Positions 1-32,000 of a stretch of DNA of 32,000 nt are shown here, one piece after another. The translations under genes and the position numbers were made by a program. The notes under the pieces were generated by a model. The model was not told the DNA's origin, ran no database searches, and worked only from the letters and a program-made list of their open reading frames with translations. How positions within the stretch are numbered: the first letter of the stretch is position 1; each line of letters starts with the position of its first letter. The DNA lies in the NCBI GenBank assembly GCA_041649575.1, contig JBAZMW010000002.1:60001-92000 (forward strand), read 5' to 3'. This DNA comes from Patescibacteria group bacterium. GTDB lineage: Bacteria > Patescibacteriota > Patescibacteriia > 2-01-FULL-39-33.

Positions 1-1181
1 CAACCGGTAAGCCCAGGCTTCACCAGCAGCCGTTCCCTGTAAAAAGGCACCTCTTGGGCCAAAATTTGGATAAATTCTGGTCTTTCTGGCCTAGGCCCGA
101 CCAGACTCATTTCTCCTCGTAAGATGTTAATTAATTGGGGGATTTCATCCAGCCTGGTTTTACGCATTAATCTGCCGAAACGAGTCACTCTCGGATCGTT
201 TTCACTGGCCCATTGTGGCCCGTTTTTCTCGGCGTTATCAAACATCGAGCGGAATTTCATGGCCAAAAAATTTTTACCGTTTTTGCCAACGCGTATTTGC
301 TTAAAGACCACCGGTCCCGGACTTTCTAATTTTATGATCAGAGCTATTGGCGGCGCGATAAATATGGCCACTAGCAGGCCGAGTAAAGCCAGAAAGACAT
401 CCATGATTCTTTTGCTGATCTCATAAAGTTTTTTGGAATGTTCGGCCAAGTTTTCCAAAAACCAGCTGTGTTCCAGATATTCAGCCGGCACTTTATTGGT
501 TATCTGCTCGTAAAAGCTGTTGATATTATAAACATCAACGCCTAGCGACAAACAGTCGAAGATTTTTCGCGAGATTTCATCATTATTTTTTAAACTATTG
601 GCGCTGACCAGGATATCCACCTGGTTTTCTTGGCAATATTTTTTTAAATCTTCGGGAACATTTTGGTTGTTTATGGCTTGATACCCTAGTTGCGGCTTAT
701 GATTTATCTCTCTGATTAACGAATCAGCCAGCGGTGATTGACCAATGATCAGCACCTTATTGCTAATGGCCGAGGATTTTATAAAGGTATAGAATATCCG
801 ACGCCACAAAAAAGAGAAAACCAAGGAAATAATCACATCTATCGCAAGGACTCTTTGCGGTTTAATACTTCCTAGAAAAGGATTGAAAAAATAAAAAATA
901 GCTATAGCTATCAGAATGTTTATAACATAAACACGAACTAGCAGATTTAACAGGTTGTTTATATTATAACTTATTTTTAAATCATAAAGCTCGTTAATAA
1001 AAAAAACCAATAACCAGATAACAAAAACCACAGTAAACATAATTACATGTCCTGACCAGAAATAACCGATGTCCTTTAGGCCGTATCTGATAATTAAGGT
1101 CAAGTATAAACCTAGATATAAAGTGGCCAGGTCGCCTAACAAAAGGATGACCTTTTTTGTTTTAATAAAGAAATTAGCCAT
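1..1181 (-). CDS. Polyprenyl-phosphate glycosyl-1-phosphate transferase (bacterial sugar transferase, WbaP/EpsL-like); 3' end runs off the window
   Basis: Absent from the ORF track because it is open to the window edge. Reverse-strand translation from ATG at 1181-1179 gives MANFFIKTKKVILLLGDLATLYLGLYLTLII... (TM helices). Downstream is ...LESPGPVVFKQIRVGKNGKKFLAMKFRSMFDNAEKNGPQWASENDPRVTRFGRLMRKTRLDEIPQLINILRGEMSLVGPRPERPEF...LVKPGLTGW, the hallmark Bac_transf catalytic motifs. Confidence 0.9.
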   Translation of the reverse strand, partial: MANFFIKTKKVILLLGDLATLYLGLYLTLIIRYGLKDIGYFWSGHVIMFTVVFVIWLLVFFINELYDLKISYNINNLLNLLVRVYVINILIAIAIFYFFNPFLGSIKPQRVLAIDVIISLVFSFLWRRIFYTFIKSSAISNKVLIIGQSPLADSLIREINHKPQLGYQAINNQNVPEDLKKYCQENQVDILVSANSLKNNDEISRKIFDCLSLGVDVYNINSFYEQITNKVPAEYLEHSWFLENLAEHSKKLYEISKRIMDVFLALLGLLVAIFIAPPIALIIKLESPGPVVFKQIRVGKNGKNFLAMKFRSMFDNAEKNGPQWASENDPRVTRFGRLMRKTRLDEIPQLINILRGEMSLVGPRPERPEFIQILAQEVPFYRERLLVKPGLTG

Positions 1182-1299
1182 AATTTTAAGCGATAACTTC
1201 AATATTTATACAATATTTTTGACCAAAAATCAAGTTTGGCCGCCCGCCCTTTTAAAAGAATGATAATTTTGATAAAATATAATCATTAAATCCCTTTTT

Positions 1300-3000
1300 A
1301 TGGTTAAAAGATTTTTTTTATTTTCAATTGTTTGCTTGTTTTTTTTTATTACTATTTTTCCGGCTCAGGCCTATGTTCCCTCCGACCCGTTGTATTACCG
1401 AGAAACCTATCTCAACCCTCTTGGCGCGGAAAAAGCTTGGGATTTGTCACGGGGTAATGGCGTGGTAGTAGCCGTCTTAGATTCCGGGGTAGACACGGAC
1501 CACCCTGATTTAAAAAATAATATTTGGCGTAATTTGGACGAAACTCCTGGCGATGGCGTTGATAATGATCATAATGGTTTTATTGACGATATTAGTGGTT
1601 GGGATTTTGTCTCAGGTCAGCCGGATCCCAAACCAAAATTTTCTGAAAACTATTCAGCAGCCGGCTTGGAACATGGCACGGCTATCTCGGGAGTGATCGC
1701 TGGTACGGCCAATAACGGGCAGGGAATGGTTGGCTTGGCTTTTGATTCCAAAATCATGCCTCTTAGAATTCTAGATGCTGACGGTACGGGGGAGGTGCCC
1801 AATCTGGTCAAAGCCATTGAGTACGCTGTCAATAACGGAGCTGATATCATTAACTTAAGCTTAGTTGGTTATGATTATAGCCAGGAACTTTTTGATGCCG
1901 TTAGGTCGGCTAACGCTCGGGGAGTGTTGGTGGTGGCGGCCGCTGGTAACGCCGAAGATGGTTTAGTTGACGGAATTAATCTTGATAACAGGCCGGCTTA
2001 CCCGGTTTGCTACGGCAATAATACTGATAATAATTTAATTATCGCCGTTTCTTCCGTTGATGACAAAAAGAACAAATCTGTTTTTTCTAATTATGGCAGC
2101 TGTGTGGACGTCTCCGCTTTTGGCGAGAAAATTCTCAGTGCCTCTTTTTATTATCCAGAGAAGGGTTTGGATGATTATTATCTTTATGATTGGAACGGAA
2201 CTTCCTTTGCCACCGCTTTGGTTTCTGGCGCCGCCGCCCTAGTTAAGGCGAAAAATAAGTCTTTTACGCCGACCAAGATCACTGACGCTCTTTTGAGTAC
2301 AGCTGAAGATATTGATAGTTATAATTCTCAATATCGGGGCTTGCTTGGCCGGGGTTTGATTAATGTTTTTAGCGCCGTAAATTATTTGCCGCCGGTCGCT
2401 CCCGGCCGTTTGGTAAAATTGAAAACTTCCAACACCGTCTATTATGTCGACTCCAATAACACCAAACATCTTTTTCCCAATGAAAGTGTTTTTTGGAGCT
2501 GGTATAGTGGTAACTGGCCCGATCAGAAGATAGCCATTGTTGGTCAGGAAGAGATGGACGGCTTGAGATACGGCTCAAATATGACCATCAGAGCCGGCAC
2601 TAATTTGGTGAAATTTGGCAGTAGCAATAAAATTTATTTTGTCTCCGGTGGTAACCGACTGGTGCAGCTTAATGAGGCTTTGGCCCGTCAGCTTTTTGGC
2701 ACAAACTATTATCAGCGGTTGGCCAAATTAAGCGAGGGTTTTGTGGCTGATTATTTTGAGGCTCCGGCTTTAAGTGAAGGGCTCTATCCCGACGGCTCTT
2801 TGATTCAGTACAAGGACTCCGGCGACATTTACTATATCCAAAATGGCACTAAGCGTTTAGTGACGGCCGCTGGCCTGGCGGCTAACAATTTCAAGAAAGA
2901 GTTTGTTATAAGAGAAGTTGGCAGCAGTTTGTCTTATAGAAACGGCGCCAATCTGGACGCCTGGGAAGAGGGGGTCTTTCCCTATCTCCTGATTAATTAA
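1300..3000 (+). CDS. Secreted subtilisin-like (S8) serine protease with C-terminal repeat domain
   Basis: Signal peptide MVKRFFLFSIVCLFFFITIFPAQA. Triad motifs VAVLDSGVDTDHPDL (Asp), HGTAISGVIAG (His), GTSFATALVSGAAAL (Ser). The last ~200 aa hold three degenerate L(V/I)K..S..(V/I)Y(Y/F)(V/I) modules. Confidence 0.9.
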   Translation: MVKRFFLFSIVCLFFFITIFPAQAYVPSDPLYYRETYLNPLGAEKAWDLSRGNGVVVAVLDSGVDTDHPDLKNNIWRNLDETPGDGVDNDHNGFIDDISGWDFVSGQPDPKPKFSENYSAAGLEHGTAISGVIAGTANNGQGMVGLAFDSKIMPLRILDADGTGEVPNLVKAIEYAVNNGADIINLSLVGYDYSQELFDAVRSANARGVLVVAAAGNAEDGLVDGINLDNRPAYPVCYGNNTDNNLIIAVSSVDDKKNKSVFSNYGSCVDVSAFGEKILSASFYYPEKGLDDYYLYDWNGTSFATALVSGAAALVKAKNKSFTPTKITDALLSTAEDIDSYNSQYRGLLGRGLINVFSAVNYLPPVAPGRLVKLKTSNTVYYVDSNNTKHLFPNESVFWSWYSGNWPDQKIAIVGQEEMDGLRYGSNMTIRAGTNLVKFGSSNKIYFVSGGNRLVQLNEALARQLFGTNYYQRLAKLSEGFVADYFEAPALSEGLYPDGSLIQYKDSGDIYYIQNGTKRLVTAAGLAANNFKKEFVIREVGSSLSYRNGANLDAWEEGVFPYLLIN

Positions 3001-3016
3001 TTTTTTTGTGCTGCTT

Positions 3017-3487
3017 ATGTTTGAAAAACTTAAAAAAATAAAAAATCAAATTAGCGGCTTCTATTTTTTCCGGAGATACATGATTGCCAAGGAGTTTATT
3101 AAATTTTGTTTGATTGGCCTGACCAATCTGTTTGTCGATATGTCCGTTTATTGGCTCTTGACCCGCTTTTTTCATTTCTATTATTTATTAGCGGCCATTT
3201 TTTCTTTTGTAGTGGCGGTAACCTGGAGCTTCTACCTCAACCGGCACTGGACTTTCCGTCATCAGGAAAAAGACCTTTCTCGGCAATACATAAAATTTTT
3301 TATCGCCAATCTTATCAGCATCTTCATTAATCTCTCACTTTTTTATGTTTTGGTTGACTATTGGCATTTCTACGACCTATTAGCCAAGTTTTTGGCGGCG
3401 ATGATCGTGGCTTTCCTTAATTTTTCTCTTAATAAATTCTGGACCTTTAGAAAACCGGCCAATAGTCAAACAACTCGAACTCCTTAG
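3017..3487 (+). CDS. GtrA-family membrane protein (polysaccharide synthesis/translocation accessory)
   Basis: About four TM helices. Motifs NRHWTFRH and LNKFWTFRK are typical of GtrA-like proteins. ATG at 3017 is preferred to the track's GTG at 3008. Confidence 0.8.
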   Translation: MFEKLKKIKNQISGFYFFRRYMIAKEFIKFCLIGLTNLFVDMSVYWLLTRFFHFYYLLAAIFSFVVAVTWSFYLNRHWTFRHQEKDLSRQYIKFFIANLISIFINLSLFYVLVDYWHFYDLLAKFLAAMIVAFLNFSLNKFWTFRKPANSQTTRTP

Positions 3488-3552
3488 CCGCCGACTTGTT
3501 TTTAAAGGCGTTTTTTTATATAATAAGGGCAACAAAACTTAACCCATAATTT

Positions 3553-4563
3553 ATGACTCAAAAAATAATTTTTGACAAAAAAAACATTCTGATAGTCGGT
3601 GGCGCCGGTTTTATCGGTTCTCATCTGGGAGATGAATTGGTAGTTAAAAACAAGGTGATTTGTCTCGATAATTTTCTGACCGGTACCGAGCATAATATCG
3701 CCCATCTTTTACAAAATCCCAATTTTAAATTTATTAATCATAATATTGTCGAGGCGATTAACCTGGAAAAGCAGCCGGACTTAAAAGAGTTTAGAATCGA
3801 ATTTCAGGGTTTGCAGGAAATTTATTTTTTGGCCTCGCCCACCTCGCCGCGCGATTATTCCAGGTATCCTATCGAGACCCTGCTGGCCAATTCCGTTGGT
3901 TTGCGTAACGCCTTAGACTTGGCGGTGAAGTATAAGTCGCAGTTTTTGTATGTGTCTGGCTCGGCGGTCTATGGCCAGGTCGAGGATAAAAAAAAGGTGA
4001 AAGAGGATTATGTTGGCAGAGTTGATCAGTTGGGCCCGCGTGCTTGTTATGAAGAAGCCAAGAGATTTGGCGAATCACTGGTTAATAATTATCGTCTCAA
4101 ATACAATATAGACGCCAAGATAGTCAGGGTGTTTAATTGTTACGGACCGCGGATGCGTTTGGGCGACGGTCGGATGATTCCCGAAATAATCGAGCTGGCC
4201 TTGAAAAATAAAGAAATAGTGATTTACGGCGAAAAGAAAAGTGCTGGTTCTTATTTTTATATCTCTGATTTGATCAAGGCGCTGATCAAGATGATGTCCA
4301 GTGGCGAAATCGGTCCGCTTAATCTGGCTTCGGAGTGGCAAAACAGTTTTGAGGAAGTGGCGCAAAAAATTATTCAGCTGACTGGTTCGCAAGCCAAAGT
4401 TAAATATGAATCAACCGGCGGCCTGATGGCGCCGCAACTTCTAGGCGATATCACTCAAGCCAAAGAAAGGCTGGGTTGGTTTCCTATAGTTTTGCTCGAT
4501 GAGGGTTTGAAAAAAACCATCGACTATCTTAGCGCCCAGCAGGGAATATTGGATCTAAATTGA
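3553..4563 (+). CDS. Extended-SDR NAD-dependent epimerase/dehydratase, UDP-glucuronate decarboxylase (UXS)-like
   Basis: Rossmann motif VGGAGFIGSHL, catalytic YEEAK (YxxxK), and RVFNCYGPRM as in the UXS/RmlB-type family. Confidence 0.8.
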   Translation: MTQKIIFDKKNILIVGGAGFIGSHLGDELVVKNKVICLDNFLTGTEHNIAHLLQNPNFKFINHNIVEAINLEKQPDLKEFRIEFQGLQEIYFLASPTSPRDYSRYPIETLLANSVGLRNALDLAVKYKSQFLYVSGSAVYGQVEDKKKVKEDYVGRVDQLGPRACYEEAKRFGESLVNNYRLKYNIDAKIVRVFNCYGPRMRLGDGRMIPEIIELALKNKEIVIYGEKKSAGSYFYISDLIKALIKMMSSGEIGPLNLASEWQNSFEEVAQKIIQLTGSQAKVKYESTGGLMAPQLLGDITQAKERLGWFPIVLLDEGLKKTIDYLSAQQGILDLN

Positions 4564-4578
4564 AGTTTTTTATAAAAT

Positions 4579-4605
4579 AACCCCCGACCGGGGGTTTGTT
4601 TTTTT
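4579..4605 (+). terminator. Rho-independent terminator after the SDR gene
   Basis: aaccccc-gacc-gggggtt hairpin (7-bp stem) followed by tgttttttt. Confidence 0.7.
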
Positions 4606-4630
4606 ATCTAAAAAGTGCCATAATTTAGTT

Positions 4631-5293
4631 ATGAAAATATTAGTTTTAATTCCTGCCAAAGACGAAAAGGCCAAAATTTTTTCGGTGGTTAGAGAAATTA
4701 AAGATTGTGGCTTCGAGGTGTTGGTGATTGATGACGGCTCTTCGGATAATACCGGCGAACTGGCCAAAGCCGCCGGCGCCAAGGTTCTAAGGCACGTTAT
4801 TAATCGTGGCCAAGGAGCGGCCTTAAGAACTGGTTTGTCTTATGCTCTAAAAGGCGATTATCAAGCCGTGGTTTTTTTTGATGCCGACGGACAAATGCTG
4901 GCCTCGGAAATAGAAAAACTATTGGAGCCATTGCTTTTAAAGAGAGCTGAAGTGGTTTTGGGCTCGCGGTTTCTGGGTCGGGCGGAGAATATTTCCTTTT
5001 CGAAATTAATAACCTTAAAACTGGCTTTGCTTTTTACTAAACTAACCACCGGTCTGAAATTAACTGACGTTCATAACGGATTCCAGGCTTGGGATCTAAG
5101 TGCTCTGGAGAAAATCACCCTCACGCAAGATCGTTACGCCTACGCCTCGGAAATCTTAAAAGAAATCGCTCACAAGCGGCTTAGGTACCAGGAAGTCCCG
5201 GTGACTATCAAATATACTGATTATTCCAAAAAGAAAGGTCAGAGTATTTTTAATGCTTTGCACATTCTCTGGGATTTAATGATTAAAAAATAA
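4631..5293 (+). CDS. Glycosyltransferase family 2 (DPM1/polyprenyl-phosphate sugar synthase-like)
   Basis: VLIPAKDE, VIDDGSSDNT and FFDADGQ (DxD) motifs. The ~220-aa size is typical of polyprenol-phosphate GT2s. Confidence 0.85.
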   Translation: MKILVLIPAKDEKAKIFSVVREIKDCGFEVLVIDDGSSDNTGELAKAAGAKVLRHVINRGQGAALRTGLSYALKGDYQAVVFFDADGQMLASEIEKLLEPLLLKRAEVVLGSRFLGRAENISFSKLITLKLALLFTKLTTGLKLTDVHNGFQAWDLSALEKITLTQDRYAYASEILKEIAHKRLRYQEVPVTIKYTDYSKKKGQSIFNALHILWDLMIKK

Positions 5294-5296
5294 TTT

Positions 5297-5635
5297 ATGC
5301 TGATTCAATTCATTCTCATTTTTTTTATTTTGCTTTTGGTTCTACGTTTGATTTGGCAATTAAAAAACAAAGAAATTTCGGGTTGGCAATTTTTGTCCTG
5401 GCTAGTTATTTGGTTTTTAGCCATCATTATTATCTGGTATCCCCAAGTGACTATCTTTTTGGCCGGCCAATTGGGCGTGGGCCGGGGCGTCGATCTGGTT
5501 ATTTATTTGTCGGTGATTTTACTTTTTTATCTATTGTTTCGTCTGCTTTTGAGAATAGAGAGAGTGGAAAAAAATATCACAAAAATTACCCAGGAGCTGG
5601 CCGTCAAAAAAGATCAAAATCATGAGTCCGACTAA
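5297..5635 (+). CDS. Small membrane protein, DUF2304-like
   Basis: Three hydrophobic helices plus a charged C-terminal helix. It sits directly after a DPM1-like GT2, as DUF2304 usually does. Family assignment is from memory. Confidence 0.55.
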   Translation: MLIQFILIFFILLLVLRLIWQLKNKEISGWQFLSWLVIWFLAIIIIWYPQVTIFLAGQLGVGRGVDLVIYLSVILLFYLLFRLLLRIERVEKNITKITQELAVKKDQNHESD

Positions 5636-6674
5636 AAGAGTAACCATTATCATTGTTACGCACAATGGACGGCACTATTTGCCGGAATGCTTGGCTAGTG
5701 TTTTCGATCAGCATTATCTCCAAAGCCTTTTGAAAATAATCGTTATTGATAATGATTCTTCAGATAGCACGGTTAGCTATTTGCGGCAGTGGCCGCAGGT
5801 AAAGGTGGTGGTTAATCGTAAGAATTTAGGCTTTGCGGTGGCCAACAACCAAGGCTATTATTTGGCTAAAAAACAGGAAGCGGATTATCTTTTTTTATTG
5901 AACCAGGATACTGTCTTGGAAAAGAATTGCCTGCAGCGTCTGGTGACTTTAGCGGAAAAAAATCACAAAATCGCCGCCGTTCAGCCAAAAATTCTGCTCC
6001 ACCCGGAAAAGCACCTGATTAACAGCTTGGGTAATTGTATAAATTTTTTAGGCTTTGCCTATTGCGACAAGTACCGGGCCAAAGACAGCCAGCCCTTAGT
6101 CGATCCGTTTGAGGTCACCTACGCCTCGGGAGCCGCCTGTCTGCTTAGGATGTCGGCCCTGGAGCAAACCGACCTATTTGATCCGCGTTTATTTATGTAC
6201 CATGATGACGTCGATCTCGGTTGGCGCCTACGCTTGGCCGGTTATCGGATTATGGTCGATCCGCTGGCGGTGGTCTATCATAAATACACCTTTGGCAAAG
6301 GCAAATACAAATTTTATTACCTGGAACGCAATCGTTTATTAGTTTTATTGCAGAATTACCGTTTATTGACTTTGGTTATTTTTTTGCCGCCATTGGTTCT
6401 AATGGAGGCGGGTATGCTGCTTTTCGCTCTGAAAAACGGTTGGCTGAAAGAAAAAATCAAGGGCTATTTTTGGCTGTTGTCTCACTGGCCGTCGATTTTA
6501 AGCCAGCGTCTCCGGGTGCATTTTCAGATCAGAAAAGTAAGCGATCGTGAAGTTTTAAGGTTTTTCAGCGGCGCGATAAAATCGGAAGAACTGAAAAACC
6601 CCCTGCTCGTGTATTTAGTGAATCCACTGTTATCTCTATACTTCTGGTTGGCTAAAAAAATTATTTTTTGGTAA
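5622..6674 (+). CDS. Glycosyltransferase family 2 (rhamnosyl/galactosyl-transferase-like) with C-terminal membrane segment
   Basis: VTIIIVTHNG, VIDNDSSDST, LLNQDT and HDDVDLGWR motifs. Hydrophobic C-terminal region. Confidence 0.85.
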   Translation: MSPTKRVTIIIVTHNGRHYLPECLASVFDQHYLQSLLKIIVIDNDSSDSTVSYLRQWPQVKVVVNRKNLGFAVANNQGYYLAKKQEADYLFLLNQDTVLEKNCLQRLVTLAEKNHKIAAVQPKILLHPEKHLINSLGNCINFLGFAYCDKYRAKDSQPLVDPFEVTYASGAACLLRMSALEQTDLFDPRLFMYHDDVDLGWRLRLAGYRIMVDPLAVVYHKYTFGKGKYKFYYLERNRLLVLLQNYRLLTLVIFLPPLVLMEAGMLLFALKNGWLKEKIKGYFWLLSHWPSILSQRLRVHFQIRKVSDREVLRFFSGAIKSEELKNPLLVYLVNPLLSLYFWLAKKIIFW

Positions 6675-6722
6675 AAAGCTTAACAAGACTTAGCGCTATT
6701 ATTTTTTTTAACTTTAGTTTAA

Positions 6723-7724
6723 ATGGACCAACGGCTTTATCTAGCGACAGCGGCTGATGATAATTACGCGGCGCCTTTGGCCGCGATGCTGGCTTCTTTG
6801 TTGGAGAATGTTGCTCCGGCTTTTGGTGTTGAAATAAAAATTTTGACCAGCGATTTCAGCCCGGCCAATCAGAAAAGACTAATCGACTCTTTGGCGGGTT
6901 ATAATTGCTCTTGCCAGTTTGTGGCTATCGGCTCGGAGCAAAAAAAATTTTTCGCCACCGGTCTTAATGCCAATACTCATTTGTCCGAAACGGCTTATTA
7001 CCGGCTGCTCTTGCCGGAGCTTTTGCCGCAAATTGAAAAAATAATTTATCTCGATTGCGATTTAATAGTTCGTGGCGACATTTCTCGTCTGTGGCAAACC
7101 GATCTGGAAAAACAGGTCATTGGAGCGGTACCGGTACAGTTTTTGTTCTATTATGACTTGTTTTCCGAAGTTTTTTCTTTGCCGGTAAACCACGGCCTGT
7201 TCAATTCCGGCGTCATGCTGCTGGATTTGGCAGGTCTGCGCCAAATGGAATTTGTCAGGCTGGCGCGGGAGTTTATTGTTAAAAATAAAAACAAATTAAC
7301 CATCGCTGCCGATCAGGACGTTTTAAATGCCATGCTTATTGGCAAATTCAAAAAAATTGACTTAAGCTGGAATCAGACGGTAGAGCTTTTTGTCGGCCGG
7401 GGCTACCAGAATTCCGCTGCCGGCAAGTATCAGCTTTACAGTAAAAACGAATTTCTGACCGCCCAAAAAAAGCCTTTAATAGTTCATTTCGACGGCGCTC
7501 TCAAGCCCTGGCACCATGGCCTCGCGCATCCTTACAAAAAAGAATATTTTTTGTATCTCAAAAAAACCGCTTTTAAAAGCCAGAAAAAACAGTGGAATTT
7601 CAAGCGCTTTTTGTCTTTTTACGGCTACTATAGCCTAAAACTTTTGCCGGAAAAATTTTTCCACTGGCTTTGGCCGGTTTTGAACAATCTTTACAAAAAG
7701 AAAAATTTTTCCGATTGGAAATAA
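6723..7724 (+). CDS. Glycosyltransferase family 8
   Basis: AADDNYAAPLAAMLASL, YYRLLLPELL, LDCDLIVRGDI (DxD) and FNSGVMLLDL, characteristic of GT8 (RfaJ/LgtC-like). Confidence 0.85.
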   Translation: MDQRLYLATAADDNYAAPLAAMLASLLENVAPAFGVEIKILTSDFSPANQKRLIDSLAGYNCSCQFVAIGSEQKKFFATGLNANTHLSETAYYRLLLPELLPQIEKIIYLDCDLIVRGDISRLWQTDLEKQVIGAVPVQFLFYYDLFSEVFSLPVNHGLFNSGVMLLDLAGLRQMEFVRLAREFIVKNKNKLTIAADQDVLNAMLIGKFKKIDLSWNQTVELFVGRGYQNSAAGKYQLYSKNEFLTAQKKPLIVHFDGALKPWHHGLAHPYKKEYFLYLKKTAFKSQKKQWNFKRFLSFYGYYSLKLLPEKFFHWLWPVLNNLYKKKNFSDWK

Positions 7725-7727
7725 TTT

Positions 7728-8123
7728 ATGTCTAAAAGAAACGTTTTAAAAATAATTTTTACTTGGTTGCTGGCAATTATTTGGGGCGGTTTGATTTTTT
7801 ATTTGTCTTCGGTTTCTGATTTTTCCGTTGCTACTGGCACTGCCAAGCGCAGCAATTTTTTATCTGGTATCATTCACGTCTTGCTTTATATAATTTTGTC
7901 ATTTCTGTTAATTCGCGCTTTGCTGACCAGCGGTTTGAGCCGGGGTCGGGCTTTTCTTTTTGGTTTTTTGGTCGCTTCGCTTTATGGAATCAGCGACGAA
8001 TGGCACCAGTCCTTTGTGCCCTCTCGCGAAGCCAGGGTCACCGACTGGCTCTTGGATGTCGCCGGCGCTTATTTGACACTAAGCTGCTATACCTATAAAT
8101 ATAAATACCGCCGCCGCCAGTGA
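7728..8123 (+). CDS. VanZ-family membrane protein
   Basis: Four TM helices and the motif SDEWHQSFVPSREARVTDWLLDVAGA, typical of VanZ-like proteins. Confidence 0.8.
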   Translation: MSKRNVLKIIFTWLLAIIWGGLIFYLSSVSDFSVATGTAKRSNFLSGIIHVLLYIILSFLLIRALLTSGLSRGRAFLFGFLVASLYGISDEWHQSFVPSREARVTDWLLDVAGAYLTLSCYTYKYKYRRRQ

Positions 8124-8149
8124 AAGCCGCTAGTACTAGCGGCTTTTTT
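8123..8149 (+). terminator. Rho-independent terminator at the convergent junction of VanZ (+) and flippase (-)
   Basis: aaagccgctag-ta-ctagcggcttt palindrome followed by tttt. It overlaps the last codons of the minus-strand flippase. Confidence 0.65.
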
Positions 8150-9677
8150 GATAAAGATTCTGGTAAACTTTTCCCAGAAAATTTTTTATTGTTTGCCAGT
8201 CTTCTCGCTCATAAAAACCAAACAGGCGATAAAGTAGTAAATAAATTATTACTGCCAGTGGTCCCAGAACGATCAAGGCAAAGAGATTAACGCTTAGCGG
8301 TATCAGTATCAGAATGTCAACCAAATAAGCCGCTACCGCGGTGAGAATAATTTTGAAATACAATTTGAAATATTCTTTGGCTCTGTTTGTCAGATGAAAA
8401 AAATGTTTTTCCGCGTAGCCGAACATTATTATAATTGGCAGAACTGAAATCAGAAAGGCCCAGGCCGCGCCAGTGATGCCAAAGGTCGGCAAGAGAGCGA
8501 GGATTAGGATAAGGTTGAAAATTGCCATCAGCACCGAACAAACTGCCAAAAATTTTGTCTTTTCCAGCCCCAGTAAAAAACTAGTTAAGGGACGAGACAA
8601 AGAGATGACAAAATAAGTCAGGGCTAAAATTATCAAAATAGCGGTGGACTTTTCCGCCAGTTCGGCGCCGATCCAAAAAAATAGTATTTTGTAAGCAAAG
8701 GCGATGATGGAAACGGTGATGGCCGCGCTCAAAATGGTAATCAACCTCAAAGATTTGATGTAAATGTTTTTTATTTTTTCATTTTCCTTCACGCCCTTTA
8801 AGCCGGCCACCATCGGAAAAAGCACGGCGGTTAGGCTGTTGGTAACGCCCGGGGTGTGATTGGCGACATTGCCCGGCAAGCTGTAGTAAGTCAAAGCCGT
8901 TGGGCCCAAAAAAATAGGAATCAGCAATCGATCCAAATAATTTAAAGAGGAGCCGGCCAGATTACTGACAAAAGTCTTTAGCCCGAATTGGTAGCAATTT
9001 TTAACTTCTGTTTTTACCCAAGCCAGCTTCAGCTTGGCCAGTGGCAGGATTTTTTTGGCATAGCGCCTGTAAACAAAAGAAAAGACCAAAGCCAAGCCGG
9101 CCTGTAGCGCCAGGATGGCAATTAATTTGTAGCCCAAAAGAGCCAGGGCCAGAGCGCCCAGATTCAGGATTGTCAGTTGGGTCAAATCGATTTTTGTCGA
9201 CAAATCGAATCGTTGCAGGGCTCGGGGCGTAATGGTAAAAACCGAGTTAACGGTGTTGATAAAAAAGGTTATGCCCGCCAGAGAAAAAGTTATCAAAAAA
9301 AGATTTTGGTCCAAAGAGCTGTTTTGAAAAATGGCCTTTCCCCAATACCCCAAAGCGACCATAATGGCCAGCCCCAGAACGCCGATAATGAAGAAAAGCG
9401 AGTTATTGGAATAAAAAAGATTTTTTATTTTATTTTCTTCTTGTTGGGCGTGATATTGGGCCAAATATTTGATTAAGGCCGTTGACAGTCCTAGGTCCAA
9501 CAGGCCCAAAAGAACAAGAATGGTGTTAATAAGCACATACAGCCCGTAACGCTCCACGCCCAGTTTATAAACCAGAACCGGTGTGACAAAAATAGAAAAA
9601 ACAATCGGAAAAGCGTAGCCGACAAAAGAGAAAGAAGAATTTTTTAGAGCCTGATAAGCTGGGGAGTCGTTTTCCAT
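8136..9677 (-). CDS. Oligosaccharide/polysaccharide flippase (Wzx-like, MOP superfamily)
   Basis: About 12-14 TM helices over its length, with the usual N-terminal ...ALKNSSFSFVGY... of polysaccharide biosynthesis flippases. ATG (MENDSPAYQ...) at 9677 is preferred to the track's TTG at 9695. Confidence 0.8.
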   Translation of the reverse strand: MENDSPAYQALKNSSFSFVGYAFPIVFSIFVTPVLVYKLGVERYGLYVLINTILVLLGLLDLGLSTALIKYLAQYHAQQEENKIKNLFYSNNSLFFIIGVLGLAIMVALGYWGKAIFQNSSLDQNLFLITFSLAGITFFINTVNSVFTITPRALQRFDLSTKIDLTQLTILNLGALALALLGYKLIAILALQAGLALVFSFVYRRYAKKILPLAKLKLAWVKTEVKNCYQFGLKTFVSNLAGSSLNYLDRLLIPIFLGPTALTYYSLPGNVANHTPGVTNSLTAVLFPMVAGLKGVKENEKIKNIYIKSLRLITILSAAITVSIIAFAYKILFFWIGAELAEKSTAILIILALTYFVISLSRPLTSFLLGLEKTKFLAVCSVLMAIFNLILILALLPTFGITGAAWAFLISVLPIIIMFGYAEKHFFHLTNRAKEYFKLYFKIILTAVAAYLVDILILIPLSVNLFALIVLGPLAVIIYLLLYRLFGFYEREDWQTIKNFLGKVYQNLYQKSR

Positions 9678-9780
9678 GTCATTTAATTTATACAATAAAT
9701 TTAGCTTTCAGGCAAATATTTTGGTTTGCCAAAAAGGTAAAAAATAGTTAGAATTAAAGGGAAAAAAGAATCGAGAAATT

Positions 9781-10845
9781 ATGAAGATTTGTTATTTTGG
9801 TATTTATGATCCTCTTTATTGCCGCAACCAGAATCTGCTTTCCGGGCTAAGGCAAAATGGCGTGGAGATTATCGAGGTTAATGATAATACTCCTTCGCTT
9901 ATAAAATACTGGCGATTAATTAAAAAGCATTGGGCAGTGAGAAATCAATATGACTTGCTGCTGGTTGGTTTCTGCGGCCAGATTGTAATGCCATTGGCCA
10001 AATTATTGTCTCGTAGAAAAATAGTTTTTGATGCCTATATCTCTCTCCATGATGCCAAAATTTTTCAGCAATCACCCCGGCCTAATTTTTTTAAAGCAGG
10101 CTATTATTATTTTTTGGATTGGCTTTCTTGCCGTTTGGCCGATGTGATTTTACTGGACACCAAGGAGCATGTCGAGTATTTTGCCAAAACCTTTCAGCTT
10201 AAGCCGCAAAAGTTTTTAGTGGTTTATGGCGGAGTTGATGATCGGATTTTCTCGCCCTGTTTGTCTCCGGCCGAAAAGAAAAAATTTATCGTTGAGTTTC
10301 ATGCTTATGCCACTTTGCTTCACGGTTTGAAATACATCTTATTGGCGATGAAAGAACTGCAAGACAAGGGGGAAAGTGTAGAATTGTGGTGCGTCGGCGC
10401 TGGGCTCGAATACGACAGGCAGAAGCAATTTGCTCAAATAGAATTAAAACTGGATAATGTCAAATTTATGTCGCCACTTCCACCAGAACGTCTACGGCAG
10501 GAGGTAATCTGTGGCGCTGATGCCGGCCTGGGTATTTTTGGCGAGACCGACAAAGTTGATCGGGTCATTCCCAACAAGCTTTATGAACTAATGGCTTGCA
10601 AGATTCCGGTAGTTAGCGCCGATACGCCGGCGGTGCGCGAGCAATTTGCCGATCATAAACACCTGTTGCTTTGCCCTAAGGCCGATCCCAGAGTTTTGGC
10701 TCAAGCCATTTTGGAGCTGAAAAACAACTCTCAACTGCGAAAGAGTCTGGCCGAAAACGCTTATCAAAAAATAAAAACAGATTTAAATCCCAAAGTCATA
10801 GCCCAGAAATTATTGGCTGATTTGGCTAAACTGAAAACAATATGA
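9781..10845 (+). CDS. Glycosyltransferase, GT-B fold (GT1/GT4-like)
   Basis: Two-domain GT-B length. The C-terminal half contains VIPNKLYELMACKIPVVSADTPAVREQF, resembling the GT4 nucleotide-sugar binding region. Confidence 0.7.
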   Translation: MKICYFGIYDPLYCRNQNLLSGLRQNGVEIIEVNDNTPSLIKYWRLIKKHWAVRNQYDLLLVGFCGQIVMPLAKLLSRRKIVFDAYISLHDAKIFQQSPRPNFFKAGYYYFLDWLSCRLADVILLDTKEHVEYFAKTFQLKPQKFLVVYGGVDDRIFSPCLSPAEKKKFIVEFHAYATLLHGLKYILLAMKELQDKGESVELWCVGAGLEYDRQKQFAQIELKLDNVKFMSPLPPERLRQEVICGADAGLGIFGETDKVDRVIPNKLYELMACKIPVVSADTPAVREQFADHKHLLLCPKADPRVLAQAILELKNNSQLRKSLAENAYQKIKTDLNPKVIAQKLLADLAKLKTI

Positions 10846-11603
10846 AACTCATCGCTTTAATGCGCGTCAAAAATGAAATCGACCTGATTCGCGAGTCGCT
10901 CTCGCGTCTTTCCGAGCTGGCCGACGAGATTATTATTGTCGACAATGGCTCGACCGATGGCACGGAAAGGGTTTATGGCGAATTTCCCAAGGTGATAAAG
11001 ATTTTAGAAACGGTTGGTTTTAACGAGGGTCGTGACAAAATCATGTTGCTCAGTGAAGCCAAAACTAGACATCCCGACTGGTTGATTTTTTTAGACGCTG
11101 ATGAGATTTTTGAAAAGAATTTTACCAGAAGCGATCTGGAAAAATACATGAGTTTAAAATACGATCGGATTAATTTCCGTTTGTGTCATTTTTGGCTAGG
11201 TCGTCGGCAGTGTCGCTGGGGCAAAAAATATTTCCTGTATTCGCTCCAGCCCCTGCGATGCATGTGGCGCAATCAGCCGTCGGTTTATTTTGCCGATAAG
11301 AGAATTCACAATGGTGATATCCAGGGCGATTTTAAAAAAGTTTATTTTTCACCTTACCGGCTCAAACACTTCGGCTTAATTAATCGCGAAAGGATTCTGC
11401 AAAAAGTAAATTTGTATCAGTCGATAGACGATAGTCGCAATTACGACCACCTCAATCCCGACAGAAACGTTTTTACTTTGCCTTTCATTGAGTTTAGCAA
11501 TAAATTTGTCAATTATCTTTTTATCCTCAAGTTGAAATATCTGGAGCATTTCCTGTGGCTCCTGGCCGTTGTTTATTTAAAAATATTTAAACCGCAAAAA
11601 TGA
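10842..11603 (+). CDS. Glycosyltransferase family 2
   Basis: ALMRVKNEIDLI, IIVDNGSTDGT and FLDADE (DxD). 4-nt ATGA overlaps with both neighbouring genes. Confidence 0.8.
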   Translation: MKLIALMRVKNEIDLIRESLSRLSELADEIIIVDNGSTDGTERVYGEFPKVIKILETVGFNEGRDKIMLLSEAKTRHPDWLIFLDADEIFEKNFTRSDLEKYMSLKYDRINFRLCHFWLGRRQCRWGKKYFLYSLQPLRCMWRNQPSVYFADKRIHNGDIQGDFKKVYFSPYRLKHFGLINRERILQKVNLYQSIDDSRNYDHLNPDRNVFTLPFIEFSNKFVNYLFILKLKYLEHFLWLLAVVYLKIFKPQK

Positions 11604-12913
11604 AAATTGCTTTTCTTCATCCGATTTACAAACCCTACACTCGCGGTGGCGCTGAAACCGTGGCGCAAAATATTGTCGAAGGATTAAAGAGGCGCGGTGA
11701 AGATATTTTTGTAATTTCCCTCGGTTATGAGGACAAGGTTGATTATGTCATCCCGACCCCGCCTTTGACGGGGGATGGATCACAAGTCAGCCAAAATAAG
11801 GACGGGATTGCCACGTCACCTTCAGTTCCTCGCAATGACAAAATAAAAGTCTATCGTCTCAAGTCTTTTAATTTGTTTAATTTTTTAGACATCAACAAGA
11901 AGCCCTCTTGGCTACGCCTACCTTGGCATCTGATAGATATGTTTAATTTTATTCAGAGCCGGAAAATCGAAAAAATTCTGCTTCAGGAAAAACCAGATTT
12001 GGTGTTTATGCAAGGCCTCAAGGGTTTGAGTTATTTGTTGCCCAGGAAAATCAAGCAGATGAAGATTAAGCATCTTTACCGTGTTTTTGATATGCAGCTG
12101 ATTCATCCGACCGGCCTGCTGTTTGACCGGGAAAATATAATCAGCGGTTCCTTGGCAAAGATTTACAAATGGTTTTGCCGATGGCTGTTTGATTCGCCCC
12201 AGTTGGTGATTTTTCCTTCGCATTATGTTAAGTCGATTTACGAAAGCAATGGCTTTTTCAAAAATTCGGCGAAAGAGGTCTGGTCTAATCCCGTTGTCAT
12301 TCCCAGCCTCAAGGGGGCGTCCGCCTTGGCTCAGCGAGACAGGTGGGAGTCTCACGGCAGAAAAAATACAGACGGCAAGCTCAACCTTTTGTTTCTCGGC
12401 CAAATAGAAGAATACAAGGGCATTTTTAAGCTAATGGAGGCCCTGGGGGGGCTAGATGGCGATTGGACACTGAATGTCGTGGGTGATGGCAAAGCCTTGT
12501 CAGAGGCCCAAAAAATGGCATTAGAGGCCTTTCCAGAAGGGCCTAAGGGGTTCAAAATTAGGTTTTGGGGTCGCCTTACCCAAAAGGAGCTGGAAGAGCA
12601 AATTTGGCCGATTACCGATCTCCTGGTCAATCCTAGCCAGGTACCGGAGACTTTTGGCCTGGTGGTGGCCGAAGCCCAGGCTCATTGCGTGCCGGTTTTG
12701 GTTTCCGGACGTGGCGCTTTGCCGGAATTGGTGCGGGAGGACGAGACTGGCTGGGTGGTAAAAAACAACGATTGGAGAGAAAAGATAGAATGGTGTTTGG
12801 CCAACCAAGAACGACTAGAAACGATGAGGGAAAAATGCCTAATTGAGGCTCAAAAATACAACCTGGAAAATTATTTGAATAAGCTTATGAAGTTTGGTAA
12901 GATGGGGGAGTAA
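11600..12913 (+). CDS. Glycosyltransferase family 4 carrying an in-frame repeat-derived insertion
   Basis: N-terminal MKIAFLHPIYKPYTRGGAETVAQN. C-terminal ETFGLVVAEAQAHCVPVLVSGRGALPELVREDETGWVV (E-x7-E GT4 motif). The ~32-codon segment VIPTPPLTGDGSQVSQNKDGIATSPSVPRNDK is encoded by palindromic repeat-like DNA. Confidence 0.85.
   Translation: MKIAFLHPIYKPYTRGGAETVAQNIVEGLKRRGEDIFVISLGYEDKVDYVIPTPPLTGDGSQVSQNKDGIATSPSVPRNDKIKVYRLKSFNLFNFLDINKKPSWLRLPWHLIDMFNFIQSRKIEKILLQEKPDLVFMQGLKGLSYLLPRKIKQMKIKHLYRVFDMQLIHPTGLLFDRENIISGSLAKIYKWFCRWLFDSPQLVIFPSHYVKSIYESNGFFKNSAKEVWSNPVVIPSLKGASALAQRDRWESHGRKNTDGKLNLLFLGQIEEYKGIFKLMEALGGLDGDWTLNVVGDGKALSEAQKMALEAFPEGPKGFKIRFWGRLTQKELEEQIWPITDLLVNPSQVPETFGLVVAEAQAHCVPVLVSGRGALPELVREDETGWVVKNNDWREKIEWCLANQERLETMREKCLIEAQKYNLENYLNKLMKFGKMGE
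11746..11848. repeat. Miniature inverted-repeat element-like insert inside the GT4 CDS, related to the ends of the GIY-YIG cassette
   Basis: It begins tgtcatcccgacc and ends cctcgcaatgacaaaataaaa; the termini tgtcat/atgaca are reverse complements. 11829-11848 is identical over 20 nt to 31911-31930. Confidence 0.6.
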
Positions 12914-13010
12914 TTTACTTTTTCATATCTCAAGAAAAGAAAAAGCTAACAAAAAGAAAAGTCGCGAGCTATTTGAAAATTCAGACAAAATTCATCATAA
13001 TTGTCGCTAA

Positions 13011-13072
13011 GGTCATTAACTCGCCCGCCATGGGCGGGCTCGAACAGAATGACCTTTCCGCCAAAGGCGGAA
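13011..13072. repeat. Nested GC-rich palindromes in the intergenic region upstream of the DUF4145 gene
   Basis: ggtcatt-aactc-gcccgcc-atg-ggcgggc-tcgaacag-aatgacc (outer and inner stems), followed by ttccgcc-aaa-ggcggaa. Confidence 0.5.
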
Positions 13073-13143
13073 CGCTCCAATTATTAGATTTTGTAGCTGA
13101 ATTTTCAAGTGCTCGCCAGGATAGAGTTTTTAATAATATATAT

Positions 13144-13848
13144 ATGACTAGAAATTTTACCTGCCCATATTGTAATAGGCCTACAACCATTACGGATCCC
13201 AATTATTTCGAACATTTTGTTGTAATTAAAATCAAAGAATCTAATATGGGAGACGTCGGGCTAAAGATTATTGCCATAACTTGTCCTAATATTGACTGTA
13301 ACAAGCTTTTTCTAAAAGTTGATTTAAGTGAAGCTGTACATGAATATGCGGATGTGTATGGTGTGGGAGAAATTTTAGAAAATTGGCGGTTATTGCCAGA
13401 ATCAGAAGCGAGGACATTGCCTGACTATATCCCAGAGGCCATACGTAAAGATTATTATGAGGCGTGCCGCATTCGTGATTTAAGCTCAAAGGCATCAGCT
13501 ACGCTTGCCCGCCGTTGTCTACAGGGAATGATTCGTAATTATTGGGCGATAAAAAGAGAAAGACTTCAAGACGAAATTAACGACCTAGAAGATAAAGTTG
13601 ACCTGGACACATGGACCAGTATTAATGCCGTACGCAGTGTTGGAAATATTGGCGCTCATATGGAAAGAGACATTAATATTATAGTTGATGTTGAGCCTGG
13701 AGAAGCACAATTGTTAATAGGATTAATTGAACAGTTAATAGATGACTGGTATGTGGTACGCGAAAATAGACGCAAACGTACTGAAGAATTAAAAAATCTT
13801 GTTTTTAGCAAAGAAAAACAAAAGAACGTCAGCACCGAAAACGATTAG
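13144..13848 (+). CDS. Zinc-ribbon + DUF4145 domain protein
   Basis: N-terminus CPYCNRPT...CPNIDCNK (Cys4 ribbon). The C-terminal region LPDYIPEAIRKDYYEACRI...ATLARRCLQGMI...AVRSVGNIGAHME matches my recollection of DUF4145. ATG at 13144 is preferred because the track's TTG 12973 start would translate through the palindromic intergenic DNA. Confidence 0.65.
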   Translation: MTRNFTCPYCNRPTTITDPNYFEHFVVIKIKESNMGDVGLKIIAITCPNIDCNKLFLKVDLSEAVHEYADVYGVGEILENWRLLPESEARTLPDYIPEAIRKDYYEACRIRDLSSKASATLARRCLQGMIRNYWAIKRERLQDEINDLEDKVDLDTWTSINAVRSVGNIGAHMERDINIIVDVEPGEAQLLIGLIEQLIDDWYVVRENRRKRTEELKNLVFSKEKQKNVSTEND

Positions 13849-13858
13849 AAACAAAAAT

Positions 13859-14902
13859 ATGGAATATTTTTTAATTATTTTAGTTCTCATCCTGCTGGCC
13901 GTTATCATTGCCATGTTTTTTGTATTTAGTAAAAAATTTACCGAGCTCGGCCAAAGCAAAAAAGACGACCAGTCATTCTTAATGTTGCAAGAAAGGATAA
14001 AAGAACTGAATCAAACGGTTGACTTTAAATTGTCCGAGTCTAACAAAAATATTCAAAGCCAATTTAATCAAAGCGTTGGCATTGTACGAAATATTACAGA
14101 GAGAATTGTCCAACTGCAGGAGACTAACAAACAAGTAATGGGGTTTTCCGAGCAACTCAAAAATTTGGAAAAGGTTTTGACCAGTCAAAAACAGCGTGGC
14201 AACCTTGGTGAGGCCGGTTTGCAGCTGGTTTTAGAAAATATTCTTCCGCCTAATGCTTTCAAACTACAATATAGGTTTGATGACGGCGACACGGTTGATG
14301 CCGCGATTTTTACCAAAGACGGCATTATTCCCGTTGACGCCAAATTTTCTCTGGAAAATTACAACCGCATTGTCGGCGAGGTCAACGAAGAACGGCGAAT
14401 GGCGTATGAAAAAGAATTTAAAAACGATCTCAAAAAGCGGATTGATGAAACCGCCAAATACATCAAGCCAAGCAAGGGCACCATGGACTTCGCTTTCATG
14501 TTTATTCCGGCCGAAGCGATTTATTATGACTTGTTGGTTAATGAAGTGGGCGCGGTCAAAGTAGATACCGGCGGCTTGATCGATTATGCTTTCAAACAGA
14601 AAAAAGTGATCATTGTTTCACCCACCACCTTTGCCGCTTATCTGCAGACGGTTTTACAGGGGCTGCGCGCTCTAAAAATTGAGGAGCAGACCAAGGAAAT
14701 TATCAAACGGGTGGAGATGCTTCAGCGTCACTTGGTTAGTTATGACGACAGTTTTAAAAAATTGGGAAATAATTTGGCCACTACTGTTAATGCTTATAAC
14801 ACAGCAGACAAGGAGTTAAAGAAAATAGATAAGGATGTTATAAAAATTACCGGCGCGGAAAGCGAGATTGAAAATTTACAGATTGAAAAACCGAAAGTTT
14901 AA
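13859..14902 (+). CDS. rmuC: DNA recombination protein RmuC
   Basis: N-terminal TM helix MEYFLIILVLILLAVIIAMFF and a coiled-coil region. The C-terminal nuclease-like region has QRGNLGEAGLQLVLENILP, IPVDAKFSLENY, FAFMFIPAEAIYYDL and VIIVSPTTFAAYLQ. ATG at 13859 is preferred to the track start. Confidence 0.85.
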   Translation: MEYFLIILVLILLAVIIAMFFVFSKKFTELGQSKKDDQSFLMLQERIKELNQTVDFKLSESNKNIQSQFNQSVGIVRNITERIVQLQETNKQVMGFSEQLKNLEKVLTSQKQRGNLGEAGLQLVLENILPPNAFKLQYRFDDGDTVDAAIFTKDGIIPVDAKFSLENYNRIVGEVNEERRMAYEKEFKNDLKKRIDETAKYIKPSKGTMDFAFMFIPAEAIYYDLLVNEVGAVKVDTGGLIDYAFKQKKVIIVSPTTFAAYLQTVLQGLRALKIEEQTKEIIKRVEMLQRHLVSYDDSFKKLGNNLATTVNAYNTADKELKKIDKDVIKITGAESEIENLQIEKPKV

Positions 14903-14940
14903 ATATTTTGGATGAACATTCAGCGAGGGAGGGTTGGGCC

Positions 14941-15102
14941 ATGTTTGATTTTGGAATGCTGGCGGCAGTGAAGAAGCACTTGTTTTCTCTGTTGGCTAAT
15001 ATGCCTACGCGGCAATGTTTAGCTTGTCACGGGGTGTTCGCGCAACAGAAGGATGGCAAGTGCCCGCTTTGTGGATCAAACGAGGTAATCCCGTCGTGGT
15101 AG
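14941..15102 (+). CDS. Small zinc-ribbon protein (hypothetical), GC-rich islet
   Basis: CLACHG...(x12)...CPLCGS. The ATG is preceded by gagggaggg (SD) 7 nt upstream. Composition differs from flanking genes. Confidence 0.5.
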   Translation: MFDFGMLAAVKKHLFSLLANMPTRQCLACHGVFAQQKDGKCPLCGSNEVIPSW

Positions 15103-15143
15103 CTCATTGGCGCACTTGAAGATCAGCAAAGGAGGTTATAGGC

Positions 15144-15416
15144 ATGGATGAAGGAAACCGTGAGAAGGTTGATCGTTATTTCGGAACCGGTGATCGTAGT
15201 GTGGAGTGCCTGAACTGCAAGACCGTTTTCACTCTACACAGCAACCAGCCGGCCGGAAGTTGGTGCCCGGCATGCGAACCGCAGCGATCGGCGGCCGCGC
15301 GAGCCAGGGTAGAAGCTCTCTACAGGAAGATGGAGTTAGACGCACTGAGAAATCGGCAACGCTGCTCTGACTTGTGGGATATCGCTTGGACCAATCGCCA
15401 AATAGCTGCGATTTAG
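15144..15416 (+). CDS. Small zinc-ribbon protein (hypothetical), GC-rich islet
   Basis: CLNCKT...(x15)...CPACEP. Strong SD aaaggagg 8 nt upstream of the ATG. Followed by a GC-rich hairpin. Confidence 0.6.
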   Translation: MDEGNREKVDRYFGTGDRSVECLNCKTVFTLHSNQPAGSWCPACEPQRSAAARARVEALYRKMELDALRNRQRCSDLWDIAWTNRQIAAI

Positions 15417-15443
15417 CCTGGAGTATCGGCTCCGGCACGAACT

Positions 15444-15468
15444 CAGGGAAAGCCGCGCGCTTTCCCTG
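15444..15468 (+). terminator. GC-rich hairpin after the 90-aa zinc-ribbon gene
   Basis: cagggaaagc-cgcgc-gctttccctg (10-bp perfect stem), followed by only a weak T tract (ttcatct). Confidence 0.5.
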
Positions 15469-15497
15469 TTCATCTAAGATATTTAAGTAAACAATTT

Positions 15498-15650
15498 ATG
15501 CCTGACAAAAAGCCCGGCGTCGGTTTCGGCGTCATGATTTTGAGAAACGGTCAGGTGCTTTTAGGTAAAAGGCACGATGACCCGGAGAAGGCCTCTAGTT
15601 TGCTGCACGGCGAAGGCAGCTGGGCTATGTCTGGCGGTAATAAGAAATAA
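15498..15650 (+). pseudogene. Truncated Nudix hydrolase remnant (N-terminal 50 codons only)
   Basis: MPDKKPGVGFGVMILRNGQVLLGKRHDDPEKASSLLHGEGSWAMSGGNKK*. It matches the N-terminal beta-strands of MutT/Nudix proteins up to the first GG of the Nudix box, then stops. The Gx5Ex7REUxEExGU box is missing. Too short to appear in the ORF track. Confidence 0.6.
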
Positions 15651-15673
15651 AATACCATTTTAATTGCTAAAGT

Positions 15674-16411
15674 ATGCCTAAAATCGGAATCATCGGCGGC
15701 TCGGGGCTGGATGACCCGCAGATACTGAGTGAGCCGCAAGAGAAAGAAGTAAAAAATAAATACGGCCAGTTGGCCTCACCTCTAACTGTCGGCAAAATTG
15801 CCGGAGTCGAGGTAGTGATTTTGGCGCGTCATGGCAAGAACCACGGCGTGCCCCCGACTCTTATTAATTTTTTGGCCAACATTTTGGCCTTAAAAGAGGA
15901 GGGTTGCACACACATTTTGGCGACCACGGCCGTCGGTTCGCTCCGAGAAGAAATCAAGCCGGGCAACCTGGTTTTTCCGGATCAGTTCATTGATTTTACG
16001 CGTCATAGAAATTTGACTTTTTTTACCGATAGTGTGGTGCATACTTCCATGGCCGATCCGTACGACCAAAATTTGCGCGACTTGCTCTGTCGGACTTGCG
16101 ACGAGCTGGGCTATGCTTATAATCGCGATAAGACAGTTATTACTATTGAGGGGCCTAGGTTTTCTACCAAGGCCGAGAGCCACATGTTTCGAGGTTGGGG
16201 CGCCGATATTATCAACATGTCTACTTGTCCAGAAGTAATTTTGGCTAATGAGTTGAAGATTCCGTATCAGACTATAGCCATGTCTACCGATTATGACACT
16301 TGGCGCGAAGGCGATGACCACGTCACCTGGGAAATGATTTTGAAAATCATGAACGAAAATGCAGAGAAAGTGAAGCAGCTGCTTATTAATGTGATTCCAA
16401 AGATAAAATGA
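15674..16411 (+). CDS. mtnP: S-methyl-5'-thioadenosine phosphorylase (PNP family 2)
   Basis: MPKIGIIGGSGL, ARHGKNH, ILATTAVGSL, GPRFSTKAES and INMSTCPEVILANEL are typical of MTAP. Confidence 0.85.
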   Translation: MPKIGIIGGSGLDDPQILSEPQEKEVKNKYGQLASPLTVGKIAGVEVVILARHGKNHGVPPTLINFLANILALKEEGCTHILATTAVGSLREEIKPGNLVFPDQFIDFTRHRNLTFFTDSVVHTSMADPYDQNLRDLLCRTCDELGYAYNRDKTVITIEGPRFSTKAESHMFRGWGADIINMSTCPEVILANELKIPYQTIAMSTDYDTWREGDDHVTWEMILKIMNENAEKVKQLLINVIPKIK

Positions 16412-16860
16412 ACGAACAATTCAAAAATGCTTTAAAAATGGTTGCCAAAACTCTGAATGAATCAGGTGTTGACTGGGTCATCTGTGGTAGCACTAATTTT
16501 TATTTGCAGGGCATGGATGTGAGTCCCAGAGATATAGATGTTTGTATTAAACATGGCGACTTTTCTAGAGTGCTAGAGCTGTTTTCTGATTTCGAGTTTA
16601 GCGAAGCAACGGATCTTTCCAATGGAGAAGGTCAGGAGCGGAGATTTTATATAAATGATGTTGAAGTTCAGATTTGCGCTGATTATGATTTTGGTTTTTA
16701 CTACCGGCAAATGAGCGACCCACAAAATATTGTTAAATTGGATTTCGAGGGCGTCGAAATTCCCGGGTTAAAATTAGAGTCAGAATTGCTGTGCTATAAA
16801 CATTTGGGAAGAGCAGATAAGGCTGATAAGATAGTGGAGTTTATTAAGAATAAATTATAA
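16408..16860 (+). CDS. Minimal nucleotidyltransferase-fold protein (Pol-beta superfamily), function unknown
   Basis: ICGSTNFYLQGMDVSPRDIDVCI gives the GS...DxD pattern of minimal NTases. ATGA overlap with mtnP. Confidence 0.5.
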   Translation: MNEQFKNALKMVAKTLNESGVDWVICGSTNFYLQGMDVSPRDIDVCIKHGDFSRVLELFSDFEFSEATDLSNGEGQERRFYINDVEVQICADYDFGFYYRQMSDPQNIVKLDFEGVEIPGLKLESELLCYKHLGRADKADKIVEFIKNKL

Positions 16861-16878
16861 AACTGAAAATAAAAATTT

Positions 16879-17406
16879 ATGCCCATCAAATCTCGTATCC
16901 GCACAGTGCCAGACTGGCCCAAAAAAGGCGTTATGTTTCGCGATATCACCACTTTAATCAAAGATCCGGTGGGTCTGAAATTATGTATTGACGATTTTGT
17001 CGCTCGTTACCAGGGTAAAGAGGTTGATGCGATTGTCGGCATCGACAGCCGCGGGTTTATTTTGGGCGGCGCCTTGGCTTATCTTTTGGGTAAGGGGTTT
17101 GTGCCAGTTAGAAAAAAAGGTAAGTTGCCGGCCGAAGTTGAGAGCGAGGAATACGCGCTGGAGTATGGCACCGATACAATTGAGATCCACAAAGATGCGA
17201 TTGAGGCGGGACAAAAAGTGGTGATTATTGATGATTTATGTGCTACCGGTGGCACTGCTTTGGCCGCCTCCAAACTGGTAAAAAAACTCGGCGGTGAAAT
17301 CGTGGAAATGGCTTTTGTGGTTGATTTGCCGGATTTGGGCGGCAGTAAAAAGTTGCGCCAGGCCGGCCTGGCGGTCTATACTCAGACAAATTTCGAGGGA
17401 GAATAA
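16879..17406 (+). CDS. apt: Adenine phosphoribosyltransferase
   Basis: FRDITTL, IVGIDSRGFILGGALAYLLGKGFVPVRKKGKLP and VVIIDDLCATGGTALA (PRPP-binding loop). Confidence 0.92.
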   Translation: MPIKSRIRTVPDWPKKGVMFRDITTLIKDPVGLKLCIDDFVARYQGKEVDAIVGIDSRGFILGGALAYLLGKGFVPVRKKGKLPAEVESEEYALEYGTDTIEIHKDAIEAGQKVVIIDDLCATGGTALAASKLVKKLGGEIVEMAFVVDLPDLGGSKKLRQAGLAVYTQTNFEGE

Positions 17407-17412
17407 AAAGAA

Positions 17413-17442
17413 CAGGCCGTCTCTCTCTCGAGAGACCGCCTG
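17413..17442 (-). terminator. Rho-independent terminator of the minus-strand 131-aa gene (also at the apt 3' end)
   Basis: caggccgtctctc-tctc-gagagaccgcctg (12 bp, one mismatch). On the minus strand it is followed by ttctttttatt. Confidence 0.65.
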
Positions 17443-17482
17443 GTGGTAAGGTGCGCGTTGTCTGCGGCTACCGTTGCTCCGG

Positions 17483-17878
17483 TCATTTCTCCGGCGGCTG
17501 CTGCAGTTCTTGTAGCCTTTCAATCGTAGTCGCGGTGGCTTCGGCCTTTGTCCGGGTATTACGTAGCACTTCGTCGAGCACTCTGACCAGAATGCCGAAC
17601 CGTGGATTGGTCGGGTCTTTGGCAAACTCCTTCAGGAAGCGGGCTGCCATCTGTTCTCCGGATTCGTCATACACCTGGTCCAGCAAAGCGCCGCAACACT
17701 CGTCGACTATTAGCCGGCCGAGGAATACTGAAAGTCGGCGTCCATTCTCGCTGACATCGAGCTTGGGATAGCTGGTGCCGCATGCCTCACAGGTGACTGC
17801 CCTGGTCGTACTCGTGCTTGCATTGCACCAAGCACGGACGCTGGGACCTGCCGGTCTATCAAGGAGCGGTTTTGCCAT
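17483..17878 (-). CDS. Hypothetical protein, GC-rich islet
   Basis: 131-aa ORF with an aaaggaaa SD-like element 6 nt upstream of ATG and a downstream terminator. The antisense ORF 17451-17771 is low-complexity (SSS/CC-rich). No family recognised. Confidence 0.5.
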   Translation of the reverse strand: MAKPLLDRPAGPSVRAWCNASTSTTRAVTCEACGTSYPKLDVSENGRRLSVFLGRLIVDECCGALLDQVYDESGEQMAARFLKEFAKDPTNPRFGILVRVLDEVLRNTRTKAEATATTIERLQELQQPPEK

Positions 17879-17950
17879 GGTCGTTTCCTTTCGGTTATTG
17901 TCCTAGCATTTATCGCCCGCAGCTTACCAAAAGTTTTGTTAATTTGTCAA

Positions 17951-19270
17951 ATGAAGAAAATTATTTTTATTTTAGTTCTGACTCTGGTTGTTTTTATTGG
18001 TTTGAATTTCACCGCGCCGTTAAGAATTCAGGGCGACGGCGTTTTTTATTATTCTTGGTTGCATTCTTCCTGGTTCGACCACGATCTTGATTTCAGGAAT
18101 CAGCTGGAGCATTATTCTTCCTACGACGTTGCTAGCCGGTGGTTTTTAGAAAAAAATATCACCACGCCTCTTGGCCGTGTGCCCAATGCCTATGCCTATG
18201 GCGCGGCCTTGATGTGGCTGCCGTTTTTTCTGATCGCTCATCCGTTGTCTTTGGTTTTCCAAGGCGTTAATCAATCGCTTTTTGCCGCCGACGGTTATTC
18301 TTATTTTTATAATTTGTTTTTAAATTTTGGTTCCTGGTTTTATAGTTCGCTCGCCCTGATTTTTTGTTTTAAAATTCTAAAAAGATTTTTCAGCGAACGG
18401 ACGGCTTTCTTGTCCGCTCTGGCAATCTATCTGGCGACGCCATGGTTCTATTATCAGAATTTCGAGCCATTTATGGCGCACTCGGTCTCTTTGTTTTTGG
18501 TCAGCGTTTGGTTGTATCTGATGGTTCGGCTTTGGCATAAGGAAAAAGTGAATCATTGGCTGTTAATTTTTATTTTGTTTTTAATGTGCGCCACTCGTTG
18601 GCAAAATTTATTTTTTGCCGCCGCATATTTACCAATATTTTTTTTCCCCCTGCCAGAGGGGGAGACCAAGAGGGGGTGGGAGAAGAGGTGTCTTTTCTTT
18701 TTTAAAAAAATTTCGATTCTTGTCGTGCCGATAATTTTATTTGCTCTTAGTCAGGCCATAATCTGGGGCCGTCTTTATGGGCAATATCTACTTGTGCCGC
18801 AGGGCCATCGGTTCCTAAGGCCCGAATTTCACGGGCTGTACACGCTCTTTTCTTCGGATCATGGCCTGCTGTTGTGGTCGCCGATCCTGATTTTGGCCTT
18901 GATCGGTTTATACTGGCTGTGGAAAAAATCAAAATTTTTGACTGGCATTGTTTTGGCGGTTTTTATCTGCCAGTGGCTGATCAACAGCTCGCTCAATGAT
19001 TTGGGCGGTGGCGATGCTTTCGGCGGCCGTCGTTTTATTGAAACCTTGCCGTTTTTGGCGCTGGCTTTGGCGGCACTAATAGAAAAAATAAAGAAACACT
19101 ATTGGCAGGCTTTTGTTGTCATAATTATATTCATTGGCTGGAATTTTTTGCTTTTGGAAAATTACCGTCTACAAACCATTCCTCATGCCGGCCACTTTGA
19201 TTTTTTTCAAGTTAATTTTTTTCAGGTTGTCGGCCGAGACATTAATAGATTTATAATCTCTAAATTTTAA
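17951..19270 (+). CDS. Polytopic membrane protein, GT-C-like (ArnT/PMT_2-type glycosyltransferase-like)
   Basis: About 10+ TM helices. The first extracytoplasmic loop, GDGVFYYSWLHSSWFDHDLDF, resembles the acidic loop of GT-C enzymes. ATG (MKKIIFILVL) at 17951 is preferred to TTG 17936. Confidence 0.45.
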   Translation: MKKIIFILVLTLVVFIGLNFTAPLRIQGDGVFYYSWLHSSWFDHDLDFRNQLEHYSSYDVASRWFLEKNITTPLGRVPNAYAYGAALMWLPFFLIAHPLSLVFQGVNQSLFAADGYSYFYNLFLNFGSWFYSSLALIFCFKILKRFFSERTAFLSALAIYLATPWFYYQNFEPFMAHSVSLFLVSVWLYLMVRLWHKEKVNHWLLIFILFLMCATRWQNLFFAAAYLPIFFFPLPEGETKRGWEKRCLFFFKKISILVVPIILFALSQAIIWGRLYGQYLLVPQGHRFLRPEFHGLYTLFSSDHGLLLWSPILILALIGLYWLWKKSKFLTGIVLAVFICQWLINSSLNDLGGGDAFGGRRFIETLPFLALALAALIEKIKKHYWQAFVVIIIFIGWNFLLLENYRLQTIPHAGHFDFFQVNFFQVVGRDINRFIISKF

Positions 19271-19273
19271 TTT

Positions 19274-20035
19274 ATGGACGCCAAAACTATTGTCAGAAAA
19301 CTAGACCAAAAATTGGCCCAGTTTGCCAATAAAGAGAGGGCCTATTGGAGCAAAAAATATCTAAAGAGCCATTTTGAATTTTATGGTGCCGACAACGAGG
19401 CTGTCGTTGCCATCGCCAAAGGTTTCAAAAAAGAAAATAAAGATATCATAACTTCCGATTTGTGGAAAATAATCGATCTGTTGTGGCAATCCGGCTGCCA
19501 TGAACAACGCGCTTTGGCTATTAAAACATTGAAGCTATACCCCGATCTTTTGGAGATAAAGATAATGCCGCGTTTGGAAAAATTGCTTCGGACTTCGATC
19601 AATTGGGATCAGGTTGATGAAATTTCGGTACACTTGGTGGGGCGGGTGCTGGAAAAAGATTTTAAGCCAGGGGAGAAATATTTGATCAAGTGGAGTCAGA
19701 ATAAAAATTTTTGGCTACGCCGAGCCAGTTTGCTAGCCCAACTTTTATTGTTTAGAAAAAAGCAAGGCGACAAAAAATTATTTTTCATTTTGGCGGAAAA
19801 AATGTTAGACGAAAGCAAGTATCCAAAAAATTATTTTGTCACGCCCTACACCGAAGAAAAAATGGGCCGGTTTTTTATTCGCAAGGCGATTGGCTGGGTA
19901 CTAAGAGAATTGAGCGCCAAAGATCCGCAAGCAGTGGCAAGCTTTCTTAATAAGAATGAAAGGAAAATGTCTGGCCTGACTTATCGCGAGGGCAGCCGCA
20001 ATTTGCCCAAAGCTTACAAAAATAAACTAAAATGA
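19274..20035 (+). CDS. DNA alkylation repair protein (AlkD-like HEAT-repeat family)
   Basis: Helical-repeat protein with ERAYWSKKYLKS.FEFYG, WQSGCHEQRALAI, NFWLRRASLLAQL and IRKAIGWVLRE, consistent with the DNA_alkylation family. Confidence 0.7.
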   Translation: MDAKTIVRKLDQKLAQFANKERAYWSKKYLKSHFEFYGADNEAVVAIAKGFKKENKDIITSDLWKIIDLLWQSGCHEQRALAIKTLKLYPDLLEIKIMPRLEKLLRTSINWDQVDEISVHLVGRVLEKDFKPGEKYLIKWSQNKNFWLRRASLLAQLLLFRKKQGDKKLFFILAEKMLDESKYPKNYFVTPYTEEKMGRFFIRKAIGWVLRELSAKDPQAVASFLNKNERKMSGLTYREGSRNLPKAYKNKLK

Positions 20036-20099
20036 TTAGCGCTTGGTCTCATTCTTATTTTTTTGCTATGATTAAGTTGATTAAAATTAAATTTATTTT

Positions 20100-20975
20100 A
20101 TGAGTCAATCTAGTGTTCGCAAGTTAATCATTCCCGTGGCCGGTATTGGCACGCGCATGCTGCCAGTCACCAAGGCCCAGCCCAAGGAGATGCTGCCGGT
20201 TTTGGATAAGCCGGTTATTCAGTATATTGTGGAAGAGGCGGTCAAGGCCGGCATTAGAGACGTGATTTTTGTCACTGGCGCCAGCAAGCGTGCCATTGAA
20301 GATCATTTTGACCGCAACGAAGCTCTGGAGCGTGTTTGTCTGGAATCCAACAAAGAAGAGGTCTGCCGCAAGATCAAAGAAGTTGCCGAATTGGCTAATT
20401 TTATTTTTATTCGCCAGCGTGGACCATATGGCACGGGCACGCCGGTATTAAACGCCAAGGATTTAATTGGTAATGAGCCCTTTGCTGTGGTTTGGGGCGA
20501 TGAAATTATCAAGTGCCCCGAAGGCAAGGCGCATCTCAAGCAGCTGATAGATGTTTATGAGAGATATGGCGATCCGGTGGTGACTGCTATTGATACCGAT
20601 GACGAAGGCACTAAAAAATATGGCGTTGTCGAGGGTGTGAAGATTAGCGATGATTTGTATGAGGTAAAGAGGCTTTTGGAAAAACCAGGTCCCGCCGGCA
20701 CTGCCAGCCGTGTCGGTTCGATTGGCGGCTATGTACTGACTCCCGATGTTTTTGAAATTATCGAGACGATGCCGGCGGTCAACGGCCGCGAAAGATATCT
20801 GACCGATGCCATTGATTTATTAATTAAAAAACGCCCGGTTTATGGCAAGGTTATCGAAGGCACGCAGCACGATACCGGCAATAAATTCAATTGGATCAAA
20901 ACTAACATCGAGTTTGCCCTGGAAGATCCAGAAATTAGTCAGCGGCTTAAGGAATTTTTAAAAAGCGTAATTTAG
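20100..20975 (+). CDS. galU: UTP--glucose-1-phosphate uridylyltransferase
   Basis: KLIIPVAGIGTRMLPVTKAQPKEMLPVLDKPVIQYIVEEAVKAGI, VWGDE and RYLTDAI. Confidence 0.92.
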   Translation: MSQSSVRKLIIPVAGIGTRMLPVTKAQPKEMLPVLDKPVIQYIVEEAVKAGIRDVIFVTGASKRAIEDHFDRNEALERVCLESNKEEVCRKIKEVAELANFIFIRQRGPYGTGTPVLNAKDLIGNEPFAVVWGDEIIKCPEGKAHLKQLIDVYERYGDPVVTAIDTDDEGTKKYGVVEGVKISDDLYEVKRLLEKPGPAGTASRVGSIGGYVLTPDVFEIIETMPAVNGRERYLTDAIDLLIKKRPVYGKVIEGTQHDTGNKFNWIKTNIEFALEDPEISQRLKEFLKSVI

Positions 20976-20986
20976 TAAGAAAATAG

Positions 20987-21017
20987 AAAAAGCGACCAAA
21001 ATCGCTTTTTTCATTTT
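20987..21017 (+). terminator. Rho-independent terminator after galU
   Basis: aaaaagcga-ccaaaa-tcgcttttt followed by tcatttt. Confidence 0.65.
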
Positions 21018-21028
21018 AGCTTTGTTTG

Positions 21029-21037
21029 TGTTATAAT
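21029..21037 (+). promoter_or_regulatory. Extended -10 promoter element (TGTTATAAT) 7 nt upstream of the hydrogenase beta-subunit ATG; implies a leaderless or near-leaderless transcript
   Basis: tgttataat at 21029-21037, ATG at 21045, and no SD between them. Confidence 0.4.
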
Positions 21038-21044
21038 ATATCCC

Positions 21045-22022
21045 ATGCTAGACCAAAATATTAAAAAGTTTTTGGCTAAACTCTCGCAGTCGTTTCTTTT
21101 GTTCGCCCCGCAACCGTTGGGGAGTGTTGTTAAAATAAAGCCAGTTGCAGAGATTGGCAATATCGACTGGTCGGGCGCTATGCCGCTCAACTCCTGGAAA
21201 GAAATTTTTTTACCAGCCAGAGAAAGATTATTCGACCTAAAGAAAAATTCTTTTTTTGAGTCCAAGACGGATTATCCGGCTACCGCCTGCATTGGCATTA
21301 ATGTTTTGGATTTAAAGGCCTTTACTTTATTTGAACAGGTGTTCGGCCGCGATGCTTATTATCAACAGCGGCGTCGCAATCTGTTGCTTGTCGGCTACAG
21401 CGCCCAGTGGCCCAATGATTACAAAAAATACAAAGTTTTCAGTCATAACTGGGAAGAAGATATTTTAGAGCATCTGGTTTTTGATATTTTTATAATTCAA
21501 CTGAAGAACGATAAAACCAAGATTTACTCCGGTTCAGAGAAAGGGCAATTGATTCTAGAAAAATACGGCCTGAAAAATTACACGCATTTGGAATTTGCCG
21601 GCGCTGTCAAAGAGCAAGGCCCGGATAAAAAAATGTTGGAGCTCAAGGAAAAGCTGGCTAAGGCCTCCAGCCACAAACTCTGGAACGAACTTGATAAAAT
21701 TTGCCTGGCCTGCGGTAAATGCTCGATCGCTTGCCCCACTTGTTTTTGTTTTGATTTATTTGATAAAGTCGACCCCGATAAGAATTGTCGCGAGCGTTAT
21801 TGGGGCAATTGTTTTTATAACGATTTTTCCAAGGTGGCCGGCGGTTTTAAAGAGCTAGACACAGTCAAAAAGAAGATTTATTTTTGGTATACCCACAAAT
21901 TTGTCCGCATTCCGCACGAATATTCTCTGCCCGGTTGTGTCGGTTGCGGCCGTTGCACTCGTGTTTGTCCGGTGGGAATTGATATTGCCAAAAACGTTTC
22001 TATTATCGGTAAAATCAGATAG
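21045..22022 (+). CDS. [NiFe]-hydrogenase group 3b (sulfhydrogenase-type) beta subunit, 4Fe-4S dicluster protein (AsrA-like)
   Basis: CLACGKCSIACPTCFC and CVGCGRCTRVCPVG ferredoxin motifs in the C-terminal half. The AsrA/HydB-like length and its position before an AsrB-like gene support the call. Confidence 0.8.
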   Translation: MLDQNIKKFLAKLSQSFLLFAPQPLGSVVKIKPVAEIGNIDWSGAMPLNSWKEIFLPARERLFDLKKNSFFESKTDYPATACIGINVLDLKAFTLFEQVFGRDAYYQQRRRNLLLVGYSAQWPNDYKKYKVFSHNWEEDILEHLVFDIFIIQLKNDKTKIYSGSEKGQLILEKYGLKNYTHLEFAGAVKEQGPDKKMLELKEKLAKASSHKLWNELDKICLACGKCSIACPTCFCFDLFDKVDPDKNCRERYWGNCFYNDFSKVAGGFKELDTVKKKIYFWYTHKFVRIPHEYSLPGCVGCGRCTRVCPVGIDIAKNVSIIGKIR

Positions 22023-22027
22023 TTTCA

Positions 22028-22849
22028 ATGAACAATATTTACCAAGCTCAACCAGCCAAAATAATCAGTGTCGTTCAAGAATCTTTAGACACCAGGTTTT
22101 TTCGCTTGACCTTTGTCAACAAAAAATTACAAAAGGAGCTGGCTTTTCTGCCGGGCCAATTCGTGCAAATCGGTTTGCCGGGCTGGGGCGAGTGTCCTAT
22201 TAGCATCTGTTCTTCCCCCTCCAACGCCAATAAATTCTTTGAGTTAGCCATCAGAAACGTCGGTACGCTGACTAATGAGCTTAGTCGGTTGAAAGCCGGG
22301 GAAATAGTGTTTATCCGCGGGCCATACGGCAACGGTTTTGATATCGATTTTTCCAAAGATAAGCCGCTAGTGATAATCGGCGGTGGTTGCGGTTTTGTGC
22401 CACTAAGGCCACTGATTCAGGATTTTTTGGCTGGCCGTTTGTCTAGTTCCAGCCTGCAGATATTTTATGGCTGCCTCAATGAAAAAACCCTGTTGTTTAG
22501 AAAAGAATATCATCTTTGGAATCGCCGCGCCGAACTCAACATTATTTTGGAAAAGCCGTCCAGAGAATGGAAGGGCAAAAAAGGCCTGATTACAGATCTG
22601 CTGGCCCAAAAAAAGATTTCGGCCAGCTCGGTGGCTGTTCTGGTGGGCCCGCCAGTGATGTACAGGTTTGTCATCAAGGAACTCAAAAAAAGAAATCTGA
22701 AAGATGAAAATATTTATTTGTCGCTGGAGCGGAAAATGTATTGCGGCACTGGTGTTTGCCAGCATTGTGCCATTGGCCCGTATTATGTCTGTAAAGATGG
22801 CCCGGTTTTCTCTTGGAGCCAGCTGAAAGGTTTGCCTCAAGCGATTTAA
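22028..22849 (+). CDS. [NiFe]-hydrogenase group 3b gamma subunit, FAD/NAD(P)-binding oxidoreductase with C-terminal 2Fe-2S (AsrB/PyrK-like)
   Basis: FLPGQFVQI (FAD-binding barrel), IIGGGCGFVPLRPL (NAD(P) binding) and C-terminal CGTGVCQHCAIGPYYVCKDGPVF. Confidence 0.85.
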   Translation: MNNIYQAQPAKIISVVQESLDTRFFRLTFVNKKLQKELAFLPGQFVQIGLPGWGECPISICSSPSNANKFFELAIRNVGTLTNELSRLKAGEIVFIRGPYGNGFDIDFSKDKPLVIIGGGCGFVPLRPLIQDFLAGRLSSSSLQIFYGCLNEKTLLFRKEYHLWNRRAELNIILEKPSREWKGKKGLITDLLAQKKISASSVAVLVGPPVMYRFVIKELKKRNLKDENIYLSLERKMYCGTGVCQHCAIGPYYVCKDGPVFSWSQLKGLPQAI

Positions 22850-22852
22850 TTT

Positions 22853-23365
22853 ATGCTGTTAACGGTTTTGTTCTTAATAATTATGGTGATTCTTGGCTCT
22901 GCCGCCGTTGCCGGTTTGTCTGCTGCTCCTTGGGTGCCAATGAGGAAAGCGGATGTGATACGAGCCGTGGAATTAGCTGAAGTGAAAGCCGGTGACAGGG
23001 TTTACGATTTGGGTTGTGGTGACGGTCGGTTGGTTTTTGCCGCCAGTGGTCGCGGTGCCAAAGCGATTGGCTTGGAAATTTCCTTATTGCCTTTTGTTAT
23101 TGCCAAAATCAGAAGCTGGTTTCAGCCGCTGACCAGGGTGTCATTTAAAAGTTTTTTCAGACAGAATTTGGAAGATGCCGATGTGGTTTTCGTTTTTTTG
23201 ATGAAAAAGATTTATCCGAAACTGGCGACAAAACTAACCAAAGAATTGAAGCCGGGAGCCAGAATCGTGGTTTACTGCTGGCCGATTGATGAATTAAAAA
23301 GCAGTCTGATTGAAAAAAATAAGCCAACCGAAAAAGATTTGCCGCTCTATCTTTATCAAATTTAA
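22853..23365 (+). CDS. Membrane-anchored class I SAM-dependent methyltransferase
   Basis: N-terminal TM helix MLLTVLFLIIMVILGSAAVAGL. Motif I VYDLGCGDGRLVFAAS and a post-I acidic GLEIS. Its start is 3 nt after the gamma-subunit stop. Confidence 0.75.
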   Translation: MLLTVLFLIIMVILGSAAVAGLSAAPWVPMRKADVIRAVELAEVKAGDRVYDLGCGDGRLVFAASGRGAKAIGLEISLLPFVIAKIRSWFQPLTRVSFKSFFRQNLEDADVVFVFLMKKIYPKLATKLTKELKPGARIVVYCWPIDELKSSLIEKNKPTEKDLPLYLYQI

Positions 23366-23382
23366 TAATTAATTTAAAAACT

Positions 23383-23523
23383 ATGTTTGGAGTCGCCCTC
23401 ATTATCGTCGGAGCCATTTTTCTGCTCAAAGGTCTGGGCCTGTTATCCATGTTCCAATGGGACTTGATCTGGCCAGTCGTTTTAATTGTCATTGGTATCT
23501 TGATGGTTTTCAAAAGGAGGTAG
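23383..23523 (+). CDS. 46-aa two-helix membrane protein (DUF5668/LiaF-N-like)
   Basis: MFGVALIIVGAIFLLKGLGLLSMFQWDLIWPVVLIVIGILMVFKRR. Below the ORF-track length cut-off. Pattern G..L..GL.......W..WP..LI..G resembles DUF5668. Confidence 0.45.
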   Translation: MFGVALIIVGAIFLLKGLGLLSMFQWDLIWPVVLIVIGILMVFKRR

Positions 23524-23553
23524 CTCTCCCGGCCATAAGCTATAAATCTATTT

Positions 23554-24834
23554 ATGTGCCTCACTCTGCCGGCCAAAGTTGTTAAAGTCAAAGGGTTACA
23601 AGCCGAGATTTTAGCCAGTGGCGCAAAACAAGTGGTGAAAATAGGCACTGCCGCTAAAATTAGAGCGGGGGATTGGGTGCTTTATACCAATAATTTTTTA
23701 ATAAAAAAAATCAGTCAGACTGAAGCCGAAGAAATTTCCGCCTTGCTTGGTTCCTATCAAGGCGTTACCGAAGCTAAACTAGAAAAAAAATTAAAGGACA
23801 TTCTAACGGCCTCGTCCGTTCGCGATCTAAACGTCGAAGAGATTGAATATCTTTTGGGAGTTGATGGTCAAATTTCACAGGCAGCTCTTTTTTCACAGGC
23901 CAATGTGGCCAGAAAAGCCAATATCAAAGATCATATCTGTATCCATGGCATTATTGAGTTTTCCAACCACTGTCAAAACGATTGTCTTTATTGCGGCCTA
24001 AGGAGAAGTAATGACAAAGTTAGCCGTTACCGCCTGTCGCCGGAAAAAATAATCAAAATAGCAGTGGCTGCTGTCAATAATCGCGGTTACAAGATTCTGG
24101 TCTTGCAATCGGGCGAAGACGATTATTATAGCGATGGTAAAATAGAATTAATTATAAAAGAAATAAAAAAACAGGCCAGAGTTTTCATTTATTTAAGTAT
24201 TGGTGACAGAAGTGAAGCGGCTTACAAAAAATTCAAAGTTGCCGGCGCCAGCGGTGTCCTATACCGTTTTGAAACTTCCAACCCCGATATCTATGTCAGC
24301 CTGCACCCCGGCGACTCTCTGGAAAAAAGATTGGAAAATTTAGAAATGATGAGAAATCTGGGTTATGCGCTTTCCTCCGGGCCACTCATTGGCTTGCCAG
24401 CTCAAACATTAAAAGATTTGGCCAGTGATATAACACTAATGAAAAAGCTGGGTGTGTTTATGCCCTCAATGGGGCCGTTAATTCCTTCAGCCGAGACGCC
24501 GTTGGCCGGTGAAAAAAAGATTGATTTTGGCTTAGTTTTAAAAATGATTGCTGCCAGCCGTTTGGTTATGCCCAAAGCCAGAATTCCCGTTACTACTGCC
24601 ATGGAGACTTTGGCGCGAGGCGAGGGAATAAGTATCGATGAAGCTAGACAGAAATGTTTTATGGCCGGCGCTAATTCCGTAATGTTGAATCTGACTCCTG
24701 AAACCCAACGGCAGAAATATTATATTTATGAAAACAAATTTTTTGATGTCGAAAAGAAATATGAGAATTGGGGGTTGTTTAAGGGAGAATTGAGTTATCG
24801 GATGTTGGAAGAAGAGTTACGGGTCAGTATTTAA
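23554..24834 (+). CDS. Fusion protein: N-terminal HypC/HupF hydrogenase chaperone domain + HydE-like radical-SAM enzyme
   Basis: Residues 1-~70, MCLTLPAKVVKVKGLQAEILASGAKQVVKIGTAAKIRAGDWVLYTNNFLIKKISQTEAEEISALL, give the HypC pattern: Met-Cys start, G.xA.V, GDWVL, EAxE. The rest has IIEFSNHCQNDCLYCGLRR (CX3CX2C), VLQSGEDDYY, RFETSNP, GLPAQTLKDL, GPLIPSAETPLAG and IPVTTAMETL, the pattern I recognise from HydE (BioB/PylB/HmdB clade). Confidence 0.8.
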   Translation: MCLTLPAKVVKVKGLQAEILASGAKQVVKIGTAAKIRAGDWVLYTNNFLIKKISQTEAEEISALLGSYQGVTEAKLEKKLKDILTASSVRDLNVEEIEYLLGVDGQISQAALFSQANVARKANIKDHICIHGIIEFSNHCQNDCLYCGLRRSNDKVSRYRLSPEKIIKIAVAAVNNRGYKILVLQSGEDDYYSDGKIELIIKEIKKQARVFIYLSIGDRSEAAYKKFKVAGASGVLYRFETSNPDIYVSLHPGDSLEKRLENLEMMRNLGYALSSGPLIGLPAQTLKDLASDITLMKKLGVFMPSMGPLIPSAETPLAGEKKIDFGLVLKMIAASRLVMPKARIPVTTAMETLARGEGISIDEARQKCFMAGANSVMLNLTPETQRQKYYIYENKFFDVEKKYENWGLFKGELSYRMLEEELRVSI

Positions 24835-24879
24835 AATAAAAAAAGAAGCAGCTTCAGGCCGAACTCGGCCCGAAGCTGC
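24835..24879 (-). terminator. Rho-independent terminator of the minus-strand phosphatidyltransferase gene (convergent with the HypC-HydE gene)
   Basis: gcagcttcaggccga-ac-tcggcccgaagctgc (about 14 bp, one mismatch). On the minus strand it is followed by ttcttttttta. Confidence 0.75.
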
Positions 24880-24898
24880 GAATGATCGCCTCTTGCCA

Positions 24899-25456
24899 TC
24901 ACACTTGCTGCTGAACCACTATCTTGCGGTAGTAGTCCAGCCCCGACCAGATGCAGACCGCGCTGATGAGTATCCCAGTGGTGTAGTACAGCATTTCCCT
25001 GAAGCCAGAGAGCGGACTTAAGTAGCTGCCCGGAACTGGTAGCGCCGCCACCAGGGAGCACATGCAAGTCAAATTGACCACGGTCTTGATCTTGCCCGAG
25101 GTCTTGGCGCCGATCACCTCGCGCGCGTAGTAGTGGCGCAGTATGGTGGAGAAGGTGTCGCGCAAGACGATGATGATCACCGGCAAGAGATGGATCATCC
25201 CATGAAAGTACAGCGGGACAAAAATCAAGATCAGCACTTTATCGGCCAGCGGATCCAGCCATTTGCCGGCAGCCGTGGAGCCCCAAAGACGAGCCGCGAG
25301 ACCATCGAGCTTATCGCTTATGGCGCACCACAACACCAGTACAAACAGCAAGACGTGTGACTGAGGCGAGATTGGCGAATAGCACAGAATAATCAGCGCG
25401 GGGCCTGTCAAAACGATTCTCGACAGGGTGATAAAATTGGCAATATTCCTTTTCAA
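24899..25456 (-). CDS. CDP-alcohol phosphatidyltransferase (PgsA-like)
   Basis: Signature D-x2-DG-x2-AR...G-x3-D-x3-D in SDKLDGLAARLWGSTAAGKWLDPLADK. Multiple TM helices. TTG start preceded by gaggaggg. GC-rich relative to neighbours. Confidence 0.8.
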   Translation of the reverse strand: MKRNIANFITLSRIVLTGPALIILCYSPISPQSHVLLFVLVLWCAISDKLDGLAARLWGSTAAGKWLDPLADKVLILIFVPLYFHGMIHLLPVIIIVLRDTFSTILRHYYAREVIGAKTSGKIKTVVNLTCMCSLVAALPVPGSYLSPLSGFREMLYYTTGILISAVCIWSGLDYYRKIVVQQQV

Positions 25457-25564
25457 GGTACGCCCTCCTCAAGGGTTGAAAATCAGAATCAGCATTACTA
25501 TCAAATTCTATTTAAATTATTTTTATAAGTCAATATAGCTTAGCTAATTAATAATTAGAAAATT

Positions 25565-26116
25565 ATGAAAAAAATTATCACCTTATTTTCCCTAATCTTT
25601 TTTTTGCTGGTGCCATTTTTTTCTGTTTTTGCAAATCCGCTCACTCCAATTCAAACGCCACCTTACAATTATATAGCACAAGTAGTCATTTTAATTGTCT
25701 CGGTAATAATTGAGGCCGTCGTTTTATTAGTTCTGGCCAAGTGGCTGATGAGGGAAGTAGGAAAAAATAATAGTACAAGAAAAATTATTCTAACCGGTTT
25801 GATATTAAATTGTATTTCAATTCCTTTCTTTTGGTATATTTTGTTGTCGCTTTTTAACCAGATTTTGGCAAATTTTTATTTTGGTTATTCCAGATTTGTT
25901 ATTTATATTGTCTGTGAATTACTCATTCTTATATATGAGGCGATAATTTATAAAAATATTTTTAAGATTAGTTTTAGAAAAGCGTTGATTCTATCATTTT
26001 GTTGCAATCTAGCCTCACTGCTATTCAGTTTGTACGCGATAGCGCCAAATAGCGTCGTTATGAATTTTATAGGTTGGTCTATATTTACGATTCATCCTTA
26101 TCAATACCCCTTTTAA
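25565..26116 (+). CDS. Hypothetical polytopic membrane protein
   Basis: 183-aa ORF with an N-terminal signal/TM segment and about five hydrophobic helices. Very AT-rich. No family recognised. It ends 18 nt before the hydrogenase delta-subunit ATG. Confidence 0.55.
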   Translation: MKKIITLFSLIFFLLVPFFSVFANPLTPIQTPPYNYIAQVVILIVSVIIEAVVLLVLAKWLMREVGKNNSTRKIILTGLILNCISIPFFWYILLSLFNQILANFYFGYSRFVIYIVCELLILIYEAIIYKNIFKISFRKALILSFCCNLASLLFSLYAIAPNSVVMNFIGWSIFTIHPYQYPF

Positions 26117-26134
26117 TTTTTGATTACTAATTAC

Positions 26135-26950
26135 ATGGCCAAGGCAAAAAAACCACGATTAGCAATTATCGGCCTGACATCTTGTGAGGGCTGCCAGTTT
26201 TCCATGCTCGACAAAGGCCGGAGATTCTTGGGTTTAATGAAAAATTTTCAGGTAAAGGAATTTCGTCTAGTGGAGGATGAAAAAATGCTCGAAGAGAATT
26301 TTGACCTGTGTTTGGTTGAGGGCAACCCCGTCACCAAAGAAAACATTAGATTGCTCAAAGAAATGCGGCGGCGGTCGAAATTGTTAGTAGTTATTGGTAA
26401 TTGCGCGGCTTTGGGTGGTGTCTGGGAGCTCAAAAATTATCAGAATAAGAAAAAGACCATCAGGCAGGTTTATAAAAAAATAAAAGTAGCCAATCCTGAC
26501 ATTAAGGAAGTGGATAATTTTGTTAAAGTTGACTTTACCATCCCCGGTTGTCCCATAGACGGTGAGGAGTTTATGGAGCTGGCCTATCAGCTTTTAAGTG
26601 GCCGGATTCCGAAAATCCCTCAGAATCCTGTTTGCCATGAATGTCAAACAAGAGGTTATGAGTGTTTACTGCAGCAAGGAGAGATTTGTCTCGGGCCGAT
26701 TACTCTGGGTGGTTGTCGGGCAGTGTGCCTCAAAAGCCGGCAGGCCTGCTGGGGTTGCCGTGGATTGTTTGAGGGCGCGCGAGTGGAAAATTTAATGAAG
26801 GAACTGCTGTCAAAATTTCCTCGCGAACAGGTTTATCGGGTGATGGAGGTGTTTGGAGCGAGAGATAGTATTTTGAAGGAGTTGGAACAGGAAGAAAAGC
26901 CAGCTGAAATTAAAAATGTAAAACTAAAAGTTAAAAATTCTAAAAAATAA
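26135..26950 (+). CDS. [NiFe]-hydrogenase group 3b delta (small) subunit
   Basis: RLAIIGLTSCEGCQFS (proximal-cluster Cys motif of NuoB-like small subunits), GNCAALGG, IPGCP, and C-terminal Cys clusters CHECQTRGYEC...CLGPITLGGC...CWGC. ATG at 26135 is preferred to TTG 26120. Confidence 0.85.
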   Translation: MAKAKKPRLAIIGLTSCEGCQFSMLDKGRRFLGLMKNFQVKEFRLVEDEKMLEENFDLCLVEGNPVTKENIRLLKEMRRRSKLLVVIGNCAALGGVWELKNYQNKKKTIRQVYKKIKVANPDIKEVDNFVKVDFTIPGCPIDGEEFMELAYQLLSGRIPKIPQNPVCHECQTRGYECLLQQGEICLGPITLGGCRAVCLKSRQACWGCRGLFEGARVENLMKELLSKFPREQVYRVMEVFGARDSILKELEQEEKPAEIKNVKLKVKNSKK

Positions 26951-26954
26951 AGCT

Positions 26955-27275
26955 ATGGATAAACAAGAAACAAAATCAGCAAAACCAGAATTACGTGTAT
27001 CTAGGGATTGTCAAATCGCCTTGGTCACTAAAATGCAAATAGAGCTGATGAAGATGGACGGCATTGAAGATACCGACGAAGAAGCCAATCAAAAAGCGCT
27101 TGAGTGGGTTGAAAGCAATTCCCCCAAGTTCAGAGAAATTTTTGAGGAGATGTTAGCCAGAATCCAGGACGATCCTCGTTACGGAGAAATAATTATAAAG
27201 GCTGAGGCCGGGTATACTGATGATTTAGTAGAAGCGATGCTGCCGGAAATCAGAACTCGCATGATGATACTTTAG
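26955..27275 (+). CDS. Hypothetical acidic protein
   Basis: 106-aa ORF tightly packed between the delta subunit and the PLP enzyme. Predicted helical and Asp/Glu-rich. No family recognised. Confidence 0.5.
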   Translation: MDKQETKSAKPELRVSRDCQIALVTKMQIELMKMDGIEDTDEEANQKALEWVESNSPKFREIFEEMLARIQDDPRYGEIIIKAEAGYTDDLVEAMLPEIRTRMMIL

Positions 27276-27308
27276 CGGTTTAAATAAAAATATATTAATT
27301 TGAGTTTT

Positions 27309-28331
27309 ATGTCATTATCTAAAGCGGAGGCTAAAATTCTGCAGTCAATTATTGTGTCTTCAGAAAATAATCCCAGTCGACCAGAATTTCCGGCCGATGA
27401 TCCTAAATTTCCCGCCACCCCAACTTATAAAATTAAAGTGCCAGGCTTTTCTAATGTTTGGCTCAAAGATGAAAGCCATAATCCCACCGGAACCCATAAA
27501 GATCGGATGGCTTGGGAAATAATTGTTACTTATCGTGATTTTTTATTGACCCAAAAACGAGGGCAAATTAAAGGTATTCTACCGGCCGTGTCAATTATTT
27601 CCTCTGGATCGGCGGCTGTCGCCATCCAAACACAACTACGGAAATATCATTTGCCAAATCTCAAAGTTTTAGTCGACTCTTATCTTAATCAGGAAATTGT
27701 AAATTCACTCAAAAAAATTGGCTGTAGAATTTATAAAACTGATTTAAGCAAAAAACCATTTCATTGGAAGGAAATTTTAGAGTTGACTCATAATCCAAAT
27801 GGTTTTGATATTACTTCTAATGAGGCTTTAGACCCGGCTATGAGATTTTATGACTGGCTAAGTTATGAGATAATTAATAATTCACCAGACTATTGTTTTA
27901 TTCCTTTCGGTACCGGCAATCTTTATGAGAATATTTTGAATATTAATAAAAAAGAAGTTTCAACTAAAAATCATGACCCTCGATTCAAGGGTAAGGTTGA
28001 AATTCTTAGGAATTGTAATTTTTTTGGCGTGACGACAAATAATCCAAGATCCCGAGCCGAAAAACTTTATTCGCCTCACTTGCCTTTTGTCCATTACGAT
28101 GAGCAGTGGATTAGGCTGTATCGGCATGCCGGTTATTGTGGTCCAAAATCAAATGTTTATTTATTGAAGGAGCAATATCTTAATGAGGCAATGAAAATTG
28201 CCGTTGCTCAAAAGATAAATTATGAGCCTTCTGGTATCTCTGGACTGGCCTTGCTTCTACAAATAAAAAATAAACTTCCTAAAAATAAGAAGATTTTAGT
28301 TATTAATACTGGGAAAACTAAATATATTTAG
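27309..28331 (+). CDS. Fold-type II PLP-dependent enzyme (threonine synthase/cysteine synthase superfamily), specificity unknown
   Basis: WLKDESHNPTGTHKDRMAWE (PLP-lysine motif, cf. NPTGSFKDR), ISSGSAAVAIQ (cf. SSGNxG) and PFGTGNL (phosphate-binding loop, cf. GTGGT). ATG at 27309 is preferred to TTG 27300. Confidence 0.7.
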   Translation: MSLSKAEAKILQSIIVSSENNPSRPEFPADDPKFPATPTYKIKVPGFSNVWLKDESHNPTGTHKDRMAWEIIVTYRDFLLTQKRGQIKGILPAVSIISSGSAAVAIQTQLRKYHLPNLKVLVDSYLNQEIVNSLKKIGCRIYKTDLSKKPFHWKEILELTHNPNGFDITSNEALDPAMRFYDWLSYEIINNSPDYCFIPFGTGNLYENILNINKKEVSTKNHDPRFKGKVEILRNCNFFGVTTNNPRSRAEKLYSPHLPFVHYDEQWIRLYRHAGYCGPKSNVYLLKEQYLNEAMKIAVAQKINYEPSGISGLALLLQIKNKLPKNKKILVINTGKTKYI

Positions 28332-28379
28332 ACATAGGCGGTGTTTTGATATAAAATAATTTAAAAATATTAATTTATC

Positions 28380-29678
28380 ATGCGTATCCAAATAAATCAC
28401 ATTGGTAAAATGGAAGGCCACACGGACTTCGTGGCCGAGATTTTGAAAGGTGATGTCAAATCAGCCAAACTGATGACCACCGAAGGTGCTCGTCTGATAG
28501 AGGGCATTTTGGTCGGCCGTAATTTTTACGAGGCGCCGATTATCACTTCTCGCATCTGTGGTATCTGCCCGGTGGTTCATAAAATTTCCTCCATTAGGGC
28601 GCTGGAGAACGCTTTAGCTATTAAGCCCAGTGAACAGACAATTAAATTAAGAAAACTAATGCTGATGGCGCAAACCATTCATAGCCACGCCTTACATTTG
28701 TTTTTTTTGTCTTTGCCGGATTTTTTCAACCTATTGGACGACTTTAAATTTATTGCCAACCATAAAAAAGAAACTGATTGCGCTATTAAGGTGCGTGAGT
28801 GGGCTTTGAAAGTTATTGAAACTGTTGGCGGACGGGCGGTACATCCGATTGCTTGTGAAGTTGGTGGCTTTAAGGTTTTGCCCGACAAAAAAGAATTGAA
28901 AGATTTGGCTGATCAATACGAAAACATTCTAAAACAGGCACTGTGTCTGGTGAATCTGACTATCAAAATAAAATTTCCCAAATTTAGCCGGCCCACGACC
29001 TTCATTTCTTTGACCAATGAAAAAGAATACGCCTTTTATGATGGCGATATTAAAATTTTAAATAAAAATGGCCAGACAAGGATTATTAAGGCCAAAGATT
29101 TTACCAAGAATATTAAGGAGATCGAAGAGCCCTATCGCGCCGCCAAATCGGCTGAGTTAAAGGGTGAGCCGTTTATGGTCGGCGCTTTGGCGCGACTAAA
29201 TAACAATCATAGCCAATTGAATCACTTGGCCAAGGGAATTCAAAAAGGTTTAAAATGGAAGTTCCCGCAGTATAATTCTTTTGAAAATATTACCGCCCAG
29301 GCTATTGAAATCGTCCATTGTCTAGAGGAAGCCAAAAAATTACTTGACGATTTAGTTAAAAATTTGAAAAATGAGACCAGTCAGGCCGAGAAGCTCGGCT
29401 TAATTGGTCAGGCCAATCCCTTGGGACGTGAGACAAGTGGCTGTGACGCCAGCGAGGCGCCGCGTGGCACCTTGTATCATTATTACGCCATTGATAAAGA
29501 CGGCTATATCAAGGATTGTCAGATTATCACGCCGACGGTGTCTTTTTTAAAAAATTTGGAAGCAGATATTATTGCCTATATCCCGGATTTGAAAAAAATG
29601 TCGCCCGAAAAATGTTCACGCAAAATCCGCGCCCTTATTCGCGCCTATGATCCTTGTATTAGTTGCGCCACACATTAA
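28380..29678 (+). CDS. [NiFe]-hydrogenase group 3b alpha (large, catalytic) subunit
   Basis: N-terminal Ni-Fe ligand motif RICGICPVVH. The C-terminal ligand motif DPCISCATH is immediately followed by the stop codon. Confidence 0.92.
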   Translation: MRIQINHIGKMEGHTDFVAEILKGDVKSAKLMTTEGARLIEGILVGRNFYEAPIITSRICGICPVVHKISSIRALENALAIKPSEQTIKLRKLMLMAQTIHSHALHLFFLSLPDFFNLLDDFKFIANHKKETDCAIKVREWALKVIETVGGRAVHPIACEVGGFKVLPDKKELKDLADQYENILKQALCLVNLTIKIKFPKFSRPTTFISLTNEKEYAFYDGDIKILNKNGQTRIIKAKDFTKNIKEIEEPYRAAKSAELKGEPFMVGALARLNNNHSQLNHLAKGIQKGLKWKFPQYNSFENITAQAIEIVHCLEEAKKLLDDLVKNLKNETSQAEKLGLIGQANPLGRETSGCDASEAPRGTLYHYYAIDKDGYIKDCQIITPTVSFLKNLEADIIAYIPDLKKMSPEKCSRKIRALIRAYDPCISCATH

Positions 29679-29684
29679 ATAGCA

Positions 29685-29696
29685 TATAGCTTATGG
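29685..29696. repeat. Left arm of the inverted repeat flanking the four-helix-bundle gene
   Basis: tatagcttatgg is the exact reverse complement of 30075-30086. It lies in atagc/ataagc-rich flanks. Confidence 0.7.
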
Positions 29697-29716
29697 CGTA
29701 TAGCAAATAGTTTTTT

Positions 29717-30073
29717 ATGGCATTTAGATTCGAAAGTTTGGAGATTTGGAAAGAGGCGATTAATTTTTCTAGTTCTACTTATAAAATTACTCGTCAGTTT
29801 CCCAAAGAAGAACTGTTTAGTTTATCTAGTCAGTTAAATCGGGCTGCGATTTCTATTTCGGCTAATATAGCCGAGGGCTCGGCAAGTGATAGTGTAAAAG
29901 AGTTTAGAATGTTTCTGAATATTTCCATTAGATCTGGCGTCGAAGTAATATCTGAATTATTTATAGCTAAAGAAAGAAGCTATTTATCAGACGAAGAATT
30001 CGGCGAGTTATACAATACTGGAGAATTATTAATAAGAAGAATTTCCTCATTTCGCAATCAATTAAAATTATAA
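29717..30073 (+). CDS. Four-helix-bundle protein (23S rRNA intervening-sequence protein family)
   Basis: FESLEIWKEAINFSSSTYKITRQFPKEELFSLSSQLNRAAISISANIAEGSA matches the conserved core of this family. Confidence 0.85.
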   Translation: MAFRFESLEIWKEAINFSSSTYKITRQFPKEELFSLSSQLNRAAISISANIAEGSASDSVKEFRMFLNISIRSGVEVISELFIAKERSYLSDEEFGELYNTGELLIRRISSFRNQLKL

Positions 30074-30074
30074 A

Positions 30075-30086
30075 CCATAAGCTATA
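30075..30086. repeat. Right arm of the inverted repeat flanking the four-helix-bundle gene
   Basis: ccataagctata is the reverse complement of 29685-29696. Confidence 0.7.
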
Positions 30087-30096
30087 AGCCATCCTT

Positions 30097-30351
30097 ATGC
30101 ACGATTTCCACTTAGCCGACATAATCTATAAAACAATTTTAGATTACGCCCAAAAAAATAATTTGAAAAAAATCACCAAAGCGGTGATTGATTTGGGACA
30201 GATTATTGAGCATGGTGAGGAGGTGTTGGCGGAAAATTTGGATTTTAATATCAAAATGTTGGCCCAAGGTGGCCTGGCCGAAGGCTTAGAGCTGGTTATT
30301 AACAAAACAGCCGGTGATAGCTGGGTGCTAAAGGAAATAGAAGGAGTATAA
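30097..30351 (+). CDS. HypA-like nickel metallochaperone lacking the zinc-finger domain ('mini-HypA')
   Basis: MHDFHLADIIYKTILDYAQKNNLKKITKAVIDLGQI...LAEGLELVI aligns by eye with HypA (MHE..L......v...a...g..kV..v.l.iG......e.L.F.f......t.aEga.L.i). The 84-aa protein has no cysteine, so the CxxC...CxxC Zn site is absent. Confidence 0.65.
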   Translation: MHDFHLADIIYKTILDYAQKNNLKKITKAVIDLGQIIEHGEEVLAENLDFNIKMLAQGGLAEGLELVINKTAGDSWVLKEIEGV

Positions 30352-30360
30352 TTTATTTTT

Positions 30361-31542
30361 ATGAAAGTAAAATCAATCAGGCAATTAAAAAAATTTCAGG
30401 GCAAAAAAGTTTTGCTAAGAGTTGATTTTAATGTTTCCTTGGGAGCCAATCATAGGGTTGATAAAGCGGAAGATTACCGGATTGTCAAAACCTTGCCGAC
30501 CATAAAATTTTTGACCAGTCGCGGTGCCAGAGTGATCATTATGGCCCATTTGGGCCGACCACATGGCAAAATAGTGGAAAACTTGCGTTTAAAACCGGTA
30601 GCCGAAAAATTGTCAGAACTATTGAAGAAAAAAGTTTTGTATAGCAAAACCGTTTTAGGCGCCGAAACCAAACAATTAATCAAACAGATGAAGGCTGGCG
30701 ATGTTTTAATGCTGGAAAATTTGCGTTTTGACATTCGGGAAGAGCGGGGAGACAAAAATTTTGCTCGGCAGCTGGCGGAATTAGGCGATATCTACATCAA
30801 TGAAGCTTTTGCCGACAATCACCGCCATCACGCTTCGACCGCCATCATTCAAGATTATTTGCCGGCTTACGCTGGCCTGCTGCTGGAGCAAGAAATTCTG
30901 AATTTGACCAAAGTTCTAAAAAAACCCAAACAACCGCTGGTGGTGATAATCGGCGGTACCAAGATGGAAACAAAAATAAGAGTTATTAAAAATTTTTCTA
31001 AAGTTGCCAAGAAAATTCTTTTGGGCGGCGCTTTGGCCAATACGGTTTTGCACGTGATGGGCGTTAGCGTCGGCAGATCACCGGTGGAAAAATCAATGTT
31101 TTCCGAAGTCAAAAAATTTAAATTGACGGCCAATCAGATCGTGGTGCCTCTCGACGGCGTCATGGCCGCCAAAATCGACAGCCAAAAGGGCCGGATGGAC
31201 GCTTTGGCAGACGTCAGAGATAATGAATTGATTTTGGATGTCGGTCCTGATACCATAAAACTCTATGAAAAAATCATCAAATCCGCTAAAATGGTAATGT
31301 GGAACGGGCCAATGGGGCTGATAGAAAATCCGGTTTTTGCCAAAGGCACCCAGGCGCTGATAAAAATTTTGGCCAATTCTTGCGCCGAAACCATCGTCGG
31401 TGGCGGCGAGACCGTGCAAATGATTCGGCAAATGAAATTAGAAAACAAATTTAATTTTGTTTCTACCGGCGGGGGAGCGATGCTGGAGTTTTTGGAGGGA
31501 AAAAAATTACCTGGGCTAAAAAAGTTGATTAAGAATTTATAA
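30361..31542 (+). CDS. pgk: Phosphoglycerate kinase
   Basis: VLLRVDFNV, IIMAHLGRP, LENLRF, YINEAFADNHRHHAST, GGTKMETKI and STGGGAMLEFLEGKKLPG. Confidence 0.95.
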   Translation: MKVKSIRQLKKFQGKKVLLRVDFNVSLGANHRVDKAEDYRIVKTLPTIKFLTSRGARVIIMAHLGRPHGKIVENLRLKPVAEKLSELLKKKVLYSKTVLGAETKQLIKQMKAGDVLMLENLRFDIREERGDKNFARQLAELGDIYINEAFADNHRHHASTAIIQDYLPAYAGLLLEQEILNLTKVLKKPKQPLVVIIGGTKMETKIRVIKNFSKVAKKILLGGALANTVLHVMGVSVGRSPVEKSMFSEVKKFKLTANQIVVPLDGVMAAKIDSQKGRMDALADVRDNELILDVGPDTIKLYEKIIKSAKMVMWNGPMGLIENPVFAKGTQALIKILANSCAETIVGGGETVQMIRQMKLENKFNFVSTGGGAMLEFLEGKKLPGLKKLIKNL

Positions 31543-31545
31543 CTT

Positions 31546-31930
31546 TTTTGTCATTGCGAGCGGAGTGAAACGCAGCGAAGCAATCTTTTAGATAAGACAG
31601 ATATGGCCAAATATTATTACGTTTATGTTTTGACTAATGCCAACAATTATGTTTTATACACAGGAGTCACAAATAATTTGCAGAGAAGGTTATGGGAACA
31701 CAAAAGCGGTAAGGCGGACGGTTTTACTAAAAAATATAAGTGTAAAAAATTGGTTTATTATGAATATTCGGAGTCAATAGGCGCAGCCATAAATAGAGAA
31801 AAACAAATTAAGGCCGGCTCAAGAAAAAAGAAATTGGAATTGATAAACAATTTTAATCCGCAGTGGTTGGATTTGGGGCTGGAGATGTTTTAAGAGATTG
31901 CTTCGCTTTGCTCGCAATGACAAAATAAAA
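31546..31930 (+). mobile_element. GIY-YIG gene cassette bounded by ~30-nt imperfect inverted repeats
   Basis: The left end is ttttgtcattgcgagc[ggagtgaaacgc]agcgaagcaatct (31546-31586). The reverse complement of the right end (31893-31925) is ttttgtcattgcgagc[a]aagcgaagcaatct. The ORF fills the space between them. Confidence 0.6.
31603..31893 (+). CDS. GIY-YIG nuclease family protein (UPF0213-like)
   Basis: YYVYVLTNANNYVLYTGVTNNLQRRLWEHK (GIY...YIG...R..EH core) and REKQIK further downstream. Confidence 0.85.
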   Translation: MAKYYYVYVLTNANNYVLYTGVTNNLQRRLWEHKSGKADGFTKKYKCKKLVYYEYSESIGAAINREKQIKAGSRKKKLELINNFNPQWLDLGLEMF

Positions 31931-32000
31931 CAGCCTACAATCAATGAATTAACTAAGAAAAATTAATAAATAACCAGAAATTTTTATGGACGAACAAAAA

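Follow-up and report, generated by a model that had tools for sequence, protein, structure and literature searches.

A HypC–HydE-like radical-SAM fusion in a Patescibacteria [NiFe]-hydrogenase locus and a candidate hybrid maturation route

Introduction

How might a [NiFe] hydrogenase be matured when few of the usual maturation genes lie beside it? The question is raised by a 32-kb stretch of DNA (the window) from a Patescibacteria host, in which a locus for a four-subunit group-3b-type [NiFe] hydrogenase is interleaved with a set of accessory genes, or lodgers. The original prediction was that these lodgers jointly form one alternative maturation system. Gene order in related loci did not bear this out. 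The main finding here, and the central member of the non-canonical maturation genes, is a gene encoding HypC fused to a HydE-like radical-SAM domain. Such a fusion, with HypD, HypE and HypF absent nearby, suggests that an iron–cyanide–carbonyl centre is built in a way that has hardly been described; in the literature it is mentioned only in a single sentence of one 2026 preprint.

Results and Discussion

Organization of the locus

All 13 ORFs of the locus were present on the strands and, bar small start-codon differences, at the positions first assigned to them, and the family assignments stand (Table 1). For delta, a TTG start is possible, the first ATG (the earlier choice) being at 26135. 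The beta gene is syntenic across all related CPR loci. Gamma combines FAD/NAD binding with a DHODB Fe–S domain (PRK08345, 236 bits). Alpha carries RICGIC at residues 58–63 and ends exactly at DPCISCATH without an extension, in line with the claim that the large subunit needs no C-terminal cleavage. It also held true that, of the Hyp proteins, only a HypC domain and a reduced HypA are recognisable: HypB, HypD, HypE, HypF, an endopeptidase and HydG were not detectable in the 32-kb window.

Table 1. Features of the hydrogenase locus (window positions)
Feature	Position	Strand	Remarks
Bidirectional hairpin	20986-21011		precedes promoter-like site of beta
Promoter-like site TTTTCA-18-TATAAT, TG upstream	21008..21037	+	ahead of beta; consensus match only
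Hydrogenase beta, Fe-S, 325 aa	21045..22022	+	Fer4_22 9.9e-27; ShyB 7e-31; ShyB/HydB/AsrA-like
Hydrogenase gamma, FAD/NAD(P)-binding, 2Fe-2S, 273 aa	22028..22849	+	PRK08345 4.8e-70; ShyC 4e-58
Class-I SAM methyltransferase, N-terminal hydrophobic helix	22853..23365	+	NF041081 3e-17; aKMT-related
46-aa two-helix membrane peptide, LiaI/LiaF-TM family	23383..23523	+	PF18917 8e-9
HypC fused to HydE-like radical-SAM domain, 426 aa	23554..24834	+	Pfam HupF_HypC, Radical_SAM + BATS; TIGR03956
14-bp GC-rich hairpin	24848-24879		between converging fusion and PgsA genes
PgsA-like CDP-alcohol phosphatidyltransferase	24899..25456	-	GC 54%, GC3 74% vs window 42%
183-aa multi-pass membrane ORF	25565..26116	+	no family match; GC 31%
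Hydrogenase delta (small) subunit, 276 aa	26120..26950	+	Oxidored_q6 1.8e-23; ShyD 7e-44
Acidic 106-aa four-helix protein	26955..27275	+	no family match
Fold-type-II (PALP-fold) PLP enzyme	27300..28331 (alternative start 27309)	+	active-site Lys in NPTGTHKDR
Hydrogenase alpha (large) subunit, 432 aa	28380..29678	+	NiFeSe_Hases; best match ShyA/HydA
23S_rRNA_IVP four-helix-bundle cassette	29717..30073	+	8e-31; AT-rich
Mini-HypA, 84 aa	30097..30351	+	PF01155 29.8 bits vs cutoff 28.9

Co-transcription had been proposed from the tight spacing of the genes, and same-strand gaps across the locus are indeed 3–48 nt. Nevertheless, the inverted PgsA gene is flanked by gaps of 64 and 108 nt, and between it and the fusion gene is a strong hairpin, likely the terminator for both the first plus-strand unit and PgsA; the plus strand therefore likely holds two or more transcription units.

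Mini-HypA keeps the MHD nickel-binding N-terminal end, while the zinc module of about 34 residues (CxxC...CxxC) is deleted. A HypA without the zinc finger follows alpha in all 9 further Patescibacteria fusion loci, and this placement is conserved in CPR and Omnitrophota loci. Full-length HypA was found solely together with HypB.

Architecture and phylogeny of the fusion

The fusion, whose PGAP product name is [FeFe] H-cluster maturase, consists of HypC at residues 1–65, including Cys2, and a HydE-like radical-SAM domain at residues ~82–401 with C140, C144 and C147. Its score against TIGR03956 (HydE) was 257 bits, the cutoff being 254.6, and a PDB sequence search matched TmHydE across residues 82–401 (240 bits) and HypC across residues 1–63. 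The AF2 model (pLDDT 90.5, pTM 0.90) gave as top Foldseek matches the TmHydE structures 7o1t, with a bound Fe(CO)2CN species, and 7o1o (complex-B). The N-terminal domain bears the HypC signature MC[LY][TA][IL]P.

Cys2 and CX3CX2C were invariant across 14 diverse fusions; in an alignment of 69 sequences CX3CX2C was likewise invariant and Cys2 was conserved in at least 90%. The same domain architecture was found in all but one of the best 120 listed 90%-identity clusters. In GTDB, fusion loci occur in Patescibacteria, Omnitrophota, Thermodesulfobacteriota, Planctomycetota and Margulisiibacteriota, as well as in Micrarchaeota and Woesearchaeota. In a NJ tree the fusion branched as a separate, monophyletic lineage within the HydE family, with 24 fused HydE domains forming one bipartition in 50/50 bootstraps. 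These domains keep just 40 of the 81 columns conserved in canonical HydE and have acquired the new invariant residues Cys129, His131 and Phe239.

Genomic company and the HydG partner

Genes within ±10 kb were compared between 24 fusion loci and 63 canonical HydE loci. A [NiFe] large subunit was encoded near 13 of the 24 fusions and near none of the 63 canonical HydE genes (p = 2e-9). HydF, found at 27/63 canonical loci, accompanied no fusion (0/24, p = 4e-5), and [FeFe] HydA was present at 10/63 canonical and 0/24 fusion loci. In ten of the 24 fusion loci, DPANN loci among them, the flanking sequence available contained no hydrogenase gene. The fusion accompanies group 3b and group 4 [NiFe] hydrogenase genes in several phyla, and in 9 more Patescibacteria loci it is placed between gamma and delta.

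Full-length HydG adjoins the fusion, or is fused to it, in half of the fusion loci. These HydG proteins are full-length TIGR03955 matches (460–631 bits; cutoff 312), and 10 of 12 have the auxiliary-cluster motif CX2CX22C. A Falkowbacteria locus (L012) encodes a triple fusion, HypC–HydE–HydG, of 881 aa, and the close relative P0008 has the order fusion–543aa–HydG–delta. Fusion-associated HydG did not form a clade separate from canonical HydG (0/50 bootstraps). The original prediction had overlooked this partnership.

Among the best 120 HydG matches listed, none lay on a contig as long as that of the window (235 kb) or those of the relatives nearest to it (505 kb, 441 kb and 72 kb). As HydG is also absent from the window, the proposed CO/CN source is unaccounted for in the host's own genome. 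The best explanation is that the host lost HydG from an ancestral slot between fusion and delta, and that this slot is now taken by PgsA and the membrane ORF. HydG must be either encoded elsewhere in the host or dispensable.

A proposed hybrid maturation route and its alternatives

We give a probability of roughly 55% to a hybrid route, with radical-SAM chemistry of the [FeFe] type supplying a HypC carrier for [NiFe] enzymes. HydG would convert tyrosine to CO and CN-, releasing the Fe(Cys)(CO)2(CN) synthon as in [FeFe] maturation. The HydE-like domain would bind HydG's organometallic iron species and process it by radical chemistry, and the mononuclear Fe–CO/CN unit would be passed to Cys2 of the tethered HypC rather than dimerised on HydF. 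Delivery of the Fe unit from the HypC domain to the large subunit would replace the HypD/HypE/HypF route, and mini-HypA would insert nickel without HypB. A protease would be superfluous, as the large subunit has nothing beyond its final metal-binding motif. The product of HydG carries two CO and one CN, whereas the [NiFe] site requires one CO and two CN; an extra ligand-exchange step is therefore assumed.

Alternatively, HypC/D/E/F encoded elsewhere may do the real work, with the fusion as an auxiliary factor, for instance an anaerobic CO donor or a HypC paralogue for group 3b/4 enzymes. The window covers 32 kb of a contig of at least 235 kb, hosts with large genomes, for example that of the Thermodesulfobacteriota locus L011, probably encode canonical Hyp proteins for other hydrogenases, and with HydG missing from the window it is not apparent here that the radical-SAM route could work alone. 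Nevertheless, we consider this explanation unlikely. Single E. coli queries for HypD, HypE and HypF gave no match in the window or in ~90 loci (±10 kb per locus), and none of the three was found in about 25 fusion loci. Moreover, three loci group HypA (with HypB in one), HycI, the fusion and HydG at the usual place of hypC-D-E-F, again without HypD/E/F. In L008 the order is HypA–HypB–fusion–HydG–HycI, about 4 kb from an opposite-strand alpha–delta–gamma–beta block, while L034 and L015 have hydrogenase–HycI–miniHypA–fusion–HydG; HycI is restricted to loci whose large subunit has a C-terminal tail. For the 1.52-Mb genome of Ca. Centrionella, the preprint names just HybD, HypA, HypB and a HydE–HypC fusion as the maturation set (bioRxiv 10.64898/2026.04.11.717937).

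It is improbable that the fusion and HydG serve to mature an [FeFe] hydrogenase whose gene lies elsewhere, the HypC-like domain replacing HydF and the [NiFe] linkage being incidental. The PGAP name and a HydG indistinguishable from the canonical protein would suit this reading, as would the DPANN loci that have the fusion and HydG but no [NiFe] genes in the flank; [FeFe] hydrogenases, minimal ones, are reported from some DPANN lineages, and incomplete HydEFG sets from a few genomes (PMC11216029). Against it stand the frequency of nearby [NiFe] large subunits and the lack of HydA in the 24 loci, the CPR fusion gene embedded between gamma and delta, the co-occurrence of the fusion with HypA and HycI, and the N-terminal HypC signature.

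Decay, with HydG lost, insertions accumulating and the hydrogenase no longer matured in the host lineage, is similarly improbable. HydG is indeed missing from its ancestral slot and four insertions are compositionally foreign, but neither the structural genes nor the fusion gene is damaged, and no catalytic motif is missing. The HydG-less order also persists with intact genes in five relatives (L001, L005, L006, L013 and L091), whose fusions are 54–64% identical, and long-term purifying selection is therefore indicated.

Conserved and inserted lodgers

The lodgers were sorted by comparison with about 25 related loci. By this sequence comparison, the fusion and mini-HypA are the lodgers conserved with the hydrogenase. 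The methyltransferase with the 46-aa peptide, and the acidic protein of ~100 aa, are operon members in sub-clades only, and PgsA too is conserved only at that level. The expected synteny of the accessory genes thus held to this extent; it failed for the 183-aa membrane ORF, the PLP enzyme and the IVP cassette, which are variable or compositionally foreign. Other genomes hold different lodgers at the same positions, namely ALAD, HIT, molybdo-oxidoreductase, KTI12-like kinase, PDDEXK and PRT.

The methyltransferase matched PDB 5fa8/5jwj, the archaeal protein-lysine methyltransferase aKMT, at 2e-17. It follows gamma in L001, L005 and L006 (1e-56 to 7e-60), a 170-aa ORF takes its position in L091, and L001, L006 and L013 have a paralogue after alpha. 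Homologues of the 46-aa peptide (47 aa) lie directly upstream of the fusion in L001, L005, L006 and L091. The homology and structure searches proposed for two unknown ORFs placed the acidic protein in a rare, fast-evolving family (5 homologues among 1.84 billion representatives; AF2 pLDDT 87, no fold match in the PDB), and found no family for the membrane ORF. In 3/3 other homologues with readable context, the acidic protein lies directly after delta and before alpha.

PgsA, the membrane ORF, the PLP enzyme and the IVP cassette are best explained as insertions into a locus that gathers varied lodgers by genome. Compared with the hydrogenase genes, PgsA is GC-rich and the other three are AT-rich. 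PgsA, in the slot that relatives use for HydG, is common only to the two closest relatives (L005 and L091). The membrane ORF has no homologue in related loci, forms a singleton cluster and is probably a window-specific insertion. The PLP family (72–84% identity across 80 metagenome loci) usually neighbours unrelated genes; its members are hydrogenase-linked in only 2/80 loci and elsewhere lie beside FabG/FabZ, an aminotransferase or enolase. As a member of this highly conserved and widely distributed family with its variable context, the PLP enzyme probably has no specific role in maturation. The IVP family recurs at the same position in P0008 and after alpha in L012.

A single alternative maturation system made up of the radical-SAM, PLP, methyltransferase, acidic and membrane proteins might be read from the tight gaps, the constant place of the acidic protein after delta, the methyltransferase–peptide pair kept in a sub-clade and the delta–PLP–alpha order repeated in one distant genome (L173), but it is largely refuted by synteny and hardly credible, given the membrane ORF without homologues, the rarely linked PLP enzyme, lodgers that vary by genome and deviate in composition, and many functional-looking operons that have none of these genes (L013, L034).

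Comparison with known systems

The four subunit families are those of Pyrococcus furiosus sulfhydrogenases I and II (group 3b, beta–gamma–delta–alpha), with ShyA-D and HydA/B/D/G as best NCBIfam matches. In contrast, scores are far under the equivalog cutoffs (for alpha, 232 vs 700), accessory genes interrupt the block, and the large subunit lacks a C-terminal extension.

With the canonical HypA-F and endopeptidase system (E. coli hyp/hycI), the fusion loci share a HypC module whose N-terminal Cys is essential, a HypA that has the MH(D/E) nickel end, HycI in the case of tailed large subunits, HypB in one relative (L008), and a standard [NiFe] large subunit as target (RxCGxC and DPCxxCxxH). Unlike in that system, HypC is fused to a radical-SAM enzyme rather than free-standing, none of the loci examined has HypD/E/F, HypA here lacks the zinc module, and HypB and the protease are absent from the window.

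Shared with [FeFe] HydE/HydF/HydG maturation are a radical-SAM domain homologous over its full length, in sequence and structure, to T. maritima HydE (39–40% identity, TM 0.86–0.89) and, in relatives, a canonical partner HydG including its C-terminal auxiliary-cluster motif. The differences are the absence of HydF and HydA nearby, a fused HydE in its own clade with half of the canonical conserved positions altered, and its fusion to a [NiFe]-type chaperone inside [NiFe] operons.

The preprint cited above notes an 'unusual HydE-HypC fusion' in the [NiFe] operon of Ca. Centrionella anaeramoebae, in one sentence and with no analysis of the fusion, HydG link, distribution or mechanism. As here, such a fusion and HypA occur in the [NiFe] operon of a reduced genome, that of a symbiont; HypB and HybD are additional members of the symbiont's operon.

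HmdB/HcgA-type proteins of [Fe]-hydrogenase cofactor synthesis serve another target enzyme, lack a HypC domain and resemble the fusion far more weakly than HydE does. Nevertheless, the fusion matches TIGR03957 at 2e-17, and in both cases the BioB/HydE/PylB branch of radical-SAM enzymes has been recruited for a hydrogenase iron–carbonyl cofactor.

Locus content

ORF and family scans bore out the original prediction in its gene map and locus description. Group 3b hydrogenases were assigned by the RxCGxC and DPCxxCxxH/R ligands together with alpha, delta (small), beta (Fe–S, AsrA-like) and gamma (FAD/NAD(P), 2Fe–2S) subunits, and on family matches the four structural genes probably encode a sulfhydrogenase-type (group 3b) [NiFe] hydrogenase. 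The top NCBIfam match of each was the corresponding Pyrococcus Shy/Hyd subunit, in every case under the equivalog cutoff. The large subunit (PF00374, 1.7e-41) carries RICGIC at residues 58-63 and terminates exactly at DPCISCATH, as expected for a protein predicted to have no cleavable C-terminus. The recognisable Hyp parts were also those predicted, a HypC domain and a reduced HypA: tblastn with E. coli HypB, HypD, HypE, HypF and HycI gave no match in the 32-kb window, and Pfam scans of upstream ORFs and tblastn found no other hyp or hyd genes in the rest of it.

The scans also recognised a small methyltransferase whose N-terminus is hydrophobic, a membrane peptide of 46 aa (LiaI/LiaF type), a PgsA-like gene in inverted orientation, a PLP enzyme of the PALP fold, a four-helix protein of the 23S-rRNA-IVP family and an 84-aa fragment of HypA (mini-HypA). 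Gaps between same-strand genes measure 3–48 nt. PgsA is bordered by gaps of 64 and 108 nt, and 3′ of the HypC–HydE fusion gene is a strong hairpin. Outside the locus, the window encodes glycosyltransferases, a subtilase, RmuC, nucleotide-salvage genes and PGK; no Rfam elements or tRNAs were found in it. Two 1-kb bins of about 51% GC (vs 42% for the window) hold purine/uridine phosphorylase-family, aminoglycoside-2''-adenylyltransferase-like and phosphoribosyltransferase genes, and a small GIY-YIG gene is also present.

Coordinates and base composition of features in the window and in related loci (L handles denote loci)
Feature	Sequence	Coordinates	GC (%)	GC3 (%)
GC-rich bins	window	15001-18000
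Hydrogenase genes	window		42-45	45-51
HypC–HydE fusion	window	23554-24834 (+)
Hairpin	window	24848-24879
PgsA	window		54	74
183-aa membrane protein (memb183)	window	25565-26116	31	31
Acidic 106-aa protein	window	26955-27275
PLP enzyme	window	27300-28331	35	29
Alpha	window	28380-29678
IVP cassette	window	29717-30073	33	27
Mini-HypA	window	30097-30351
GIY-YIG gene	window	31603-31893
IVP cassette	L012	16727-17110
HypC–HydE–HydG ORF	L012 (CAVZGV010000006.1)	10001-12646
543-aa ORF	L088	1488-3119
Methyltransferase paralogue	L001	13368-13925
Methyltransferase paralogue	L006	13499-14059
Methyltransferase paralogue	L013	13357-13899
Delta–PLP–alpha	L173 (Ga0233437_1000021)	5223-8300
Group 4 genes and fusion	L015	1549-12611
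Group 4 genes and fusion	L018	10001-21197
HydG, variant cysteines	L034	12076-13578
HydG, variant cysteines	L015	11112-12611

The HypC–HydE fusion protein

The 426-aa fusion matches HupF/HypC at residues 1-65 (PF01455, 3e-13) and HydE (TIGR03956) over the remainder, the latter marginally (257.0 bits vs a cutoff of 254.6). HypC was recognised by a Met-Cys start, an MC[LIV][GAT][LIV]P motif and an OB-fold of about 65–80 aa. The N-terminus reads MCLTLPAKV, the signature across the fusions being MC[LY][TA][IL]P. The domain matches PDB HypC 2z1c at 1.5e-6, with beta-strands predicted over residues 2-53 by AF2, and it is not free-standing, being joined to a 340-aa enzyme. Annotation pipelines label the fusion as an [FeFe] maturase or biotin synthase.

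HydE was recognised by a CX3CX2C motif within a complete (beta/alpha)8 barrel, and residues 82-401 align with full-length Thermotoga maritima HydE (PDB phmmer, 240 bits). The whole protein was modeled by AF2 with a pLDDT of 90.5 and a pTM of 0.90, and the nearest solved structures of the predicted fold (Foldseek) were T. maritima HydE structures in which an Fe(CO)2CN species or complex-B is bound (39–40% identity, TM of 0.86–0.89).

The HypC plus Radical_SAM architecture was present in all but one of the best 120 listed 90%-identity clusters. Cys2 and C140/C144/C147 (CX3CX2C) were invariant in 14/14 diverse fusions; an alignment of 69 members kept the radical-SAM cysteines invariant, with Cys2 conserved in at least 90%. 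A neighbor-joining tree of 87 HydE domains placed the 24 HypC-fused domains in a single bipartition (50/50 bootstraps). Fusions keep 40 of the 81 columns that are at least 90% conserved in canonical HydE and have invariant residues of their own, namely Cys129, His131 (canonical Arg), Phe239 (canonical His) and Gly234 (canonical Arg). By its separate clade, altered columns and clade-specific residues, the fusion is a subfamily of its own that derives from HydE, not an ordinary HydE.

Hyp genes in related loci

E. coli HypD, HypE and HypF queries (E<=1e-3) matched nothing, either across the window or in the roughly 90 loci fetched. HypA retains its nickel-binding N-terminus, MHD in the window and MHD or MHE in relatives. 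Both the window and the six aligned relatives have lost a zinc module of about 34 residues with two CxxC pairs. Full-length HypA was found only in locus L008, which also has HypB; elsewhere HypA is without the zinc module. HycI occurred only where the large subunit carries a tail of 9–34 aa. The strongest alternative is that canonical HypCDEF is encoded elsewhere in these genomes and that the fusion is an auxiliary factor. With no HypD/E/F match in any of the fetched loci, this explanation is unlikely.

Genomic company of the fusion

Neighborhoods within ±10 kb of 24 fusion loci and 63 canonical HydE loci were compared by Fisher test. A [NiFe] large subunit, of group 3b or 4, was found in 13/24 fusion loci vs 0/63 canonical loci (p=2e-9). 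HydF was found in none of the 24 vs 27 of the 63 (p=4e-5) and [FeFe] HydA in 0/24 vs 10/63 (p=0.056), while the occurrence of HydG did not differ significantly (12/24 vs 38/63). A HydF candidate in fusion locus L029 was rejected, its sole weak match being a FeoB GTPase domain.

In many fusion loci the adjoining second radical-SAM gene is a full-length HydG (TIGR03955, 460–631 bits vs a cutoff of 312), with CX3CX2C in 12/12 and the C-terminal CX2CX22C in 10/12. The Omnitrophota HydGs have variant C-terminal cysteines, CTAGYRCGRTGEC...C vs the usual CTACYRxGRTG...C. The idea of a specialized HydG clade beside fusions was discarded, as these proteins were not monophyletic relative to canonical HydG (0/50 bootstraps). 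In L012, from Candidatus Falkowbacteria, a single 881-aa HypC–HydE–HydG ORF lies between the 3b gamma and delta genes and scores 631, 371 and 51 bits against TIGR03955, TIGR03956 and TIGR00074, respectively.

Outside CPR, L008 has HypA–HypB–fusion–HydG–HycI about 4 kb from an alpha–delta–gamma–beta block on the opposite strand, and the Omnitrophota loci L034 (group 3b) and L015 (group 4) have hydrogenase–HycI–miniHypA–fusion–(Rex)–HydG. Membrane-bound group 4 (Complex1_49kDa-type) [NiFe] genes lie beside the fusion in L015, an Omnitrophota MAG in which mini-HypA, HycI and HydG accompany it, and in L018, from an uncultured bacterium of 1.77 Mb, so the module extends beyond group 3b. The proposed hybrid [FeFe]/[NiFe] maturation module occurs widely, and its link to [NiFe] operons is statistically well supported.

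A second alternative holds that the fusion and HydG mature an [FeFe] hydrogenase, with a HypC-like domain as carrier. The counts of [NiFe] large subunits and HydA around the fusions make it very improbable overall, and it is most plausible for the DPANN loci. In Micrarchaeota (L014, L016) and Woesearchaeota (L019, L020, L023), HypC–HydE is followed by HydG and the flank at hand contains no hydrogenase gene. Minimal [FeFe] hydrogenases have been reported in DPANN (PMC11216029), and the target of these pairs could be either a [NiFe] or a minimal [FeFe] hydrogenase.

HydG and the sub-clade of the window

Close relatives, with fusions 54–64% identical, keep the order beta–gamma–[methyltransferase–peptide]–fusion–delta–alpha–...–miniHypA–PGK. 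The fusion is placed between the gamma and delta genes both in the window and in nine further CPR loci (L001, L005, L006, L007, L012, L013, L088/P0008, L091 and L093), directly 5′ of delta in the L093 fragment. Fusion and delta overlap in L001 and L093 and are 1 nt apart in L006 and L013; the same slot in the window contains PgsA and memb183. In contig P0008, whose fusion is 61% identical, the order is fusion–543aa–HydG–delta, and HydG is on the same contig as the fusion in P0007 and P0012. The 543-aa ORF, also seen on the 37.7-kb P0008 contig, has no Pfam match.

No HydG or remnant of it was detected by tblastn with two HydG queries in the 32-kb window. Two protein searches yielded, among the best 120 matches listed, no HydG assignable to the contigs of the window, L005, L001 or L091, which is suggestive. 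For this sub-clade, HydG is either elsewhere in the genomes or not required. Decay of the locus would fit both the missing HydG and the insertions of deviant composition. The catalytic motifs are intact down to 54% fusion identity, which argues that the HydG-less operons are under selection, and decay is very improbable.

Conservation of the interleaved genes

Window proteins were mapped onto the neighborhoods of fusion homologs from metagenomes and GTDB species genomes. PgsA is common only to the two closest relatives, L005 and L091. For memb183, a singleton cluster, and for the PLP enzyme, no homolog was found in the related fusion-bearing loci mapped. Different genes occupy the same positions elsewhere: ALAD, an HIT protein, a molybdo-oxidoreductase, a KTI12-like kinase, a PDDEXK nuclease and a phosphoribosyltransferase.

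The PLP family is unusually well conserved and has 466 relatives in JGI metagenomes, the best 80 at 72–84% identity, with varied neighbors (FabG/FabZ, a class-IV aminotransferase, enolase/iPGM). Among those 80, only L173 and L096 are hydrogenase-linked. In L173, on a 449-kb contig, PLP lies between delta and alpha, sharing 4 nt with the start of alpha; the hydrogenase subunits are only 46–48% identical to those of the window, and no fusion or HypA occurs in the ±6 kb flank. Another PLP locus, L160, has archaeal-type neighbors (PTH2, NurA, HerA), with a HycI protease at a distance of 3 kb. The enzyme itself shows weak CysM/threonine-synthase similarity; a profile search of the PDB matched CysM/OASS weakly (E ~3e-4) over the N-terminal third only.

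Compared with aKMT/DOT1-like protein-lysine methyltransferases, for which the criterion was a class-I SAM fold alignable with Sulfolobus aKMT, the methyltransferase scored 62.8 bits against the model NF041081 (cutoff 200) and matched PDB 5fa8 at 2.4e-17 over residues 25-155. L001, L006 and L013 have another aKMT-like methyltransferase 3′ of alpha, paralogous to the first and 180–186 aa long, and the same slot in the window holds the IVP cassette instead. Such a cassette is directly 3′ of alpha in three genomes (the window, the P0008 locus and L012), which suggests a preferred IVP insertion site.

No family was found for memb183 in the Pfam/NCBIfam scans. The acidic 106-aa protein, likewise without a family there, is predicted by AF2 to form four helices (pLDDT 87) and has no PDB fold match. 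It has five weak homologs among 1.84 billion representative proteins. The three with known context all lie directly 3′ of delta (70–77% identical to that of the window) and 5′ of alpha, and this placement marks it as a genuine, fast-evolving operon member in the sub-clade.

PLP, memb183, IVP and PgsA are insertions. The hydrogenase has two companions specific to the sub-clade, namely the methyltransferase with the 46-aa peptide, and the acidic protein. Synteny of the interleaved genes with the hydrogenase held for the fusion and mini-HypA and, within the sub-clade, for the methyltransferase/peptide and acidic protein, but not for memb183 and PLP. The proposal of an alternative maturation system was right in spirit but wrong in membership: its core is HypC–HydE (with HydG in relatives) and mini-HypA. 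That all interleaved genes form one maturation system is scarcely credible, for all the constancy of the companions, given the two proteins without homologs in related loci.

Proposed maturation route

In the canonical pathway, the HypCD scaffold is where HypE and HypF turn carbamoyl phosphate into CN, and HypC, through its Cys2, transports Fe(CN)2CO to the large subunit. The tyrosine-cleaving enzyme HydG assembles an Fe(Cys)(CO)2(CN) synthon; HydE binds this synthon, whose cysteine sulfur is attacked by the 5'-deoxyadenosyl radical. In the proposed route, HydG would supply the iron–CO/CN unit and the diverged HydE domain would process it. The tethered HypC domain might then capture the mononuclear product and pass it on to the large subunit without the involvement of HypD/E/F. 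Nickel would be inserted by mini-HypA into a CPR large subunit that presumably needs no proteolysis. The change from two CO and one CN to one CO and two CN is a step that the route leaves without explanation.

HydG and the fusion may constitute a complete radical-SAM pathway, fed by tyrosine, to the Fe(CN)2(CO) unit of [NiFe] hydrogenases, one that replaced HypD/E/F in many small-genome and anaerobic lineages (CPR, Omnitrophota, possibly DPANN); in the sub-clade of the window even HydG may be dispensable or externally supplied. This tentative reading is given a probability of about 0.4.

Comparison with known systems

In openly searchable full text, no published analysis of the HypC–HydE system was found. 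A HydE–HypC fusion came up there in a single preprint, on Ca. Centrionella anaeramoebae, which gives it one sentence and mentions neither HydG nor HypD/E/F (bioRxiv 10.64898/2026.04.11.717937). The hybrid module is essentially undescribed and is directly testable. An archaeal hydrogenase survey from 2024 regards HydE/F/G solely as maturases of [FeFe] enzymes (PMC11216029). If the proposed route is correct, the automatic "[FeFe] maturase" names of many CPR proteins need correction, and metabolic reconstructions that infer [FeFe] capacity from HydE/HydG matches in CPR/DPANN are affected. Heterologous [NiFe] production would require a much smaller gene set: the fusion, HydG and the 84-aa HypA. 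To our knowledge, the enzymatic source of the CO ligand in anaerobically matured [NiFe] enzymes is not settled, and the route would provide a defined one. The [NiFe] and [FeFe] hydrogenases are a textbook case of convergent evolution, each thought to own a private cofactor-assembly machinery. HydG and HydE feeding HypC would break that separation, two supposedly independent systems having been recombined in nature.

Follow-up and report, generated by a model that had tools for sequence, protein, structure and literature searches.

The window, by which we mean the whole 32,000-nucleotide stretch of Patescibacteria DNA analysed here, contains a hydrogenase operon on the forward strand (Table 1). 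A promoter-like site precedes its first gene, which encodes a beta-type Fe-S subunit; genes for a gamma-type, a small (delta) and a large subunit follow. All four subunits have sulfhydrogenase Shy/Hyd models as their best NCBIfam matches, yet score far below the equivalog cut-offs. Judged by these and the Pfam matches, the operon is that of a group 3b-type [NiFe] hydrogenase, in agreement with the [NiFe]-hydrogenase setting that a first-pass annotation of the bare sequence had recognised. The gene annotation of the window also bears out the earlier statement that it holds no HydG, HydF or [FeFe] hydrogenase. The gene for the 170-residue methyltransferase-like protein is lineage-conserved and recurs in eight related loci, while the gene for the 46-residue LiaF-TM-like peptide, directly upstream of the fusion gene described below, is likewise found in L001, L002, L004, L007 and L093-L099.

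The large subunit contains both cysteine pairs, the first in RICGICPVVH and the second in DPCISCATH, with which the protein ends. There is no C-terminal extension, so a protease would not be needed. The same C-terminal end is shared by 33 related large subunits, and a protease gene is present in none of their loci; the two Cys-pair motifs are kept in every large subunit with a complete C-terminus. Further downstream lies a gene for a truncated HypA-like nickel chaperone, which starts with MHD, covers profile positions 1-69 of 112 and is without the zinc-site cysteines. Relatives have a HypA-like gene at the same position in their loci.

Table 1. Features of the hydrogenase operon and the HypC-HydE fusion gene, in window coordinates.
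Feature	Position	Strand	Evidence
Promoter-like site before beta-type subunit gene	21008-21037		
Hydrogenase beta-type subunit (Fe-S), first gene of the operon	21045..22022	+	Pfam Fer4_22; NCBIfam ShyB, HydB (sulfhydrogenase)
Hydrogenase gamma-type subunit (FAD/NAD(P), 2Fe-2S)	22028..22849	+	Pfam FAD_binding_6, NAD_binding_1, DHODB_Fe-S_bind; NCBIfam hydrogenase gamma, ShyC
Membrane-anchored methyltransferase-like protein, 170 aa	22853..23365	+	Weak class-I methyltransferase matches
LiaF-TM-like membrane peptide, 46 aa	23383..23523	+	Pfam LiaI-LiaF-like_TM1
HypC-HydE fusion gene, 426 aa	23554..24834	+	ORF and translation, Pfam, NCBIfam
HypC-like domain, residues 1-68 (Met-Cys, beta-barrel, one helix)	23554..23757	+	Pfam, PDB, AlphaFold2
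Inter-domain linker, residues ~69-81	23758..23796	+	End of HypC match to start of TmHydE alignment
Full-length HydE-type radical-SAM domain, residues 82-426	23797..24834	+	phmmer against PDB, Foldseek
Radical-SAM cluster motif Cys140-x3-Cys144-x2-Cys147	23971..23994	+	Aligned to TmHydE Cys63/67/70
Met303 (TmHydE Met224)	24460..24462	+	Alignment
Met377 (TmHydE Met291)	24682..24684	+	Alignment
Lys395 (TmHydE Lys309)	24736..24738	+	Alignment
Hairpin, 14-bp stem	24848..24879	.	Terminator scan
[NiFe] hydrogenase small (delta) subunit	26120..26950	+	Pfam Oxidored_q6; NCBIfam ShyD, HydD
[NiFe] hydrogenase large subunit	28380..29678	+	Pfam NiFeSe_Hases; NCBIfam ShyA, HydA (group 3b)
Truncated HypA-like nickel chaperone, 84 aa	30097..30351	+	Pfam HypA, 29.8 bits against gathering score 28.9

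A gene lying between those for the gamma and small subunits, in the window and likewise in loci L001, L002, L004, L007 and L008, encodes a single protein in which HypC is joined through a short linker to a HydE-type radical-SAM enzyme of full length. Its open reading frame of 426 codons is uninterrupted, as the first-pass annotation had read it, and begins ATG-TGC (Met-Cys); the product is the same as P0001, a database protein with the NCBI name 'HydE'. Pfam places HupF_HypC at residues 1-65 (50.0 bits; gathering score 28.5), Radical_SAM at residues 134-292 (68.4 bits) and BATS at residues 309-379. An AlphaFold2 model of the protein (pLDDT 92.5, pTM 0.91) is compact and contains no low-confidence segment. 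The linker had been estimated at about 60 residues, but homology to Thermotoga maritima HydE (TmHydE) starts at residue 82, equivalent to TmHydE residue 5, so it comprises only about 13; the remainder of the presumed linker forms the N-terminal helices of HydE. In the short linker the pLDDT block means are 81-89, and disorder is not predicted.

The N-terminal domain matches the HupF_HypC profile from end to end (positions 1-65 of 65), and the PDB HypC chains 2z1c and 3vyr match residues 1-63. The start MCLTLPAK thus belongs, as first supposed, to a HypC/HupF N-terminus with its Met-Cys. The protein passes the Pfam model (PF01455) and falls below the cut-off of the NCBIfam HypC model TIGR00074 (33.9 against 48 bits). 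In the AlphaFold2 model, strands at residues 2-53 and a helix at residues 55-65 (pLDDT 86-94) form an OB-like beta-barrel with a C-terminal helix. Cys2 of HypC becomes N-terminal and serves as an iron ligand; 86 of 88 fusions still have it. The column of Escherichia coli HypC His51 contains His in none of the fusions and Thr in the window, while the stand-alone HypC genes found in fusion loci retain the equivalent His in nine of nine cases. The fused domain resembles HypC, HybG and HupF, known from the HypCD scaffold for Fe(CN)2CO, in its length of about 70 residues, its Met-Cys start, its barrel and helix, and its place in a [NiFe] operon. Unlike them, it is covalently tied to a radical-SAM enzyme, has another residue in place of His51 and is encoded without HypD nearby.

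The radical-SAM domain groups with HydE by profile, PDB sequence and fold. A phmmer search against the PDB gave 240 bits (E 3e-70) for TmHydE and 78 bits for PylB, and Foldseek returned TmHydE with an E-value of 4e-34 (TM 0.86-0.91) and PylB with 3e-21, 13 orders of magnitude worse. On the NCBIfam HydE equivalog TIGR03956 the window protein scores 257.0 bits, barely above the cut-off of 254.6; the models for PylB (128.9 bits), BioB (88.8) and HmdB (63.3) score far lower. Other fusions reach 258-283 bits on TIGR03956 and stand-alone HydEs 356-379. HmdB/HcgA, PylB and BioB belong with HydE to the BioB-like TIM-barrel radical-SAM superfamily; a BioB, PylB, HmdB or ThiH identity was rejected on the HMM, PDB-sequence and fold scores.

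All motifs from which a HydE-like core had first been recognised are present (IIEFSNHCQNDCLYCGLRR, VLQSGEDDYY, ETSNP, GLPAQTLKDL, GPLIPSAETPLA and IPVTTA), and each aligns to its TmHydE counterpart. Across 72 fusions the three cysteines of the CX3CX2C cluster motif are invariant, as are Met303 and Met377; Lys395 is invariant in a 12-sequence alignment and at least 90% conserved in the 72 sequences. In TmHydE, Met224 binds the Fe(I)(CO)2(CN)S intermediate and Lys309 is a proposed radical relay (PMC11826987). The tail after Lys395 is free of cysteine, as earlier noted and now seen in both the translation and the TmHydE alignment, and therefore offers no auxiliary-cluster site. The fusion shares with TmHydE (PDB 3CIW, 7O1O, 8QMK) the fold, a full-length identity of about 40%, the cluster motif, a BATS-type C-terminal half, the counterparts of Met224, Met291 and Lys309, and, in the family as a whole though not in the window, HydG as a usual neighbour. 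It differs in bearing HypC, in its edge-level equivalog score, in having no auxiliary-cluster cysteines and in its position in [NiFe] operons, never near HydF or HydA in the surveyed flanks. Other HydE-like proteins were seen to carry a different N-terminal Cys-carrier domain, Se_S_carrier.

Over 120 protein clusters have the same architecture, as do 88 GTDB species-representative genomes, among them Patescibacteria, anammox Planctomycetota, Omnitrophota, other MAGs and DPANN archaea. The best 120 clusters are all of fusion length, all but one with both domains, and show 43-64% identity. In a neighbour-joining tree with 100 bootstraps, all fused forms fall into one clade of 95 leaves with moderate support (60/100), apart from other HydEs. 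Because the single open reading frame is conserved in independent assemblies (the best 120 clusters and the 88 genomes), a frameshift, a mis-assembly or read-through of two genes is ruled out as its origin. The compact AlphaFold2 model argues in the same direction, and we regard an artefact as practically inconceivable.

The flanks surveyed extend 10 kb to either side of 89 fusions, 1.34 Mb in total. A [NiFe] large subunit is encoded within 10 kb of the fusion in 49 of the 89 loci, a strong co-occurrence that holds across phyla. Near the fusion are also found hypB (8 loci), hypA (at least 13) and a gene for a HycI-type protease (6-9). In L047 the gene order is fusion-HydG-HypA-HypB-small-large, and the archaeal contig L103 has HypA-fusion-HydG beside large-small-gamma-beta. 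Nine loci additionally encode a canonical stand-alone HypC, and for some fusions (L003, L061 and the L042 group) any hydrogenase is far away. Within the 1.34 Mb of flanks HypD, HypE and HypF gave no match, using the same E. coli query set that found HypA, HypB and HycI. The GPGCPVC, PRIC-end and HypF zinc-finger motifs were found there in the E. coli control only, and GFETT gave one isolated match beyond that control, in L055. Neither an H-cluster motif set nor a HydF-like GTPase is present in these 1.34 Mb, and the Pfam-annotated fusion loci contain neither HydF nor an [FeFe] hydrogenase. The Kuenenia locus looks decayed, with a restriction-modification insertion, fragmented small and large subunits and no HydG, and would for that reason make a poor cultured test case.

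HydG is linked to the fusion in 54 of 83 informative loci, where it is adjacent (47), nearby (4) or fused (3), and is the next gene downstream in most relatives; in the other 29 it is absent within 10 kb. The HydG equivalog model (cut-off 312) gives 631 bits for the HypC-HydE-HydG triple fusion P0123 and 607 for P0127, and both are located in [NiFe] operons. Within the window's own clade, operons with and without HydG are interleaved. In L093-L099, HydG sits between the fusion and the same convergent gene as in the window, a CDP-alcohol phosphatidyltransferase gene, and the window has at this site only the hairpin. By this synteny, the operon of the window's lineage has undergone a clean deletion of HydG. 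Among the 120 HydG proteins closest to two queries, of which one was a relative's HydG, none lies on the 235, 505, 440 and 280 kb contigs that carry HydG-less operons, which suggests that HydG may be missing from such genomes altogether.

On balance we favour, with some reserve, a role for the fusion as the central component of a hybrid, HydG/HydE-based [NiFe] maturation route that operates without HypDEF. HydG would convert tyrosine into a (cysteinate)Fe(CO)2(CN) synthon, a step that applies to the family as a whole, the window's own operon being without HydG. The HydE domain would accept the synthon and use SAM-derived radical chemistry to remove the cysteine carbon skeleton, holding the resulting Fe-carbonyl-cyanide fragment on Met303 and Met377. 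The tethered HypC domain would then take this mononuclear fragment onto Cys2, instead of the dimerisation and transfer to HydF that the [FeFe] pathway uses, and pass it to the apo large subunit, with nickel supplied by the HypA-like protein. HydG and HypC-HydE together would thus stand in for HypC, HypD, HypE and HypF. The first-pass annotation had already suggested a hybrid of the two maturation logics, with radical chemistry on a species held by HypC. The idea of a hybrid gains considerably from the adjacent HydG, the triple fusions, and the presence nearby of hypA, hypB and protease genes but not of hypD, hypE or hypF; radical chemistry on a HypC-held species is what we infer from the joining of the two domains.

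The ligand balance counts against the route, since the HydG product contains two CO and one CN, and the [NiFe] site one CO and two CN; how the 2 CN : 1 CO set would arise has to be supposed. The HydG-less operons, that of the window among them, and the fusions distant from any hydrogenase speak against the route as well, and in the nine loci that encode a stand-alone HypC the actual carrier may be that protein and not the fused domain. It is also conceivable, if quite improbable, that these hydrogenases are matured wholly from tyrosine-derived ligands without HypDEF. As HydG delivers Fe(CO)2(CN), their active site, or the intermediate built on Cys2, may then differ from NiFe(CN)2(CO). In the extreme version, Cys2 of HypC may replace the free cysteine in the HydG synthon, so that the HydE domain would act on a protein-bound organometallic; a further source of ligands would then be implied for HydG-less lineages such as that of the window.

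The module might instead be an accessory to the canonical pathway, in which HypDEF encoded elsewhere make the cyanides, and HydG and HypC-HydE give HypCD only the carbonyl or an Fe-CO fragment. This would supply the missing anaerobic source of CO, an origin ranked as the most pressing open question in a 2025 review (PMC12134894), and it suits both the canonical, His-containing HypC beside nine fusions and a HypDEF absence that covers 10 kb to either side. However, in 89 loci drawn from many phyla, clustering with the fusion and HydG is seen for hypA, hypB and the protease gene and never for hypD, hypE or hypF; the fused HypC domain is without the conserved His. Moreover, HydG supplies cyanide as well as CO, so that HypE and HypF would be redundant. 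We consider an accessory role unlikely, if still a serious candidate. Rather less probable in our view is that the HydE-like domain has diverged towards another substrate, such as a cysteine held in a protein or a small compound of sulfur or iron, with HypC as a Cys carrier or docking module. Such a shift would account for the HydG-less lineages (29 loci, and the window among them), the fusions with no hydrogenase nearby and the borderline HydE equivalog scores (257-283 bits against 356-379 for stand-alone proteins), and it fits the Se_S_carrier domain on other HydE-like proteins. It sits poorly with the invariance or near-invariance of the counterparts of Met224, Met291 and Lys309, which are implicated in handling Fe(CO)2(CN), with the adjacent or fused HydG of most lineages, and with a window gene that still lies in the middle of a hydrogenase operon.

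HydG and HydE could, finally, be ordinary maturases of an [FeFe] hydrogenase encoded elsewhere, their position among [NiFe] genes being incidental. The NCBI names '[FeFe] hydrogenase H-cluster radical SAM maturase HydE' and 'HydG' would fit, and [FeFe] hydrogenases have been reported in DPANN archaea (PMC11216029). The 1.34 Mb around 89 fusions, however, contain neither the H-cluster motif set nor a HydF-like GTPase, and in bacteria and archaea alike the fusion is repeatedly syntenic with [NiFe] structural genes, hypA, hypB and the [NiFe] protease gene. We know of no role for a HypC domain in the [FeFe] pathway, and hold this possibility to be very remote.

[NiFe] and [FeFe] hydrogenases are a textbook case of convergence, with separate maturation machineries, HypA-F and HydEFG. 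If the hybrid route we favour is correct, the HypC-HydE(-HydG) module in [NiFe] operons would break this separation and constitute a second way of making the Fe-carbonyl-cyanide unit of [NiFe] enzymes, one that relies on tyrosine and on radical-SAM chemistry. This bears directly on the question of where anaerobes obtain the CO ligand. Active hydrogenases in genome-reduced Patescibacteria and DPANN archaea would find an explanation, heterologous [NiFe] hydrogenase production would have a much smaller gene set at its disposal, and the widespread annotation as '[FeFe] maturase HydE' or 'biotin synthase' would be corrected. The aerobic CO source HypX is likewise an add-on enzyme that feeds a diatomic ligand to [NiFe] maturation (PMC12134894); it uses formyl-tetrahydrofolate together with HypCDEF, whereas the module described here would be anaerobic, based on radical SAM and apparently unaccompanied by HypDEF.

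Algal HydEF is a natural maturase fusion. It shares with the module the concept of coupled steps on labile organometallic iron, as does HydG's direct passing of complex B to HydE, for which PMC11826987 cites Omeiri et al. (2023). The acceptor domain here would be HypC of the [NiFe] system, not HydF of the [FeFe] system, and the HypC-HydE-HydG triple fusions are consistent with channelling of this kind. Neither the fusion nor any HydG-linked [NiFe] operon was found described in full-text literature searches or in Jaffe (2020), Greening (2024) and a 2025 review of [NiFe] maturation, and the hybrid route still stands, as it did at first reading, as one not known to have been described. A protein family near the group 3b hydrogenases of CPR bacteria was noted by Jaffe (2020) only for its hypC homology.

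The fusion gene is a single ORF of 426 codons without interruption, beginning ATG-TGC. In Pfam, the full HupF_HypC profile matches residues 1-65 (50.0 bits against a gathering score of 28.5), followed by Radical_SAM (134-292) and BATS (309-379). The NCBIfam HydE equivalog TIGR03956 scores 257.0 bits (cut-off 254.6), with PylB, BioB, HmdB and HydG at 128.9, 88.8, 63.3 and 51.7 bits, respectively. Among all PDB sequences the top match is T. maritima HydE (TmHydE; 240 bits, E 3e-70, residues 82-401) and the next PylB (78 bits), and residues 1-63 are matched by the HypC structures 2z1c and 3vyr. An AlphaFold2 model built on an alignment of 72 homologues has a mean pLDDT of 92.5, a pTM of 0.91 and zero segments below 50. 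Its nearest structures are TmHydE entries (TM 0.86-0.91, E ~1e-34), including those bound to complex B, the (cysteinate)Fe(CO)2(CN) synthon made by HydG; PylB follows at E 3e-21. ORF, Pfam, NCBIfam, PDB and model thus confirm the first-pass annotation of one intact reading frame joining HypC to a HydE-type radical-SAM (rSAM) enzyme, and profile scores, PDB sequence match and structural neighbours identify the latter as HydE rather than BioB or PylB. The tail is indeed cysteine-free, with zero Cys beyond Lys395. The supposed ~60-residue linker is HydE's own N-terminal helices, since residue 5 of TmHydE aligns with residue 82 of the fusion; the inter-domain linker is ~13 residues.

The radical-SAM cysteines of TmHydE (Cys63/67/70) align with Cys140/144/147 of the fusion, and in the same register Met224, Met291 and Lys309 correspond to Met303, Met377 and Lys395. 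In TmHydE the two methionines function in binding of Fe(I)(CO)2(CN)S intermediates and the lysine in radical relay (PMC11826987). Met303 and Met377 occur without exception in 72 fusions, and Lys395 shows at least 90% conservation there. Because these catalytic residues are kept, the HydE domain has, judged by its sequence, the look of a functional HydE whose substrate is a synthon of the HydG type, rather than that of an enzyme sharing the HydE shape but with a rebuilt pocket.

Two HypC residues, Cys2 and His51, have been implicated in binding iron. Cys2 is kept in 86/88 fusions. The column of E. coli His51 holds His in no fusion, being occupied by Thr (as in the window), Ala, Gln, Ile or Met. 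Nine of the genomic loci surrounding fusion genes in other genomes (L049, L051, L052, L054, L060, L063, L064, L070 and L086) carry a separate canonical HypC gene directly upstream, giving two HypC-type modules each, and this HypC retains the histidine in 9/9. Loss at the His51 position would fit a changed mode of iron-fragment holding by the fused HypC domain.

Hydrogenase operon of the window and flanking features
Feature	Position	Strand	Remark
Promoter-like site	21008-21037		ahead of beta subunit
Beta subunit	21045-22022	+	
Gamma subunit	22028-22849	+	
Methyltransferase-like protein	22853-23365	+	membrane-anchored, ~170 aa
LiaF-TM peptide	23383-23523	+	46 aa, directly before fusion
HypC-HydE fusion	23554-24834	+	426 aa
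Strong hairpin	24848-24879		after fusion
CDP-alcohol phosphatidyltransferase			convergent with fusion, beyond hairpin
Unknown membrane protein		+	between CDP-alcohol phosphatidyltransferase and small subunit
Small subunit	26120-26950	+	
Unknown protein		+	106 aa, after small subunit
Divergent PLP enzyme	27300-28331	+	between small and large subunits
Large subunit	28380-29678	+	
23S rRNA intervening sequence protein	29717-30073	+	after large subunit
HypA-like protein	30097-30351	+	84 aa, no zinc-site cysteines
Phosphoglycerate kinase (PGK)		+	after HypA-like gene
23S rRNA intervening sequence or GIY-YIG protein	31603-31893		

The genes from the beta subunit to the fusion all lie on the forward strand with gaps of 3-30 bases. 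With its RICGICPVVH motif and a C-terminus lying exactly at ...DPCISCATH, the large subunit retains all four cysteines that ligate the metals and has no extension for a maturation protease to remove. No hypB, hypD, hypE, hypF, hydG, hydF or [FeFe] hydrogenase gene was found within the 32 kb, which bears out the earlier remark that HydG, HydF and an [FeFe] hydrogenase are missing from it. The HypA-like protein still begins with MH(D/E), the N-terminal nickel site, but has none of the zinc-binding CxxC...CxxC domain; CPR relatives have an equally short form (84-85 aa), and no HypB was seen in the CPR loci.

The PLP enzyme has a PALP fold, matches threonine synthase, SbnA and CysM weakly (~30 bits) and has no counterpart where relatives carry the homologous operon, which makes it look like an insertion specific to this lineage. 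It may be relevant because HydE chemistry uses up cysteine and releases pyruvate. The methyltransferase-like protein, conserved within these operons, resembles class-I enzymes; its best NCBIfam match, an archaeal protein-lysine methyltransferase, is far below cut-off. A second copy lies behind the large subunit in L002, L012, L015 and L066. Small genes for 23S intervening sequence (four-helix-bundle) and GIY-YIG proteins recur between the large-subunit gene and hypA (L005, L007, L010, L018, L067), suggesting that this slot is a hotspot of small mobile or selfish genes in otherwise collinear operons.

A word-indexed protein search returned 763 relatives; the best 120 clusters, mostly from Patescibacteria MAGs, are all equal in length, and all but one contain both domains (identity 43-64%). 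The fusion is therefore a genuine conserved family, and an assembly or frameshift artefact, ruled out by this shared architecture, deserves next to no credence. Its sequences are already public, named '[FeFe] hydrogenase H-cluster radical SAM maturase HydE' by NCBI and 'biotin synthase' by JGI. Scanning one genome per GTDB species gave 114 relatives and 80 were retained, among them sequences from Patescibacteria (Buchananbacteria, Falkowbacteria, Moranbacteria, Berkelbacteria, Peregrinibacteria), contigs labelled Saccharibacteria, anammox bacteria (Kuenenia, Brocadiaceae, Wunengus, Scalindua), MAGs labelled Deltaproteobacteria, Planctomycetota and Thermodesulfobacteriota, and a Nanoarchaeota MAG. 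Operons in MAGs titled 'uncultured Gammaproteobacteria' or 'Saccharibacteria' (L010, L012, L014, L017, L023, L024 and others) are collinear with those of Buchananbacteria and Falkowbacteria; the labels of these third-party-annotated records are probably unreliable.

An exhaustive profile-free search of 50%-identity representatives with the rSAM domain alone distinguished two N-terminal types, MCLTIPAK... (that of the window) and MCYAIPGKV... (for example in Omnitrophota). When 212 HydE-like domains were placed in a neighbour-joining tree with E. coli BioB as root, one 95-leaf clade took in all 83 recognised fusions (bootstrap 60/100; 75/100 for the second type). Its remaining twelve leaves are mostly fusions with mis-called starts or truncated fragments, though two or three may be genuinely stand-alone HydE-like proteins. 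Among other HydE-like database proteins, P0154 resembles a HydE-HydG fusion without HypC and P0157 has a dephospho-CoA kinase domain.

Gene context was surveyed in the window and 88 further loci, 1.34 Mb altogether, using our own ORF calling, clustering and searches. L001, L002 and L004 share the core order beta, gamma, (methyltransferase-like), LiaF-TM, fusion, small, large, HypA, PGK. A large-subunit gene lies within 10 kb of the fusion in 49/89 loci, upholding the proposed association with hydrogenase loci, and small, gamma and beta genes do so in 41, 32 and 30; by rough estimate, a random gene in a ~1,000-gene genome has a ~2% chance of such closeness to a single-copy gene. In 47 loci HydG is the gene directly downstream, in 4 it lies at another place in the locus, in 3 it is part of the fusion, and 29 loci lack it; in five more the downstream sequence is too short to score. 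In L007 and L008 a 455-457-aa HydG directly follows the fusion within the hydrogenase operon, the L007 fusion being 60% identical to the window's. Two HypC-HydE-HydG triple fusions (881 and 906 aa; HydG equivalog 631 and 607 bits, cut-off 312) retain the C-terminal CX2CX22C motif; one lies in a Falkowbacteria 3b operon and the other beside beta-gamma-small-large-HycI in a non-CPR genome. Stand-alone HydG is common among Patescibacteria, on the same contigs as fusions. Compact arrangements include fusion, HydG and HypA inside 7 kb (L092), HypB, fusion, HydG and protease with large, small, gamma and beta close by (L031), and, on an archaeal contig with family-B polymerase and FEN1 (L103), HypA, fusion and HydG beside large, small, gamma and beta.

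On balance we favour, as somewhat probable, that HypC-HydE, normally with HydG, is a [NiFe]-hydrogenase maturation module replacing HypC, HypD, HypE and HypF. Beyond the observed domain identity, residue conservation and gene linkage, we infer its substrate, hand-over, HypDEF independence and the origin of its 2 CN : 1 CO stoichiometry. HydG would make an iron-carbonyl-cyanide synthon from tyrosine, the HydE domain would take off its cysteine scaffold and pass the mononuclear fragment to Cys2 of the tethered HypC domain, and the latter would insert the fragment into the large subunit. HypA, plus HypB where present, would then add nickel.

An accessory role beside HypDEF encoded elsewhere, for example as an anaerobic CO source, is rather unlikely. 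In tblastn and phmmer searches around the 88 loci and the window, with HypA-F and HycI from an annotated E. coli K-12 record as queries, HypB was found in 8 loci (~45% identity) and HypA in at least 13, and 6-9 loci had a protease of the HycI type; HypD, HypE and HypF gave zero matches. HypD GPGCPVC, HypE C-terminal PRIC and HypF zinc fingers were likewise matched in the E. coli control only across the 1.34 Mb, and GFETT in the control and at one isolated position in L055. Ordinary [FeFe] maturation, the function implied by the NCBI name, is very improbable: neither the [FeFe] H-cluster motif set nor a HydF-like GTPase occurs in the 1.34 Mb around fusions. We also doubt that the substrate has diverged, with HypC as a generic Cys-carrier domain, given the retained HydE residues. 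The HydG-less loci lend this some plausibility, as does the N-terminal 'putative Se/S carrier' domain (PF11823) that replaces HypC in the HydE-like proteins P0155, P0162, P0178 and P0235; judged by domain content, the HydE family may repeatedly join small cysteine-bearing carrier domains.

The component families of the module are all known; their wiring is new. Jaffe et al. 2020 remarked on a protein family with hypC homology near CPR group-3b hydrogenases. Full-text literature searches found no paper on HypC and HydE fused in one protein, on [NiFe] operons with HydG or on a [NiFe] pathway independent of HypDEF, and nothing relevant naming HydG, HydE, HypC and NiFe together; HydG is unmentioned in the best-ranked literature when combined with CPR, Omnitrophota or anammox. 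Neither a 2025 review of [NiFe] maturation (PMC12134894) nor a 2024 study of archaeal hydrogenases (PMC11216029) describes the fusion, HydG-linked [NiFe] operons or such a route.

The window falls within a Buchananbacteria-like clade of 15 leaves where HydG-plus and HydG-minus operons are interleaved, which implies repeated loss or relocation of HydG. L093-L099 (including GCA_001817505.1) match the window's gene order except that HydG is present: beta, gamma, LiaF-TM, fusion, HydG, convergent CDP-alcohol transferase, small subunit. Up to its stop codon, the window's fusion gene aligns collinearly with that of L093, where the start codon of HydG abuts the stop (TAAATG); the window has only the hairpin, and the gap falls before the convergent CDP-alcohol phosphatidyltransferase gene (window 24835-24898 against L093 6001-7402). 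Since a tblastn search of the window detects no trace of HydG, the alignment indicates a clean deletion that left the fusion, hydrogenase motifs and HypA intact. No HydG from the contigs (235-505 kb) with HydG-less operons appears among the best 120 matches to a relative's HydG, hinting, for incomplete genomes and among the matches listed, that these genomes may lack it. Such lineages either encode HydG elsewhere or gain or make the ligands another way.

Large subunits differ in their C-termini: 33 end at the DPCxxCxxH histidine, with a protease gene in 0 of those loci, and 12 have 7-26-residue extensions, with one in 7/12. In the anammox/Planctomycetota MAGs L047, L039 and L032, fusion-HydG-HypA-HypB precedes a 484-aa large subunit (after the small subunit in L047, a Wunengus locus), a histidine kinase and a response regulator. 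Use of the module thus extends beyond enzymes of the 3b type, perhaps to a sensory-type [NiFe] hydrogenase. In Candidatus Kuenenia (L044, L041) a type I restriction-modification insertion comes after the intact fusion and HydG is lacking; downstream of hypA-hypB, the genes for the small and large subunits are reduced to pieces of 95 and 66 aa. This system appears to be decaying.
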